Made by a program: the position numbers and the translations under genes. A DNA stretch of 64,000 nt from Asterias amurensis (Eukaryota). The notes under the pieces are model-generated. The model had not been told where the DNA came from. It did no database searches and worked only from the letters and a program-made list of their open reading frames with translations. Shown in pieces: positions 1 to 64,000 of this stretch. The stretch covers positions 14,589,223 through 14,653,222 of the forward strand of contig NC_092655.1 in NCBI RefSeq assembly GCF_032118995.1. The letters run 5' to 3'. How positions within the stretch are numbered: position 1 is the stretch's first letter; the number at the start of each line of letters is the position of its first letter.

Positions 1-529
1 ACCGGCTCTTTTCAGAGCCAACACTCACTCAGAAGAGATATTAAACATGGTTGTAATCGCAAGTTTAGTATTAATATTTATAATTACTTCTTATTCTTCA
101 CACCATGCACAGCTTCGAAAAACCATTCATAAATACCTCAGACAGTTTCGCTATTCCTATTGGTGGAGAGCGCGTCACGTGGGTGTGTATAAACCTTTGT
201 TTATGACCGGTAAAAAGTGTTAATTCATGGGCGTGACACGTGACCTTGCACCTGTTCTTATAAGACAGTTTCTTCATTCCTATTGGTTGAGAGCAACGGC
301 TGAAACAGTTGTGCCACATCACGCGATACGCGCATCGCGCACAGCATTCCCTTACAAGGAGTTGTTTACCCGAGGGCGGCAGAGGGCTTTACCATTTCAT
401 AGCTAGAGGGGTGTTGTGTTGAAAGAAATCATTTAACAATTATAATTTTTGCATTTATTTATTTTTCGACCAAAAAGTGATGATGTTTTTGACCGAAAAG
501 ATATGAACTGGAATCACAGTGTGTTGAAT

Positions 530-650
530 CGGTTTTCAACTAGTGGTTTAAACCCGCCGAGGCCTGGTTCTTGATAATTTACCTCGACTTCGTCTCGGTA
601 AAATTATCAAGAACCAGGCCTTGCAGGGATTAAACCACTAGTTGAAAACC
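530..650. repeat. 120 bp hairpin (inverted repeat) just downstream of SFXN exon 5, in the intron
   Basis: ggttttcaactagtggtttaaacccgccgaggcctggttcttgataatttacc...ggtaaaattatcaagaaccaggccttgcagggattaaaccactagttgaaaacc. Confidence 0.7.
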
Positions 651-717
651 ACTTCACCACACATTGATTCCCTTATTAACAAGAAGAAGAATTTTGAAGT
701 AGAAAGCGTAAACTTAC

Positions 718-931
718 CCATGCCTGGAAGGGCCATGCATATTCTGGAGAAGACGACCTGTCCGATGGCGCTGCGGGCAGCTTTTGTCGACTCCCCTAAG
801 CGGTTACCTTCCTCATCGAACACAGTGATCCCGCTCTGTAACTCCTGTTTCCTCATCATTGGGATGTTGATGCAGTTGGCGGCTGCTACGGCAACAAAGG
901 GAACAAAGCGACCAACAATTGCCGGTGCTTT
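718..931 (-). CDS. SFXN: Sideroflexin coding exon 5. The gene continues beyond the window start.
   Basis: Acceptor gttttcttttccag|AAA; donor ATGG|GTAAGT. Encodes [71 protein letters not shown], matching SFXN1 ...[66 protein letters not shown]. Overlaps ORF-track 638..859. Confidence 0.85.
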
Positions 932-989
932 CTGGAAAAGAAAACATCAGAAATGACAACATGGTCAAAATGTTACTCATTTCTTAATA

Positions 990-1410
990 CCTTTAAAGGG
1001 TATATGTACTTTTTCCTAACAAAAAAACACAATGTCCACAGATTTACGTTAAACTTACACAGTTTGAAGATTATAATAGTAGAAAGCTTCCCTTGAAATT
1101 TTACTTACTGAGGTGCTGTAGTTTTTGAGAAATGGGTAAAAGTAATAATTTTCGTCTCAGTTTTAGCATGTAAAAACGTATTAACCAGTTATGCTATGGT
1201 TTTGGTATAATATCATAACTGGTTAAGGGGATGTTAAAATCGTTTTGTTCTCATGAGACGAAAATGATTTTGTGACTTGTTTTACTCATTTCTCAAAAAC
1301 TACACAACCTTAGTTAGTAATATTTGAAGGGAAGCTTTCCACTATCATTATCTTCAAACCAATTAAGTTTAATGTAAATCTGTGGACATTTTGAAAAAGT
1401 ACCCAAATCC
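990..1410. mobile_element. Foldback/palindromic MITE ('FB-C') copy 1, ~420 bp, in SFXN intron
   Basis: Long imperfect palindrome: the left arm (cctttaaagggtat...tgtccacagatttacgttaaacttacacagtttgaagattataatagtagaaagcttccc...) mirrors the right arm. Second copy at 50358-50797. Confidence 0.7.
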
Positions 1411-1411
1411 T

Positions 1412-1604
1412 TTATAGGCACTGGATACATTTGTCAAAGACAAGTATTCTTGGGGTGTTTCCCAAAGTATGCATCAAATAACAACTCTGTGAAAATTTGG
1501 GCTCAATTGGACATCAAAGTTGCAAGATAATATTGCTTGTGAACAAGTAAGTTTTTATGCTAACAATCATTTTCAGTAACCAATAGTGTCCAGTGCCTTT
1601 AAAG
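1412..1604 (+). mobile_element. MITE-A, internally deleted short copy (lacks the central hairpin)
   Basis: Starts aggcactggatacatttgtcaaagaca and ends taaccaatagtgtccagtgcctttaaag. The 5' and 3' TIR regions are directly joined. Confidence 0.7.
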
Positions 1605-1879
1605 TGGAATTTTGTCTTCGTCACATGAGATTCCAATCTCTATCGATTGTTAATTTGGACTTGCTTAGAGTTAGCGTCTCGAGTGCTTATTTTCTCCCAG
1701 AAAATTGCACCAAGTGTGATTCAATCATGGGGTGGCAGTGGGGTTGACACTCCAAAGGAAATTCAAAAATTGGTATGGTAGTTTGAAAAGTGTGCTATGT
1801 ATAGCAGCTTCTTTATTTCGTTGAAATCTGAGCATATTCCATAGAGCTTCTTTAGAAGGATAAAGTGGCTAGGCTTAAA

Positions 1880-2266
1880 GGAACACGTTGCCTTGGATCG
1901 GACGAGTTGGTCTATTAAAAGCGTTTGAAACCGTTTGTTATGAAATGCATATGGTTAGAAAGATGTTTTAAAAGTAGAATATAATGATCCACACAAGTAT
2001 CACTCGAAATTGCGCGGTTTTCCTTTTACAACGCGAACTATTACGGTCGGCCATTTATGGGAGTCAAAATTTTGACTCCCATAAATGGCCGACCGTGTTA
2101 GTCGACCGGGTAAAAGGAAAACCGTGCAATTTCGAGGCATGTTTGTGTGGATCATTGTATTCTACTTTTACAACATCTTTCTACCCATATGCATTTTATA
2201 ATAAACGGTTAAAAACGCTTGTCAAAGACCAACTCGACCGATCCAAGGCAACGTGTTCCTTTAACG
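1880..2266. mobile_element. ~385 bp near-perfect palindromic element ('PAL-D') in an SFXN intron
   Basis: Arms ggaacacgttgccttggatcggacgagttggtc...ggtcggccatttatgggagtcaaaattttgactcccataaatggccgacc...gaccaactcgaccgatccaaggcaacgtgttcc. Partial copies at 3822-4060 and 36395-36545. Confidence 0.7.
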
Positions 2267-2615
2267 AAATTTTGTTTACCAGAATATGGTTACCAGCCAA
2301 ACTACCATGGCACGTGTACAATTTGTGACTGGCATCCTGCTCATTTCAGCTTAGCAGAAAATCATAAAGTAAGGTTTGCGGTAACACAATGTAATGATTA
2401 TCTCTAAATGAGTTGGGGTGGTTCTGAAAAGAGTTATTGATTTCAACTCATTTAGAGATTATCATTAGATGGTGTTACCGCAAAACCTTTCTTTATGGTA
2501 TTTACACAATAGCAGAAAATTGTTGAGCAATATTTTCTGCTAAAGCAACTCTATGAAATTAGGCCCTGTTCAACTCTGTCAGATTCTTGATAAAGCAGTG
2601 GAGACGATGACTTAC

Positions 2616-2691
2616 TTTGACTACGCTGTTCAGACCCACTGCTGTTGTGACTGCACCTGTTGTTGCTAGTACATACGACAATCCCAACTGA
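2616..2691 (-). CDS. SFXN: Sideroflexin coding exon 4
   Basis: Acceptor ttattcaccttgcag|T; donor AAA|GTAAGT. Encodes (N)QLGLSYVLATTGAVTTAVGLNSVVK, matching SFXN1 NELGTAYVSATTGAVATALGLNALTK. Confidence 0.8.
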
Positions 2692-2739
2692 CTGCAAGGT
2701 GAATAAAAATCATCCATTTTTTACAAGAAGAAAATTCTG

Positions 2740-3047
2740 AAAGTTCCATTTCATCACAACCCCAAGGACGGCCACTTCAAAGTAAGGGGTACACGTCACC
2801 AAGGGCTTATTGCCACCAACTCCAGGGGTGAAACAACGTTATCCCCTTCACAGTCCGTTAAGGATGTAGGCGTGGGTATCTTCCACAGGGAGCTTGGCTG
2901 GTAAAGCAGAATGCTCTACCTTTTCAAGATATCTGAAGAAATTATGACTTGGTGCCTTGCTCAAGGGCACAAGTTATCATGACCTGGATTCGAACTCGCA
3001 CTCTGCTGCTGGAGAGCTTTGGTCAGGTGACCTAGACCACTTGGTCA
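2740..3047 (-). mobile_element. tRNA-derived SINE-like fragment in SFXN intron 3
   Basis: The minus strand reads ctgaccaagtggtctaggtcacctgacc...agagtgcgagttcgaatccaggtc (D-loop-like agtggtctagg and T-loop-like gttcgaatc). It does not fold into a canonical cloverleaf. Shares the core ttgc..aagg.cacaagt...ggattcgaac with the 45110/53922 family. Confidence 0.4.
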
Positions 3048-3183
3048 GAATTTGTTTTCAAATGAAACCAACCTCATAGTAACTGAGCTGTGCTTTAATA
3101 AACACCACTCATGAGCTGGGAAGTCAGAAAATGTGACAATGGTAGTATTAACAAGAAGCTACAAACAACTAAATTTGTCTTAC

Positions 3184-3282
3184 TTGACTGATAAAGGCGA
3201 GGCCCCACTTCTGTTTGTGTAGTTAACGATGGCATTAAAAGATTGATTGATCCACTGCCAAAATAATACTGCTGGTGTTGTT
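3184..3282 (-). CDS. SFXN: Sideroflexin coding exon 3
   Basis: Acceptor tttctttttttcttacag|A; donor CAA|GTAAGA. Encodes (R)[32 protein letters not shown](N), matching SFXN1 [34 protein letters not shown]. Confidence 0.85.
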
Positions 3283-3377
3283 CTGTAAGAAAAAAAGAAA
3301 CAAACATCATAGACTTATCATTTGCCGTTTTTATTTTCGGAACCCTTGTACATTGTAAGTTACAAAGTTCTTTGTTT

Positions 3378-3560
3378 GAAGGTACTGAACATGTTTGTCA
3401 AAGACCAGTATTCTCACTTTGTGTATCCCAACAGATGCGTAAAATAACAAACCTATGAAAGTTTGGGCTTAGTTAGTCATCAAAGTTGCAATGAAACAAT
3501 GAAAGAAAAAACTCCCTTGTTGCACGAAGTAGTGTGCGTCTTCCAGATGCCTTAAAAAGG
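3378..3560 (+). mobile_element. MITE-A fragment (5' half)
   Basis: ggtactgaacatgtttgtcaaagaccagtattctcac...ataacaaacctatgaaagtttgggcttagttagtcatcaaagttgcaatga... Confidence 0.6.
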
Positions 3561-4089
3561 TTTCCCACTTTACTGGGGTGATATGTACACAGTTCTATGC
3601 ATAGTTTGGGCCACTATACATGTTCACAACTCGGGCCAATGTATGGTTTCAAAAAGTTGTTCAACTCGCTGGCAAAGTTTACCAACAGGATGGTTACAAG
3701 ACCTGGAAGATCCTAAGCATCCAGTCAGGTTTCATCCTACATTTTCCAAACAAACCATACCAAAGCTCTATTGTTACAGAACCCAACTTCATAAAGCTGT
3801 TTAGCAGAAAATACTGCTTAAACGAACACGTTGCCTTGGACCGGTCGAGTTGGTCTTTGAAAAGCATTTGTAACACTTTGTTATAAAATGCATATGGTTG
3901 GCAAGATGTTTTCAAAGTAGAATACAATGATCTACACAAATTTGCCTCGAAATTGTGTGGTTTTCCGTTTGCTTTGCGAACTAACACGGTCGGCCATTTA
4001 TGGGAGTCAATGGCCGACCGTGTTAGTCGTTGAGGTAAAAGGAACAACATGGCCGTTTAAGAACTCGTCGCTACCTTTTATTCCCTTAT

Positions 4090-4475
4090 TTAAAGACATT
4101 GGAAACCTTTGGTAATTGTCATAGACTAGTATTCTCACTTGGCGTATCTAAACATATGCATAAAATAACAAACCTTTGAAAATTTGAGCTCAATTGGTCG
4201 TCAAAGATGCGAGAGAATAATGAAAGAAAAAACACCCTTGTCACATTAAGTCGTGCGCTTTCTATGCCTTTAATTCGAGACCTCAGCTGAGGTCTCGTAT
4301 TCATTCAAATATTTGAGTGAGAAATTACCTCTTACTCAAAATCTACATTACTTCAGAGGGAGTCATTTCACACAATGTTTTCTACTATCAACAGCTCTCC
4401 ATCGTTTGTTACCAAGTAAGTTTTTATGCCAACAATTGTTTTGAGTAATTACCAATAGTGTCCAGTGCCTTTAAG
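4090..4475 (+). mobile_element. MITE-A full-length copy (~385 bp)
   Basis: ttaaagacattggaaacctttggtaattgtca...central hairpin ttcgagacctcagctgaggtctcg...gagtaattaccaatagtgtccagtgcctttaa. 28 bp TIRs. Confidence 0.8.
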
Positions 4476-4701
4476 GGACAACATTACTTCTGGGACATGG
4501 CTCTAAACACTTCCAGAACATAATACACCGATCCATTAAGCCAGGCCCAATTGTCATTGACCAATCACAACCACGAAATCTGATCACCATTTGAACCGTT
4601 TGGTGATCTTTGCACTAATGGTGATCGGGTTTCGCGGCTGTGATTGGTCAACTGGTAAGGAGGCGGGGCGTAATGGATCGGTCTATTGGATGATAGATTA
4701 C

Positions 4702-4872
4702 CTGTAGAAAGTGAGCATGCAGCCTGTGATGGTCATATTCATTGGTACCTGGGCCGACATCCTCCCTATTAGTGTCATCTTCTCCTTAGTGTCCGGGTGG
4801 AAGGCAGAGTCGTACCTGTACTTTGCCGTCCAGATCTCTGAGTCCGTCACATTAGGCATTTCTTGACCATTT
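4702..4872 (-). CDS. SFXN: Sideroflexin coding exon 2
   Basis: Acceptor ctctctcaccatcgtccag|A; donor TACAG|GTAATC. Phase-continuous with exon 1 (AA+A=K). Encodes [56 protein letters not shown](R), matching SFXN1 ...[46 protein letters not shown]. Not in ORF track because it is shorter than 60 aa between stops. Confidence 0.85.
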
Positions 4873-4924
4873 CTGGACGATGGTGAGAGAGTGGATTGAT
4901 GAAAGGATAGAGACAGAATGGTTT

Positions 4925-5575
4925 GAATTAGTGCTGGGCGAATAGTGAAATTTTGGTATTCGGATACCGCTGGCCAACTATCCGAAATTAACCGGATATT
5001 AGAATAGTTTTTTCGCCGCTAGAGGGCGCTATTAAAAAAATATATATATATTTATTTTTTTGCCGCTAGAGGGCGCTGTTTGTTTGTGAATGAGATCGTT
5101 TGGGCTGATTGACATTAGCTTTAGACAGTGTCACTCGGTTCATTCATAAAAATAACCAGATCTAATTTAAAGATGGCGATTTGCTTTTTCTTTTGATCAT
5201 GATTGACTCTATGTGAAGCAAAACTTTCGTAATTTTTAAACAAATCACGTCAGAAATGTTATTGTTTTAACTCTTCACGGAGGTGAGCACAGTTAATTAC
5301 TTAATTTATGCTGTTTTATGCTGTCTTAATAGAAATTTCATAAGGATTCAGACAAAACATTCCTATCAGTTGTCGCCCGACGTCCGCGGATATTCGGATA
5401 TTAAAAGAATATCCGGTTGCTTGGTTGTAATTACAGATCTATCCGGTTTATAAATAGGTATTGGCGCCCTAGGCGGATATCCGGTTAAGAAAAAAAAGGC
5501 ATTCGCGGTTACCTATAGGAAAACCTATTCGCCATTAACCGGATATTCGAACAATGCGCCCAGGCCTAGTTTGAA
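4925..5575. repeat. Cluster of at least 7 copies of the short motif AACCGGATATT / AATATCCGGTT, plus direct repeats gccgctagagggcgct flanking an (AT)n tract, in SFXN intron 1
   Basis: 4989 aaccggatatt; 5386 cgcggatattcggatattaaaagaatatccggttgc; 5440 atccggtttata; 5470 ggcggatatccggttaag; 5540 aaccggatattcg. Loosely inverted ends ctgggcgaatag (4934) / ctattcgcc...gcgcccaggcc (5522-5570). Confidence 0.4.
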
Positions 5576-5678
5576 TCAATATGGGATTTGAAGCATTGCA
5601 TGGTAAGGTGTTTGCCATAAGTTCATGCGTATATCTACTTGCTGGATAGATATTCTTCTTTTGGGAACTTGTCTTGTT

Positions 5679-6040
5679 TTAAAGGCAAATGGACACGTTT
5701 GGTAACATTGTCAAAGACCAGTTATCTCACATGGTGTACCCCAACATTATATATGCATAAAAAAAAAAAAGCCTATGAAACTTTGGCTAAGTTGGTCATC
5801 CTAGTTGCAAGAAAATAATGAACGAAAAAAACTTGCACAAAGTTGTTTGCTTTAAGGTAGAAATAAAAGGCTTCAGCTGATGTCTTTCAATATTATAGTG
5901 AGAAAATACCTCTTTCTCAAAAACTATGTTACTTCATAGAGAGTCGTTTCTCACACTGTGTTATACGATGCTAATTACAAGTACGTTTTTATGCTATTAT
6001 ATAACTTTGAGTAATTACCTAATGTGGAGAGTGCCTTTGA
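5679..6040 (+). mobile_element. MITE-A diverged copy in SFXN intron 1
   Basis: ttaaaggcaaatggacacgtttggtaacattgtcaaagaccag...gagtaattacctaatgtggagagtgcctttga. Confidence 0.65.
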
Positions 6041-6797
6041 ACTCAACTACCGCGGAATAGATTTTTCGGAATTCAATAGATTTCTCTACTACCTCGGAGT
6101 AAATTTTCCAATTCGTAAAACTCCTAAGTTCTTAGAACCTAATAAACATAACTTTGAATCCACCTTATAATGCATCTCAGTAAGCAGAGCCATGAAATTC
6201 ATCCCCGGGCTGCTTAACAGCCGAATTTGTGCTTACTGTACGCTTAACATTTCATAGCGCTGCCAACCATGTAAGCACACAAACAGTCTCCTGACGATGA
6301 CTAGAGCAAGCTAGTCGCAACGTTGAGACCAATTTCAGAACTGACTCCGCGGCAGTACAGTTAATTTCGATCCTATAAGCTAAAGTAGTAGTCCAGTCTA
6401 ATTTCTATACCATCCGCCCTGGGAATAGTTAAAAGCAGGACAGTTCTTTTCAGAACTGAGAAGTCTCCCGAACCTCCGATTATCTACTCCACGGCAGTAG
6501 GATAAAGCAAGACAGTTCCCTAAGAACAACTCTACCTGGCAAGTAGATACACACATGGTGTTACCGCAAACCAAATAAACATACGAACAAATAGGCATGC
6601 ACAAAAAAGAATGACGCAACAAATCCATGGAGAACGCGCAAAAAGGCCGCCTAATTTTCTTGCTAACCTGTGAAATACGTTTACACCGTAGCAAATTTTT
6701 CTGCTACAGTAAACACAAATTGCTTACCAGAAGCAGCCCTACGAAATTCGGCCCAGGGGCTTTCCTCAAAATTTAACCTCAACTCCTCATCACTTAC

Positions 6798-6997
6798 TTG
6801 TATGCTTGAACCAATGCCTTGGCCTCATCAAGTTGGCTGTTCATTAGGAATGCATTCAGGGGGTTGGTCACTGTGAAGAAATGTTTAGCTCGTCCCAGGT
6901 AGGTGGATTGGTCCCATTTGGGTTCGTTTAGATTCAGTCTCAGCCGAGTTGCACCTGACGCAATCTCAGACTTCAAAGCTTCATTGGAGGCAGCCAT
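6798..6997 (-). CDS. SFXN: Sideroflexin (SFXN1/3-like) first coding exon. ATG at 6997; 5'UTR and TSS further upstream are undefined.
   Basis: Minus-strand translation MAASNEALKSEIASGATRLRLNLNEPKWDQSTYLGRAKHFFTVTNPLNAFLMNSQLDEAKALVQAY(K) matches the sideroflexin N-terminus (EPRWDQSTFIGRA.HFFTVTDP.N...QLE.A). Kozak-like gcgtgATGG. Donor ACAA|GTAAGT at 6797/6798. Corresponds to ORF-track 6794..7000. Confidence 0.85.
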
Positions 6998-7039
6998 CAC
7001 GCCTGGAATGGAATTGATCAGAATAACAATAATTGGTTC

Positions 7040-7135
7040 TTATAATATAGTAGTTGCGATAACATAACCCTCCTCCCAGCCCAGGCCTGGGCAGCTGTCG
7101 GGAGGAGGGTTAGGTTATCGCAACTAATAATATAG
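7040..7135. repeat. 95 bp hairpin element in the putative SFXN promoter region; related partial copy at 8181-8240
   Basis: aatatagtagttgcgataacataaccctcctcccagc...gctgtcgggaggagggttaggttatcgcaactaataatat. Confidence 0.65.
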
Positions 7136-7244
7136 TACTTTAACACTCAGTATCACTCAGTAACAATTCCTGCAAGGTATGTGGAGTCTGGACTTGTTGT
7201 CGACTTTTAGTAGGACCGTATGTGGAGCTTTGTAATGAACAATC

Positions 7245-7610
7245 CTTTAAAGGCAGTGGACACTATTGGTAATTAAACAAAAAAATTATTGCCATAAAAC
7301 CTTACTTGGTAACAAGTTCTTATGGGGAGAGGTTGATGGTATAAAACATTGTGAGAAACTGCTCCCTCTGAAGTGCCATAGTTTTCGAGAAAGTAATTTG
7401 CCACGAATTTGATTTGAAAACCTCAGATTTAGAACTTGAGGTCTTGAAATCAACCTAACGCACACAACTTTGTTTGACAACGGTGTTTTTTTCTTTCATT
7501 ATTATCTCGCAACTTCGACGACCGGTTTGTTATGTTATGCATTATATGTTGAGATACACCAACTGTGAAGGCTAGTCTTTGACAATTACCAATAGTGTCC
7601 ACTGCGTTTA
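7245..7610 (-). mobile_element. MITE-A full-length copy, upstream of the SFXN first exon
   Basis: ctttaaaggcagtggacactattggtaatt...ttgacaattaccaatagtgtccactgcgttta. Internal hairpin aacctcagatttagaacttgaggtc. Confidence 0.8.
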
Positions 7611-8382
7611 GGCAAGAATCACGTAACGGTTTACTTTGTAAGAGTAAGGTGCAATGGTGCAATGTAATGCCGATCAGACCAGGAAAACAGGGGTGAGCGC
7701 CCCTTCTCTTTATGATAAGTGCCCTGGGAAAATCAAATGACTTTTGAGAGTGAACTTTTCAAAATATCTCAACGACAAACTTTGCTCATGAAATAGGATT
7801 GCGTTTGATTATCGAGCGGTGCCCTGTCCTTGTGGCCAACCGCCAAGGATTCGAAAATAATTGGCCCCAGTATTTACGGGCAGCTAGGTTAGCTTAATCA
7901 TGTTAGTCTTATATACTCTAACTCTATCTATCTCATCTCCATCTCCATTGGTTCAGTCAGCAAAATATCCTGCCGGATACATCTACGCTAACTCTAAGCT
8001 CAACAAGATTTGAGAAGCATTTTTACTTCAAGCTCAACAAGTGACTACAAGTTCAACTACCAAACCCTTCTGCTTATGCTGGTACTCAATTGCTCAATCG
8101 ATCGTAGGCCTACACCTACAGTAGGCCTACCAGGTCAATCAATATTCAATGCATTGCAATGCCAATGCTGTATACAAATTAGTTGCGATAATCGTAACCC
8201 TCCTCCCGACGGCCGCCAGGCCGGAGGGTTACGAGTCTCGTTCGAGCGTAAACGGTTGATCTGGTCCAACACGTACAATTTGGACAGCTAGTCACCAGAT
8301 TTGCCCCATTTTTACCACTTTTAAAAATCATGACACAAATTCTGAGGGTACTACCTTAATTCGCAATGTCTAATGCAGCCTG

Positions 8383-8925
8383 CCATAATACTCAAAACAC
8401 CATTGAGGAAATATTTCAAAGAAAAATGGACAAAAACTTCACAGGTTCAAATGTCGAACCTGCGTGGGGCGGAGCTTCGGTTGTATGTGTGGGACGTGTG
8501 GTTCAAAAGGTCGTGGCAGTGCGTGGGGTGCGTTGTGTAGCCCGGCAACTGTGCACATATGTGCGGTCCGAGGCTATTCCCACTTGCGGACTCACATCAC
8601 TACACGGGCGGACGGGATGTTATACTTATCAGCAACAACACAGTACACGTGTATGTACATATACATGGTGTACAGTACTGTGGTGCATATCATGTACATG
8701 TACAGTGCATTGTCCTATTTTATATACGGGCCCTGATGACATGTTTTTTTATTTCCTTTTTTTTTCATCTGTATTTTCATCAATTATTTATTCGTTTGTC
8801 CAGTTCCATTTGTAATCTTTTTGGATTTTATATAGTGTCTTTTTTTATTTAAGAAAGTGTTGTGAATACACCATGAATAGACCGATTGCGATACCAATGT
8901 TTACGTATGATCACGTGACCTACAG
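8383..8925 (+). repeat. Arm 1 of a ~550 bp inverted segmental duplication (partner 13085-13646)
   Basis: Near-identical reverse-complement copies (for example ccatgaatagaccgattgcgataccaatgtttacgtatgatcacgtgacctac against gtaggtcacgtgatcatacgtaaacattggtatcgcaatcggtctgttcatgg). The ORFs called in both arms (8366..8815, 13176..13604, 12998..13453) are the same GT-rich low-complexity sequence read twice. Confidence 0.8.
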
Positions 8926-11547
8926 TACCCAAAGAAAAGGACAGATACACAGCAAAGACACGGGAGGATGGGAAGACTTGTACCAATGGACAAGAAATCG
9001 GCCGTATATAGCTTTGTCTAGCTAAAAACGAAACCCTTTTTGTAAAGTTGAATGTTGTAACATAAATTTAAATCACACTTGCTGTTTTATATTTCCAGTA
9101 TTCTATTAAAAAATAGGTTTCTTTTGAGATTATAAACTACGTAAGCTACTGATGTTTGAGCAAGCTCACGCGCCGTAGATTTTGCGCTGTGCACGGCTGA
9201 ATTTGGGCTGTGCCGTGAGCGAAGTTGTCCGACTCTAGATGAAAGCTATCCCTTCTATAAAAAAAAATGAGGATTAAAATAAAGGGATTGGCAGCTTCTT
9301 CGGGAGAATTTTATTGAAAGTATTGGCAGCAAATTCTTTACAATGAGGGTAACACTTGACACCGTGTGAACATTCTCGTGGAATTTCCTAGTTGGGTGGA
9401 AAAATGTGTTTACCCATTACTGTTCAGCCACCGCGGTAAGGTCGCATGTTACAAAGCCCTGAATATTCTTCAGTGATTTTAAGAAATTACACTTTCTTAC
9501 AGGTCACGTGACGTTGCGCGCAATTGGTCTATATTATTGGTTCACTATTTATAATTTAGGCCTATTTTGTAAAGCGCCTTGAGCACAGGGGACTGTGCGC
9601 GAAATAAGTGTCCTACCAGTATTAATTATCTTCGTTGTACAACTAACAACAAGCGGGCAGAATTATTTTTACACCACGGCCAGGGTTTTGGACAACATCG
9701 CGTATTCTGTTTTGCGACAATAATACATTATACGTAAGGCCGGTCGCACATTCCCTTTGGAAGATTATTTCAAAAACTAAGGAGGGAAGGAAAGCCAGAA
9801 TTCCATCTATTTATTCAACGGTGTTATGCACACATTAATATTATTTTTTTAAAGGATAGTAGGGGCCAAGCTCGATATTAAATTCCAACATATCTGTTTA
9901 TTATAACAACCATGACGTTGGACAATAATAAAATGGCGGCTGAGTATCATGCAGAACTTGAGCTGGGACCACAGAGCTGCTTATATAACAGCTGATTTTG
10001 TGCTGTTATAAATTCCGCAATTTCCGTGCTTAATGCACTTAAGTAAATGACGGAACATAAAAATCCCGGAAAGCGTACGAATGGCCGGCCGCCTGATTTT
10101 CTTGCTAAGGGCTGTGAAACACAATTACACCGAGTACTTGAGCAAATTGTTCTGCTACAACATTAGTAGGGGGTATACTAAAACCCTGATTACAACATAA
10201 ACCCTTGTCACACTACATAGCCAATTCCCTGGAAAATAATTGAATTTGTTAAACCCACCGCCACCCCACCATTGGTTACAGGAGTACTATTGAGGAAAAA
10301 TCCCATCCCTGAGCAGGGTTAATTATTTAACAGGAATAACTTATTTCCAGGGAAATACCTATAGTGTGAAAAGGGCTTAAGTAGCACAACATTAAATTCA
10401 GCCAAGGCTGGCAGCTTGTGGGGTATGTTCAACCAACCATGTTCAACAAGGACTGCACACTTGAACGACCTTTTATTGGTGAACCTTTGATCTATTTCCG
10501 CTCAAAACAACAAAAGGTGGATGAATGGACGATACGTGTATCGCAATTCCCATGTCTGTTGTTAAACCTTTAGAGCAGTCATAATCTCTTAATTGTGGAT
10601 CTTTATAGGGGTCCCCAGTCGCCAAGACATAAAAAGCCAACCTATAAAAAACAACCTGTTACTGAGAAAAGACAGCTTAATAATAAAAGATTATTTACTT
10701 ATCAGATGCATTCGGGGTATGGTCATCCTTTTTACTCATCCTTTTTTTATGAGCCCCCATTTTAAAGGATCCGATCCAGCAAAGTGGGTCTAAATCTATA
10801 GCGAAACGCGGCGATTCTTATCACATGAGTTTTACACGTCAACATGGAAGAACGCTGCATAATTTGTAACTGAAAATTTGGCGTTGAACAAGGCAAAACT
10901 AAGAAAAGATGCTCTTTGAATCGCAATTTTGATTCTAAAATTGACGGAGCGGTGACATTCAGTCAACTCATCGATGAAGTTTTTGGTATTCAGTTTGAGC
11001 AAAAAATGGCAGGAAGATGAGGCCGAAAAAAAAAAAAAACTATATGGTTGCTATGGATGCTTGAATTGTGCTCGGAAGATGTTGGATGTCAAGATTAAAA
11101 GGAAACATCTAATGACGGCGGAGGCGAGGGTCATGAGCTTAAAGAGTGAAACAGGTTAGTTCTCATTATGTAAACATGTTATTTAAGTAATAAATAAACG
11201 AGATAGCTATTATTATACATGCCTGGAGTGTTGTTTAATTCCAGCTTTACAATTATTTAATCAAGATCAAGATATAACTGCATTGCATAAATCTGTATCC
11301 TTCGTTATTATTAAAGAACAAAATAGTTCGAAAATACTTGGCTTTTACAGACCAATATTTTGTATGAAAAAGGGTGCACATGCAACGCCAGTAAGTGAAA
11401 ACAACACATGTATAAGGCCACATGAATGTGTAACCACTTGATCATGTTGGAAAAAAAAATAATTTTTCCTAACATATAGTCAACCGTTTAATTTGTGTAA
11501 AATAGTAATTATTAAATTAATATGCTTTTCAATCACCCTCAAACTGT

Positions 11548-11850
11548 TTTAAAGCTGAAAGGTCAACTCCCGGTAATTACTGAAAATTACTGACATAGCA
11601 TAAACAATTTACTTGGTAACTAGCAATGTGGAACTGAAGATTGTATATAAAATTGTGAGAAACGGCTGTCTCTGAAGTAACGTAGCTTGCGAGAAAGAAG
11701 TAATTTTCCACAAAATTGATTTTGAGAACTCATCAGAATTAAATTTTCAGGTCTCGAAATCAAGCGTCTGAAAACAGACAACTTCGTGATACCAGGATGT
11801 TTTTTCTTCCACTATTTATTATATCGTAACTTCGACGACCAAAATGATAA
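11548..11850 (-). mobile_element. MITE-A diverged/truncated copy
   Basis: ttaaagctgaaaggtcaactcccggtaattactg...ggtctcgaaatcaagcgtctgaaaacagacaacttcgtgat...cttcgacgacc. Confidence 0.55.
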
Positions 11851-12058
11851 GACCTTTGAAAATTACAATAATTTACCAGTTTCTTAAACTGTAAAAAGTA
11901 AAATAAAATAAAAAGTTTGTATTTAGTTATAAATGACGGAAGGCAATTTATGTCAACGATTAATATTGTGACTAACCAAAAATCACCACAACAATGAACA
12001 TGAAAACAGACTGTAAAACATTTTTGCTTAAAAAAAGAGCAACTTTAAACAAACTTAC

Positions 12059-12341
12059 TTTTTACATCACCGGATGAGTTTTCCTCCATGAGGGCTACGG
12101 CTGATATTCCCATTTTCCGTAGGGACGCGACTTGATCAGCCATCAAAGCCCTCAAGGGGGAGATGACAAGTGCAACACCACCATCCTTTAAAAGTGGTGG
12201 TATTGCAAAAGTCAAAGTCTTCCCGAAGCCAGTGGGAAGAACTCCCAGAACGTGTTTTTTATTTACGATGTGTTGTACAATTCTCTCCTGTTCGTCTTTT
12301 AATTTCGAAGGCAACAAGGGATACTGTTTTTTTAACTTGTC
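12059..12341 (-). CDS. RecQ-family (superfamily 2) DNA helicase-like exon covering motifs 0, I (Walker A) and Ia. It is either an exon of an unresolved gene or a relic/pseudo-exon.
   Basis: Translation DKLKKQYPLLPSKLKDEQERIVQHIVNKKHVLGVLPTGFGKTLTFAIPPLLKDGGVALVISPLRALMADQVASLRKMGISAVALMEENSSGDVK. Compare RecQ LKKYFG..FRPGQ.EAI......D..V.MPTGGGKSLCYQLPALL..G...VVSPLISLM.DQV..L...GI.A..L. Strong donor AAA|GTAAGT at 12058/12059. In-frame TAG at 12342-12344 immediately upstream, and only weak, purine-rich acceptor candidates. Confidence 0.5.
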
Positions 12342-13084
12342 CTATGCAGCTTCCATTTTTTTTTTCGGTAACCATGCTGCAGTGACTGGAACAATAGCTG
12401 TGATTTCGTTTTGCTACATACTTGCTTGCATATCATTGCATGTAAATTTAGTTGTTTATAGTGGCTCCAAATTGATTAAAACAACCTTAGGTTGGTAGAC
12501 GTTTAACGATATTTTAAATGCCCTAAATAAACAGAGCTTCTACAACGCACTCGATCACAACCCCAATACATGTACCTGGGATGGTCAAACGAAATCACTC
12601 AAGACAAAATAAGTTTGTCAGAGATCAAGCACAGACTTTAAAAATGTCATAAATATACACAGATAAGTTTAAAATACAAGATTATATAATACAATTGTTT
12701 TAGCGGGTCATTTTCATATCTATAGACATAGAGTGAGGAAGCTTTTTTTACAAGTAAAGCGAGCACAGAAACTCAAAGGTCCTTTTTCGAAACCATGGCG
12801 TCGGCTTACGGTTCTTGCCGCAAGTTTACTATTCCTTATTTATTCTTCCGATGTACTTTTTACATTGTATTATTATTACTCACGTGCTCACGGCGCTTTA
12901 CATTTACAAAAGTAGGCCTCGATTAGAAATAAACAAACCGGCAGTTCACAACACTTTCTTTAAAAAATATTACATAAAAAAAGGGGCACTATATAAATTA
13001 CAAAAAGAACAAATTGAACTGGACAAACGAAGCAGAAATATTAATGAAAATACAAATGATAAAAACAATTATGAAATTGAAAGG

Positions 13085-13646
13085 CATGTAGGTCACGTGA
13101 TCATACGTAAACATTGGTATCGCAATCGGTCTGTTCATGGTGTATTCACAACACTTTCTTAAATAAAAAAAGACACTATATAAAATCCAAAAAAGATTGC
13201 AAATGGAACTGGACAAACGAATAAATAATTGATGAAAATACAGATGAAAAAAAAAGGAAATCAAAAGACATGTCATCAGGGCCCGTATATAAAATAGGAC
13301 AATGCACTGTACATGTACATGATATGCACCACAGTACTGTACACCATGTATATGTACACACACGTGTACTGTGTTGTTGCTGATAAGTATAACATCCCGT
13401 CCGCCCGTGTAGTGATGTGAGTCCGCAAGCGGGAATAGCCTCAGACCGCACATATGTGCACAGTTGCCGGGCTACACAAAGCACCCCACGTACTGCCACG
13501 ACCTTTTGAACCACACGTCCCACACATACAGCCGAAGCTCCGCCCCACGCAGGTTTGACATTTAAACCTGTGAATCGCTCCGATTCTGGTAAGTTTTTGT
13601 CCATTTTTCTTCGAAATATTTCCTCAATGGTGTTTTGAGTATTTTG
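13085..13646 (-). repeat. Arm 2 of the inverted segmental duplication. The adjacent segment 13647-13870 is a DIRECT copy of 7857-8180.
   Basis: 13651-13715 (ttggtcccagtatttacgggcagctaggttagcttcatcatgttagtcttatactctaac) matches 7861-7925 in the same orientation. The two duplicated blocks therefore have opposite relative orientations. Confidence 0.8.
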
Positions 13647-16094
13647 AATAATTGGTCCCAGTATTTACGGGCAGCTAGGTTAGCTTCATCATGTTAGTCT
13701 TATACTCTAACGCTCAGCTAAACAAGTTACTACAAGTTGAACTACCAAACGCTTCTGCTTATGCTGGTACTCATCTGCTCAATCGATCGTAGGCCTACGA
13801 CAGTAGGCCTACCCACGTCAATCAATTCAATGCACAATGCCAATGCTGTACAGTGTATGTATACAAAATGGTATACTAAAACTAGTCATATTTATTCACC
13901 CTATTCACAGTGTAGAACGTAGCTGTAACAAGCATAATTCAACTAATAAATAGACCAAGTTTAACAGAATCATACTCATCTTCGACGAACCTTAATAATG
14001 TTTCATTACCTGGTTAAAAGCCGGTAATTAATGTAGAATCTTTAGCAGTTGCAGTTTACGTCTTTCCACCCGGTGTTCATGTGACACTGGCAGGCGCCCT
14101 CTAGTGTCTACGTGTGGTGCATTTTCTTTACCGATGATTGGTCAATTTGGGGGTGTGTCCGTCGGGGGCACGTCGCGACCCCCCCCCCCCCCCCCCGGAC
14201 AGCCCGCATTTCTGTTAGCCGCTCATTTTGTGGGAAAGTTTGGGGTGTTTTGGGCCACAGAACTCTGGGTGAATAAGCTAGCAATTCACGGCGGCTGGCT
14301 AAACCAGTTCATTTATGTGTTTCGTGCGCAAGCGAAGTTTATCAGGTAAATATATTTAACTTTAGAATCACCCTGTAATTAATATTGACAGACTATGGGA
14401 ACTTAATGTTGAAAACTTTTTTTGTGACGTTTGTGTATAATCAAGATAAACTCTCGCTAGAATTCCAATCATTGTTGGTCCTCGAGTATAAAATGAGGAG
14501 GGGGGGGGGGCGTGATTAAGCTAGGTTGTTCTTGTTTTGTCTACCACCAGAAACACCACCCCCACGGATGGAGCAGTACTATACAAAAGTGCAAATTCCC
14601 AATAGGAAATACACAATCTGAAAACCGTTACTGCGGTAACGTTTCTCATTTTCAAAATTGTGGGGTATGAAAAATATATTTGAACAGAACCACATTACTT
14701 TGAAGTAAAAATGTTTCTCAAAATGATTTGCGGATACTATCTAAAGCTGGTATAGGCTTCGATGCAATAGTTTGTATTGCCAAAACTTCAACAGGTTTGT
14801 CAGTTTACGCACATGTATGGATTACATACATCGCATCTGGTATATCATTTATATTTATTAATATTAATATTTATCTGGTTTATGTTTATTTAAAAGTGCA
14901 GTTTTCAAAAGAGTCTTAAGTTTCTCAAATGTATGCTTAGCAGAATCCATCCAAATTCCCGAGTCACTACATGTTATGCACCATGTGCCGCGACTGGTAT
15001 CCTAGGTCTGCAATTAGCAGGGGGTAATTATAAGCAATACTTTCTGCTAAAGCAGCTATATGAAGTAAAGCCAATTAGACCCTATTGCATAGACTACCAT
15101 TGCTGAGGGAGGAGGGGGGGGGGGTCGATTTAGGATTGTGACACACAGAGCTCACTTGGGCAGTGGGACCTTCAAATTAAAGGTACAGTACACAAAGTTT
15201 AAAAAGAAAACAAAAATCGTATTTATTACTTGACAAAGATTAAGGATAACAATTAATAAACTTTACTAAAACTGCCTGTGACAAAATGTCTGCGGACATA
15301 CAATACAATTACAGGCAATAATCAAATTTGGTCATTATGGTTTTTAAACTGGCTTTAATATTTTTCTTTTAAATATCTATTGTACACTGTTCTTATTAAT
15401 TTGGTTTGGCAGAGTAGGCCTACATGGTAGTCTGAAATACATGCTGATAACAGGTAAGGGGAAAATGACAATGTTAAAGTGTTTTTGCTAACTATAAACC
15501 ACAGGTAATTTTAAACACTTCCCACATCATTTGAATCAGTTACTTTTTTAAAGATGATACAATTATACAGGTACAACTAAAAAGACACAGAGCTCATTTG
15601 GGCAGTGGGACCTTCACAGGTATACAAAATTCAACAACAAAGACATGACAAGAGCTAAACGACGATGATCACTCACCCTCTCGTGGTGACGCCATGCACC
15701 TAGTGCCAGCCAAGTGACCTACTCGACAAGCAGGGCACTTGGGACTGACCCGTGAGTGAGCCCCGGGAATGACGTCAAAGCTATTCGAACTTGCACCGGG
15801 GGAAGACCGGGGTCGACCCAGGGAAGCTAATCGAACGCACACTGATCGCTTGTTGCATGTATAAGGCAATACAAAATATCAGTCATCGCAGTACGTAGAC
15901 TCGCTACACTGCTTTGAGCAGGTTCTTCCTAAGAATTGCTTGTGTTTGCTGACATTATGGTGACTATTGTACAACGAACGTTTCACAATGTGTTATTCTT
16001 CGGCCCAGTCTAATCCAGCGTGTAAGGACAAAAACTTGCTACTTAGCATAATACTGCTGAGCCAAATGCCAGTGAAAATTGCCAGTGAAAATTC

Positions 16095-16570
16095 CATTAG
16101 AGTTCGGTGGTGCCGGTGTGGATGCAATTGTGTCCGCCATGCAATAGTGTCTGCTCCGGACACTTGCATATGCAATCGTGTCCGGGGCAATGTAAAAACC
16201 GTCCGGCGGACATGTACATGACATGCAGCTGTGCATGCACTGAACCTACAAGCAGCATGTATATTCACGTATTTTATGATTGCAGCGAATACCCAACGAC
16301 CGAACATTTCCCATGTCATTCATGACATGCACTTAGCTTGTAAAATACATGGCGAACGTGTTTCGTCGACCAAGGGCGTTTAATTTACTGCAAGGACGGC
16401 TTGCACGGGGGCGGACACAACTGCATATGCAAATGTGTCCGGGCGGACACAATTGTATTATGCAGCAGCGTCCGGGCGGACACAATTGCATATGCAAAAC
16501 CGTCCGGCGGACATTATTGCATATGCAATAATGTCCTCTGGATAGTATTGCATAGAGGACATGATTGCAT
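16095..16570. repeat. Minisatellite of ~30-35 bp units with a palindromic TTGCATATGCAA core and GTCCGGGCGGACAC motif
   Basis: Tandem array: cggacacaattgcatatgcaaatgtgtccgggcggacacaattgtattatgcagcagcgtccgggcggacacaattgcatatgcaaaaccgtccggcggacattattgcatatgcaataatgtcc. Diverged units begin at 16095. Confidence 0.7.
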
Positions 16571-17105
16571 GCGACACCGGCCCCACTACATTTTTTGCTT
16601 AACGCAAGACATTTTTTCAAGCAGTAATTTTTGCTTGAAATCGGGCGGTGTTCAACTGTGAATTCTCTGTTTTCGTTCAGCATACCCTTTGTTTTGTTTA
16701 AAAGCTCAACTTTATATAATGATACTTTATTTGGCAATTCATTGGAAGTATGCTAGTCCCTACTGCTTTTTGTGCCACTGCACTTGGCCCCACCCCCTCA
16801 AATGTTAATATGCCTGAAGCAAAACTACACTCCCTGCAAAAACTGTGGTGTTAAAATTGACTCTGTTGGTGTTGTCACATTATAAATTCAGACAAAAAGA
16901 AAACACTAATGTCTGCCAACTCTATTGCATAACTGTTGTTTATAAAAAAAAAAAAGTTTGGTGTTAGTTTTAAATATTTTTTATGTGACAACACCCATTG
17001 TGTCAATAACACACAAGAGACGACCAGAGTCTGCTCAAAACGCCGAGACCACACCGGTGATGTGTCTCAGGGAATTCTGTCACCAGAAGATTCTGTCCCC
17101 CATAG

Positions 17106-17484
17106 TGGTGCGTTCGTTTAGCTTCCCTGGGTCGACCCCGATGTTGCGTATTTTATTTTTTTCCAGGACGAACGTGGGCACACAATTACCCCACGTTCGT
17201 CCTCGAACCAGAAAAAAAAACCCAGACACGTCACCACGTGAGCCTTCCCGTGGTGACGTCAGTGCACCTCGGGCCAGCCCCAAGTGACCCAATCCACAAG
17301 TGGGGCTCTTGGGGCTGGCCCGAGGTGCACTGACGTCACCACAGGAAGGCTCACGTGGTGACGTGTCTGGGTTTTTTCCTGGTTCGAGGACGAACGTGGG
17401 GTAATTGTGTGTCCACGTTCGTCCTGGAAAAAAATATAATACGCAATATCGGGGTCGACCCAGGGAAGCTAAACGAACGCACCC
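17106..17484. mobile_element. ~380 bp near-perfect palindrome ('PAL-E'), a hairpin/foldback MITE
   Basis: ggtgcgttcgtttagcttccctgggtcgaccccg...ccaagtgacccaatccacaagtggggctcttgg...cggggtcgacccagggaagctaaacgaacgcaccc. Short 150 bp version at 39901-40052; half copy at 15687-15845. Confidence 0.75.
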
Positions 17485-18276
17485 AAAATTATTGGAAACT
17501 GAGGATGATTCAAAAGAGGGCGCTATCAGAAGAAGTTCGTACACACAGTTTCGGGGATTCAGAATTTCCTGCCACACCGGCTGTTTTCAGAACACTCTCC
17601 CGCAAAATATATTTACAGCTGTCCCCGCAAGCTTACTATTTGTTTATAGTTTTTTCCTAAACCATGCAAAACTTCAAACAATACTTACACAAGTTTTTGA
17701 AGTTTGTAGGCCTATAAAACATAGGTAAAAGAACTCACTCATAGCCTCGGTTATGTTCAAGGACAAAAAACCCGTAAGTAAAGATGTCTCCTCGACAAAC
17801 TCTCGCTCGTACCCCCCTTCGGGAGCTTGTTACGAGCTGCAATTAGTTGACCGAACGTGTCACAGCCGTGCAATTTCACAATCACGTATACCCTTGCGGC
17901 TACTCGACATACGCGTACATCATGATGGAATCAAGGTGAGCAAAGCTACACAAAAGTAACCCCGCCGGGTTCATTCAAAGATGATGCGACGATGGACTCG
18001 TAATCACAGATCAACAAAGATGCGGGTGGGATGTGGATGAACTCAACGAGGACTAGAAGGCGACGGGGGAGGTTATTTCTGGTATATTATGAAGCTACAA
18101 AAACCACGAGGGAGTTTAAGTCATTGTCAGTCCATCCAAATCTGTTTTTTCCACGCAATTATACTCAAGGACCAATATTGTGATTGGAATTCTTACTAGC
18201 AAGATGCGTTATTAGCGGAAGGGGCGTTAGACCCAAATTATTGGAATAAATCAATTGTGTGGGATGGGGAGTCCTC

Positions 18277-18620
18277 TTAAAAGGCACGGGCCACTATTGT
18301 TAATTACTCAAAATAATTGTTAGCATATCAACTTATTTGGTAACGAGCAATGGAGAGCTGTTGGTAATATAACATATTGTGAGAAACGGCTCCCTCTGAT
18401 GTAACGCAGTTTTCGAGAAAGAAGTAATTTTCCACCAACATATTTGAATTTGATCTTGAGACATCAGACAAAATTTTTACTTTTTTACTTAGACTATTAT
18501 CTCGCAACTTTGACAACCGAGTGAGATGTTCACAGGTTTGTTATGTTATGCATATGTTGAGATACACAAAGTGAGAAGACTGGTCTTTGATAATTACCAA
18601 AGGTGTCCAGTGTCTTTAAT
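18277..18620 (-). mobile_element. MITE-A copy
   Basis: ttaaaaggcacgggccactattgttaattactcaaaataattg...tgataattaccaaaggtgtccagtgtctttaa. Confidence 0.75.
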
Positions 18621-19594
18621 AAACCAATCTGAAGCAAGAGTAGGTCAGGTGTATTTTTTGCAGAAACGAGTTGGATGAACATTGAACTTCTACTTAAACG
18701 GGAAATGAAACATTGTTTCAAGTTTTAAGGCACACACCATCAACATTTTTTCAAGAAATTATCCGGTCTGGCGTTTTCGAAAACCCACAAAATAGCTTGG
18801 CAGGAAGCTTTTGCTCGTTCATATTAGGCTTATTGCGACTGAAACAAGCATGGGTTGTTCGTGAGGTATCAAGTAATATTTCCATGTGATCCTGAATTAC
18901 AAAAAAAGTAAGCTTACCAGACATGGAATAGATTTGATTTCAAGTCTGAGATCGTGGTTATTTATCAGCATCAGGCACGCAAAACTCTCCCACAGATGAG
19001 CTATCAAACGCGACGGAGGTTAATCCACAAGAGGGCGCCATTTCACGCACAGTTGGCTTTCGGTTTTCGACTAAAAGCCACGACCATCACAGGGCAATTC
19101 CAGACTTGAAAGTAAGATCAGCACTAACTGTGTTTTATCAAAGGCGCATTCAATTGGTATTCATTATCACTCTTCTATTGTACATTCAAGAATCACATGA
19201 CGATAGCGTGCTGTTGAGTTGCGTGATGTTAGGTGTGCATGGTTTTACTAAAGCAACGTGAGAACGTCTTGAAGTAAGACTAAGGCTGACCCCAAAAGTA
19301 AGCACTTTAGACGTTATCAAATTATCAATGCCTTACCAGGGCCCTATTTCATATAGAGCAGCTTAAGAACATCAAGTGGCTTAGCACAGCAAAATAGTGC
19401 TTACCAAGAAATCAGGTTAGGGATACAATCATGTTCCAGTACTGGTATCCTGCTCACTTGTTCTTAGCACGAAATGGTTTAGCAACGTTTTTCTGCTTAA
19501 GCCATGGAATCGTGCCCTAATCTCAACTCAGAAACAATAAGCATAAAAATAGTCAGTAATAATTTGAACATTACCGATTATCACTGATTGAACA

Positions 19595-19830
19595 AAGCCT
19601 GACCCTAAGAGAGTCAGGACAACGTGGTATGTGTCAAAACTACCAACGTATACAGCCTGAACCAAATAGGGTCAGCATACGAGGTGCGGTAGCTTTATCA
19701 GAACTACCAACTGTGCAAAATCTTGACCCCCATACAGAATTAGGAAACCCATTTCTAAAATACCATGCGTGTACACCAAAGCCTGATCCAAGAGGGTCAG
19801 CATACAAGGCCAAATTCGGGAAGTTTCTCA
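19595..19830. repeat. Tandem repeat (3 units, 60-120 bp) with the palindromic core cctgaccc.aaga.agggtcagg
   Basis: agcctgaccctaagagagtcaggacaacgtggtatgtgtcaaaactaccaacgtatac / agcctgaaccaaatagggtcagcatacgaggtgcgg... / agcctgatccaagagggtcagcatacaaggcc. ORF 19629..19979 is read through this repeat and is not coding. Confidence 0.6.
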
Positions 19831-20426
19831 GATTTTGTATTCCAATTACGGATTATTCTTCCTGCGTGGACATAACCGCTCCAGATTTTCGGCGATATCT
19901 CAAAAACGCGAGCTCACAGTTTAATCAGTGTACAGACGATGTGACCTGTGACATCACATGTTTACAAAAGAGTCACTGAGCCTGGACTTCCTGCAGGCAC
20001 AATTTGTACACAGCCTAATGGAAGGAAACATAAAATCTTATGTTTCATGGAGATCGGACTGTCCAATGTTGTTAGTCAACTTTTGATTTGATAAAAGGGG
20101 GTACATCTCAAAACTGAATGTCCAGCTTTTACTTTCATAACTCTTGGTTTTATGTGGAAACTATGACAAAAAAATGTCAACTATCCCATACAATGACCAG
20201 TGCAGTATCTTGCCTGCCAGACTAGCCAAAGAATGTACAAAATTAGGTCACGCTTATTGTAAACAAACTTCACATGGTCTATAGGCCTACAACACTGGGA
20301 TTCAAACAATCGAACAGTTCCAAAAACCAATGGTAACCTTTGCCATTAACATTTTGATCAGGCATCTGTTGGAATCAAAGTTCGGATCCGTTTTGTGTCT
20401 GACAACAAAATATTGTTATACATAGG

Positions 20427-20591
20427 CCCTTTTCGAAACCACGACTTCGGCTTTGGATTCGCAAGGCCAGCTTGGCCCCGCGGTTGTTTTGTTAAAAATT
20501 GCGCATGCTTTGCGTGCGCGCTCAGGGCTTCAGACGAGAGAACTGTGCCTGAAGCCGAATCCAAGGCCAAAGCCGTGGTTCCGAAAAGGGC
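20427..20591. mobile_element. MITE with 37 bp TIRs (cccttttcgaaaccacgacttcggctttggattcg)
   Basis: The TIR at 20427-20463 matches the reverse complement at 20556-20591. Confidence 0.65.
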
Positions 20592-20868
20592 TATACGGTA
20601 GAGACACTCCTGAGGACCAAAATAGGAGCTCCCGGGGGACTCACAGCTGTGGCTCGGTAAAAGATTGGGCCAATCCAATCAGTGAAAAGGTCTGCAAAGA
20701 AATGCTGAGTGTAATCCATGATAGCTGTATAGCAATTATCGATATACTGTGCGGCTTTATGCGGGTCACTTACCCCACAATTCAACTGCTCTTGGTAATT
20801 GATTCAAATCACTCTTTCTAAATTCGGTAATAAAACTGCATTTATTGTCGGTTGCATTTCATATTATA

Positions 20869-21036
20869 CAAATATTGACTGCTTCGAGTGCTATGGTTAA
20901 AAACTATGACTCCCGAGGTGATCCCCGGAGCGTTCTATTTTCCCGAGGCGAAGCCGAGGGAAAATAGAACGCTGCGGGGATCACCGAGGGATTCATAGTT
21001 TTTAACCATTGCACGAGTAAAAGCAGTCAATATTTG
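20869..21036. mobile_element. ~170 bp perfect palindromic hairpin element
   Basis: caaatattgactgcttcgagtgctatggttaaaaactatgactcccgaggtgatccccggagcgttctattttcccgagg|cgaagccgagggaaaatagaacgctgcggggatcaccgagggattcatagtttttaaccattgcacgagtaaaagcagtcaatatttg. Confidence 0.75.
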
Positions 21037-22529
21037 TTTTATAACACCTCAAACATTTCTAAATACTGTACTATTATTATTAAGTTACAGACCTGAATAC
21101 TACAATCCACGGACGACGCGAATACAGATTGCAAACACTTTTACTGTGATGCATGTAGTGTCGTGCAATCCGAAATGGTTACAGACTATTAATTTATCAT
21201 CCTCGTACACTTAACGGACGTCTGGGTACTGCACGCCGTGTGCTAGTCTTCGGACTAGCGCATGGCAAACCGACGCACTATCACACGGCCGTCGTCTAGC
21301 AAAACTAAGACATGTCATGTGACGCGCTCTAAACCAATGAGCAGGCAGAATACTTGCAAGGGGTGTTATAAAGTTTTATATTTCTTTCCAATGATTTGTT
21401 TCATGTTTTCCTAAACGCACTCAATTTTATTCACGATTATCTTTTGCTGAACTCCATAATTATTTTGCTAAAATCACCATTGATGTTAAGTTTGCATCGA
21501 GGATAATGAATATTCATGTTGGTTTTACCCTTGTTAGCACTGTATACTCCGTACTTTCCCAAGTTCTGTGAAAAAAAGTCACAGGCATATAACTCTCGGG
21601 TATGCACCATTTCTTGTTTCGATACAGAAATTAATAAGTTTATCCGCATCACCTGCGATGAGACGAAAGCCGGGCCGACAACCTGAAGGCCGATCTTCTA
21701 ATCAACGCCGGTCAACCCAGACATCGGGCAGTCGCCGTAAATTTCAACGTCCCATCAGCTCAAACTGCTACTCTCTGGGCTCCAATCTATCCCTTGATTG
21801 CTTTATCTTACGGTATAAAGTACAAATTTACTGTACAAATTTACAAGGTAGGTTTTGTAAATAGAAAGATTGCATCGTTATCGACGCTGTTGTTCTTGAC
21901 AGACACACTGGAGTTTTGTGTTTGGAGAGCAAACCGCACCTGTTACCAAGTCCTCTAAAAAGCCCTACTCATTACACTATTGCCCATGGGTGTCACAGGG
22001 AAATAACCTGTAAATAATTCTGTTCGCCGGAGAATCTGTCCCCGTATGAAAAATTACCATAGGCTTAAGGAGGATGATTCAAAAGAGGGCGCTATCACTA
22101 GAAGTTTTTGTGCACACAGTTTACCATGATGGGGAATAGAATCTCCTTCCACATCGACCTTTCCCCCGGTTTACCCATGGTCTGCCCGACAAATTAATGT
22201 AAATAGAAACCCCTGCTCCGGAGAAGGGGACAAGCGGTAACCCGAGGGTTTCTTGAAACGTGCACCCGGAACCCCGTGGAATAGGGAGGCAGTGTGAGAA
22301 CACGCCGGGTTAAACTGTGGGATGAAAAAGTTCCAGGCCTCCAGAGGGCAATGTTCCACGGAGACAGTGTGAAAAGAGCTTAAAGTCGGGATCAAGAAAA
22401 AAAAACATCAAATCTCGTGCCCTATACTCACATTCCCAAAAGGAGACAAAAGCCTCAAAACATTGATATCTGGTCGTGTTCTTATTTTGTTGGGCCCACA
22501 TGCGTCACATGAACAAAGTGGAGTGTTTA

Positions 22530-22901
22530 TTAAAGCCATTATACACTTTCGGTAAACAGTATTGTCCAAGTCCCACACTTCGTGTATCACAACTTATATA
22601 TAAAATAACAATCCTGTGGAAATTTAGGCTCAATCGGACATCGGAGTCGGGAGAAAATAACGGGAAAACCCACTCCTGTTTTCGCGCGTTTCGCCGTGTC
22701 ATGACATGTGTTTATAACAAATCCGTAATTCTCGTTAACGAGAATTTATATTGTTTTACCGTTTTCTTAAAAAGTAAAGCATTTCATGGACTAATATTTC
22801 AAGAGAAGTCTTTCACCATTACCTTCTGTAAACCCTGTAAATTATTTGTAAATCTGTGAACTTTTTTTTTTTTCTGTACCGAAAGGGTCCAATGGCTTTA
22901 A
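22530..22901 (+). mobile_element. MITE-B copy (~375 bp), TIR ttaaagccattatacactttcggtaaacag / ctgtaccgaaagggtccaatggctttaa
   Basis: Shares an internal core with MITE-A (cacttcgtgtatcacaacttatatataaaataacaa.cctgtg.aaatttaggctcaatcgg.catcggagtcgggagaaaataa). Other copies at 26743-27119 (-), 42470-42844 (-) and 47162-47497 (+). Confidence 0.75.
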
Positions 22902-23181
22902 GCCAATGGAACACCCAGTTCAAACATCTTGAATTTATACATGTGCTTCGTGGAGCTAGCTTGGAGGAGCGAACATCATGCATAGTTCAAGTAGTGCACT
23001 CTGCAGAAGGTCCCTGTCCAAACAAAGCAGTGTCGTTAATTTTAATCATATTTCGACCAATCTTTTTGCGACCTGTAATGAAAATTATTAGGAAAAAACA
23101 CACACCATGACTGTCGGTCGGACGGACGAGGACAACCAATTATTGTTATTTTGACCTGTATAAGCTGCCAAAAGCACTACT

Positions 23182-23234
23182 GGGGGGGGGGGGGGAATAG
23201 GGATTTTTTTTTTTTTTTTTTGGGGGGGGGGGGG
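23182..23234. repeat. Compound homopolymer: G14 - T18 - G13
   Basis: ggggggggggggggaatagggattttttttttttttttttggggggggggggg. It is one of at least 12 homopolymer G/C tracts of 11-18 nt in the window. Confidence 0.9.
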
Positions 23235-25237
23235 TAACCTCCCCCTTCGCGCTTAGTTTCGTTGCAATTCTTTAAAATAAAAATTAAAAACCTACTCCCT
23301 TCTGACAACGCATAACCTCTAAACGTGTTCACTTGAAAGAGAAACAACCCATATTCTATCCATTTAGGGCAGACCTGATTCTCCATTCTGGACACGATTG
23401 TGTTACGTTCGTTAGAAAACGGTAAAATGAAAGAGGTCGTCAGTGGTGACTTTCATTTTAACCGTTAATATTGTCCTTTCTGTATAGGATTTTATTCATA
23501 AAACAGACACTTAAAACGGGGCCGATTCGTCTAAAATTGCTTATTCTAGTACCATAAATAACTGATAACAATTATCGAATACAATTAGCATGTAATCCAC
23601 TATAATGGTCTCCTATAATGAGGTTATTATAGTGTTATTCGTTGAATTTTTAAAAGACTATAAGGCAAATTTAGACCCTCACATAAATTTCCCATAAAAT
23701 TGCCTATATCCTTTGATAATGATGAATAATGGAGGGATACATAATGCATGCAGCTGTCCAAACCTCGACCGGGGAGAAAGCATTCGATTGATGGCGGACG
23801 AATTTCAATTAAAGCAAATTCCTGTCGAAAACGGAGCAATTGACTTTCAGGAAATGTACGGAGTGCAGTTGGAGCATGTCTTGAAAAGCAGTCAGATCCA
23901 TCTCGGTTCAGATTGTATGCGAAGACCCACCTGTTTTTGCGAGTGTCAAGGCAGTAAGGTATTCAATTTCAGAGTTGACTTATAGGTCGAATCGTACAAG
24001 GGCTACCGCGCTCAATTCGTCAAATTAAAAAACACCGGACCCACCCCCTCCCCCCTTTTCAGAATTTGTTATCGAACGAAGACGATACATGCGTGACAGG
24101 TAATAATGTCTAGTTTTATTTTATGGTTATAAAATAATGCACCCTTTCAGCATTTTATGATTGTTTGGGTAAAGGCAAACCGTTTTAAATTCCAGGGAAC
24201 GAACGACAACTCGAGGAAACTTTGTTGTGTTTTTTTTAAAGTTTTTTTTTATAGACCTAATGGTGTTAAGGAAAAGAAAATGAAGTTGGAGAAAGAAAAC
24301 CCCCAAACAACGCCAAAACGGAACAGAACACATGAATTTTCCTTGTTAATGTTTAAACCTGATATAATGTTTTTGTGATTTCATGTTTTTATATCATAAT
24401 GAAGAATAATAAATGAATGAATGAAATGAGTCACAAAACGAGAGGATCATATTGAACTTCAGTACCAATTGAAACTAAATAAATCACTTTCATGCAACAT
24501 ACGGGAGTTCATCCCAAACTGGCGCATAATGTTTTTCCACATTTTTTCCCCGTAATATTATTATAGAAGGTACGTGCTTATAGACCTTAATCACGGTGCA
24601 GCCATCTTGAATTTTTCCCATTGATACAAATGCAACCAAACCGAGGCTTGAAGAACAAAAATAGTCTGGTTCTCATTGCAAAAGAATTATTAGCATTCAT
24701 TATTGTTATGCGATACGAGGAACATGACCCAAATGTAGGCGGCATGATAAAAGGTCTATACATTGTGTAGGTGCACATCCGTCACACAGGGCCGTAGACA
24801 ATAGCATTAAGCTCAACGTAAATTGCTTCGAAATTCATTGGCCACGGGATTATTCAGAAGCCTCACAAAGCACATCTGGATTCAAAGGTAATTATTTCTA
24901 AAGTGAATTTTCTTTTGTGTCATCACCTCGATGCAAGGACAGATGTACACTGTAATTGGCAACAGCGACAGATAAATTGTGTGGGGAATAATATAATGAC
25001 GGCAATACACAACGCAGGTGCAAATTTATCCCCTAATGATGTTGTGAGTGTATAAATAAACGCATTATACGTTATAGAAAACGCACAATTAAATTAATTT
25101 CCCATAGGAATGCATTTATCATTGTATGTAGAGTAATGACTTAATTAACTGTCTGCCCCAACGCATCGAAATGAGTGAGAATAAAAAAATTCTGCTTTAG
25201 GCCTGTGTCGGATTACAATGTATGTAAAAGCAATCAT

Positions 25238-25496
25238 GGCCCAATTTCATGGCTCTGCTTACCGTAAGCAGATAATCGGCGCTTACGGAAGCAGGGAATT
25301 ATGTGCTTATGGCAAGCGTATTTCATGGGTTAGCGGCGAATGTTTGCTTCTGCGCATGTGTGCTCCACACGTTACTAGGCATTCTACGCTTACAAGGCTA
25401 TAGCGCAGAAATTCGGCGCTTGCACGTAAGGTGTAAGCGGGGAATCGTGATCGTAAGCGCAGAATTCGGCGCTAAGCAGAGCCATGTTGGGCCCTG
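25238..25496. mobile_element. MITE-F (~260 bp), TIR ggcccaatttcatggctctgcttaccgtaagc / gcgctaagcagagccatgttgggccc
   Basis: Related copies at 35601-35859 and ~33500-33725. Fragments at 6178-6282, 6646-6760 and 9940-10160. Confidence 0.65.
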
Positions 25497-25744
25497 GTGT
25501 AATGATACCAAACATTATGGTAATAAAACAATGGATTGGACTTTCGGAGAAACACCATTGGGCATTAATCATATACATTCTTCCACCATAAAGCAGATTT
25601 TGAAAATAATATTAATCGCTTTTTATTTAGTGCTTTACCAAGGCCCGAAATGCGTATCAAAGCGCTTCTGACACAAGGTCTTTGGGTCATCTATTTTGTT
25701 TCTTTAACCATCACTGCTCCGTGGGGATTATACAACCGGTGATG

Positions 25745-25915
25745 CGAGTTACCGCACTCCAAGCTAATCATTCACAAAACCATCTCTGCCGGCCCTCACA
25801 GGTACCCATTTTCTTGCTCACGACGGGCCCGGGACTTGAACCCAAATCCCGAGGACTAAAACCACCAGAAGTTGAGTCCAATGCTTTCAGTTTTATCCGC
25901 TCCCACGACACCCCA
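25745..25915 (-). mobile_element. tRNA-like SINE head or tRNA pseudogene fragment
   Basis: The minus strand reads ...ggtggttttagtcctcgggatttgggttcaagtcccgggcccg (T-arm-like gggttcaagtccc). There is no intact acceptor/D-arm. Confidence 0.3.
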
Positions 25916-26742
25916 ATAAACATCACTTTCAAATTAGCATTGTAGAGACTATGAACAACTAAAAGAGAGAGAATCACTGATTACAGAAGAATAGCAACAT
26001 GGCTATTGTCTTATCTGACACAACGATGGCGTCACCACTATTATTAGTTCACAATGAGAGATCCATTAATTACCCAAAGAATGTTCCGCGTCATTAGGTA
26101 CCAGAGGGGATTTGAACAAAACTAGTATTTCATCGACTACACCAGTATTTCAGACAGGAATGGTTCTTTGGGCAATGGTAGGCCAACTGGTTTAAATGTT
26201 AAAACCAATAGATTTTCAGATATTTTGATGATTTACCACATATCGAATAATACAAAATATTGTATTTCGAATAATATCATAAGAGGGCGCTATGGACCAT
26301 GTGTATAGACCTTACCGCAAATACTCTGTACGCGCACAATATACGTGGAATGAGGTACATGCTGGTCGAGCTAGCTATCAAATTTGATCACTAGCTAGAC
26401 CAGCATGCACCTCATTCGACAGTTTGCGCTTGCGCAATGGTATTTGCTAAAAGGCCTATGGGACTGACGACAAACCAGGGCGTCAACATAACGGCCACCA
26501 ATTACACGTGGATCGATAGGCGGTATCAATTAATACGAACACGGTTTATAACTCACTACAGAAGTCAGATTCAGGGTCTGGAACAATCTATCATTTGAAA
26601 TGAATGGTGTAGTTATGGCAAATGGGTGTCAATTTCAAAGAGCCTCTGGGAACGGTATAAGACACAGACGAGAGAAGCGGTCTAGCTACAGCCGCACAAT
26701 TAAGCAGGTAATAATGTAACCGAGCCCGTGGGCAGGGCACAT

Positions 26743-27119
26743 TAAAGCCATTATACACTTTCGGCACAGACAAAAAAAAAGTTCACGGATTTACAAATAA
26801 CTTACAGGGTTTACAAAAGGTATTGGTGAAAGACTTATCTTGAAATATTATTCAATGAAATGCTTTACTTTCCGAGAAAACATTAAAACAATTATCAATC
26901 CTCGTTGTAGAGAATTACGGATTTATTTTAAACACATGTCATGACACGGCTATATAAACGTGCGGAAACAAGGGTGGGTTTTCCCTGTTATTTTCTCCCG
27001 ACTCCGATGACCGATTGAGCCTAAATTTTCACAGGTTTGTTATTTGATATAGAAGATGTGATACACGAAGTGTGGGGCCTTGGACAATACTGTTTACCGA
27101 AAGTGTCCAATGGCTTTAA
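26743..27119 (-). mobile_element. MITE-B copy
   Basis: ttaaagccattatacactttcggcacagac...ctgtttaccgaaagtgtccaatggctttaa. Confidence 0.75.
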
Positions 27120-28094
27120 ACTGGCGAGTGACTGGTAAACACTTAACCGTTACTGCAACGAGTTCCACCACTTTACCGTTGCTGTCTGAGTTTCTGGGCG
27201 AATATTCCGTCTATATTGTCTAGGTCTTGTGTTTCCAATGGAAAGCTCCAACGAGGTCAAACACCATAGGCGGTTCGGTGTAGAAAAGCAGAATATGCGA
27301 CCACAGGCTCTAGGCATAATCGACTATTACTAAGTAACTCATAAGATCAGAAACAATCGAGGGCCAAAGGATATTATCTCTGCACATGTACTTTCTTTTT
27401 GGCATGTTCTTCTTCTTATTTTGTGAGGGGAGGCGGGTTGCAATCCTTTTCCATACCACACGCTGGCCATCGCATACACGCATAAGGTATGGGCGCTTTC
27501 CCAGGGCCCAATTTCATAGAGCTGCTTAAGCAAAAAATTTTGCTTAAGCAAAAAATTCATTGCTTAGTAAAATCAGATTACCGGCCAAGACTCCACTCAA
27601 TTGCAATGCTAAGTAAACAACAGCTTAATACTAGTCTTAAGCAATGTATATGGCAGGAAATTACAAAGGTTTCAAAACATTGTACAAAAACGTCAGAGAA
27701 TAAACAAAAAATACAGTAACGTATATAAGAACAACATGGCTTTGAAGGATTCAATAGATGATAATAAGAGATTAAAGAAGACGTTTAAAGTGTTCTACAA
27801 GTAAGCAGCAGAATTGTGGATTTCCAGTTTTGACTAGTAGCTGAATAAATCTGATGATTCACAATGAACTCGTCATCTAGTATTGATATTTCCATTTCGT
27901 GTATTTACCACGTGCATGGTGACTATCACGTTCACTGATAGTGATATTTTCCTAGACGGCCGAGAGTGATGACTGCACGACGCTCTAATGAATATTGATC
28001 AGTGAAAGTCACCAGCAGAACACACGTAACCGATGACATACCATGTTGTCAATGGTTCCCTCACCTCACACATGCGTGTCCATAAAAGCAATTG

Positions 28095-28260
28095 GCCAAC
28101 TACGGCCGTCATTCGGAACCTAGCCAGCTAGCGAAACGGGCGACTCAGACACGGTCGCGGGCAAGAGGGGGTTCCGTTTTTGGCACGTTCCGGCTCCGCG
28201 ATTTCTCAAATTAACCTGGATTCTAGGATCAACTGTCGATATCGACGTGCCACAATATGT
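28095..28260 (+). promoter_or_regulatory. CpG-rich candidate promoter / 5' region of the GPCR gene
   Basis: Locally CpG-dense (cggccgtcattcgg...gcgaaacgggcgactcagacacggtcgcgggc...ccggctccgcg) about 450-600 bp upstream of the ATG. No TSS can be fixed from sequence alone. Confidence 0.25.
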
Positions 28261-28710
28261 GCATGGATCCATCGCTGTCAAGTCCAGAATCATACCATGC
28301 TGCTATGTGTTTTATGTAAACATCTTGTCGAGTGCACTCAGCGTGCGGAGAGAAGAGAGTTGCCGCGTTTAGTCACCAAGAAATATGTCTCTGTTCTAAC
28401 TGTTTTCGTTCGCACGTTTATATGATTTCCTGCTTGATCAAACACGACTGTTCAGTTTAACTCGGTCTGGAAGATTTGCAGTGGCGGAATTTATGAGGTT
28501 ATTTGCGAAAGTGAGTTGTTTTGCTCTTTACCAACTCCCTGGAAACGGTGTGTCTCGAAATGCACAGAAGACGACTTACGTTAAGAACAGAAACTTTGGT
28601 TATGAAGAATTAAAAGTCTGGTGAGTCAACAAGGAAGTTTGAAGTCTCAAACAATATTTTGCAATCATTTTGCAAATCATTTAAAAGGAAAGTTTGGTAA
28701 CTTTGGCAAA

Positions 28711-29736
28711 ATGGATTGCATGGATACAGCCTCGGATAGTTTCTCCACCAATTGTTCTTTGGAGAATTGCACAGAAGAGGAGACTACGAAGTCGGTGACA
28801 CAAATTCGAGATTGGGTGGCGGGAATTTTTCTTCTAATCGTCTGCATAACGGGTCTGATTGGCAACAGCATGGTCATCTTTGTGGTGCTACGCTACGCCA
28901 AAATGAAAACCGTCACCAATTTGTACATCTTGAATCTGGCCATAGCCGATGACCTGTTCATGATCGCCCTTGTGTTTTTGTCTATTGCTACCCTGGCGGG
29001 TAACAATTGGATATTCGGCCCCGTTCTGTGCCATGTGGTCTACGCAATTGACGGTCTCAACCAGTTTACCAGCGTGTTTTGCCTGACCGCCATGAGCATG
29101 GATCGCTACGTCGCCGTATGCCACGCTCGAAGGGTCCGCGGGTATCGGACTCTTCGCCTGGCAATCTGCGTGAACTTCGGCGTATGGTTCCTAGCCCTTG
29201 CCGCTGCCAGCCCGATGAATATAGTGACACGGTACACCGTTTACAACGGTACACCAGTGTGTTATTTCAATTTCGAGTCTGTATTCGGTAAAGACGCCGT
29301 CGTCATAACTCAGAAACTGTTCATGATTTACACGACTTTGATGGGACTTGTGATTCCTTTAGTCATCATTTCCGTGTGCTATTCGAGCATTGTGGTGCGC
29401 CTCAAGAAATTAGGAACCCGCACGGGAAAGATGAAGAAATCTCGAAAGGTAAACCGTGTAGTGTTTTTTGTAGTGCTCGCCTTCTTCATGTGTTGGTGGC
29501 CGTTTTATGTATGGCGAACTATAGTGGTGTTTGTACCGTGCCTTGCGCAACAGTGGTTCAATGGCCTCGTACTTGACTTTACAATGTGTTTGGGTTACCT
29601 AAACAGCTGTGCAAATCCACTCCTCTACGGATTCCTTAGCGGGAACTTCAAAAAGAGTTTCCGTAAAGTGTGGAACTGTACACAGGAAACGGAGATACAA
29701 AACGGTCGACGCCGTGCTCCGGCCCAGCCTATGTAA
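28711..29736 (+). CDS. Intronless class-A (rhodopsin-like) GPCR of the somatostatin / allatostatin-C receptor type, 341 aa from the first ATG.
   Basis: Single uninterrupted ORF with seven predicted hydrophobic TM segments. N-terminal N-glycosylation sites (NCS, NCT). TM2 NLYILNLAIADDLFM (SSTR: NIYILNLAIADELFM). DRY motif MSMDRYVAVCH. TM6 FMCWWPFY. TM7/helix 8 NSCANPLLYGFLSGNFKKSF (SSTR: [20 protein letters not shown]). The ORF-track start at 28621 is a GTG; the first in-frame ATG is 28711. Stop TAA at 29734-29736. Confidence 0.85.
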   Translation: MDCMDTASDSFSTNCSLENCTEEETTKSVTQIRDWVAGIFLLIVCITGLIGNSMVIFVVLRYAKMKTVTNLYILNLAIADDLFMIALVFLSIATLAGNNWIFGPVLCHVVYAIDGLNQFTSVFCLTAMSMDRYVAVCHARRVRGYRTLRLAICVNFGVWFLALAAASPMNIVTRYTVYNGTPVCYFNFESVFGKDAVVITQKLFMIYTTLMGLVIPLVIISVCYSSIVVRLKKLGTRTGKMKKSRKVNRVVFFVVLAFFMCWWPFYVWRTIVVFVPCLAQQWFNGLVLDFTMCLGYLNSCANPLLYGFLSGNFKKSFRKVWNCTQETEIQNGRRRAPAQPM

Positions 29737-29948
29737 TGTTTGATCATAGTCCATGTGAAAAAAAAAGGTTCCAGAAGTACCATACCACTTTATTCGGATA
29801 ATAAGTCAACTTATGTTACGGAAAAAGCTGACTTGTCTTGATAATATATCTCGCCAAGACATCTTATTTTGTGGAATAAGTCGAGTTGGCATAGTATTTA
29901 TTCTCGCCAAGACGACCCATTGAACCATAAGAATCCGACTTACCACAT

Positions 29949-30110
29949 CTGCCGCCGATTTCACCAAACTATGTCTAACTTTAGGAATAATCTTAGGACT
30001 TTAGGACGAGTTGAATTCCGTATCCATAGACGTAAGGATGTTGAACCCATCCTTGTTTACTCGTCCTACGAGATGGGATTAATCCCAGCGTTTTGTGAAA
30101 TCGGCTGCAG
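29949..30110. mobile_element. MITE-H (~165 bp) in the GPCR 3' flank, TIR ctgccgccgatttcaccaaa / tttgtgaaatcggctgcag
   Basis: Internal motif ttaggacgagt.aactcgtcctaa. Further copies at 63453-63623 (hairpin form) and 57117-57245 (fragment). Confidence 0.7.
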
Positions 30111-30168
30111 TTTCAGTAAGTCGTCTTTGCGAGATATCGGGACGAGTTGGTATCATAGTTTTAGTAAG

Positions 30169-30556
30169 TTAAAGGCAGTGGACACTATTGGTAATTGTCA
30201 AAGACTAGCCTTCACAGTTGGTGTATCTCAACATATGCATAAAATAACAAACCTGTGCAAATTTGAGCTCAATCGGACATCGAACTTGCGAGATAATAAT
30301 GAAAGAAAAAAAACACCTATGTCACACGAAGTTGTGTGCGTTTAGATGGTTGATTTCGAGACCTCAAGTTCTAAATCTGAGGTCTTGAAATCAAGTTCGT
30401 GGAAAATTACTTCTTTCTCGAAAACTATGGCACTTCAGAGGGAGCCGTTTCTCACAATGTTTTATACCACCAACCTCTCCCCATTACTTGTCACCAAGAA
30501 AGGTTGTATGCCAATAATTATTTTGAGTAATTACCAATTATGTCCACTGCCTTTAA
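30169..30556 (+). mobile_element. MITE-A full-length copy ~430 bp downstream of the GPCR stop
   Basis: ttaaaggcagtggacactattggtaattgtcaaagactagccttcacagttggtgtatctcaacatatgcataaaataacaaacctgtg...gagtaattaccaattatgtccactgcctttaa. Confidence 0.8.
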
Positions 30557-31586
30557 CTCGGCTAGATGATCTCGTTATGTGGACAAATAGTGACCCGGCA
30601 CTCCTGAAGCCGGTAGGGCGTGTCCAAATGAATGGCTTCGGCTACGGCTATGACGGGCACGCCCAAAAGTGGCACTCTCTTCATTACAGCAAACAGCCGT
30701 AGCCGTAGCCGTAGCAGCAGCCAAAGTTGCTAGCTTCGGACACGGCAGTATTAAAACAACTTTCAATGCATTGCATCAAAGAATATTATAAATGTCGGTG
30801 ATTTTGATTTCAAAAAATCTTAGAATGGATAGCCAATATTGTACAAACTGTGTACCCCGTTTGTTTAACTAGAAGGGGCAGAAAAAAGCTTTGCGTCCAA
30901 TGCGTTAACATTTAACCGGCTCCCATTTAAGTTTCTTTTGAAATTGGTGGATATAATGTTTGTAATTTGTTATCTAGATTCATTTCTATGCAATGATGAT
31001 TTTACAAGATATTATTAATGACAATTTTCTTTGGACAGTGTTAAATGTATTTCATCATGTGGAACATCTATTGAAATTTCCAATATGAAGAGCTGTTGTA
31101 AACTTTACTGCGGCTGATTTTCATTTTTGTAGATCATTCCATTCTAAAAATGGACATTTCATCAATCATTTTTTAAAAATATAACGCTCTTTCAAGCCTC
31201 TAAAAAATAACCCCGAAGTTGCCTGTTAAAATGCATCGTAATTGGTGCTCATGTTTTCGAGAAATCATTTCACAAAGGCGGTTATTCCGAATTATCTCAC
31301 GAATGCAGACGAACCTCTCCGAATCTTACGAAGTTTCCCGAAAACACCATTCTCCAAAAGGTTTACTTTCCACTACTAGCAAGCAGGACTATCCTCTTTT
31401 CCCGGAAAATTTACTTGATTACATTGACACAACAAAAATGCTAAATTTTGAAGAAAAAAAGAAAACCTCTTAATATGATAGGATCGTTCATATAGCAGGA
31501 CAGCAAACCAACGAAACATAAAGCAGAAATGAGATTTATGACGTCAGAATATTTATTATAAACAGAACCTCTTTATGATGTCCTCT

Positions 31587-31975
31587 TTAAAGACAGTGGA
31601 CACTATTGGTAATTACTCAAATTAATTATTAGCATAAAACCTTACTTGGTAACGATTAATAGGGAGAGGTTGATAGTATAAAACATTGTGAGAAACGGCT
31701 CCCTCTGAAGTGACGTTGTCTTCGAGAAAGAAGTAATTTTCAACGAATTTGATTTAGAGACCTCAGTATTAGATTTTGAGGTCTCGAAATCAAGCATCTG
31801 AAAGCACAAAACTTCGTGTGACAAGGGTGTTTTTTTCTTCCATTATTATCTCGCAACTTCGACGACCAATTGAGCTCAAATTTTCACAGGTTTGTAATTT
31901 TATGTATCTGTTGAGATACACCAAGTGTTAGAAGACTGGTCTTTGACAATTACCAATGGTGTCCAGTGTCTTTAA
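31587..31975 (-). mobile_element. MITE-A full-length copy
   Basis: ctttaaagacagtggacactattggtaattactcaaattaat...ttgacaattaccaatggtgtccagtgtctttaa. Confidence 0.8.
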
Positions 31976-34723
31976 TAATATGGCGTTTGACTGTACACAG
32001 AACAAATGAGTATAACAAGCAGAAAACAGTACATGCTGTATTTAAATGTAATTAATGTATTGAAATAGCGGTGATAAGACACTGATAATAATGTGATTTT
32101 TGTGGTCACAAATTTGTAGAGGAAACGGCACAGTAGATGCACAACGGTACAATTCACGCGATCGGTTTTTTGAAGAAACATTCTAGCTGGTAGATGGTCT
32201 TAACATACACAAACATATCCTTGTTAGATTTTTGTGCAAAAGCTTTCTGACCCGCATTTTTATTTTCTTGAGAAAAAAAAAAATGCTTGTGCAAATTTGT
32301 GCACATTCCACTGAAGCTAAGCCCTTGGGAATACATCGTCGGAAGGAATCAAATGTGTCAATCAGATTTCCCATGTAATTGAAGTGAGCACACGATCACG
32401 ATGTCATCTTTGCTGTTTAGGATGTTAAATTTTCATTTTATTTGCGTTCGTTTTGCAAATGGACGAGCAAAAGTGCCTGTATAAAGTTATGTATGGTTAT
32501 TAAACGTTCACTCACGCACTTTAAGTGTTAAGTGCATGTTCGGACATCAATCTGTGTTGACAATACCACAGGGTAATATCAAACAAAAAGACATGGAACC
32601 CATCGGCACTGTAAAGATAGTACGAGATCTATTTCAACTGTGGGGTATTTGTTTTATAATTTTGTATTAGTAGAAATGAGAGGTTCGGTATGTACTTCAT
32701 GAAATTTTGTGAAAGTCATTCATTTATACATACTTTTATAAAATAATGTTTGCACCTAAAACACCAACGCCATTTTGAGATATTGCGGACACGTTACTAT
32801 AACACTATAAGGTTTGTGTAAACTTTTTATTTAATTTAATTTATCTATTTATTTATTTAAAGATCTTTATACAGGATGCAAAAATTATCACAAGAGCTGT
32901 GTTACATTTTGGTCATGTGTTATAAAAAGAAAAGAAAAAGGAAATCGTTACTTAAAAAAAAAAACAGTCACAGTAAAATTTGTCAGTATACACCTACCTA
33001 CAGTGAACTCACGAGTGTCCATCATATCTATAAAAAAAAGGCTGATAAACTCCATTAAGAAACTACATTGACAGTATGTCTAGATGGAGTAATACAAGGA
33101 GATACGGTGGCGTAACTAAGGGGCATGTCCCCTATATTTGATGTCCGTGCCCGGGTGCCCCACTTTTTAAATGTTGACTTTTGAGATTAAAATAACCAGA
33201 GTGTCGCACTTCGTAAGCTTTCGTACGATAATATCAATGCCTTAACTTCTATTTTCATTTACAGGCAATATAAATGGTGAATTTCATAACAAGATAGGGG
33301 ATTGAAAGAGGGCTTATCAATGAAGGGAAATGCAAACGGAAACCAAACCTTTAACTGGCCAGTGCCCAGGAGAAACTGAAATGGTGCACGTCCGTGTGCC
33401 CCCCCCCCCCCCGTAAGCATCAATGTTGTGACTTATATGCATCACCGTAAATTTTCGCTTAGTAAAAATAATTGTCACACAGTATTTCATGCTGAACAGC
33501 TTTATGAATTTGAGCCCTGGGCCTATATTCACGGCTCTGCTTTACTGACAAATTCTGCGCTTACGGCGACCACTATAGCTGTGAAAACAGACGAATGCAT
33601 ATCATGGAGTACGCACGCGCTCAAGCAAAGAATTCCATGCTATAAAACCCGTAAAATACGCCTAACGTAAACGCAGAATTCCCTGCATGAGCGCTGATTC
33701 TTTGCTTACGGTAAGCTGAGACATAAAGTTTGGCACAGTATGAATTCCGATTTGTATTTATGCATGGATTAACAAGCCTAGGTTGTGTTTTAACAGTGTT
33801 AAAACCACTCAAAACTCATGCCCAATGTTTCGGCTTCATTGGATATCCTAACGACTACCATAGAAGAAAAAACGTCACTTAAAAGAAGAAAAAAAGAACA
33901 ATGTTATGTAGACTGTAGATTTATACAATTAACGAACCGTTTCAACATTAAGATGGCTCCAAAAAGGAGTTCTGTCACTTGACTCGATTTACAGCAAGAT
34001 TACCCATCAAGAAGCAAACAAATCAGCCGGGATCAAATAGGCCTACGGTATAACGAGCATGTGGGTTAGTTACGCCACATCTTTTATTCAGAGGACAAAT
34101 ATGCACTATATAACGGCAAATTGTGAATAAGGTATCTCGTTTTCGATTAGGGTTTACATGATCCATTTACAATTATCACATCAACTGGAATATGATTTGA
34201 TTTGATTCATTTTCAATGACTGCATCCTCATTGCGTGCTTCAGGAGCACCGGAACACATCACTTTGCCCATCACATTTTTTTTTTATCTCCAATCTTACT
34301 TTTAATTCTTAATTGTGAAGGTTGAGCTTCGAACAATACCCTACGGGCCAAGCGCAGGTACTTTGTTTTTCAGTCGACTGCACTTTTATGTAAATTGATT
34401 TACAAAACGCAATTCCAGGTGGATTTGAATATTAACAAGGACAAATTGTTAATTTTTTTCGCTTGGCTTCCCCGAGACGTGGCTAGCGGGAAGGACAATG
34501 TCCCCTCTGGGACACGTTAACCTTTTAGAGAGACAGGGACAAACGAAGACGGATTGAAATTCAAGATAGAAAGTTTAGAGTGTGTGCTGTATCGATCTGA
34601 GGGTGGTTTATATGCGCGCTAACTTGGCCAGCCTATGTTTCACAAAATACAGGCAGTGTTTCGGTTTTGGATTCATGTAAATCAAGTCCCTTTGGGTACA
34701 ATGTCCCGGTTTCATTGAGCTGT

Positions 34724-35108
34724 TGAAAGGTGCTGGACACCTTTGGTAATTGTTAAAGACTAGTCTTTTCACTTGGTGTATACCGTACCTCAACTAATGC
34801 ATAAACAAAAAAACTGTCAAAACTTGAACTCAATTGGTCGTCGAAGTTGCGAGATATTAATGGGAGAACAAAACAACCTTGTCACACGATCGTGGTGTGC
34901 TTTCACATGCTTGATTTCGGTACCTCAAAATCTAATTCTGAGGTCTTCAAAATTTTTAGTGAAAAATTTTCGAAAACTACTTTACTTCAGAGGGAGCCGT
35001 TTCTTACAAAGTTTTATACTATCAACATCTCTCCATTGCTTGTACCCAAGTAAGTTTTTAAGGTAACAATTATTTTGAGTAATTATAATGGTGTCCAGTG
35101 CCTTTAAG
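34724..35108 (+). mobile_element. MITE-A full-length copy
   Basis: ttgaaaggtgctggacacctttggtaattgttaaagactag...gagtaattataatggtgtccagtgcctttaa. Confidence 0.75.
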
Positions 35109-35600
35109 CAGAAAGTGTTGCTTAATAATGAACAGAATGAACAGAATACCAGTCACAAACTGTACATGACATTGTAGTTTGATTGGAACCATTTTCTGGT
35201 AAGCATAATTTTGTTGTGCTTAGGAACTTGCTGTGCTCAAACAGCTCTATGGAATCTGGGACAGGAGAGCCCCGAACGGTAACTGTGTTACGTGAAAACA
35301 GGATGGGGACGTTTATAGACAGCTGGCGTGTGGCCAAATTGTATGTACGTGCGGTTATCTAAATCGAATCTCCTTTTCCCATGATGGTGAAGTGTTACGC
35401 ACAGAGCCGATTGATTGAATACATTTTCAACTCTAAAAACTCCAGGGTCAGAATTAACCCGTATTCCATCTCCCAAGGGGCATGACCCATTTACGGGTCA
35501 GAGGCTGAACCGGGAAAGATGTTAACATGGGGGAGGGGGGGGGGGGGTCGAAGTATGACTCTGCGTTATATGACCAACTTGAACCGGGTCAGACCAAAAA

Positions 35601-35859
35601 GGGACCCATTTTCACGGCACTGCTTACCGTATAAGCAATGAATCGGCGCGTGCGGAAGCAGTGAATTCTGCGCTTACGTCAATCGTATTAATTAACGTGT
35701 TAGCGAGTTTTGGTTTGTGCGCCTGAGTACATGTTACAAGGCATTCTGCGGTTAGGCATACACAGCTAGCGGTTAAGTTCGGCGCTTGCACGTAAGCGGC
35801 GAATGGTGATCGTGAGTATGGAGTTCGGCGGTAAGCAGAGCCATGAACTTTGAGCCTTG
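35601..35859. mobile_element. MITE-F copy
   Basis: gggacccattttcacggcactgcttaccgtataagc...gagttcggcggtaagcagagccatgaactttgagcc. Confidence 0.6.
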
Positions 35860-36715
35860 ATTTGGGAGCAATTCTTGCCTGCCCTGGATTTGTTTCGAAT
35901 CTAGAGGTTGTTATGTACTGACAACCTGGCACAAAAAAGGCCGTACCGCCTTTACCAAGAAAAATACGCTAATATTGTCACAAACATTAAATTGGGTTTG
36001 AACAGCCACGACCATTGACCCGAGTCCTAATGGAACGTGTATAATTTGATAAATTAATATTTAATAATATAATTTCTTACAAAATGCACTCATAATAATG
36101 ATGGACTTTTTACGGACTGCGACAGACTGACAATGTTCCTTATCAGACGGACAATTCAGACAATATTGTGTAATGCAGTCGACCGTAACTTACTCCATAA
36201 AATATACAATTTGGTGGAACAAAAACTTTCTGTAAATACAATCAGTGTGATAAGAAAATACATTGGAATAAAAAAAAACACACAACAAGAAAGACAGATA
36301 CAGAGTTCAGTGTTTATTTTTGTTGTGGTTTTAGGGAAGGTTTTCAAGTACTGAACAAATAATTTCAGCCCTAATATTTCCCCCTGCAAAAACTTGACTC
36401 CCATAAATGGCCGACCGTGTTAGTCGACGAGGTAAAAGGAAAACCGTGCAATTTCGAGGCATGTTTGTGTGGATCATTGTATTCTACTTTTACAACATCT
36501 TTCTACCCAATGCATTTTATAACAAACGGTTACGAACGCTTTTGCCTTTTAAATGAATCTGGTTCTAGAGAGGGGTTCAAAAGTGTTTCGTTCTGAGAAA
36601 TGTTTCTACATGAAACGTTTCTCAGATTGAATGTTATGACAATAACGGATTATTCTTCCTGCGTGGATATTATATCGCTCATCAGATTTTTGGTAAGTTC
36701 TCAGTAAACGTTGCC

Positions 36716-37104
36716 TTTAAAGACAGTGGACACTATTGGTAATTGTCAAAAAACAGTCTTCTCACTTGGTGTATCTCAACCAATGCATAAAATTAAAAAC
36801 CTGTGAAAATTTGAGCTTGATTGGTCGTCAGAGTTGCCAGATAACTATGAAAGAAAAAAAACACCTATGTCACACGAAGTTGTGTGCGTTTAGATGGTTG
36901 ATTTCGAGACCTCAAGTTCTAAACTTGAGGTCTCGAAATCAAATTCGTGGAAAATTACTTCATTCTCCTGAACTAGGTCACTTCAGAGGGAGCTGTTTCT
37001 CACAATGTTTTATACCATCAACCTCTCCCCATTACTCGTTACCAAGTAAGGTTTTATGCTAATAAATATTTTGAGTAATTACCAATAGTGTCCACTGCCT
37101 TTAA
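36716..37104 (+). mobile_element. MITE-A full-length copy
   Basis: ctttaaagacagtggacactattggtaattgtcaaaaaacag...gatttcgagacctcaagttctaaacttgaggtctcgaaatc...gagtaattaccaatagtgtccactgcctttaa. Confidence 0.8.
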
Positions 37105-37463
37105 ATATCTGTGTTTAAACTTTAAAATCAACGGGTATGAGCTGGTGATGTATACAGCATTCGAAATTTCAAAGACAAGTAATATTATTTCACCAAATTG
37201 GATAATACCATCAAGGGTTTCAAGTAACACGTTCCCTTGGAAACTGAACGACCCGGGAATTCTTAAAAACGAGAAACCATTACAGACGGCGTATCGTGTT
37301 TAATCAATCCGAAGGTTTACGGAGTTTGTATGGTAATAAACTAATCATTACAAAGATTGTGAAGGACGTTGTTGGAGAATTTTAATATAAATCACCTTTT
37401 ACATAAATATTACACCAAAGTAGATGCTTGCGTTTTCATCACTGCATAGGTCAAGCCTTATTC

Positions 37464-38080
37464 TTTAAAGACACTGGACACTATTGGGAATCGTCCAAGA
37501 CCAGTCTTCTAACTTGGTGTATCTCAATAAATACATAAAGTAACAAACCTGTGAAAACTTGAGCCCAATCGGTCGTCGAAGTTGCGAGATAATAATGACC
37601 GCCTCAAATTCTTAATCTAAGGTCTCAAAATAAAATTCTTGGAAAATTGCTTCTTTCTCGAAAACTACATTACTTCAGATGGAAACGTTTCTCCCTATTA
37701 CTTGTTACAAGTAAGTTATGTTGCTAAAAATTATTTTGAGTGATCACCAATAGTTTTCATACACCAGTTCTCCCACTTGGTGTATCCCAACATGTGCATT
37801 TGAAAAAAAATAGCAAACCTGTGAAAAGTTTGGCTAAATTGGTCATCGTAGTTGCCAGAAAACTAATATAAGAAAAGCATACACTCTTTGCAAAGAATTG
37901 TGTTCTTTTAGATGCAAGAGAAAAGCCTTTCTCAGATTCAGCTGGTGAAAGTTACCTCTTTCTTTATAAAACTTAAGTATTTCAAAGAGATTCGTTTTCT
38001 CACAACGTTGTATACCATCAACATCTCTTCAATATTCATTACCAAGTAAAGATTGTATGATCATTAATTTGTTGATTAAG
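37464..38080 (+). mobile_element. Two adjacent rearranged MITE-A copies: 37464-37762 with an internal deletion, and 37763-38080 5'-truncated.
   Basis: ctttaaagacactggacactattgggaatcgtccaagacc...gtgatcaccaatagttttcat, immediately followed by acaccagttctcccacttggtgtatcccaacatgtgcat...cattaccaagtaaagattgtatg. Confidence 0.6.
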
Positions 38081-39023
38081 CGTATTACTAAATTTATACA
38101 CTGCCATTAACATTCTGTCCATTTTAACCCAATGAGTGTTTTACACACGTGCAACGGAGATATATTCAGACTCTTTTGGATTAAGGATAGTACCAGTCAA
38201 TTCGTCTTCTCTTCGTTGCAAATGGAAGCACTCCATAATTCAACTCGTGAAAATATTCCATCGCACTCATAAGTATTCATTAATTGTATTGTAATTTTGA
38301 CCCTGCCTATAGAACAGTCCATGTTTTTTTCATCTACATATTTCATGCGTAATTCTACTCTCGAGAACAATCATACATTTTTCTCATGAAATATGTACAG
38401 TACACATCGCAAGTACACAATAAAGCCATGAATCTTGCCCAGTTTGGCGCCTTCTTTAATGAACGTCACTTCGCTTTCGCATCCACAGCAATGACACCTC
38501 TGTGTTCCCACCCAGTGAGCGGAGCTGAAGGCCCTGTCACACCTTAACGTTTTAGCCAGCGTAAGCCGACGTATGACAATTTCTCTACAACTGTGCAGTT
38601 TCATTTTATTACCCATCACATTATGATAATACATGATGGTATGTGTTGATGTATTCGGTTTGTAATGCATTATAAATTTAGTTGGCATGCACACAATGTG
38701 TCGACACGAACTAGCCCAATTAGAGCTGCTCAAAGCACATAATTTTGCTAAGCATAACGCAATTATTCTTACCAGGCTAAGGTTACCAGCCAAAATACTA
38801 TGTTGCATGTACAATTTGTGTTGCTTCTGCATGGTATCCTGCTCATTATTGGCAATAGGTGTTTTCCGCTTAGTCAGCTCAATGTTACTCGGCCTAACTC
38901 TCTCTTGGTTAAATTTTCATCGAGACAAGATCGATGATCAGTAAACTTCTGGGCCTAAAGTCTCTTGGGTCAATTTTCATCGAGACAAGATCGATGATCA
39001 GTAAACTTAATTTATTTAATGCA

Positions 39024-39330
39024 CTTAAAGACACTGGACACTATAGGTAATTGTCAAAGACCAGCCTTCTAACTTGGTGTATCTCAACATATGCATATAA
39101 ATAACAAACCTGTGAAAATTTGAACTCAATTGGTCGTCGAAGTTGCGAGATAATAATGAAAGAAAAAAAACCTTGTCACGCGAAGTTGTGTGCTTTCAGA
39201 TGCTTGATTTCGAGACCTCAAAATCTAATTCTGAGGTCTCAAAATCAAATTCATGGACAATAACCTCTTTATCGAAAACTACGTCACTTCAAACCTTTGA
39301 AAATTTGAACTCGATCGGTCGTCGTATATA
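39024..39330 (+). mobile_element. MITE-A copy, 3'-truncated, followed by a (CCGTAG)n array
   Basis: cttaaagacactggacactataggtaattgtcaaagaccagcc...gatttcgagacctcaaaatctaattctgaggtctcaaaatc... Confidence 0.65.
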
Positions 39331-39364
39331 GTTACCAGTGTTGCCAGTATTGAAGAATAGGCAG

Positions 39365-39400
39365 ACGTGCGCGACTATCCGTAGCCGTAGCCGTAGCCGA
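39365..39400. repeat. (CCGTAG)n hexamer array next to the motif TTCGGACACGG. Equivalent arrays at 30655-30745 and 47935-48060.
   Basis: ccgtagccgtagccgtagccgaagtcgccgtttcggacacggc; 30690 cagccgtagccgtagccgtagcagcagcc...cttcggacacggc; 47940 cacggctacggctag...ttcggacacactc. Confidence 0.6.
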
Positions 39401-39900
39401 AGTCGCCGTTTCGGACACGGCCTTTTTAAACTTACGGGACGTCTTAGGGGAATTAGCGGCTAATGCTATGGCTACGACTGTTGCTAAGGGTGATGCTAAT
39501 GACGTCATATACATCAACATACATGCGAGCCGTACACGTAGCCGTACATGGGTTATACCGCCAATTTGGACGCGACCTCGCTGGCTAGTGGGAATTTCTT
39601 TTCTGTACATCAAAACTGCCACTGTCGTAATGCTTTTCCGATGGGGATTTTTTTTTTTCTTCTTCTATCTAGATCGATCCAAAAAAGGGAATCGATGGAG
39701 GATGGCAATGTTAGACTACAGAATAACAAATTGTTCCCATAATACGCCTCTCTTAATATTTATGCATGAGTATGTCACAATTCTAAACCAAAACGAGGCC
39801 ATAGGCGCAGCCACTGTAAGTGGTATAGGTGACGTGCGCATATAGCCTCATTTTGGGTTTGAATTATGACGTCATGCATTACAGCAAGAACCTTAACTGT

Positions 39901-40052
39901 GGGTGCGTTCGTTTAGCTTCCCTGGGTCGACCCCGGTGTGTGGCGTTTTCTTTTTTCAGGACGAACGTGTGCAGATAATTACCCACGTTCGTCATGGACA
40001 AAAAACCCGCCACACACCGGGGTCGACCCCAGGAAGCTAAACGAACGCACCC
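39901..40052. mobile_element. PAL-E short palindromic copy (~150 bp), nested between 55 bp inverted repeats at 39615-39670 and 40275-40330
   Basis: gggtgcgttcgtttagcttccctgggtcgaccccggtgtgtggcg...cgccacacaccggggtcgaccccaggaagctaaacgaacgcaccc. Confidence 0.75.
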
Positions 40053-41732
40053 TGTATATCGTGGAGGTGGAACACTACTCAGAGGCTGGTTGGAACTGGG
40101 TTAAACCAGCTTTACTAAGCCACTCAAAATACCGAACAATGGAAATGACCAATTTTAAAAGTAGCCACTGAACAACGTAGGCCTAATGGTGCGCTGTATG
40201 CAATTTCTGTCCGCTTTAGAATTACCACCCTTCAAAAATTGTCCTAGTATTTTCAAAGAATTCCCTTTTTTGATTTGATTTAGAAGAAGGAAAAAATCCC
40301 CATTGAAAAGCACTACGACAATGGCAATTTCATAGCACGCGTAGTACGGATGGGAATCGTGTGATGGCTTCGGTTGAATTTGGGTCAATAGATGTATTCA
40401 GGATGCTTTAATTGTTGCAAGGTTAAATCCTGAGCTGAGCACAAAACACAGTGGCTATCCTTCAAGGTTTCTCTATCCATTTTCTTAAATTCTTTTCATT
40501 ATTAGTTTCAACCTTTGATATGCTGGAGTTGCAAGTCTTCACCCGCTAGTTGCCGAAACTTTGAAGAAGAGAAAATGTGCGCGTAATTTTACAGGCGACA
40601 AGATAAAGACACGAGACACAAATGTACTGTAAGATTGTTTGTTGAGTTATGTCCTATATAATTTAAATTAACAAAATTGGCGGGGGGGGGGGGTCAAGAA
40701 TACCTCGTCAACAGTGTGTTTATATACGGTACCTTCTGTAGACCAATGACAAACAAGAAAAGATAGACACAAGATAGACACAAAATGTACAGCAGGATTG
40801 TAGGTTGACTAGTCTAAAATACTTTAGAGCAACAAAATTATGCATACACGAATAAGGTTGCCAGCCAAACTACCATGTCTCATGTACAACTCGTGACTGG
40901 TGTCTTGCTCATTTCTGCTATATAAGCAAACAATTATTTAGCCATTTTATTGTCTACTTAAAACAGCTCTATAAAATCGGGCCCTGGTAATGTTTCGAAG
41001 TATAACAAGCTTGCAATATTTACTGTTTGACTTAGTATAAATGTACACATAATGGTTCAGTCGCCATAATGTTTATGTTTTCAAGAAACAATTTTCAATT
41101 TATGTTGTAAACTTGTCTTGGATTCCATCCGTATAGACCGTGCAAGTCGTATGGGGAAACTAAGACGGGGGGGGGGGGATAATTTGGGGGAACATGTTAT
41201 GTTTCGACGTACATTTTCTACAACGCATACAAGGAGAAAACTAAATCGCGCAACCGTTCAAAACGTGCAAGACTGTATTGCCCTGTCGAGTACAAAGAAG
41301 AGTGGATATCGTTGACTCTTTTAATATAAAGAGTCGATTCTGGTTTTGTTTCTCTCTTCAGTTGTCTCACTTTACAGTTCAATGAGATCCATTCAATATT
41401 GGGAGATTTAAAATAATCCCTCTTAGGCTCACAGTAGTATCATTTTGCCCCAAATCCTACTCAAAAGAATTATAGCTTATAATAAAAAAAAAGCTTTGTG
41501 CAGTTGTATTGGGTTTATTTGGGTTTAAGGCAAAATATATTCTTTTCTATATCTCCGGTATCCAGGTGATTCTATTCATCATACACAATGGATTTGATAT
41601 GAAATTTTGTAGATATAGAGTTGCATGGAACACGTCTTTTATGTGGCTGTCACGTATCATATTCATGCCCTGTGGTATTCACCGTAAGCACGGCTTGGGA
41701 ATCCGACATGCAGACATATAATGGAACATTCG

Positions 41733-42064
41733 TTAAAGACACTGGACACCTTTGGTAATTGTCAAAGACCAGTCTACGCACTTGGTGTATCTCAACATAT
41801 GCACAAAACAACAAACCTGTGAAAATTTGAGCTCAATTTGGCGTCGAAGTTGCGAGACAATAATGGAAGAAAAAAACACCATTGTCGCACGAAGTTGTTT
41901 TTTGGGGGGGAAAATGAGTTCTTTCTCGAAAACTACGTTACTTTAGACGGAGCCGTTTCTCACAATGTTTATACTATCCACATCTCTCAATTGATAGCTA
42001 GCAGGTAAGTTTTGATGGTAACAATTATTTTCAGCAATTGCTTATAGTATCCAGTGCTTTTAAA
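41733..42064 (+). mobile_element. MITE-A copy with an internal deletion and a G-run replacing the A-tract
   Basis: ttaaagacactggacacctttggtaattgtcaaagaccagtctacgcac...ttttttgggggggaaaatgag...cagcaattgcttatagtatccagtgcttttaa. Confidence 0.7.
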
Positions 42065-42469
42065 CCATGTGAAAGGGATCACTTTATTATCAGTAACCTA
42101 TATAGCAAAACTAGGTTGCTTAAAACCGACGAGCGGCTCTGGATCCAATAAAAATAAATAAATAAAGGGCAGGGACAAGACAACGCTAGAAAGCAGCATG
42201 GCAATTAATGAAATTCGAACAGAGAAAACAAGAAATGGGACAATTTGTTCGTGAAATTACAGTTAGAATGTATGGAAGCAGGTAAAGATGGGAAAAACGA
42301 AATCTCAAAAGACGCAGCGGGTGAGATTGAATTAAACTTAATATGGATCTAAAAAGCCATACAAGTGGGTCAGATAAACGTTTGTGTTCAAAAAGAGGCA
42401 GAGCAGTCAGGGATATTTGCCGTCCCCTGTGCAAATATAAAGTTTGTTCCGTCCAACGCGGCAAAGGTC

Positions 42470-42844
42470 TTAAAGCCATTATACACTTTCGGTACAGAAT
42501 TTTTGTTTAAAGTTCACAGATTTACAAATAATTTACAGGGTTTACAGAAGGTAATAGTGAAAGACTTATCTTGAATAATTATTCCATGAAATGCTTTACT
42601 TTTTGAGAAAACATTAAAACAATATCAATTCTCGATAGCGAGAATTACGGATTTATTTTAAACACATTTCATGACACGGCGAAACGTGGGGAAACAAGGG
42701 TGGGTTTTCCCGTTGTTTTCTCCCGACTCTGATGACCGATTGAGCCTAAATTTTCACAGGTTTGTCATTTTATATATAAGTTGTGATACACGGAGTGTGG
42801 GCCTTGGACAATACTGTTTACCGAAAGTGTCCAATGGCTTTAAA
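42470..42844 (-). mobile_element. MITE-B copy
   Basis: ttaaagccattatacactttcggtacagaattt...ctgtttaccgaaagtgtccaatggctttaa. Confidence 0.75.
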
Positions 42845-43544
42845 TGGAAGGTATATACCACGGTAACCAATTTTAAATGAATGGCATGTAACAATAATTT
42901 GCAAGAAGCCTACAAAGAAAAAAACCCAAAGATTTCGAGAAACATTTTGTCATCAAAATAATGTGGTTATGTAAGAAAAATATATCAGTTTTTATGCCCC
43001 CATATTTAAATCTGAGAAGCTCACAACCTGCAGGTATACTGCAGTAACAATTCACAAAGTGACATTTTTCTCAAAGTGCTTTACTGTCAAACGCTGTAGG
43101 CTTTTGACCAGTAATTATTACTAGTCACAATAATTGTAAATATGGTGGTCAAGTTGGTATCATGATGGTCAAGTTGATAAATATAGGCGTCATAATAGCA
43201 TAGTGCTTAATACTGTCAATCCTTTAATGACCCCCAAAATATTCAATTTCAGATTTTCTCTTTCTCACGTTTCATTTCACTGATATGTTTCCGGAAGTAA
43301 GAGTGGGGTCTCCTCTTTTTTCTACAAAATGTGAATCGATTCGCTCATGAGAAAAGAAATCGTGTTATAGGCCCTTTACATCCGTCAAACTTGGTGTCTA
43401 GTTTCGTACCTCTCGTCTGTACTCTCAGACAATAATGATGAAAGTGATCCGACCAAATCTGACAGCCAATATTTTGTTTTGTCCACTGACGATGCCTCTA
43501 TGCTCCCACTGCGTAGTGTTTTTTTAATATTATATTTGAAGAAA

Positions 43545-43760
43545 CTATAAGTAAATAGTAAACTTGCGGATACAACCGTGTGTAAATTTCTTTAGTGGGG
43601 AATGTTGGCTCTGGAAAGAGCCTGTGCATGGTCTCGACGTTTCGAACAATAATACTCTGCTCATCTACAGAATGCCTGAAAACGAACAGAGTGTGCCGGA
43701 AAGAGATAGGCTATACACATGGTTGTACTCGCAAGTTTACTATTTATTTACATTTTTTTT
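43545..43760. mobile_element. ~215 bp MITE with 32 bp TIRs (gtaaatagtaaacttgcggatacaaccgtgtg); half copy at 48180-48275
   Basis: 43551-43585 pairs with the reverse complement of 43720-43755. The shared internal motif ggtctcgacgtttcg is also at 48250. Confidence 0.55.
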
Positions 43761-43906
43761 CTATTTATCCTAAACATGCAATGATTCAACCAATACTTAT
43801 AAAGTAAACTTCTCGCAAAAAAAACTTTTATTTTTTATTTTTGTCCAACCATGATTCTGTTCGGTGATCTTCCTCATTTCTTTTGAAATACTACATCCGA
43901 GAACAA

Positions 43907-44133
43907 CTCAAAGACTAGTCTTGGTGCAAGACGTTTCTCGTTTCCTTTTCACGCACACCGCGGCCAATTCACCGACAACGCGCGCACCGACTCACCTGAC
44001 TTATAGTCCACTCACCGCCCCGGAGCGTGAGTGGACTATAAGTCAGGTGAGTCGGTGCGCGCGCTGTCGGTGAATTGGCCGCAGTGTGCGTAAAAAGGAA
44101 ACGAGAAACGTCTTGCACCAAGACTACTCAAAG
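43907..44133. mobile_element. ~227 bp GC-rich perfect palindrome (hairpin element)
   Basis: ctcaaagactagtcttggtgcaagacgtttctcgtttcc...ccgactcacctgacttatagtccactcaccgcc|ccggagcgtgagtggactataagtcaggtgagtcgg...ggaaacgagaaacgtcttgcaccaagactactcaaag. Confidence 0.75.
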
Positions 44134-44267
44134 ATCCAAAGACCCATACAGGTACTAGTTTTGGTGTTAGCGGCATTATAGTTGGGACGGTATAGTGCAT
44201 TTTGCCATACCAACCAGGATCATAATGGATGATACCCATACCTACATCCTTAGGACTATGGAGAGGG

Positions 44268-44555
44268 TTAAAGGCAGTGGACACTATTGGTAAATACTCA
44301 AAATAATTATAAGCATAAAAACTTACTTGGTAACAAGCAATGGAGAGCCGTTGATAAAACATTGTGGCAAACGGCTCCCTCTGTGGAGTAAGGTAGTTTT
44401 CGAGAAAGAAGTAATTTCCACAAATTTGATTTCGAGACCCAAAAACTAGATTTTGAGGTCCCGAAATCAAGCATCCTTCGTGTGCGAGGGTGTTTTTCTC
44501 GCAACTTCGACGACCAATTGAGTTCAAATTTTCACAGGTTTGTTATTTTATAACC
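44268..44555 (-). mobile_element. MITE-A copy, truncated
   Basis: ttaaaggcagtggacactattggtaaatactcaaaataattataagc...ttgaggtcccgaaatcaagcatcc...cttcgacgaccaattgagttcaaattttcacaggtttg. Confidence 0.65.
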
Positions 44556-44814
44556 CCTGTTTCAGCCCAAGGAGTGGGTGATGGCAACGTTCCCATGGTG
44601 GCAGTTGATCTGGGTCGACAGCAAATAAGAAGTGTAGCCCTAACCCTGAAGTGGCCGTCCGGCCTTGTGAGATCGGCGATATCTCACAAGGCGATCAGAG
44701 CATATACTGACGATCGAAGCATTGAATTATCAACTACCGGTTCTTTTCAGAACCAAAACACTATTTTACTCAAAAAGAAATTTTTCCATGGTGCTACTGT
44801 TAACCTCATCTAAA

Positions 44815-44843
44815 ACAAATAAATAAATAAATAAACAAACAAA

Positions 44844-44874
<31 letters not shown>

Positions 44875-44880
44875 ATTATA
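44815..44880. repeat. (AAAT/AAAC)n microsatellite
   Basis: aaataaataaataaataaacaaacaaataaataaataaataaataaataaataaa. Confidence 0.9.
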
Positions 44881-45109
44881 TACCATGCAATCAAATGAGG
44901 ATAAAAAAGGGGGAAAGATGAGGCTTTTTTTGTATAGAGTGTAATAATAATAATAATATCAAAGTCTTATATATCGCACGTATCTACCAAACAAGGTACT
45001 CAAGGCTGAGCATATACAAACTTTCAGAAAGATAGGTTATTGCAGTGATGAATTTTGAGACCCAATTTTTCAACACCTTATAAGGGTTTACAAGGTGCTA
45101 CGGCGCATT

Positions 45110-45292
45110 AGGCAGCCACAGCCAGGAACACCGGGGCGAACCCCTTCTCTTTTCGAAAAGTGCACTGGGTTCTTGTACATGTGTTACACAACACATGGGA
45201 CCAACGGCTTTAAGTCCCATCCGAAGTACGAAGCAATGGTTAAGTGTCTTGCTTAAGGACACACGTGTCACGGCTGGGGATCGTCACTGTGT
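45110..45292 (-). mobile_element. SINE-like element with a tRNA-like T-arm motif (ggggattcgaaccc) at one end
   Basis: ccggggcgaaccccttctcttttcgaaaagtgcactgggttcttgtacatgtgttacacaacacatgggaccaacggctttaagtcccatccgaagtacgaagcaatggttaagtgtcttgcttaaggacacacgtgtcacggctgggga. Second copy at 53922-54070; fragment at 7672-7735; related copy with a degenerate tRNA-like head at 2740-3047. Confidence 0.5.
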
Positions 45293-45606
45293 AATCGTCA
45301 CTTTATGGGTATTATTAACGAAACTGTCACAGCTTGTCGACAACATTCTGCAGATAAATGCTACCCTTGAATGGGAGAAATTTGTTCAGATGTAGGGGAA
45401 GCCGGAGGGGTGCACGGGTGCTTGGGCACTGAGATCAGAGGCGAAGCATTTTAGAAATGTTGTAATTAACATTGACAAACAATGTGACTAGAATACCGAT
45501 GCCGTGACATGGCTTTAGGACAATCAGACTCAATCCGGCCTCCGTGACTGTGTGAAGTCTGTTGGCCACGTGATGAGCAGGTAATTAACAAACAGGGCTG
45601 GACATC

Positions 45607-46004
45607 ACGAGTTGGCCTTTATACTATTGGTAATTACTCAAAATAATTGTCAGCATCAAAACTTATTCGGTAACGAGCAATGGAGAGCCGTCGATATTAT
45701 AAAACATTGCGAGAACGGCCATCTCTGAAGTAACGTAGTTTTTGAGAAAGTAAATAATTTATCACTGAAATATTTGATTTGAATTCGAGACCTCAGCTGG
45801 GGTCTCGAATTCAAAGGCATCCGATGAAAGCACACAATTTGTGCGCCAAGGGTGTTTTTTCCATTCATTATTCTCTCACAACTTCTGTTACGACAAATTG
45901 AGTTATAAATTTCCAGGGTTTGTTATTTTATGCATATATATGTTGAGAACACAAAGTGAGAAGCCTGGTCTTTTACTATTACCAAAGGTGTCCAGTGTCT
46001 TTAA
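45607..46004 (-). mobile_element. MITE-A copy, head-to-head with the next copy and sharing its terminal TTAA
   Basis: ggcctttatactattggtaattactcaaaataattgtcagc...ttactattaccaaaggtgtccagtgtctTTAA. Confidence 0.75.
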
Positions 46005-46389
46005 AGGCAGTGGACACTATTGGTAGTTGTCAAAGACTAGTCTTCACAGTTGGTGTATCTCAACATATATGCATAAAACAATTAACCTGTGAAAATTTGA
46101 GCTCAATCGGTCATCAAACTTGCGAGATAATAATGAAAGAAAAATAACCCTTGCAACACGAAGTTGTGTGCGTTTAGATGGTTGATTTCGAGACCTCAAG
46201 TTCTAAACTTGTGGTCTCGAAATCAAATTCGTGGAAAATTACTTCTTTCTCGAAAACTATGGCACTTCAGAGGGAGCCGTTTCTCACAATGTTTTATACC
46301 ATCAACCTCTCCCCATTAACTCGTCACCAAGAAAGGTTTTATGCTAATAATTATTTTGAGTAATTACCAATAGTGTCCACTGCCTTTAA
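46001..46389 (+). mobile_element. MITE-A full-length copy, head-to-head with the previous copy
   Basis: TTAAaggcagtggacactattggtagttgtcaaagactagtcttcacagttgg...gatttcgagacctcaagttctaaacttgtggtctcgaaatc...gagtaattaccaatagtgtccactgcctttaa. Confidence 0.8.
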
Positions 46390-47161
46390 CAATATATAAT
46401 TTTTGTATACTTACATGCGCTTTTGATTTTGTTACCTTTCTATTTTCTAAAATATTTTCTTATCTGGAATTATTTTCAAAAAAGAGTATGGAGCAAACGT
46501 CATATTGAATTTAACTGAAATTTTTAATTATCATTCAGTCTGCAAGATTTAGGTCTTTAGTGAAATCAATAAAACGTGCTCATTTCCGGAAGAAAATAAA
46601 TCCCCAAAGCAATGCGCGACGTCCGTCACGATCTGAATGCATGGGTTTTTTGTTGATTGAGTAAAGGCTGGCTCGGAATCGGAGGAGCGGCCGGATATAA
46701 GCGCGGTCTTGACTTCCGACGCAGTCACGGCATATCCTTTTCTTTCACATTCAATCTGGGTTTTGACCTTGCCGCCACAAATAGAGCTTAACTAAAATGT
46801 CCTATACTCCACCTCGGATGATTTTGCCTTGCCAATCTCACGGATGATGGCGAACAACCCTAGGATGGTTTGGTCTTTAACCAGGAATGTCTGGATGTAC
46901 CTGTTCTTCCATGCCTAATCAGTTTGGTTGTGGCCATGAGTTGAAGTGATCCTGTTCACACGTTCTCCTGGCGACTACTTCAGCTCATTTTATGTTCTCC
47001 ATCCCTATCCCAATCTGTCTATAGCATGAGAAGGTCATGTCTCTTTAACAAAATAAAACATGCCTGCATTTCTTTAAGATTGTTGAAATGTGACAAATCC
47101 TCTCACAAGACAAAGAGAACTGCATAATGTTTACAAAAAAGAGAACTGCATTATTATTGTC

Positions 47162-47497
47162 TTAAAGCAATCGCACAACATCGGTAAACAGTATTGTCCA
47201 GAGGCCCACACTTCGTGTATCACAACTTATATATAAATAACAAACCTGTGAAAATTTAGGCTCAATCGGTCATCGGAGTCGGGAGAAAATAACGGGAAAA
47301 CCCACCCTTGTTTCCGCACGTTTTGCCGTGTCATCGAGAATTGATACTTGTTTAAATGTTTTCTCATGTAAGCATTTCATTGAATAATAATTTCAAGGGA
47401 AGTCTTTCACGATCACCTTCTGTAAACCCTGTAAGTTGTTTTTAAATCTGTGAACTTTTAATTTTTGTTCTGTTCAGAAAGTGTGCAATGGCTTTAA
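47162..47497 (+). mobile_element. MITE-B copy (diverged 5' TIR)
   Basis: ttaaagcaatcgcacaacatcggtaaacagtattgtccagaggcccacacttcgtgtatcacaactta...ctgttcagaaagtgtgcaatggctttaa. Confidence 0.7.
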
Positions 47498-48646
47498 GTG
47501 TAGATGTAGAATATTGACTCACTGCTTTGAATGCTGGTTTAAAACTACGGCTACCGAGGTGGTGCCAAGAGCGTAGGATGCTGTAAAAAAAAGCATTCAG
47601 TATTCTTTTGAGTACACAAGTTAACAAAATATCTCAAGTTAAATAATTATCTTCCGTATATAGAAGTTTTTGGCTTTGAACGGAGCGATGTGTTGTTTTC
47701 AACACTATGGCCAGAGCGTGCTCCTATGTCGTCAGGGGACTAAGGGTAATTAGAAATAGAAACAGCAGGAGTAACGTTCAGTTCCGGGAAGAGACGAGTG
47801 CCTGTTGAAAGTCATCATGTCTACTCAGATGACACGAGTCTATATGGACGAATACTAAACTCAGTGAGGTCCTCCAATCAGCTCCCTAAGGCCGGAGAGG
47901 TCAAACCACACTCTGGCCGTGTTTCAAATTGGCGGCTAGAGACACGGCTACGGCTAGATTTCAGCATCATCATGTAGCAGGTCCTTAAAAGCAACACCCG
48001 AAGCAAAAGTCGTAGCTGTAATTGTAGCTGCTAATTCGGACACACTCTGACGCTCGACACTGAAAACAGTAAAACGTTATCAAACATCACACCAACTGGC
48101 CAAACAACCGACGTTTCAAGAAGTCGCTGTTCATTTTCAATATCCCATTTTCACTTCTCATTTATCTTCAATTTCCATTGGAGCTATAGTAAACTTACTG
48201 GTACAACCATGTGTGAATCTCTTTTGTGTGAGTGTTCAGAACCGTTGTGGTCTCGACGTTTCGTCTTCAGGAGTTAAACACCGAGATCACGCGAGCCAAC
48301 ACTCACAAAACTCACTCTAACGTGGCATATTATTCAAACCATTCACACGAATATTTCGAAAATGTATCCCGCAGAAGGCTGTGTGCCAATGGCAGTTTAT
48401 AGAATCGTAAGGCTTTAAAAGAAATCCACCATCATCAGCAAGCAAACAAATAAATTCGTGTTTCTAATTGTAGAAAATTTCAAACACTGTGCTAGTCTTT
48501 TCGTTTTTGGATTTCCTGCTAAGACACAATTTCATTAAAGTCATTAGTTAATCATTGTTATGGGTGTTGCAGCCATGCAACATCGGAGCTGAAAATGGCG
48601 CTATCGGCGCTGTCAAACATTCAGAGAAAAAGTCAACTCCACGGTG

Positions 48647-48920
48647 ATTTAAAGGAACTGGACACGTTTTGTAATGGGAGACTTTGGAACGCTAGGTGGC
48701 AGCAGACTTAACAGACAAATGTCCATTGTTTACGTAGTTCTGAGCATGCGCACATTACCGAGAACAATGGATTTTACCTGGTAAGTCTGCTGCCACCAAG
48801 CGTCCCAAAAGTCTCCCACTGTCAAAGACAAGTTTTCTAACTGGGTGTATCCCAGCATATGCATAAAATAACAAATCGGTGAAAATTGTCCATACTCCGT
48901 GTGCTTTCAGATGCACAATA
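48647..48920 (+). mobile_element. MITE-A partial copy carrying a nested ~140 bp hairpin element at 48676-48817
   Basis: tttaaaggaactggacacgttttgtaat[gggagactttggaacgctaggtggcagcagactta...taagtctgctgccaccaagcgtcccaaaagtctccc]actgtcaaagacaagttttctaactgggtgtatcccagcatatgcataaaataacaaatc. Confidence 0.6.
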
Positions 48921-49148
48921 AAGGGCTTCAGTTAAACTATTTTATTAGTTTATCACTAAAAAAACCTGAACTTTACCCTTAAGCCCCCTTTCTACAAATG
49001 TATAACGATGCCTTAATAACGACTTGCGATTATAGTACAATTTCTTAAAGTGTTAAATTAAGGTTATTTTCTTCAATAATCTGGTTTTTGTGTGATTTTT
49101 AAATGTTTCAGTGCAGTATCCTTTTTTATATTGTATAATTATATTTTT

Positions 49149-49278
49149 ATCGTTGGCAGGGGTCTGGTTTTACACATCTTTTGATGACAGTTTTTATACT
49201 TTTGTTTTATCCTTGACAGCCCCTGTACAACTTGTAACTATTGTGTATGTCTCAAGATATAAAATAAACAAATAAATG
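49149..49278. repeat. 130 bp unit. Its inverted copy at 50150-50295 interrupts a MITE-A copy. Together they form inverted repeats flanking ~870 bp.
   Basis: cgttggcaggggtctggttttacacatcttttgatgacagtttttatacttttgttttatccttgacagcccctgtacaacttgtaactattgtgtatgt equals the reverse complement of 50185-50295. Confidence 0.7.
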
Positions 49279-49892
49279 GATACATTGGCATTTGGAGATA
49301 TGGTGAACACATTACAACTGTACTATACAGTTCTGCTAACTCTGTTTGTATGCATACACACATACCAACAAAATGCCATCATGTCTCAAATAAAGGTTAA
49401 TAATGGACTTTCATTCAAACTCATTTCATTAAATAGCTCCATCATCACGATGCAAATCCATCAAGCAGCTCCTTGGATTGTGGTTTTTTGCCTTGTTTTT
49501 CTCCCACGGGGCTAATGATCATTTTAACAACCGAATATCATCAGCATTATTAATTGAGTTAAAGCTTCTTTGAAAACGACTGAGTGCCGACTATATGCCA
49601 TTAAACGGCGTGGTATAGAGGCTTGCATTCCAGCTCAATTAATAATAATACACTCTGAAAAAAAGAAGTGCAAATGTTTACTCGGTAAAACTGCAGAGTA
49701 CAAATTTAATGTTGTGTAAATTTTGGTAAAGTGCTGGGTTACATTTTACAGAACTCTAAGGGTTGGAAAAAGTTGACAAAACTTGTGTGTCATGCTGGGA
49801 ACATGGTTAATTGTTTAAACACTATTTTTACTTTAAAATGGGCAAACGCTTTGTGAATTCTTAACCATCCTCCGTTGGGTATTTTTTTATAT

Positions 49893-50345
49893 GAAGGCAT
49901 GCGTTTGGTAATTGTCAAAGACCAGTATTCTCACTTGGTGTATCTCAACATAATTATGCATAGAATAACAAATCTGTGGACAATTTGGCTCAACTGGTCA
50001 TCGAAGTTGTAAAAGAAATAAAGACAGAAAACACCCTTGATGCACATTAATTGTGTATGCTTGAAGTCTTTTTCAGATTTAAATATTTTAGTGAGAAACT
50101 ACCTCTTTCCCCAAAACTACGTTACTCCAGAGGGAGTCCTCTCTCACAATATTATTTATTTATTTATTGATTTTAAATCTTTAGACATACACAATAGTTA
50201 CAAGTTGTACAGGGGCTGTCAAGGTTAAAACAAAAGTATAAAACTGTCATCAAAAGATGTGTATAACCAGACCCCTGCCAACGATAACATAATTATAAAG
50301 GAGGATTGCACTGAAATACATATTATGAGTAATTACCATACGTGT
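49893..50345 (+). mobile_element. MITE-A copy interrupted by a 130 bp inverted-repeat unit (50150-50295)
   Basis: 5' part ggcatgcgtttggtaattgtcaaagaccagtattctcacttggtgtatctcaacat... and 3' TIR gagtaattaccatacgtgtccaataccttgcctttaaagg, separated by a sequence that is the reverse complement of 49149-49278. Confidence 0.6.
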
Positions 50346-50357
50346 CCAATACCTTGC

Positions 50358-50797
50358 CTTTAAAGGATTCGGGTACTTTTTCAAAATGTCCACAGATTTA
50401 CATTAACACTTACAGGGTTTGAAGAGAATGATAGTGGAAAGCTTCCCTTCAAATATTACTAACTAAGGTTGTGTAGTTTTTGAGAAATGAGTAAAAGAAG
50501 TCACAAAATCATTTTCGTCTCATGAGACCAAAATGATTTTAGCATGTAAAATCCCCTTAACCAGTTATGATATTATACCAAAACCATAGCATAACTGGTT
50601 AATACGTTTTTTTTCATGCTAAAACTGAGCCGAAATTATTACTTTTACTCATTTCTCAAAAACTACAGCACCTCAGTAAGTAAAATTTCAAGGGAAGCTT
50701 TCTACTATCATAATCTTCAAACTGTGTAAGTTTAATGTAAATCTGTGGACATTGTGTTTTTTGTTAGGAAAAAGTACATCAATTTTTTAAACCTTCA
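50358..50797. mobile_element. Foldback/palindromic MITE ('FB-C') copy 2
   Basis: Same palindromic sequence as 990-1410 (gtccacagatttacattaacac...gggaagcttcc...ctgtggacattgtg), abutting a MITE-A terminus. Confidence 0.7.
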
Positions 50798-51624
50798 CCC
50801 ATTGAAAACATACTTTTGAAATTAACGGCAAATTCTGCTTCAAAGAAAGGTTCGACATGTCAAACAATAAGGGGCAATACGCATCGTTCATCAATATGCT
50901 GTGCACGTTCTTATTATGAGTAGAAAAAATCGATTCTTCAATTCATCTAACGAGTGAGGCTATTTCGCTAATTCAATTCATTTGATTCCCAAAATAGTAA
51001 CAGTTTAATTGACCCATTGGCCTGTCTCAGTGAATAATGATATCTTTTCAATACATATTGAAACTGTATGCTCTGTCTGTCAACCAAACAGTCAACATGA
51101 ATAATGCATGTAATACACTTTACTGACGTAGTTTATTATTTGTTTTACAACAGTGTAAAGTCACACGAGAGGGGATTTTCATTATTTGTTTATAATTACC
51201 AACATCTCAAATAAAATTTCTTATCAATTTTGTTCCCTCAAACAGAATAAAGGATGTTACATTTACATTGTGTGTAATCATACTGGGAAAAAAAACAAGA
51301 CATAAGGTGTACAAAACAACCCCATCAACCGATTATTGTGATGAAGATAAATTGATGGAAAGTCCAATATGTGACTTCATTAGGACTCGTGTAATTGAGT
51401 TGACCTATAGACCTAATACGTGAATGATAATGATAAATTGACGCACGTGCAAGCTCGCCGGTCCAACCAAAACAATTAGACGCAATTACGACACCAATTT
51501 ACAAAGCTTCGCTACGGGAGCAAAGTCTGCATTCTGCGATGTACTGTGGTGGGCAAATTAATGAGTAACTTGACCATGATGTCATTGTCAGTCAGGACTT
51601 CTTTCGATGGACGATCTTTATTTC

Positions 51625-52004
51625 CTAAAGGCACTGGCCACCTTTGGTAATTGTCAAATTCTCACTTGGTGTATCCAACATAAAATAACAAATCTGTGCA
51701 AAACTTGGGCTCAATTATAATCATCGAATTGCAAGAAAAGGGGGGGGGGGGAATACACCCTTGTTGCACAATTTGTGTGCTTTCAGATGCCTAAAAAGGG
51801 TTTCATGCCTGAAGTCTTTTAATATTTGAGGGTGAAATTACCTCTTTCTCAAAAACTATACGTTACTTCAGATGGAGCCGTTTCTCACAATGTTTTATAA
51901 TAATATACTATAGTAGGTGAGCCTCCCAATTGTTGATTACCAAATAAGTTGTTATGATAACAATTTCTGTGAGTAATTACCAATAGTGTTCAGTGCCTTT
52001 AAAT
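51625..52004 (+). mobile_element. MITE-A copy (poly-G replaces the internal A-tract)
   Basis: cctaaaggcactggccacctttggtaattgtcaaattctcacttggtgtatccaacataaaataacaaatctgtg...gcaagaaaaggggggggggggaatacaccc...gagtaattaccaatagtgttcagtgcctttaaa. Confidence 0.7.
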
Positions 52005-52123
52005 GAGTATGCAGGATTGGTAAGGGCAAAACACACTGGTTAAGTTTAATCTGAAAGCTAATACTGATAATACGAAGTTCATACTCGAAATATAGTGATT
52101 ATGTGAAATATTTCCCTCTGAAA

Positions 52124-52507
52124 TTAAAGACAGTGGACACTATTGGTAATTGTTAAAGACTAGTCTTCACAGTTGGTGTATCTCAACATATCCATAAAAT
52201 AACAAACCTGTGAAAATTTGAGCTCAATCGGTCGTTGAAGTGGCGAGATAATAATTAAAGAAAAACACCCTTGTCACGCGAAGTTGTGTGCTTTCTGATG
52301 CTTGATTTCGAGAGCTCAAATTTTAAACTTGAGGTCTCGAAATCAAATTCGTGGAAAAGTACTTCTTTCTCGAAAACTACGTCATTTCAGAGAGAGCTGT
52401 TTCTCACAATGTTTTATACTATCAACCTCTCCCCATTACTCGTAATCAAGAAAGGTTTTATGATGATAATTATTTTGTGTAATTACCAATAGTGTCCACT
52501 GCCTTTA
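52124..52507 (+). mobile_element. MITE-A full-length copy
   Basis: attaaagacagtggacactattggtaattgttaaagactagtcttcacagttgg...gtgtaattaccaatagtgtccactgcctttac. Confidence 0.8.
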
Positions 52508-53192
52508 CGTGATATTCGAGAAAAATTTATCTGAAAACCTTATTAAAAAATGCAACAGCTGATATCTAAGGACATTTTTAAAGCGACATAGGGATGGTAA
52601 ACAAGAAATCTGGAAGTAATCTTTGTTCGAACACAAGTAGTCTTAGTTCGAACGAAAAATTTTGGTTCAGAAATGAGGATCTTCACAAGGAGGCAGGAGA
52701 GTAAATGTAGGGAAACACAATATACGAATCTTCTGTCTGACATGGATCTTATCTTCCCTGGGTTCTTACTAAACTTAGCAAAAGATCATCATCAATTAAT
52801 GGAAGGAATTTATTTTTAAATCATCACAAAATCTAACTTAGACATGCCAGTAATGGTGTAAAAGATGGACTTGGGTTTCCTATCCATTTAGATTTAACAG
52901 TTAGTCCATTCGCATTCTTGTTTTTATTTTAAATAAAGGACATTTTTTCCATGACAAGTTTGCAAGACAGGTTTTCAAAAAATAACATTATACACAACGA
53001 GGGAGGCATATACACATGGTATTACCGCAAAACTGAAAAAAAAACCAAAAAAAACATCCATTTTGTCTTGTTGCTCCACCTTGTTGCCGTGGATATAGGT
53101 CTAAACCGGAAGGAGACTGTTGTTCTAACCGATATAACTCGAGCACACTTCAGTTCTCATTTATCACGTGACTGATCTCGCATATGAAATTC

Positions 53193-53437
53193 AGGGCCCA
53201 ATTTCATAGAGCTGCTAAGCACAAAAGTTTGCTTTGCATGAAATTTCTCCCTTGATAAAAACAGGATAACCGACCGAATTTCCTCGTGATTTTCAGGATA
53301 ATCAAACAACAGCTGAATACCAGTAACGAGCAATACGCGACAAATGGAAATTTGGTTAGTAATCCTGTTTTAATCAAGGAAGAAATTTCATGCTAAGCAA
53401 ATTTGTGTGCTTAGCAGCTCTATGAAATTGGGCCCTG
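53193..53437. mobile_element. MITE-G (~245 bp), TIR cagggcccaatttcatagagctgctaagca
   Basis: cagggcccaatttcatagagctgctaagcacaaaag...tgcttagcagctctatgaaattgggccctg. Related copies and fragments at 27502-27655, 19335-19525, 2291-2575, 40861-40995, 38770-38850 and 15000-15090. Confidence 0.7.
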
Positions 53438-53525
53438 ATGGTAGGGCCATGGAGCTATAGGTCTATTTAGCCTCATGCACTCGCTCCTCTCTTGTTCATC
53501 TCTAGTTATTTATTTGTAATTTGCT

Positions 53526-53878
53526 TTAAAGGCAGTGGACACTATTGTTGTATATATATCAATTATATAAAACCTTACTTGGTAACGCGTAATGGGGAGC
53601 TGTTGATAGTATAAAACATTGTGACAAAAAAGCTCCCTCTGAAGTAACGTAGTTTCGAGAAAGAAGTAATTTTTCACGAATTTGATTTCGAGACCTCACA
53701 TTTAGACCTTGAGGTTTCGAAATCAAGCATCTAAACGCACACAACTTCGTGAGACAAGGGTGTTTTTTTCTTTCATTATTATCTCGCAACTTCGACGACC
53801 AATTGAGCTCAAATTGTCAAAGGTTTGTTATTTTATGTACATGTTGAGATACACCAAGTGAGAAGACTGATCGTTGAC
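53526..53878 (-). mobile_element. MITE-A copy (3' end diverged)
   Basis: ctttaaaggcagtggacactattgttgtatatatatcaattatataaaaccttacttggtaacgcg...gtttgttattttatgtacatgttgagatacaccaagtgagaagactgatcgttgac. Confidence 0.7.
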
Positions 53879-53921
53879 TTTTCAGAAAAAGTATGGAATA
53901 AACATCAGACTGAATTTCTTT

Positions 53922-54070
53922 TAGTTAAGTGCACTGGGTTCTTTTACATGCGTTACACAACACATGGAACCAACGGCTTTACGTCCCATCCGAAGGACGA
54001 AGCAATGGTTAAGTGTCTTGCCTAAGGACACAAGTGTCACGGCTGGGGATTCGAACCCACACTCTGTGAG
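53922..54070 (-). mobile_element. SINE-like copy (same family as 45110-45292)
   Basis: gtgcactgggttcttttacatgcgttacacaacacatggaaccaacggctttacgtcccatccgaaggacgaagcaatggttaagtgtcttgcctaaggacacaagtgtcacggctggggattcgaacccacactctg. Confidence 0.5.
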
Positions 54071-56587
54071 AAAAAAATACAGATAGGTAACTGGGTGGGA
54101 ATTTTAAGACGAACGTCTACAGTGGTTAATCATCTATTTGTTCGATGTGCGTGTAGGGCCTACGTGTCGTTTGCAATGCGTGACTTCAGGTACTTGGACA
54201 GGATTAGAGACTTCGATTACAACCAACACTGCAGTAATATCAACACGTTGATTAGATTGGTTTGGCAAAGTTACCACACGCCGACACATGTGTAGGTCTG
54301 TGATTCTGTGATGCACTCACTCTGTGGACTTTCCTTAAATTTGTCCTGTACACTTTAAGCAAAATCCTATTCCTCAACACTATACAAAACACTGTATGGA
54401 CGTGTGTACGTCCACATAGTGTTTCAAGTCCCTACATAACGTTGACCAGTTTTATTCTCATGCAGGGCCACTGTCTTAAAACACCCCGGCATAGTTTGTG
54501 GCATGAGACTTGAACGGTGACTGGTTCCAACGCAGCGTGTACACGCGTGCACTTTTCAAAATCAAAGATGGTGGTCAATGACGTAATTTTGCAGCCAATC
54601 TATTAAACGTAGACACATCTTGTAACTAACATTTCACCATAAGGTCCATTCAAACATATGAAGTTTGCTATGTATAATTTATTTTGCTATAAGTTTAGAC
54701 TGAGTTAATACTTCCTTGAAAGGGATTTTTGATTGCGGTTTCAGCATTATAGCACGTAGAATGCACGGCAGGGAGAAGTTCTTCTTTCAATGGGTGTCTG
54801 TACCAAACACTCTTTACACTGCACACAAAGCTCTTGTGGGGAGATCTCTCTGTTTGCAGTTAGGACCTTTCCTTTTTGCCTTATTGGGGGGGGGGGTCTC
54901 CATGGTGGATAGATTATATTTCACGTGACGTCATTGGCCGCCATCTTTGATAACAACAAACAATGGAAACGTGCACGCGTTTACGCGCAGCTCATGACTC
55001 TTAGCCAGTGATAGCCTTTCACGAGAGCATGTTTCATCAAAGATGGCGGCCGATGTTAGGGGTCTACAATACCGAATAGTAAAGTGGCATTCGGATCCAC
55101 TCATTCAGAGCATCAGAGCATGGCACCAACGAATGCATAAGACAAACCCATCTCTTAAACAGATCGATATCTTCTTCAAGACAAAACGCCGTGAAATCTC
55201 AAAACTAAGTGCTCATACAATTTTGGTTTTGTTAAAAACTAAATACTGTTGCCGTGTTTGTGTATGCCCTACGGTATCAAAGGTACTAAATGAGTCAACC
55301 AGGTGCATTCTGAACAAGGATCGATAGCCAATGAACTATACAATGACAGAGTGTAAATAAATACCTCACTTCAGCCGATACTTTGCCATGTAAAAAACAG
55401 ATGTTCCATGGCTGTGGTTCTCGTGGGATCACGAGTTCATATCCACGCTTTATCTTAAAGGTAGAATCATCATTTGGATTTGTCAACGTTATGTTGATTT
55501 ATACAGACACAATTATCAAGAAAGATACACTTCAAGGCACCTGTGAAAGTTGTAGCTGAATACAGTGTCTACGTGCTGAGAAAAAGACAGTAAAATGTCT
55601 CGTAGTATTTCACTCAAGAATTACGATATTGACACGTTTAGCGCGTCGACAGTGTGTACCACCGTAGTACTCACAAACAAATACCGTGAAAAGCTATAAA
55701 GATCTCTAAGCTTTGAAACTTCATAAAATTGTAGGCCTCTATATAAACGAAGTGTAAACATGTAAAAACTGAAAACTATTTATATGAAAGAAAGTTGTTT
55801 TGTTCACTGTGTGTCAGTTCGTGGCATCGGTGACAAAATAGATTAGAATAGAGTCTTCAATAAACCTATTTACAGCCGGTAATTTTAGTATTTCCCAACA
55901 AACAGAATATTTAAGACACTCAAATAATATTTTAAAATCATGGCTGATGGTTCATTTGTCTTTCCCGATACCATTTCACCATTGGCTGAATTTGGCGTGT
56001 GTGTTATGATTAATGAGTCCACGCCATTTTGTTTTATAGAGCGTCATCGAACTTGCAACACAATCAGTTTCATTATCAAACTCCCGAAAAACTCCAAGAA
56101 TAAATCACCAGGTTCTTATCAAATTCATTTTTTTTGTCTCAAGACGTGTTTGTTAGGGAGGCTTATACTGCATTTACATACTGTTTATGGAGCTGGGGCA
56201 GGCTACATTAGCCGCAAAACAGATAACCTTTGGAGCTCAGCAATCTATCACTGATAGACATCACGTGGGAATAAACGGAGAGGAGAGCGCGAGAGAAAAG
56301 ATGGAGAGACGAACTGCAACAATAATGGGGATAGCCGAAATTGGTACCAACAATCACAAAATAGAGACATTGGGAGATCATGCAGTAGGTCAGCAATGGC
56401 TGACAAATCAAAACCAAAATCAACTTTCTGAACCATGCAAAACCTAAACCCATCTACTTAGAGATTCACAAATACTGGATGTTTTAAACGTAACAAACGT
56501 GTAAAAAGAAAACATAACTTCACATTACTATAAGCCTCACATACGGCCATATTGACCCAATTCACAGTACGTCATCAACCTCAATTA

Positions 56588-56745
56588 TAGCCTTTTTGTC
56601 AAGGCCTTCGTCGCTTGGAGAGCCGCGATTCCAAGTGACTGGAACGGGAGACCACGCACTTTAGTAACGAAGCATGCCTAGTCTCCCATTCCAGTCGATG
56701 TAATCACGGCTCCCCAAGCCACACGAATGCCTTGACAAAAGGCTA
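56588..56745. mobile_element. ~160 bp hairpin MITE (TIR tagcctttttgtcaaggc)
   Basis: tagcctttttgtcaaggccttcgtcgcttggagagccg...cggctccccaagccacacgaatgccttgacaaaaggcta. Confidence 0.6.
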
Positions 56746-56980
56746 CCCAAATTCATCTCTATCGTGCCTTTTCCAAAGTCCGTCTACTATGCAGCGCGAT
56801 TGGGTATGCAAAACGCGTGCGATTAGACGCGCACCATTATGTTTTACACGCATTTTGACTCCGAAGTGGTAGACCACTATAGCATGCAAGGTCAGAGAGT
56901 AGTTAAATGTGTTGTTCCAGCCAGCGCAAGTTGGTCGTTTTTGTACATTAAAAGGCCAGTCAACCAATTTCACGAAACTA

Positions 56981-57120
56981 TGGTGGCCCTGAAGGGACAT
57001 TGAACATATATATCTACGTGAATATTGACGTAAATATTTGCGATTTAGGGCAAAGTCCATGAATATTGACGTCAATATTCACGTAAATATATATGTTCAA
57101 TGTCCCTTCAGGGCCACCAT
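56981..57120. mobile_element. 140 bp palindromic hairpin element, abutting a MITE-H fragment (57117-57245)
   Basis: tggtggccctgaagggacattgaacatatatatctacgtgaatattgacgtaaatatttgcg...acgtcaatattcacgtaaatatatatgttcaatgtcccttcagggccaccat. Confidence 0.7.
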
Positions 57121-57261
57121 ACGAAACGCTAGGATTAATCCTATCTCGAGTTAGGACGAGCAACTCGTCCTAACTAGGATGGGTTCAATGCGTCCAAGGT
57201 CCTTAAACGTCTATGGTTACGGAATTTAACTCGCCCTACTCCTCTCATAGGAAGAGTTTGG

Positions 57262-57567
57262 TATAGACGGATGGACATCTTTGGTAATTGTCAAAGACCA
57301 GTAATTTTTACTTGGCGTATCGCAACATTATGCATCAAACAAATCTGAGAAAATTTTTACTCGAATGATCATCGAAGTTGCAATAGAATAATGAAAGAAA
57401 AAATACACTTGTTGCATGTGTGTGCTTTCAGCTGCCCAAAAAGGGCTTCCGGCCTTAAAACTTTTAATATTTGAGTGAGAAATTGCCTCTTTTTATCAAA
57501 AGCTCTCAACATGCTCGTTACCAAGTGATCATTTTGAGTAATTGCCAATAGTGTCCAGTGCCTTTAA
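57262..57567 (+). mobile_element. MITE-A copy with an internal deletion
   Basis: gacggatggacatctttggtaattgtcaaagaccagtaatttttacttggcgtatcgcaacat...gagtaattgccaatagtgtccagtgcctttaagg. Confidence 0.7.
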
Positions 57568-59698
57568 GGCCCATGCCACATAAAGCAACGTACAGGCCTT
57601 ATAGTGATTAACCAAAAAGGCTGCACCACTTCTCAACCATATCTTTGGAGCAAACATCAAAGAACTTAATTTTTACAGCTCACACCATCAAGAGTTTCTA
57701 TGAACAAGGGGTGGAAGAAAAAACCCAACAATGTGAACAACTAAAAGGAAAATGGTGATAACAATCAGTCAACGCATGCATTTTGTTGACAATCCAGTCA
57801 GTGAGTGTTTTTGAACTGTACTAAAAGACCCAATTTAACTTCTTCCCCCCTCAAACCAAATCCAATATTTCGGATGGAAAACAATATTTTGCTCTGCTTC
57901 GGCCCGGGTGCATAATTGGCGATAGTTGATGGGGAGATGATTCGCCGGGTATCTCGTCTCAGTCTCCCGGCATTTGGTTGGCGACTACTTCACCCCCTTC
58001 GGTCTTTCTCGGCTGATCAAGATTACCATCTTGGATGTTTTTCACGATCTAAGAATGTAGACTACTATAAGCAGATCACTCGTGGGTGGGGTGCAGGCGG
58101 CAAGATGAATTGATCAACACTATCTACTCAGAGACGAAACCTCCAAGAAGAAAAAAAAGCCGATGAAAACAAGGGAAGAGGAAAAGAAAACCAAGAGGCT
58201 CTTTCATTTACTTCCTTCATCCTGGAGGCAAGCGAAGCCATGATCCTCTTAATTGAAGTACCCTTTTCACGCTGTTAGGAGAGCGGACTTAAGAAAGTAG
58301 GAAAATTAAAATCTAGTTGTATATGTATAATCATTACCGTACTCTTTACACAAGGTATAAGAAGTCACTGAAGATGCCGAGGGCAACATACTTTGTCTAT
58401 GAAGAAATTTGCCAAGAGAACTGGCCGTTGAAGATCGATAACGTACGACTAGTTTACCGGGACTGCGTCGCTGTCTCCAGGCGTTGACTGACGACTGCAA
58501 AAGGTCATGGCATCGGGAAGTGTTCATTCCCCAGTATTTGCCCTAGATGTGTATTTTCAACAGAGGGAGACTCTTAAACCATTGGAAGATATACAAATTT
58601 GAAATTTTTGCTTTTTCTGCGCCAAATATTAACCCAATTTCCCTGAAATACTGTGTTTAAATTATTGCCGAGAAATGACGGGGATAAACTTAGAAAGATT
58701 ACCGGATTCCAAATCAATTCTGATCTTTCAGTTTTGAGAAATTTCATTGTGCGATCGGCACAGAGGAAAAGAAAACAAAAAAGGCGCAACATCAAAATAA
58801 ATTCACCTCGTCCACGTACTACCTCTAAATAATACAACTGCATGGAAACTCAGAAGAGTCAAACGCGAACAAGTGCTGGAATGTTCCCATCCACCTATTA
58901 AGTCTATTCCTTTGGTTCGGTATAGTAATTGTGCACGTCAAAGTAAACAGTTCCAACCGTAGAGATAACACACCTCTGTATAGAAGCCCTCCAATCTATG
59001 GTGTCTCTTTCATCAGCTATCGCACCCAGTGATACCTTCTGCTGTAAGTATATATATACAGCCGACAGACAAGTGTACGTTTACAAAGCTATAGGATCAA
59101 TGCGTACATAAGCTCGCTGTAGCCTGTACCATGAAGGGCAACTACAAATCAAATTGGATTGCAGCGGTAGTAAAGCTAAACTTATTTATAAAATCGTACT
59201 AGACGGCTGGCACTGTATGCAATAAAGTGGGCGCTGGGCGGCAGACAAAATTTTCTTTCGGCAAAAAAAGAAAAAGACGTTTATTACAAATCTCATTTCA
59301 ACAGTAAAGGCTCATTCGCCGGCCTTATATGTGCTTGAGCCGTGTTATCATGCGAGTTGCTAATACTCATAACAACTACCGACGCTGCAAGGTTTAATGG
59401 ATTTTCGATTTTCAGAGAGATATGAGTTTGGTTCAGTCAGCGCTTTCTCAACAAGTCTTTTTCATCTTTGGTCTGAAGACGTTATCAACCTACGATGGCG
59501 CCAACTTGTTCACAACACCACTTTACTTAAAGTTACTGTTTTCGGTTTGTTTCTCAACAACCTTTTGATAAATTGTCCGCAACACTCGACACTCACAGAG
59601 TGTAGCAATCTTACGTTTAGATGATGTAAAACTGGCTGTATAGTTGAGAATTTGTCATTGTCTTCCGCCGCTACTGTCGTGTAGCGTCGTTGAAATGG

Positions 59699-60056
59699 CT
59701 TTAAAGGCATTGGACACCTTTGATTCTTGTCAAAGACCAGTAGTTCCACTTGGTTTGTCCCAACATTGAAGTGTAACAATTTGGGCTCAATTGGTCATTG
59801 ATTTTGCAAAAGAATCATGAAAGAAAAAACTCCATTGTTGCTACTTTGTGGGCTTTCAGATGCATAATAAAAAGCTTCATGTGAAGTATTTCATTTGTTT
59901 GAGAAATGTATACCCTTTCTCAAAAGTTACGCTACTTTAGAGGGAGCCGTTGCTCACTATGTTTTGTACTAACAGCTCTCCATTGCTCGTTACCAAGTAA
60001 GTTTTTATGCTAACGATTTTTTTGAGTAATTACCAATAGTGTCCAATGCCTTTAAG
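59699..60056 (+). mobile_element. MITE-A copy
   Basis: ctttaaaggcattggacacctttgattcttgtcaaagaccagtagttccacttgg...gagtaattaccaatagtgtccaatgcctttaag. Confidence 0.75.
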
Positions 60057-61690
60057 ACTTTGAGAAGATTGGGTTTACCGATGCCCTGAAATTTGAAAGA
60101 GACGGGTATGATACATATTGCTACCGCAGAGATCGACAAAAAAGACAGTTTCAAATCTAAAAATATTCTTTGCAATCAGGATGATGCCGGTGCAAAATAT
60201 TTTCGTACGAAATACAACACTGCTCGAGAAATTGTACTTCGATACTTGGATCGTATTTCGAATAAAAAAAATCTGTATATCATTATACGTGTGATGTATG
60301 GAAAATCCTACATCAGAATGACGGTCATTTATGGTGTTTTTTGTGTGAAAGATGACACATTGAGGATTCATGTTCACATTGGTTGGTTAGTTTTGCTTTG
60401 TTTCAGTTTTTAAACTTTATTGCACAAACATCATACAACGTTTTGCAAAAGAGAAACCCGGAATGGGCACATGCATGTCAGCTAAAAGGGGACCATTGAT
60501 CACACACAAGAATTGTAGAAAGAAAAGAAACGAGTAAAAGTAACAACAGTAAAAAGGCAAGTAGAAACAAAACATAAAAGTATATTTACAGTTTAAAAAA
60601 ACATAAAATCACAAAACGAAAACATAAAAATTCTCCAAACTACAATAAAATATAAACGCTATACCTGTTGGACTTGCAAGATGGCAATTTTTTTAAATTA
60701 TTTATATCAACTCTCACCACTGTTCGGAGCAGGCAGCACGGAATGAATACTTTGTACATTATATATAGCTGGGTTGTATTGGCACAAACCTGTCTTTTTT
60801 ATAAACATTTAAAACCTTTTTTTTATGAGACGCCGTGTACTTTTTGTTCGGTGCAGCATAATTGATTTATTAACGATTAACGGTGTAGGTAATCCGATAG
60901 CATTATTGTAGTAAATGATATATTGCTGAATAAATTGCAGTGAAGGCCGCCGGGACGTTTGATAACTGTATGGTAAGAGAAACTCACGGCTGTAATTTTG
61001 CAAAACGCCAGACAGGCATCACGTGTGTCGGTAGCTAACTATACGGACTGGGAATATCATAATATTCTCGTTTGAAAACCAATAACATATCATTTTTTTT
61101 GTTTTAACCAATATACTCTGATGTTTTGTTAGCACTGTATACTCGGTTCTTTCTCAAGCTCTGTGAAAACACTCACAGGCATAAATTATTACTCGGGTGT
61201 GATTCGCACCCACGACCTTTTCCATGCTCATGCTAGAGCAGTGTACCAAATTAAAACAACAACAACAACAACACACACAAATAAAAATTTAAAAAAAATT
61301 GTTTAAGTTTTATTTTTTAAGAAAACAAAATACACATCGAGACACAAAAAACTGTTGTCATCAAAATGAAATTCGAAGATAACATAGCAGCCTAACTCTG
61401 TGAAAGGTTCAGATCCAGACTCGTTTAGACAATAATTTCCATACCACTATAAAAAACATATCCTCAAGTAGGCCTATGTAAGTAGGAGTAAAGGAAAAAC
61501 GACAATAAGATAGCAGATGTTTGATACATGCAATAAAAATAGTGTGGGCTGTTTTGATAGGCAGAATCTTGTACAGCCAAACAAACAAACTAACAAACAA
61601 AAACATCCATCATTATGACAACATTGACCATCCAACACACTCCCACTAAACCAAGATGGCCACATGGCATACATTAGCCAAGAGGACAGA

Positions 61691-62072
61691 TTAAAGGCAC
61701 TGGACACTATTGGTAATTACTCAAAATAAATGTTAGCAGCAAAAAATACTTGGTAACAAGCAATGGAGAGCTGTTGATAGTATTATACATTCTGAGGAAC
61801 GACTCCCTCTGAAGTAGCGTAGTTTTTGAGAAAGAGGTAATTTCTCACACAAGTAATAAAATACTTCATTTGAAGTCTTTTATCATGCATCTAAAAGCAT
61901 TCAAATTTGTACAACAAGGGTGTTTTTTTTTTCATTACTCTCTTTCGACTTCGATGACAAATAAAGCCCAAATTAAAATAAAAAAATATTATTTTATGCA
62001 AATATTGGGATACACCAAGTGAGAACACTAGTCTCCCTGTGACACTTACCAAAGGTGTCCAGTGCCTTTAAT
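61691..62072 (-). mobile_element. MITE-A copy
   Basis: ttaaaggcactggacactattggtaattactcaaaataaatgttagc...cacttaccaaaggtgtccagtgcctttaa. Confidence 0.75.
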
Positions 62073-62277
62073 AATTGCCTGAACAACAGACCGTGAAATG
62101 GGCAACTCTCACACTCAGCTTCTGACATTGGCTTTACAGCTATAGTGACATCTCAATGTAAGAATCAGCCATATTTTAATTAAGCTGGTCACGCTGTTTT
62201 CACATCCTGTCTTATCTTTGATCAGTAGATGCGGGAATCATAGTGCGAAGCTTTCTTAGCGATATTCTAATGACAAC

Positions 62278-62658
62278 TTAAAGGGAAGGTACACGTCTGG
62301 TAATTTAGTCAAAACAAATATTAACTTAAAAACTGACTTAGTAACGAGCATTGGAGAGCTGTTGATAGTATAATACTTTGTGAGAAACAGCTCCCTCTAA
62401 AACAGCATAGATTTTGAAATAGGGGTAGTTTCTCACTAAAATAATAAAAGACTTCTAGCTAGAAGTCTTTTATTCCGAAGAAAGCACACAAATTCGTCCA
62501 AATAACAAGGCTGCTTTTTCTTTCATCATTTTCTTCCAACTCCGATGACCAATTGAGCTCAAATTTTCACAGGTTTGTTATTTTATGCATGTGTTGAGAT
62601 ACACTAAAGTGAGAACACTGGTCTTTGACAATTACCAGTAGTGTACCTTCCCTTTAAT
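62278..62658 (-). mobile_element. MITE-A subfamily copy with co-varied TIRs (ttaaagggaaggtacacgtctggtaatt / aattaccagtagtgtaccttccctttaa)
   Basis: The body matches MITE-A (ccaattgagctcaaattttcacaggtttgttattttatgcatgtgttgagatacac), but both TIRs carry the same substitutions. This suggests a distinct subfamily with a matching TIR pair. Confidence 0.7.
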
Positions 62659-63452
62659 GCAGATACTAATTCCTCTCGGCAAGGTTGCTTCCGTGCCGAG
62701 TATAAGGGCGAAAGGAATTAACTGGACATCGTTAGAGGGTACTGGCGGGTAAAACCTCGCTGCTAGGGAAAAATCACGGCCGTGAGTTTGGACAGTACTT
62801 ATAGTAGATCAAAGAAGGGAAGAATCTGAGCATGAAGTGCTTCCGTCAAAGACACATTAGCAATGTAATCTGCTCCGATGCATGCACAAAACAAAATGAT
62901 GGGTATGCTAGATGTCAACACTGACACACGGCGTAAAACAGCAGAATTTGGCCGTGATGTTGCGAAGCGCAAAAGTCGAAAGAGTGTGTTTTGTTTTTTT
63001 TGGACGTATTGACTGCAGGCAGCAGCCTTGTAATTCCATTAGGCATTAAAATGTCGATAAGTGAAAACACTATGTAACAAACGCATACTTCGAAAAGCAA
63101 TGGAAAGATTAATAACTGACGTTGAGAAACAAATGAAGTGTGTTTGTTGCTGGATGGAATGTCTTCTGAAAGTATACCGTCAACAGCTATACGGGTTTAA
63201 CATATATAGTCAACTTTTTCGATGTGCAATCAAGTTAATATTTCGATTTGGCTGGTATTGCTGTAACGATCCAAAGACTCGAATTGCGGACGTAATATGA
63301 ATCAAAGCCCACTGATTAAACGTCTATTTTAAAGCTTGAATTCAGCGATCAGTGCAATATCTTTTATAGTCTGCGTGAGATTCGTTTATAGAACCATCAG
63401 TTACTCAACGAAATTATCTTTCCATAAATTGAGGAAGTTCTAAACAGAACCA

Positions 63453-63623
63453 GGGGCCGATTTCACAAAGAGTTAGGACTCGTCTTATCTCGAGTTAAGG
63501 ACGAGTAACTCGTCCTAACTTAGGATTTATCTTAAGGTCTGCATGCTACAGTGCAGGTTGGGACTCGTCCTAAGTCCTAAGATTAGTCTTAAGTTAGGAA
63601 GAGTTTTGTGAAATCGACGGCAG
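63453..63623. mobile_element. MITE-H copy
   Basis: caggggccgatttcacaaagagttaggactcgtcttatctcgagttaaggacgagtaactcgtcctaact...gaagagttttgtgaaatcgacggcag. Confidence 0.7.
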
Positions 63624-64000
63624 ATGCATTTAATAGCAAATGGTTACAAACACTTTTCGCATACCAACTCGCCCGATCCAAGCCAACGTGCCCCTTTAAG
63701 GCAAACATGTAAATACTGCTCTTAGTACTTCACCCAATCATTCAATAAGCCGAGCAGACAAAGAGTAAAGTACGCATAATCCCCATAACCCCAGCAGTGC
63801 AACCGACTTCTAACTACTACACGGGGTGGTTCTTGTTTATCGATCATCATTATTATTACGATCACGATCATTGGATTCGATTCCCTTGGACTGGTGAAGC
63901 GTATATAGAGCATCGTGGCTATGTTCTTCAATTTACCATATATTTAGTAAATTAATTCAGCGATGCTTCAGCATGGGTAACCGAATAGTCCACCACAACC

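Follow-up and report, generated by a model that had tools for sequence, protein, structure and literature searches.

A DNA transposon with 745 bp terminal inverted repeats bracketed by two copies of its target in Asterias amurensis

Background

How does a locus acquire two adjacent repeat units, one recurring in the same orientation and the other inverted? Such a layout, A-B ... B'-A, was predicted in Asterias amurensis, in a 64 kb stretch of DNA hereafter called the window. A segmental duplication with inversion of B, a template-switch or fork-stalling replication error and an assembly error were all envisaged as its source. We show here that the two A copies enclose a DNA transposon of the cut-and-paste type (8180-13646), one of multiple copies, whose terminal inverted repeats measure ~745 bp, and that B and B' belong to its two inverted ends. 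Copies of one ~223 bp target stretch (A) bracket this element on both sides.

Results

Repeat geometry

The repeats were confirmed as real and far beyond chance, at essentially the predicted coordinates (Table 1). Blastn and the repeat search also bore out the layout, with a direct A pair and an inverted B/B' pair. Segments 7856-7925 and 8031-8172 of A1 matched 13647-13714 and 13716-13850 of A2 at 93% and 88% identity, respectively, and the 105 bp in between (7926-8030) are extra DNA private to A1. B paired with the reverse complement of B' (blastn E=0), their global alignment comprising 527 matches, 14 substitutions, one indel of 18 bp and one of 1 bp. Both units occur twice and have no further copy in the window (blastn).

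Table 1. Features of the locus (window coordinates)
Feature	Coordinates	Strand	Evidence or remarks
Sideroflexin-1-like gene, first coding exon	6794..7000	-	tblastn; 96% identical to A. rubens sideroflexin-1-like
Palindromic 76 bp MITE (7051-7126) with target duplications	7042..7135	+	Termini TAGTTGCGATAA...TTATCGCAACTA as in the element
A1	7856..8179	+	Left-hand resident target copy; collinear with the single A. rubens A (L001 8913-8693) and the left flank
Left terminal inverted repeat, outer 204 bp (leader; a "spacer" in the original prediction)	8180..8383	+	Starts with terminus TAGTTGCGATAA; L009, L012 and L013 begin here
B, inner 541 bp of the left terminal inverted repeat	8384..8924	+	Inverted match to 13087-13646
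Element interior, 4,162 bp	8925..13086	.	Decayed; six-frame Pfam scans
Partial SINE-like repeat (abundant, ~390 bp, interspersed), within the element	11572..11843	+	blastn, 20 other window loci
RecQ-family helicase remnant, N-terminal only (motif I region, exon-1-like)	12045..12317	-	Pfam DEAD E=3.5e-13
Diverged (73%) direct copy of 13145-13273, right repeat's inner edge	12945..13089	+	blastn; also in L009, L011
B', right terminal inverted repeat without its outer 204 bp	13087..13646	-	L009 and L011 keep the missing leader
A2	13647..13869	+	Second target copy, adjoining the truncated element end; contiguous with the right flank common to A. rubens

Comparison with A. rubens

A GPCR at 100% identity assigns the window to A. 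amurensis. Comparison with a related species, as the original prediction had proposed, was informative. The orthologous locus of the sister species A. rubens (L001) carries a single A joined directly to the left and right flanks and lacks the insert, its only matches to 8180-13646 being the SINE-like repeat and one stretch of 73 bp. This arrangement points to a layout of target copy, 5,467 bp insert and target copy in A. amurensis. Only A is resident at the locus.

Non-coding orthologous divergence between the two species amounts to 4-8%, and A1 differs from the A. rubens A at 9 of 203 sites. This is ordinary species divergence, which makes A1 the resident copy. Private substitutions numbered three in A1 (203 aligned sites) and 12 in A2 (nine of them transversions, accompanied by several small indels). 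At all 12 of the latter, A. rubens agrees with A1 and not with A2, to within ~55 bp of the right edge. Divergence between A1 and A2 reached 7.4%, against 2.6% between B and B' (Fisher p=0.005). That the inverted arms differ by less than the two species do is consistent with an insertion postdating the split.

The left edge of A (7856) lies within 1 bp of ATAATTGG, the insertion site of an unrelated 112 bp MITE in A. rubens. This coincidence is treated as chance or as a hotspot in the model favoured below.

Copies on metagenome contigs

A phmmer search with an ORF derived from B picked up metagenome contigs whose ORFs share 52-89% identity with it; a match to P0268 (Closterium) was discarded as low-complexity noise. 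Five independent contigs (L009-L013) matched the element ends at 93.6-97.5% identity. Three of them (L009, L012 and L013) start exactly at TAGTTGCGATAA, corresponding to window position 8180, next to three unrelated flanks, as expected of a cut-and-paste transposon. Contigs of the left-end type (L010, L012 and L013) run on into 8925-9262, and those of the right-end type (L009 and L011) still possess the leader of 204 bp and so carry the same 745 bp in inverted orientation. This leader is contiguous with B in every other copy compared. The shared start next to differing flanks, together with the leader on right-end copies, identifies 8180 as the terminus of a multi-copy transposon. The complete left terminal inverted repeat thus consists of leader and B (8180-8924, 745 bp).

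The element therefore has terminal inverted repeats at both ends. The left one is intact and abuts the target; the right one is truncated, since its counterparts in L009 and L011 carry the 204 bp that it lacks. The original prediction had regarded B as a locally duplicated unit, a view superseded by its occurrence as a terminal inverted repeat of one multi-copy element with unrelated flanks elsewhere. The partial internal tandem duplication reported at 12998-13075 was roughly right (see Table 1 for the extent found), and the arrangement is a trait of the right end of this element family. The hairpin described beside copy 1 is also real (8186-8240; DNA fold -18.8 kcal/mol, z = -4.3); what had been taken for a separate 60 bp element is the transposon's own terminus, and the hairpin is absent from copy 2 because the 204 bp are missing at that end. 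An Rfam scan of the window returned zero families.

Other delimitations were tried. Taking 8384-13646 (B to B') alone as the element, with the 204 bp as filler or as a captured miniature element, was rejected, since other copies carry the leader at left and right ends alike. The 204 bp stretch was also examined for a right terminus of its own; the candidate at 8346-8372 was weak, with 21 of 2000 shuffles scoring equally well, and was dropped. Scans of metagenome DNA yielded zero matches for the terminus pattern and two for a 20-mer from B, the one on L003 being a chance match.

Element interior

Six-frame Pfam scans of the interior detected no domain besides one helicase fragment. The original prediction had placed a RecQ exon between the arms. 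A RecQ-like ORF is indeed present, but it is a lone N-terminal helicase remnant covering positions 3-72 of the 167 in the Pfam DEAD profile, and no Helicase_C part occurs anywhere in the window. Its best protein relatives share just 45-50% identity with it. Since no match exceeded 50% and Asterias proteomes were in the database, this piece is no recent capture of an annotated Asterias gene. Two homologue loci (L005 and L006) contain RecQ-like genes of the usual multi-exon kind, and long inverted repeats were not obvious there. The potential of the arms as a fragile site, also raised in the original prediction, is probably weak given the 4.2 kb spacer between the inverted repeats.

A miniature relative

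The MITE at 7051-7126 has a terminus matching that of the leader at 36 of 38 nt, and a perfect target-site duplication of 9 bp, ATAATATAG, lies on either side of it. Both A. rubens and a third Asterias-like contig (L002) have an empty site at this position. A MITE with the same terminus, a perfect duplication and empty sites points to activity of the family in the amurensis lineage. The short, fixed-length target duplication typical of cut-and-paste transposons, with its empty site, was thus found at this miniature relative, whereas the 5.5 kb copy is bracketed by 223 bp instead of 9 bp. In A. amurensis, the element lies ~1.2 kb upstream of the sideroflexin exon.

Discussion

Origin of the structure

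The structure probably results from a normal transposon insertion, followed by interrupted gap repair of a broken right end, and not from an inversion. The element would first have entered at the right edge of A, directly behind TATACAAAT, and duplicated 9 bp of target as the MITE at 7051-7126 did; the presumed canonical duplication is TATACAAAT itself, the last 9 bp of A1 (8171-8179). A double-strand break would later have occurred at the right end, plausibly through a transposase cut in an attempted excision, and the right element end would have lost 204 bp to resection. Strand invasion by the chromosomal end may have followed, into a template where A directly adjoins the right flank; possible templates are the homologous chromosome's empty allele and, by way of the 9 bp duplication, A1. 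After copying of ~214 nt of A, the strand would have dissociated and been end-joined to the resected element, the outcome being A, intact end, element, truncated end and A. These repair steps are reconstructed from the end product alone.

A repair error is still the best explanation for the duplication of A. One observation counts against the simplest form of this scenario, namely that an A2 copied from A1 after the insertion should be more similar to it than 7.4%. Set against the 2.6% separating B and B', this value requires that the template was a divergent allele, that synthesis was mutagenic or that gene conversion homogenised B and B'.

A one-step aberrant integration appears rather unlikely. 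Opposite strands would have been cut 223 nt apart, a linear element truncated beforehand or a one-ended transposition intermediate joined in and the long overhangs filled in, giving in effect an abnormally long target-site duplication. Both A copies abut the insert exactly, as this process would leave them, and fill-in duplications are known from staggered breaks (PMC8355091); one edge of A was also used by a different transposon in A. rubens, suggestive of a hotspot for breakage or integration. Yet the family's normal target duplication is 9 bp and the right junction lies at a truncated end, unusable by a transposase. Moreover, fill-in copies are identical at birth, whereas A2 is far more diverged than the inverted repeats. 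It is improbable, too, that the structure is ancestral to both species and that the insert and one A disappeared from A. rubens through recombination between the direct repeats, as in solo-LTR formation. Direct repeats of 223 bp separated by 5.5 kb are a good deletion substrate, A1 and A2 are at least as far apart as the two species (4-8%), and the long A2 branch would fit a duplication predating the split. The 2.6% between B and B' argues against such an age, however, as do the agreement of A. rubens with A1 at every A2-private substitution and the amurensis-specific MITE at 7051, which places activity of the family after the split.

An assembly artefact, whether a mis-join or a falsely duplicated haplotig, is very unlikely: copies that differ by 2.6-7.4% and by indels do not look like a haplotype that was collapsed or duplicated, synteny with A. 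rubens holds across the outer junctions, and the junction between A1 and 8180 falls exactly at a verified transposon terminus. Exact-ORF look-ups for a second, independent A. amurensis sequence of the internal junctions found none on record. Local duplication of A-B with inversion of B, or a single replication template switch on local sequence, would account for the A-B ... B'-A geometry, but is extremely improbable because B, B' and the DNA between them are missing from the one-A locus of A. rubens and B is elsewhere the end of a mobile element with unrelated flanks.

Considering A itself as an LTR, with a solo LTR in A. rubens, was rejected: A starts with AATAATT and ends with CAAAT instead of TG...CA, reverse transcriptase, integrase and gag domains are all missing (Pfam), and neither the window nor L001 contains further copies of A.

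Significance

Insertion of a transposon and repair of one damaged end would turn a puzzling rearrangement into a simple reading. The work delimits a DNA transposon family in Asterias by its ends, its ~745 bp inverted repeats, its 9 bp target duplication and a miniature derivative. It also yields a dated presence/absence character that separates A. amurensis from A. rubens and lies ~1.2 kb upstream of a sideroflexin gene. Its value lies in annotation and in a possible marker; as an ordinary transposon scar, the locus leaves current understanding unchallenged. There is a slim chance that A2, with four times the private substitutions of A1, is a low-fidelity germline break-repair scar, or that the 223 bp bracket is a one-step target duplication left by the two ends of a long-TIR transposon striking the target 223 bp apart. 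If either were true, an animal genome would here preserve a rare relic of aberrant transposition chemistry.

Comparison with known systems

As to superfamily, AcademH is only a lead, short of demonstrated membership. Many Academ families display 5'-TAG...CTA-3' termini, AcademH elements have a 9-10 bp target duplication (5' pyrimidine, 3' purine), and some AcademH families carry terminal inverted repeats of 526-575 bp (Kojima 2020 and its supplement, PMC7165386). The Asterias family likewise shows TAG...CTA termini and, at the MITE, a 9 bp duplication of matching length; its element contains RecQ-related helicase sequence and has very long inverted repeats, although 745 bp exceeds any reported. 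The resemblance of the helicase fragment to the AcademHP-1_SKow helicase is weak (36% over 36 aa) and no closer than that to generic RecQ-like proteins (45-50%). Using AcademHP-1_SKow, a single reference from a machine-read PDF supplement, tblastx searches of the insert and the window for an Academ-type DDE transposase were negative, in a copy that is decayed.

Mutator-like elements with long inverted repeats, including Pack-MULEs, combine a 9-11 bp target duplication and inverted repeats of hundreds of bp with a carried gene fragment. The Asterias element resembles them in its long inverted repeats, in the gene fragment between these and in the 9 bp duplication of its family. It differs in that its helicase piece was not recently captured from an annotated Asterias gene and in that a MULE transposase was not detected.

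Regarding the duplication of A, staggered DNA breaks that are filled in can produce tandem duplications (Schimmel et al. 2021, PMC8355091). The shared trait would be direct duplication of DNA between two offset strand breaks, but those duplications measure tens of bp and come without a 5.5 kb insert.

Interrupted or abortive gap repair, in which synthesis-dependent strand annealing gives way to end joining after cleavage at a transposon end, is familiar from P elements, Ac/Ds and Tc1. The Asterias case departs from these in being fixed and natural, in being read from sequence alone and in the unexpected divergence of the new copy. As in those cases, one element end is intact while the other is truncated, DNA copied from the flank lies beside the damaged end, and the junction has at most a few ambiguous bases.

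Repeat organization and comparison with A. rubens

Repeat finding and blastn recovered every repeat of the original prediction, and blastn found no further copies of A or B in the 64 kb window. The inverted arms B and B' (blastn E=0) displayed 527 matches, 14 substitutions and two indels of 18 bp and 1 bp in a global alignment. The "partial tandem duplication" described earlier corresponded to a direct copy located by blastn. A1 carried 105 private bp, missing from A2 and from A. rubens, in which the neighbouring motifs ACTCTAA and GCTCAACAAG were re-used about 2.5 times; this looks like a product of slippage or template switching.

Coordinates of features in the window and, where marked L001, in the A. 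rubens sideroflexin locus
Feature	Position	Characteristics
Sideroflexin-1-like 5' exons	1-7000	minus strand; first coding exon 6794-7000
Sideroflexin intron 1 stretch	6645-6708	L001 10353-10290
Miniature element	7051-7126	76 bp, palindromic, perfect hairpin; termini TAGTTGCGATAA...TTATCGCAACTA; DNA fold -32.5 kcal/mol
Its target duplications	7042-7050, 7127-7135	ATAATATAG, 9 bp, perfect
SINE-like repeat (examples)	7245-7610, 30170-30556, 46002-46389	~390 bp
A1	7856-8179	direct copy of target DNA
A1 private insertion	7926-8030	105 bp
Insert	8180-13646	5,467 bp
B	8384-8924	inverted arm
73 bp stretch	10087-10159	inside element
Helicase match	12045-12317	minus strand
Internal direct copies	12945-13089, 13145-13273	73% identical
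B'	13087-13646	reverse complement of B
A2	13647-13869	direct copy of target DNA
Poly-C run	14179-14196	18 bp, right flank
Poly-G runs	14500-14510, 15114-15124	
Receptor gene	28621-29736	single exon
A in A. rubens	L001 8913-8693	single copy
A. rubens miniature element	L001 9024-8913	112 bp, palindromic, GGAAAAGTTTCCGTATGGCGCC...

The A. rubens sideroflexin locus (L001, including 10 kb upstream) was collinear with the window on either side of the insert. Its single A was directly joined to homologues of both flanks (<=7855 and >=13870). L001 matched the insert in a single 73 bp stretch and in a SINE-like repeat of high abundance, and nowhere else. The layout is therefore left flank, A1, insert, A2 and right flank, with B and B' near opposite ends of the insert.

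By a coincidence, A has its left edge, at 7856, no more than 1 bp from the 8 bp site ATAATTGG, the target of an unrelated miniature element specific to A. rubens (target duplication AGAATTGG / ATAATTGG); this position may be prone to insertion or breakage. A. rubens had a different sequence in place of the poly-C run. The 73 bp stretch was about 78% identical to a portion of sideroflexin intron 1 conserved in the two Asterias species, and may derive from a small repeat or reflect a shared regulatory motif. The SINE-like repeat was present at 21 loci, which together cover about 6.5 kb, or 10%, of the window, and it recurred frequently in both the A. rubens locus and the Asterias-like contig L002.

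The insert as a mobile element

The decisive evidence on the identity of the insert came from an ORF read from B, which matched three short ORFs on metagenome contigs in phmmer searches (52-89% identical). The five contigs retrieved after these matches (L009-L013) were 93.6-97.5% identical to the insert ends. Three of them (L009, L012 and L013) started exactly at TAGTTGCGATAA, next to three different, unrelated flanks; a mobile element present in multiple copies therefore has its true terminus at position 8180. L010, L012 and L013 were of left-end type, running on into 8925-9262, while the right-end type (L009 and L011, running on into 13086-12988) kept the 204 bp "spacer". Since this leader is present in right-end contigs, the terminal inverted repeats measure about 745 bp (8180-8924, leader plus B), and the right repeat of the window lacks its outer 204 bp. 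The hairpin reported only at the first copy is genuine; it is not an additional element, being the tip of the transposon, lost from the other end by truncation. The proposed duplication followed by inversion of B was not borne out, B and B' being ends of a multi-copy element that is absent from the A. rubens locus.

The left end of the insert (TAGTTGCGATAATCGTAACCC...) matched the terminus of the miniature element at 36/38 nt. The miniature element is situated 50 bp from the region of the sideroflexin start codon, on its upstream side, and the corresponding site was empty in A. rubens and in L002.

Public "metagenome" assemblies contained sea-star nuclear DNA: L009-L013 (ENA ERZ2348xxxx/ERZ2349xxxx, COLL22-1 samples), carrying several copies of this transposon, and L002 (ENA ERZ1764477), which covers the sideroflexin promoter and exon 1, is about 94-96% identical to each of the two Asterias species and apparently comes from a third taxon.

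Given the position of sideroflexin exon 1, the A1-A2 structure is located upstream of that gene, at a distance of 0.9-6.9 kb. The window also contained an intact somatostatin/allatostatin-C-type receptor gene, 100% identical to an annotated A. amurensis somatostatin-receptor-like protein (Patiria and Acanthaster orthologues, 76%).

Timing and proposed history

Orthologous non-coding sequences of A. amurensis and A. rubens differed by 4-8% substitutions at this locus, against 2.6% between B and B' (5 and 8 private changes, respectively, in 529 columns aligned with other copies). Provided that the arms were alike when the insertion took place, the element arrived after the species split, in keeping with the lack of the insert in A. 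rubens. A less likely alternative to this timing is that the structure is ancestral and that A. rubens lost it through recombination between A1 and A2. Over 203 aligned sites of A, private substitutions numbered 3 in A1, 12 in A2 and 6 in A. rubens. A1 differed from the A. rubens copy by an ordinary 4.4% and is thus the resident copy. A2 was unexpectedly divergent (A1 versus A2 7.4%, against 2.6% for the arms; Fisher p=0.005), with several small indels and 9 transversions among its 12 private substitutions. The transversion share differed from that of the pooled changes in A1, the A. rubens copy and B/B' (p=0.002), but not from the locus-wide background (123 transitions and 122 transversions; p=0.14).

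The A1/8180 junction is canonical; the B'/A2 junction joins a truncated end, and a transposase could therefore not have produced it. In its simplest form, the history would comprise four steps. The element would first have inserted in the normal way at the right edge of A, after TATACAAAT, and generated a 9 bp duplication. Its right end would subsequently have broken, plausibly when an excision was aborted, and would then have lost 204 bp. During repair, the chromosomal end may have copied about 214 nt of A adjoining the right flank, from an empty homologous allele or from A1 via the 9 bp duplication; a divergent allelic template, if used, would explain the excess differences of A2. Finally, this A-bearing end would have been attached by end joining to what remained of the element. 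A less likely origin of the two A copies is integration in a single step, at a break with a 223 nt stagger, and an assembly error is unlikely. The structure is a lineage-specific insertion of a DNA transposon with long inverted repeats, damaged at one end, whose target duplication was probably made by repair. It is helpful for annotation and neatly illustrates a type of event that is already known, and its general interest is low.

Coding content and possible relation to AcademH

The sole Pfam match in the six frames of 8925-13086 was to the N-terminal part of a DEAD/RecQ-type helicase (E=3.5e-13, profile positions 3-72 of 167). Its best protein relatives were only 45-50% identical and included no Asterias protein, though Asterias proteomes were in the searched database; no Helicase_C portion was found in the window. 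The "RecQ exon" of the original prediction is therefore a lone N-terminal remnant carried by the element, and does not belong to a conserved host gene at this locus. Compared with AcademHP-1_SKow, an AcademH transposon, the fragment aligned weakly with the helicase (36% over 36 aa), and no transposase-like remnant was detectable in the insert or window. Neither comparison supported membership of AcademH, which is offered as a lead rather than an assignment: like AcademH elements (PMC7165386), the insert and its relatives display TAG...CTA termini and a 9 bp target duplication, and the insert further combines very long inverted repeats with an internal RecQ-like helicase piece.

What the first reader, a model, noticed from the sequence alone, without database searches (positions are those of the whole stretch)
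12059..12344. Orphan RecQ-helicase exon with intact motifs 0/I/Ia, an upstream in-frame stop and no recognisable neighbouring exons
86 codons encode an unmistakable RecQ-type N-terminal helicase core (LPTGFGKTL Walker A; VISPLRALMADQV motif Ia), uninterrupted by stops and ending in a strong donor (AAA|GTAAGT). Immediately 5' on the same strand is an in-frame TAG, and the only AG acceptor candidates lack a polypyrimidine tract. No minus-strand ORF of 60 aa or more exists for about 4.4 kb downstream (7662-12045). The exon sits in the 4.2 kb spacer between ~550 bp inverted duplicated arms (8383-8925 / 13085-13646). The options are: (a) one exon of a RecQ paralogue with very short or unusual flanking exons; (b) a recently pseudogenised fragment relocated by the duplication/inversion event; (c) a captured host-gene fragment inside a large decayed foldback-type transposon.
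Basis: partly seen in the sequence, partly recalled or inferred. Interest (0 to 1): 0.55.

Follow-up and report, generated by a model that had tools for sequence, protein, structure and literature searches.

The report
Dead RecQ-like helicase first-exon fragment
This is a leftover first exon of a RecQ-like helicase gene in the starfish Asterias amurensis: it carries an early stop codon, has no other exons nearby and is missing from the same site in the sister species, so it is an ordinary dead gene fragment.

Summary
Minus strand 12356..12059 encodes RecQ motifs 0, I and Ia (Pfam DEAD 5e-15; best solved relative E. coli RecQ). It is the first coding exon of a RecQ-like family found in marine invertebrates. 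The family's start ATG is at 12356-12354. The "upstream in-frame TAG" (12344-12342) is codon 5 and replaces a conserved Tyr/Phe, so it is a nonsense mutation. The GTAAGT donor (phase 1) matches the intron position in three homologues.

No other RecQ exon exists anywhere in the 64 kb (RecQ-core HMM on six frames: exon E=2.6e-35, next best E=9). The next gene on the same strand, sideroflexin-1-like, starts only 5 kb downstream.

An exact protein match identifies the window as Asterias amurensis. At the orthologous A. rubens site, window 7865-13647 is absent. That stretch holds both inverted arms, the exon and a second copy of a ~200-bp flank. The arms differ by 2.6% in substitutions, against 4-11% between the species.

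No transposase domain, target-site duplication or extra copy was found. An AcademH transposon helicase matches only at the Walker A motif.

Verdict: a truncated, non-processed, lineage-specific pseudogene fragment. Transposon cargo is not excluded. Low interest.

The parts
12059..12356 (-). Remnant of the first coding exon of a RecQ-like helicase: ATG, four codons, TAG, then 94 open codons carrying motifs 0, I (LPTGFGKT) and Ia (VISPLRALMADQV)
12354..12356 (-). Start codon ATG, aligned with the start Met of homologues (MANGY.. / MEGY..)
12342..12344 (-). TAG at codon 5, in the alignment column where 7 of 12 homologues have Tyr and 3 have Phe (TAT in L001 and L002). A single-base nonsense change.
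12052..12058 (-). Intact 5' splice donor GTAAGTT after exon base 12059 (phase 1). Intron position and phase match L001, L002 and L003.
8925..12051 (-). Intron-like remainder downstream of the exon. It has no coding similarity and contains one copy of the window's common ~380-bp interspersed repeat (11572-11842).
8384..8924 (.). Left arm of the inverted duplication
13087..13646 (.). Right arm of the inverted duplication: 14 substitutions in 541 aligned bases against the left arm, plus 19 gap columns
7857..8178 (.). Left copy of the ~200-bp direct repeat 'A', interrupted by a ~100-bp insertion, continuous with the downstream flank
13648..13850 (.). Right copy of direct repeat 'A', continuous with the upstream flank. 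A. rubens has only one copy of A.
7865..13647 (.). 5.8-kb block present in A. amurensis and absent at the orthologous A. rubens site (arms, exon and one A copy)
6794..7000 (-). Context: first coding exon of sideroflexin-1-like, the next gene downstream on the same strand. Further exons lie at 4871-4701, 3281-3183, 2687-2616 and 928-719.

Best explanation
The feature is a truncated, non-processed pseudogene: a DNA-level copy of only the 5' end (start codon, first coding exon, splice donor and some intron) of a RecQ-like helicase gene. The gene belongs to a family found in many marine invertebrates.

The fragment lies between two ~550-bp inverted repeats in a 5.8-kb block, 5 kb upstream of the sideroflexin-1-like gene of Asterias amurensis. 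A. rubens lacks the block at the same site.

The fragment cannot make a helicase. It lacks motifs II-VI and every C-terminal domain, and its frame is closed at codon 5 by a Tyr-to-stop change.

Shown here: the exon's identity, its solitude, the nonsense codon, the conserved intron position, and presence in one species versus absence in the other.

Inferred: that the fragment arrived in a structural rearrangement (an insertion with an inverted duplication), probably after the two Asterias species split, and has drifted neutrally since.
For: **Identity.** Pfam DEAD 5.1e-15. Best solved relatives are RecQ helicases. RecQ-core HMM 119.6 bits.

**First exon with a nonsense codon.** The ATG at 12356-12354 aligns with the homologues' start Met. 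The TAG aligns with Tyr in 7 of 12 homologues and Phe in 3 of 12. The Tyr codon is TAT in L001 and L002.

**Not a retrocopy.** The GTAAGT donor is kept and is followed by non-coding sequence. Its phase-1 position matches L001, L002 and L003.

**Family members elsewhere have the missing exons.**
- L003 has exons 2-4 within 1.6 kb.
- L007 has them within 0.7 kb.
- L006 has its DEVH exon 8.4 kb downstream.

**The exon is alone in this window.**
- HMM on six frames of all 64 kb: next best E=9.3.
- tblastn with 153 homologues: best other hit E=0.021.
- tblastn with 116 family queries, including their own exons 2-4: best other hit E=0.056.
- The recurrent weak hit at 54839-54907 scores below zero with both HMMs.
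- Pfam on all six frames of 7001-16000 finds only this DEAD match.

**The space downstream is taken.** Sideroflexin exons run from 7000 to the window start on the same strand.

**Species comparison.**
- The window's somatostatin-receptor protein is an exact match to an A. amurensis protein.
- A. rubens joins the counterpart of 14178-13648 to that of 7864-7302.
- tblastn of the exon against 50 kb of A. rubens finds nothing at E<=10.
- The unique parts of the block have no match there.
- The arms differ by 2.6%, against 4.3-11% between the species.

**Annotation.** No annotated Asterias protein matches the exon. The best hit anywhere is 63-67% identical and comes from an unidentified contig.
Against: - No parent copy was found, and I could not search the A. 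amurensis genome.
- Whether A. amurensis gained the block or A. rubens lost it is unresolved. The two A copies differ by 6.7% (13 of 195), and the A. rubens copy is closer to the left copy (95.9%) than to the right (92.3%). That would also fit an older duplication later removed in A. rubens by recombination between the A copies.
- A family member has an 8.4-kb first intron, so a very distant exon 2 beyond the window start cannot be formally excluded.
- Apart from the one stop, the exon shows no decay. It scores higher against the RecQ HMM than its intact relatives.
- The TAG could be a sequencing error or a polymorphism.
- 2.8 kb of A. rubens between L008 and L009 was not examined.
Confidence: 0.75

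Rival explanations
1. The 5.3-kb unit bounded by the ~550-bp inverted arms is a decayed long-TIR (foldback-like) transposon. It either captured the 5' end of a host RecQ-like gene or descends from an element that carried its own RecQ-related helicase, as AcademH and KolobokH do.
For: - Long, young inverted termini (97.4% identical in substitutions) enclose the exon.
- The block is present in one species and absent in the sister species.
- The family is mostly annotated as fragments in many invertebrate genomes.
- One Saccoglossus member is fused to a THAP domain.
- A. rubens carries an unrelated 112-bp palindromic insertion at the very same junction, which hints at a preferred insertion site.
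- DNA transposons with RecQ-related helicases exist in animals, including echinoderms (PMC7165386).
Against: - There is no target-site duplication at the arm ends.
- The ~200-bp flanking direct repeat is far longer than any transposase-made duplication.
- 205 bp of unrelated sequence sits between the left arm and the repeat.
- No transposase, integrase or reverse-transcriptase domain appears in six frames of 7001-16000.
- No second copy of the arms or spacer exists in the 64-kb window or in 50 kb of A. rubens.
- The AcademH-1_CVi helicase matches the exon family only at Walker A: 9.9 bits, against 80-157 bits for true members.
- Four loci carrying family members share no flanking ORFs.
Confidence: 0.15
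2. It is the live first exon of a functional multi-exon RecQ-like gene whose remaining exons lie more than 12 kb away, beyond the window start, with the sideroflexin gene nested in its first intron.
For: - The exon has intact motifs and an intact donor.
- A relative has an 8.4-kb first intron.
- The exon shows no decay other than the TAG.
Against: - The stop at codon 5 has no downstream in-frame ATG before motif Ia.
- The exon is absent at the A. rubens orthologous site.
- No annotated Asterias protein contains it.
- The whole sideroflexin gene (more than 7 kb, same strand) would have to sit inside intron 1.
Confidence: 0.04
3. The fragment has been taken up as a non-coding piece of the sideroflexin transcription unit, for example an alternative 5'-UTR exon with a 4-codon upstream ORF that uses the retained donor.
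For: - It lies on the same strand, 5 kb upstream of the sideroflexin first coding exon.
- That exon begins at a good acceptor (ttccattccag|GC) five bases before the ATG, read from the sequence. So at least one upstream UTR exon must exist.
- A. amurensis has two accessions for the same sideroflexin protein.
Against: I had no expression data. A. rubens runs the same gene without the block. The idea is purely positional.
Confidence: 0.04

Closest known systems
'ATP-dependent DNA helicase RecQ-like' predicted genes of marine invertebrates (Saccostrea, Magallana, Dreissena, Haliotis, Saccoglossus, Ptychodera, Porites) and their unnamed relatives in metagenome contigs
   Same: They share the N-terminal layout: Met, then a conserved Tyr/Phe a few residues in, L-K-x-E-Q, VLPTGFGKS/T and ISPLxALMxxQV. 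The phase-1 intron just after motif Ia is also shared. Identity over the exon is 40-67%.
   Different: The window copy has only exon 1 and a stop at codon 5. Relatives such as L003, L006 and L007 continue into DExH and later motifs.
Bacterial RecQ and the five canonical animal RecQ helicases (RECQL, BLM, WRN, RECQL4, RECQL5)
   Same: Motifs 0, I and Ia of the RecQ helicase core. E. coli RecQ scores E=4.5e-11 and human RECQ1 2.2e-9.
   Different: It is not an orthologue of any canonical animal paralogue. Bacterial RecQ scores best, while WRN, RECQ5, BLM and RECQ4 score E=2.6e-8 to 3e-6. Motifs II-VI and the Zn/RQC/HRDC regions are absent from the locus.
Non-processed (duplicated, truncated) pseudogenes and gene fragments left by segmental rearrangement
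   Same: Genomic structure is retained (splice donor and intron sequence). Only part of the gene was copied. There is a disabling mutation, the fragment is not conserved in the sister species, and it sits next to duplicated and inverted flanks.
   Different: The parent locus has not been identified.
AcademH and KolobokH DNA transposons, which encode RecQ-related superfamily II helicases (Kojima 2020, PMC7165386)
   Same: A helicase gene with introns, found in animal genomes including echinoderms, inside a unit with inverted termini.
   Different: The AcademH-1_CVi helicase shares only the Walker A stretch with this exon family. There are no 9-10-bp target-site duplications and no transposase gene on the opposite strand. 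No KolobokH sequence was available for comparison.

Membership tests
RecQ helicase (superfamily II), as a complete gene | Motif 0 (conserved Gln), motif I Walker A (PTGxGKS/T) and motif Ia (SPLxxLMxDQ) | tested here: met
   LKDEQ, LPTGFGKT and VISPLRALMADQV are present. Pfam DEAD 5.1e-15, RecQ HMM positions 14-96 at 119.6 bits.
RecQ helicase (superfamily II), as a complete gene | Motif II (DExH), motifs III-VI and the RecQ C-terminal region encoded at the same locus | tested here: not met
   HMM on six frames of 64 kb: next best E=9.3. tblastn with 153 and with 116 queries finds nothing below E=0.02. Pfam on six frames of 7001-16000 finds only the exon.
RecQ helicase (superfamily II), as a complete gene | Open reading frame from the start codon | tested here: not met
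   TAG at codon 5 (12344-12342), at a conserved Tyr/Phe position.
Invertebrate 'RecQ-like' family (exon-1 type) | Start Met, then an aromatic residue at about position 4-5, then the LKxEQ...VLPTGFGKS...ISPLxALM block, 40% or more identical to members | tested here: met
   61%, 49%, 40% and 44% identity to P0001, P0006, P0013 and P0010. There are 11 invariant columns, and only the aromatic codon is replaced by a stop.
Invertebrate 'RecQ-like' family (exon-1 type) | Phase-1 intron about 10-15 codons after motif Ia | tested here: met
   A|GTAAGT in the window, A|GTAAGA in L001, C|GTAAGT in L002 and L003.
Canonical animal RecQ paralogues (RECQL, BLM, WRN, RECQL4, RECQL5) | Closest similarity to one of the five paralogues | tested here: not met
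   Bacterial RecQ ranks above all five in the solved-structure search, and no annotated Asterias protein matches closely.
Processed pseudogene (retrocopy) | Exons fused without introns, a poly(A) tract and short flanking duplications | tested here: not met
   The splice donor is retained and is followed by non-coding sequence. No exon-2 sequence is fused on.
Long-TIR / foldback-type DNA transposon | Long terminal inverted repeats | tested here: met
   Arms 8384-8924 and 13087-13646, 2.6% substitution divergence.
Long-TIR / foldback-type DNA transposon | Short target-site duplication directly flanking the termini | tested here: not met
   The left flank reads ...GCCTGCC and the right flank AATAATTGG..., with no shared bases.
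Long-TIR / foldback-type DNA transposon | Several copies in the genome | tested here: inconclusive
   No further copy in the 64-kb window or in 50 kb of A. rubens. The whole genome was not searchable.
AcademH transposon | Helicase similar to AcademH helicases | tested here: not met
   The exon-family HMM against the AcademH-1_CVi helicase region gives 9.9 bits, Walker A only, and tblastn gives 36% over 25 aa. Only one representative was tested, and its sequence came from machine-read PDF text with some errors.
AcademH transposon | Transposase gene on the opposite strand, TIRs and 9-10-bp target-site duplications | tested here: not met
   No protein domain on the plus strand of 7001-16000 and no duplication at the arm ends. 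Pfam may lack an Academ transposase model.
KolobokH transposon | Helicase similar to KolobokH helicases, plus a Kolobok transposase | not testable with these tools
   No KolobokH sequence was available; the family is only mentioned in PMC7165386.

The most novel reading that the evidence does not exclude
The inverted-repeat-bounded 5.3-kb unit is a copy of an undescribed mobile element of sea stars that carries, or recently captured, a bacterial-type RecQ-like helicase gene. It would have been active after Asterias amurensis and A. rubens diverged. The fragmentary 'RecQ-like' genes scattered through many marine invertebrate genomes would then reflect a selfish, mobile helicase family distinct from AcademH.
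Probability: 0.08. Interest if true: 0.45.

Novelty: new member of a known kind. Interest (0 to 1): 0.15.

Why it matters
It matters little beyond annotation. The exon should be recorded as a truncated pseudogene fragment and not used as evidence for an extra RecQ paralogue in Asterias amurensis.

The locus is a tidy example of how a structural rearrangement can drop a single intact-looking exon next to an unrelated gene. It also shows that one sister-species comparison plus a family alignment can settle such cases.

A side point may deserve a separate look. The RecQ-like family it comes from is more similar to bacterial RecQ than to the five canonical animal paralogues. It is widespread in marine invertebrates, mostly annotated as fragments, and once fused to a THAP domain.

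Tried and rejected
- **More RecQ exons in the window.** tblastn with 153 homologues, tblastn with 116 family queries including their own exons 2-4, and a 525-position RecQ-core HMM on six frames all found nothing. A recurrent weak hit at 54839-54907 was checked and is chance.
- **Transposon proteins around the exon.** Pfam on all six frames of 7001-16000 found none.
- **RNA genes.** Rfam on 7000-15000 and ARAGORN on the whole window found none.
- **Subrepeats in the arms.** Tandem Repeats Finder found nothing relevant.
- **Conserved neighbours of family members.** tblastx among L001, L003, L006 and L007 found no shared flanking ORFs. L001 shares only the exon with the window.
- **A parent or near-identical copy in the protein collections.** None turned up; the best hit is 63-67% identical and of unknown origin. 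The exon ORF itself is not in the collection.
- **The A. amurensis annotation around the exon.** The look-up of the A. amurensis sideroflexin protein was not on record.
- **An outgroup to decide insertion versus deletion.** The only extra contig (L010) stops 710 bp upstream of the sideroflexin ATG, short of the junction.
- **Helitron capture.** I considered it from the junction sequence and rejected it. The 5' junction is not A|TC, and a Helitron would not explain the duplicated 200-bp flank.
- **Literature.** Two searches for descriptions of this RecQ-like family found nothing useful.

Full report
**Observation.** The minus strand of 12356..12059 reads MEAA*DKLKKQYPLLPSKLKDEQERIVQHIVNKKHVLGVLPTGFGKTLTFAIPPLLKDGGVALVISPLRALMADQVASLRKMGISAVALMEENSSGDVK and is followed by GTAAGT. 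Pfam places it in the DEAD/DEAH helicase family (E=5.1e-15). All 37 best matches among solved structures are RecQ helicases:

| Solved structure | E-value |
|---|---|
| E. coli RecQ | 4.5e-11 |
| human RECQ1 | 2.2e-9 |
| WRN | 2.6e-8 |
| RECQ5 | 2e-6 |
| BLM | 2.4e-6 |
| RECQ4 | 3.3e-6 |

The inverted arms are real: 8384-8924 and 13087-13646. No start-codon ORF of 60 aa or more lies on the minus strand between 7662 and 12045. I count 94 open codons between the TAG and the donor, not 86.

**What the exon is.** An exhaustive profile search found the closest relatives to be short gene calls on eukaryotic contigs. All begin and end at about the same places as this exon. Named members are 'ATP-dependent DNA helicase RecQ-like' proteins of oysters, Dreissena, Haliotis, Saccoglossus, Ptychodera and Porites.

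In the alignment, the ATG at 12356-12354 lines up with the homologues' start Met. The TAG at 12344-12342 falls in a column where 7 of 12 homologues have Tyr and 3 have Phe. The Tyr codon is TAT in L001 and L002. So the "upstream in-frame stop" is a one-base nonsense change in codon 5 of the family's first coding exon. No acceptor site is needed.

The donor is phase 1, at the same position as in L001, L002 and L003. Because the donor and intron-like sequence are retained, this is a genomic copy and not a retrocopy.

**Family members elsewhere carry the missing exons.**
- L003 has the DEVH, motif III and later exons within 1.6 kb.
- L007 has them within 0.7 kb.
- L006 has its DEVH exon 8.4 kb downstream.

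**The exon is alone in this window.** I built a 525-position HMM from 43 full-length RecQ proteins and ran it against every open stretch of all six frames of the 64 kb.
- It finds the exon at E=2.6e-35; the next best is E=9.3.
- tblastn with 153 homologues gives nothing better than E=0.021 elsewhere.
- tblastn with 116 family queries, including their own exons 2-4, gives nothing better than E=0.056.
- A recurrent weak hit at 54839-54907 has negative HMM scores.
- Pfam on all six frames of 7001-16000 finds only this DEAD match.

Downstream on the same strand, the sideroflexin-1-like gene begins at 7000. Its exons lie at 7000-6794, 4871-4701, 3281-3183, 2687-2616 and 928-719. That leaves only 5 kb for any further RecQ exons.

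**Species and orthologous site.** The single-exon receptor gene at 28711-29736 is an exact match to somatostatin receptor type 2-like of Asterias amurensis. I fetched the A. rubens regions around the orthologous receptor (L008) and sideroflexin (L009) genes. They are colinear with the window:

| A. rubens (L009) | Window |
|---|---|
| 7480-8355 | 15645-14769 |
| 8382-8912 | 14178-13648 |
| 9025-9604 | 7864-7302 |
| 9947-10411 | 7051-6587 |

 Window 7865-13647 therefore has no counterpart at this site.

That block holds both inverted arms, the RecQ exon and a second copy of a ~200-bp sequence 'A' (13850-13648 and 8178-7857). A. rubens has only one copy of A. tblastn of the exon against the 50 kb of A. 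rubens finds nothing. The block matches A. rubens only through a common interspersed repeat. In the gene tables returned for these two A. rubens loci, the only called genes are the sideroflexin and the receptor themselves. No annotated Asterias protein matches the exon.

**Age.** Substitution-only divergence between the species is 4.3-11%, and 7.8-11% in the immediate flanks. The two arms differ by 2.6%. This suggests that the inverted duplication post-dates the species split.

The two A copies differ by 6.7% (13 of 195). The A. rubens copy is nearer the left copy (95.9%) than the right (92.3%). I therefore cannot tell an insertion in A. amurensis from a deletion in A. rubens by recombination between the A copies. 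Either way the block is dispensable.

**Transposon tests.**
- The arm ends have no target-site duplication.
- 205 bp of unrelated sequence separates the left arm from the A copy.
- No transposase-type domain is present.
- No other copy exists in the sequence available.

Two transposon lineages with RecQ-related helicases are known, AcademH and KolobokH (PMC7165386). I took the AcademH-1_CVi consensus from that paper's supplement. Its helicase matches the exon-family profile only at Walker A (9.9 bits). KolobokH could not be tested. Loci carrying family members share no flanking ORFs. A THAP fusion in one Saccoglossus member keeps a link to mobile DNA conceivable.

**Conclusion.** The most likely reading (about 0.75) is a truncated, non-processed pseudogene fragment. 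The 5' end of a RecQ-like gene was placed upstream of sideroflexin by a rearrangement that also made the inverted and direct duplications. It was unable to encode a helicase from the start and now also carries a nonsense codon.

The rivals are cargo or remnant of a long-TIR transposon (about 0.15), a live gene with a very distant exon 2 (about 0.04) and reuse as a sideroflexin 5'-UTR exon (about 0.04).

The kind of feature is well known, and the interest is low.

**Limits.**
- I could not search the whole genome or any expression data.
- No outgroup was available.
- 2.8 kb of A. rubens between the two fetched loci was not seen.
- The AcademH comparison used one representative, read by machine from a PDF.

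Noticed in passing
window 28711-29736 (+): Single-exon rhodopsin-type receptor gene (Pfam 7tm_1, 2.7e-58). It is an exact match to somatostatin receptor type 2-like XP_071793466.1 of Asterias amurensis, which identifies the source organism.
   Followed up: yes
window 7000-6794, 4871-4701, 3281-3183, 2687-2616, 928-719 (-): Five exons of sideroflexin-1-like, running off the window start. The first coding exon starts at a good splice acceptor five bases before its ATG, so an unlocated 5'-UTR exon must lie upstream, possibly beyond the RecQ block.
   Followed up: partly
window 7245-7610, 11572-11842, 30169-30556, 31587-31975, 36716-37105, 46001-46389, 52124-52507 and about 20 more: An abundant ~380-390-bp interspersed repeat, 65-93% identical between copies and also common in A. 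rubens. ARAGORN finds no tRNA-like part, and I did not classify it.
   Followed up: partly
window 22530-22902, 26742-27119, 42469-42844, 47153-47504: A second interspersed repeat family of ~375 bp, seen through its matches to A. rubens L008 8205-8579 and 11250-11623.
   Followed up: no
window 7041-7134 and 8178-8222; L009 8913-9024: Small palindromic, MITE-like insertions differ between the two Asterias species. A ~100-bp GC-rich hairpin sits just upstream of sideroflexin exon 1 in A. amurensis only, with a related piece at the left edge of the block. A. rubens has an unrelated 112-bp palindrome inserted exactly at the junction where A. amurensis has the 5.8-kb block.
   Followed up: partly
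window 14179-14768 and 15646-18315 versus L009 1-7479: The intergenic region upstream of the block is heavily remodelled between the two species. Several kb on each side are unalignable, so this interval is structurally unstable in general.
   Followed up: no
L001 1975-3039 (+): On the contig of the closest homologue, about 7 kb upstream of its RecQ-like exon and on the same strand, lies a 354-aa ORF. It has a RING finger and a match to the RAG1 importin-binding region that passes Pfam's cut-off (24.9 bits against 23.3).
   Followed up: no
proteins P0125, P0005, P0007, P0008, P0009: One Saccoglossus family member is a THAP-domain fusion (P0125). Several database relatives contain the same N-terminal helicase segment two to nine times in tandem; these are probably assembly or gene-model artefacts.
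   Followed up: no

Follow-up and report, generated by a model that had tools for sequence, protein, structure and literature searches.

A single-exon somatostatin-type receptor gene of Asterias amurensis, very likely the ortholog of ArSSR3

Our analysis of a 64,000-nucleotide stretch of Asterias amurensis DNA (hereafter, the window) indicates that positions 28077-29969 of its plus strand are a single-exon gene that, judged from sequence, is very likely the A. amurensis ortholog of ArSSR3, a somatostatin (SS)/allatostatin-C (ASTC)-type receptor of the sister species A. rubens. The coding sequence (CDS; 28711..29736, +), which we recognized by its open reading frame (ORF) together with Pfam, PDB, and protein searches, specifies 341 amino acids plus a stop. 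The gene is already known, as NCBI annotation exists for A. amurensis. An initial annotation, made from the DNA letters alone, had offered the ORF as a candidate SS/ASTC-type neuropeptide receptor. The family call stands, but the gene is not a fresh candidate, since NCBI already annotates it as XP_071793466.1.

The ORF is intact, with 341 codons followed by a TAA stop, and the CDS lies in a single exon. Its first in-frame ATG is at 28711, and the nearest in-frame upstream stop is 31 codons earlier, with no ATG between; called mechanically, the ORF starts at a GTG at 28621. By chance, only ~1e-7 open runs this long would occur (six frames, 64 kb, window composition), which excludes a chance origin of its length. 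No other ORF in the 64-kb window is long, the second longest encoding 165 amino acids. The earlier description of a clean 341-codon single-exon ORF was borne out, as the frame reads through to its stop.

The top protein-search match was A. amurensis XP_071793466.1, labeled "somatostatin receptor type 2-like", with 100% identity over 341 amino acids. The 90% cluster of this protein also contains A. rubens XP_033633252.1/QIM61772.1, named "Somatostatin receptor 3" in UniProt. Pairwise comparison with ArSSR3 (MN251833/QIM61772.1/XP_033633252.1) revealed that 335 of 341 residues are identical, with no gaps. The two genes have the same length of 341 amino acids, start codon, and single exon; their motifs and pocket residues are alike and their genomic neighborhoods are collinear. 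They differ by six conservative substitutions (Y111F, V183L, V250L, A279G, R333Q, and Q339H), none of which falls among the pocket residues examined, and by two ~56-bp indels in the untranslated regions (UTRs).

We compared the protein with profile and structure databases. The Pfam 7tm_1 profile (PF00001) matched over its full length (profile 1-260 of 260, residues 51-306) with 198.3 bits (cut-off 30.5, E=2e-58). In a phmmer search of PDB chains, the best match was human SSTR2 (243 bits, E=5e-71), followed by human SSTR4, 5, 1, and 3 (221-232 bits). The mu, nociceptin, delta, and kappa opioid receptors also scored high (182-195 bits), as would fit a receptor that belongs to a neighboring peptide-GPCR family (opioid, MCH, urotensin II [UII], galanin, kisspeptin, or NPBW) and resembles SSTRs in short motifs only. 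In the same direction, the published place of the echinoderm receptors relative to SSTR plus opioid receptors or to ASTC-R varies with alignment trimming (PMC7536072). However, all five human SSTR subtypes outscore each of the opioid receptors by about 26-60 bits, and in a search of 5.8 billion proteins, the named proteins among the 120 matches listed were all somatostatin receptors. Moreover, published maximum likelihood trees rooted on galanin and kisspeptin receptors place ArSSR3 within the SS/opioid/ASTC clade and outside the MCH and UII clades, and ArSSR3, the ortholog, responds to an SS-type peptide (PMC7536072). Membership in a neighboring family is thus extremely improbable, and by these scores the window protein resembles SSTRs more closely in sequence than it does any other GPCR family. 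An outgroup-rooted phylogeny likewise places an "echinoderm SS2 receptor" in the SS/ASTC/opioid clade (PMC9048919). The initial assignment to SSTR/ASTC-type rhodopsin-class GPCRs, for which Pfam and protein homology searches had been proposed as checks, is supported by both of these searches, by the structure database, and by the 98% identity to ArSSR3.

To place the protein among SSTR-type sequences, we used a neighbor-joining tree (350 trimmed columns, 300 bootstraps, distances calculated with numpy). The window protein grouped with ArSSR3 in 100% of bootstraps, the Asterias pair grouped with an 82%-identical sequence in 99%, and an asteroid SSR3 clade that includes the Patiria and Acanthaster orthologs was recovered in 79%. 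In this tree, the SSR3-type clade consists of asteroids and two further sequences only. ArSSR2 and its asteroid, ophiuroid, and echinoid relatives formed a separate clade (100% bootstrap), and ArSSR1 was the most divergent. Containing SSTR-type sequences only, the tree establishes the SSR3 orthology group at the level of sequence and not the family boundary; its position relative to the opioid, MCH, UII, galanin, and kisspeptin families was judged from the PDB score ranks and the published trees.

The other members of the family differ from the window protein to varying degrees. The SSR3-type orthologs of Patiria miniata and Acanthaster planci (XP_022080909.1) are about 76-78% identical, have 344-350 amino acids, and fall in the same clade. 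They differ from it in the N terminus and in extracellular loop 2 (ECL2), and in both the glutamine at 3.36 is replaced by methionine. In Acanthaster, too, one exon contains the whole CDS, and DNA-level conservation with the window is limited to the CDS. ArSSR1 (346 amino acids) and ArSSR2 (418 amino acids) are receptors of the same type that share the agonist ArSS2 with ArSSR3, but the window protein is only 35% and 43% identical to them, respectively, and they lie in separate clades; ArSSR1 has ERY instead of DRY, and ArSSR2 has a long C-terminal tail. Human SSTR1-5 (e.g., SSTR2, PDB 7WIC/7XAT/7T10) are about 42% identical over the region from the first transmembrane helix (TM1) to helix 8. 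The gene is co-orthologous to all vertebrate SSTRs (SSTR1-5) and not specifically to "type 2"; the NCBI label "type 2-like" mirrors the best BLAST match only. Protostome ASTC receptors (Drosophila AstC-R1/R2) belong to the same SS/ASTC/opioid clade in published trees (PMC7536072, PMC9048919), and the starfish ASTC-type peptide is inactive on ArSSR3 (PMC7536072).

To delimit the transcript, we aligned the ArSSR3 transcript, read by OCR from supplementary Fig. S8 of PMC7536072, to the window with blastn. The transcript matched in three collinear blocks (28077-28457, 28514-29754, and 29811-29941), with a tail to ~29969. The 5′ UTR therefore covers at least 634 nt (28077..28710, +), collinear with the 571-nt A. 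rubens ArSSR3 5′ UTR, and contains 10 upstream ATGs. The real transcription start may lie further upstream than 28077. The 3′ UTR, aligned to the A. rubens transcript, covers at least 233 nt (29737..29969, +). We found no canonical AATAAA near or after the aligned 3′ UTR. The A. rubens transcript scaffold ends exactly at an insertion of a MITE in the 3′ flank of the A. rubens gene, an insertion that is absent from the A. amurensis window; therefore, the gene probably extends beyond the aligned 3′ UTR.

The alignment leaves a 56-bp segment of the 5′ UTR (28458..28513, +), which is missing from both the A. rubens transcript and genome, and a 56-bp species-specific segment of the 3′ UTR (29755-29810, +). 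Tiny introns and lines lost in OCR were considered as sources of these two ~56-nt gaps and ruled out. Because the segments lack GT..AG ends and their bases are also missing from the A. rubens genome, they are indels between the species. The term "intronless" used in the initial annotation thus applies to the CDS and to as much of the UTRs as the A. rubens transcript spans. The same annotation had noted a CpG-rich block ~500 bp upstream. Such a block exists (28101..28300, on neither strand in particular; GC 0.54, CpG observed/expected 1.26 versus a window mean of 0.86), but the enrichment is modest and falls within the 5′ UTR, in transcribed sequence rather than ahead of the gene. The CDS has a block of the same CpG richness (29101-29300).

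The DNA around the gene is rich in repeats and poor in genes. Intra-window repeats make up 26% of the window, most of them from two related MITE-like families, A (about 390 bp, 28-nt terminal inverted repeats, 33 copies or fragments) and B (about 378 bp, 23-nt terminal inverted repeats). The gene is flanked by a family B element with its 23-nt terminal inverted repeats (26742..27119, strand unassigned) and by a family A element about 200 bp past the aligned 3′ UTR (30169..30556, −). Of the 19 other window ORFs of at least 110 amino acids, 15 were scanned against Pfam (the remainder being 110-118 amino acids) and none had a significant family; one of the 15 gave a sub-threshold, low-complexity match to S-antigen. 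No Rfam family was found in the window at the gathering threshold, ARAGORN detected no tRNA in it, and tblastn revealed no second GPCR copy or fragment there. In A. rubens and Acanthaster, the 10 kb on either side of the SSR3-type gene contain no other called gene. The characterization of the surroundings as transposable element-rich intergenic DNA was accurate.

A single exon in repeat-rich, gene-poor DNA is what a recently retroposed or decaying intronless copy, that is, a processed pseudogene rather than a working gene, would look like, and the lack of a canonical polyadenylation signal near the end of the aligned 3′ UTR and the ten upstream ATGs could be read in the same way. Against this reading, the A. 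rubens locus runs collinear with the window for more than 12 kb (~18.3-30.2 kb) and is about 89-93% identical in non-coding DNA. Within the CDS, identity rises to 97.9%, with 15 synonymous and 6 non-synonymous differences (dS 0.067, dN 0.0076, dN/dS 0.11). With its frame intact, the comparison shows a gene that, on its substitution pattern, is under purifying selection. A. rubens and Acanthaster also encode the receptor in a single exon, and the Patiria protein is 76% identical; therefore, the gene is old. Largely intronless coding regions are also a feature of vertebrate SSTRs. Moreover, the A. rubens ortholog is transcribed in the radial nerve cord and its protein signals in cells (PMC7536072). 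A multi-exon parent is also absent, as the A. rubens genome contains no genes of this type beyond ArSSR1-3, which sit on three separate chromosomes (2022 PNAS, PMC8851493). The pseudogene reading, to which we assign a negligible probability, is effectively refuted, and the locus is best regarded as a working receptor gene.

We examined whether the protein has the architecture of a peptide-activated class A receptor. All motifs named in the initial annotation, in TM2, TM3, TM6, and TM7/helix 8, were found where it had placed them, as were its N-terminal glycosylation sites. The latter are the sequons N14 (NCS) and N19 (NCT) (28750..28767, +); a third sequon, N179, is in ECL2. The TM2 motif LNLAIADDLFM (amino acids 74-84; 28930..28962, +) includes D80 (2.50). 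In TM3, D114 (3.32) and Q118 (3.36) (29050..29064, +) are the equivalents of the SSTR2 ligand anchors D122 and Q126, and DRYVAVCH (amino acids 131-138; 29101..29124, +) carries the DRY microswitch, with R132 at 3.50. In TM6, FMCWWPFY (amino acids 259-266; 29485-29508) contains the CWxP toggle switch W262 and the pocket residue F265 (6.51) and is followed by R269 (6.55), the whole spanning 29485..29517 (+). In TM7/helix 8 (29596..29661, +), Y296 (7.43) precedes the signature NSCANPLLYGFLSGNFKKSF (amino acids 298-317; window 29602-29661), which includes NPxxY. When YLNSCANPLLYGFLSGNFKKSF was aligned with TM7/helix 8 of SSTR2, the signature Y-x-N-S-C-A-N-P-x-L-Y-x-F-L-S-x-N-F-K-x-S-F was present.

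The class A microswitches are all in place (D80, D131-R132-Y133, C261-W262-W263-P264, and N302-P303-L-L-Y306), as are P5.50, F6.44, and the cysteines of the C3.25-ECL2 disulfide (C107/C184). A crude hydropathy scan resolved five strong segments of the seven TM helices, with TM3 and TM7 placed by alignment; Protter predicts seven TM helices for ArSSR3 (PMC7536072). The window protein is continuous with the solved SSTR2 chains from TM1 to helix 8 (residues 34-334). Human SSTRs and the window protein have in common the TM7/helix 8 signature, D3.32, Q3.36, F6.51, and Y7.43, the microswitches, and the disulfide. They differ in that the window protein has Arg at 6.55, where vertebrate SSTRs have Asn or Gln (Asn in SSTR2), and in its shorter C-terminal tail.

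The ligand of the A. rubens ortholog has been characterized. In the work of Zhang et al. (2020, Open Biol, PMC7536072), A. rubens yielded three cloned receptors of the SS/ASTC type, which were placed in the SS/opioid/ASTC clade. Assayed in that study, with ArSSR3 in CHO cells with the promiscuous G-alpha-16, the SS-type peptide ArSS2 (RAKNARCMADFWKGRGLVDC) had EC50 values of 8.8e-11 M on ArSSR1, 4.2e-12 M on ArSSR2, and 1.4e-9 M on ArSSR3, making it about 16-fold (ArSSR1) and about 330-fold (ArSSR2) more potent on the paralogs, and its efficacy on ArSSR3 was about 3-fold lower than on these. The ASTC-type peptide ArSS1 (KCIGRFQPFSMPC) activated none of ArSSR1-3, with no response of ArSSR3 up to 1e-4 M (PMC7536072). 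Pairing with SS- or ASTC-type peptides, which the initial annotation proposed to test, had thus been assayed beforehand in A. rubens; there, the SS-type half of the proposal is supported, with ArSS2 as agonist, but the ASTC-type peptide ArSS1 is inactive. By analogy, we infer that the SS2-SSR3 pairing is the same in A. amurensis.

To understand how SS2 might be recognized, we mapped the SSTR2 ligand contacts onto the window protein. In SSTR2 structures, somatostatin inserts a Trp8-Lys9 pair; Lys9 is anchored by D122(3.32) and Q126(3.36), the packing residues are F208(5.38), T212(5.42), F272(6.51), N276(6.55), V298(7.39), and Y302(7.43), and activation is triggered by Q3.36 and W6.48 (PMC9343605). 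The equivalents of these eight pocket residues are D114, Q118, F204, T208, F265, R269, M292, and Y296, of which six are identical to SSTR2 and two are changed (N6.55 to R269 and V7.39 to M292). Arg or Lys occupies 6.55 in all echinoderm receptors examined, including the ArSS2-responsive ArSSR1, ArSSR2, and ArSSR3. Because six of the eight pocket residues, the microswitches, and the disulfide cysteines are kept, the core for accommodating the FWK turn of SS2 and for activation appears to be intact.

A model that accommodates these data is that SS2, a disulfide-bridged neuropeptide of the SS type, binds SSR3 in a pose predicted by analogy to be like that in SSTR2. The Phe-Trp-Lys turn of SS2 would enter the helical bundle, where D114(3.32) and Q118(3.36) would anchor its Lys and the Trp and Lys side chains would pack on F204(5.38), T208(5.42), F265(6.51), and Y296(7.43). 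The agonist would then move the W262 toggle switch and the DRY and NPxxY microswitches, resulting in activation of a heterotrimeric G protein; native coupling is expected to be of the Gi/o type. Because N6.55R and V7.39M, together with the ECL2/TM5 contact changes W197F, I195F, and Y205Q (SSTR2 to window protein), distinguish the two receptors, a pose identical to that of SSTR2 is not to be assumed.

Since ArSS2 acts on ArSSR3 with lower potency and efficacy than on its two paralogs, SS2 may not be the only or main physiological ligand of SSR3. SSR3 could instead be the physiological receptor for ASTC-type SS1 or for another ligand, with SS2 a weaker, cross-reacting agonist. Besides the potencies (1.4 nM versus 4.2 pM and 88 pM) and the ~3-fold lower efficacy (PMC7536072), this reading draws on the fact that the receptor of ArSS1 was stated to remain unknown (PMC8851493), and we found none named in the later papers covered by our search. 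An accessory protein missing from CHO cells, or another G-protein context, might be needed for SS1 to act. Against this, ArSSR3 was silent to ArSS1 throughout the concentration range assayed (PMC7536072). Moreover, six of the eight residues of the Trp-Lys pocket, both Lys anchors among them, match SSTR2 and would suit the FWK motif of SS2, and an EC50 of 1.4 nM is well inside the range for cognate neuropeptide-receptor pairs. We therefore consider a primary role in SS1 or other signaling very unlikely and favor SS2 as an SSR3 ligand.

With the SSR3 ortholog confirmed in A. amurensis, the northern Pacific sea star and an invasive pest, SS2 signaling could in principle be studied in this species. 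The result is mainly confirmatory, as the nearly identical A. rubens receptor already has a published clone, phylogenetic position, and ligand (PMC7536072); the tests proposed in the initial annotation, from Pfam and BLASTP to a tree with neighboring families and a heterologous calcium assay with SS/ASTC peptides, have already been published for this 98%-identical protein of the sister species (PMC7536072). SSR3 is also one of only three candidate GPCRs for the action of ASTC-type SS1 in echinoderms. If SSR3 did prove to be a mediator of the excitatory ASTC-type SS1, this would answer how echinoderm ASTC-type peptides signal.

The receptor gene, the A. amurensis ortholog of SSR3, lies among copies of two MITE-like families. 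Family A elements are ~390 bp long and end in 28-nt terminal inverted repeats (TTAAAGACAGTGGACACTATTGGTAATT). The reference copy (31587-31975) contains a 17-nt hairpin at 31749-31793; other copies include those at 4090-4484, 30169-30556, 36717-37105, 46001-46389, and 52123-52507, all on the (-) strand, and at 7245-7610 and 53524-53878 on the (+) strand. Altogether, 33 copies or fragments, with identities of 68-90%, were found in the 64 kb. Family B elements (~378 bp) have 23-nt terminal inverted repeats (TTAAAGCCATTATACACTTTCGG), with copies at 26742-27119, 42470-42844, 22530-22901 (-), and 47162-47497 (-). Since both families share a ~130-bp internal 3′ module, their sequences suggest descent from related autonomous elements. 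We found no transposase ORF in the 64-kb window itself.

Comparison with A. rubens revealed that family B differs between the two species beside the receptor gene. At L001, the A. rubens locus containing ArSSR3, a family B element (11250-11623) directly follows the ArSSR3 3′ UTR, while the orthologous A. amurensis site (~29981) lacks it. Thus, the family B element has been active, or has been excised, since A. rubens and A. amurensis split. The published ArSSR3 transcript scaffold stops at this insertion.

The UTRs also differ from those of A. rubens, as each contains a ~56-bp indel (5′ UTR, 28458-28513; 3′ UTR, 29755-29810), neither of which has splice-site boundaries. Ten upstream ATGs between positions 28257 and 28624 of the 5′ UTR open short uORFs of 1-43 codons, none of which overlaps the main CDS. 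These uORFs could confer translational control, or the main transcription start could be nearer the CDS than the assembled transcript implies.

Elsewhere, at 16409-16554, ~4 copies of a 31-32 bp unit (GGGCGGACACAATTGCATATGCAAAAGCGTCC), which has a palindromic core, form a tandem repeat; the 2-kb bin around it (16001-18000) has the highest GC content of any in the window (0.456). Four overlapping ORFs of 111-151 amino acids, encoded on both strands, are packed into 1.4 kb at 12163-13604. Pfam searches with three of the four yielded a single match, to S-antigen, that was of low complexity and below threshold (E = 0.006). This cluster is probably not a gene but a stretch of DNA with biased composition.

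In a neighbor-joining tree that included the database-search homologs P0005, P0006, P0007, P0011, and P0013, all retrieved sea-urchin and brittle-star receptors fell in the SSR2 clade (100%), and the SSR3 clade comprised only asteroid sequences and two metagenome/Logan sequences, P0005 and P0006 (55% identity). Echinoids may lack SSR3, or our search may have overlooked it.

Position 6.55 in TM6 is R269 in the A. amurensis protein (codon 29515-29517), and is Arg or Lys in all echinoderm SS-type receptors examined, spanning the SSR1, SSR2, and SSR3 clades. In contrast, this position is Asn or Gln in vertebrate SSTRs and in the hemichordate receptor. As ArSS2 (ADFWKG), the A. rubens SS-type agonist, carries an Asp directly before FWK, we speculate that the basic residue at 6.55 could pair with this Asp.
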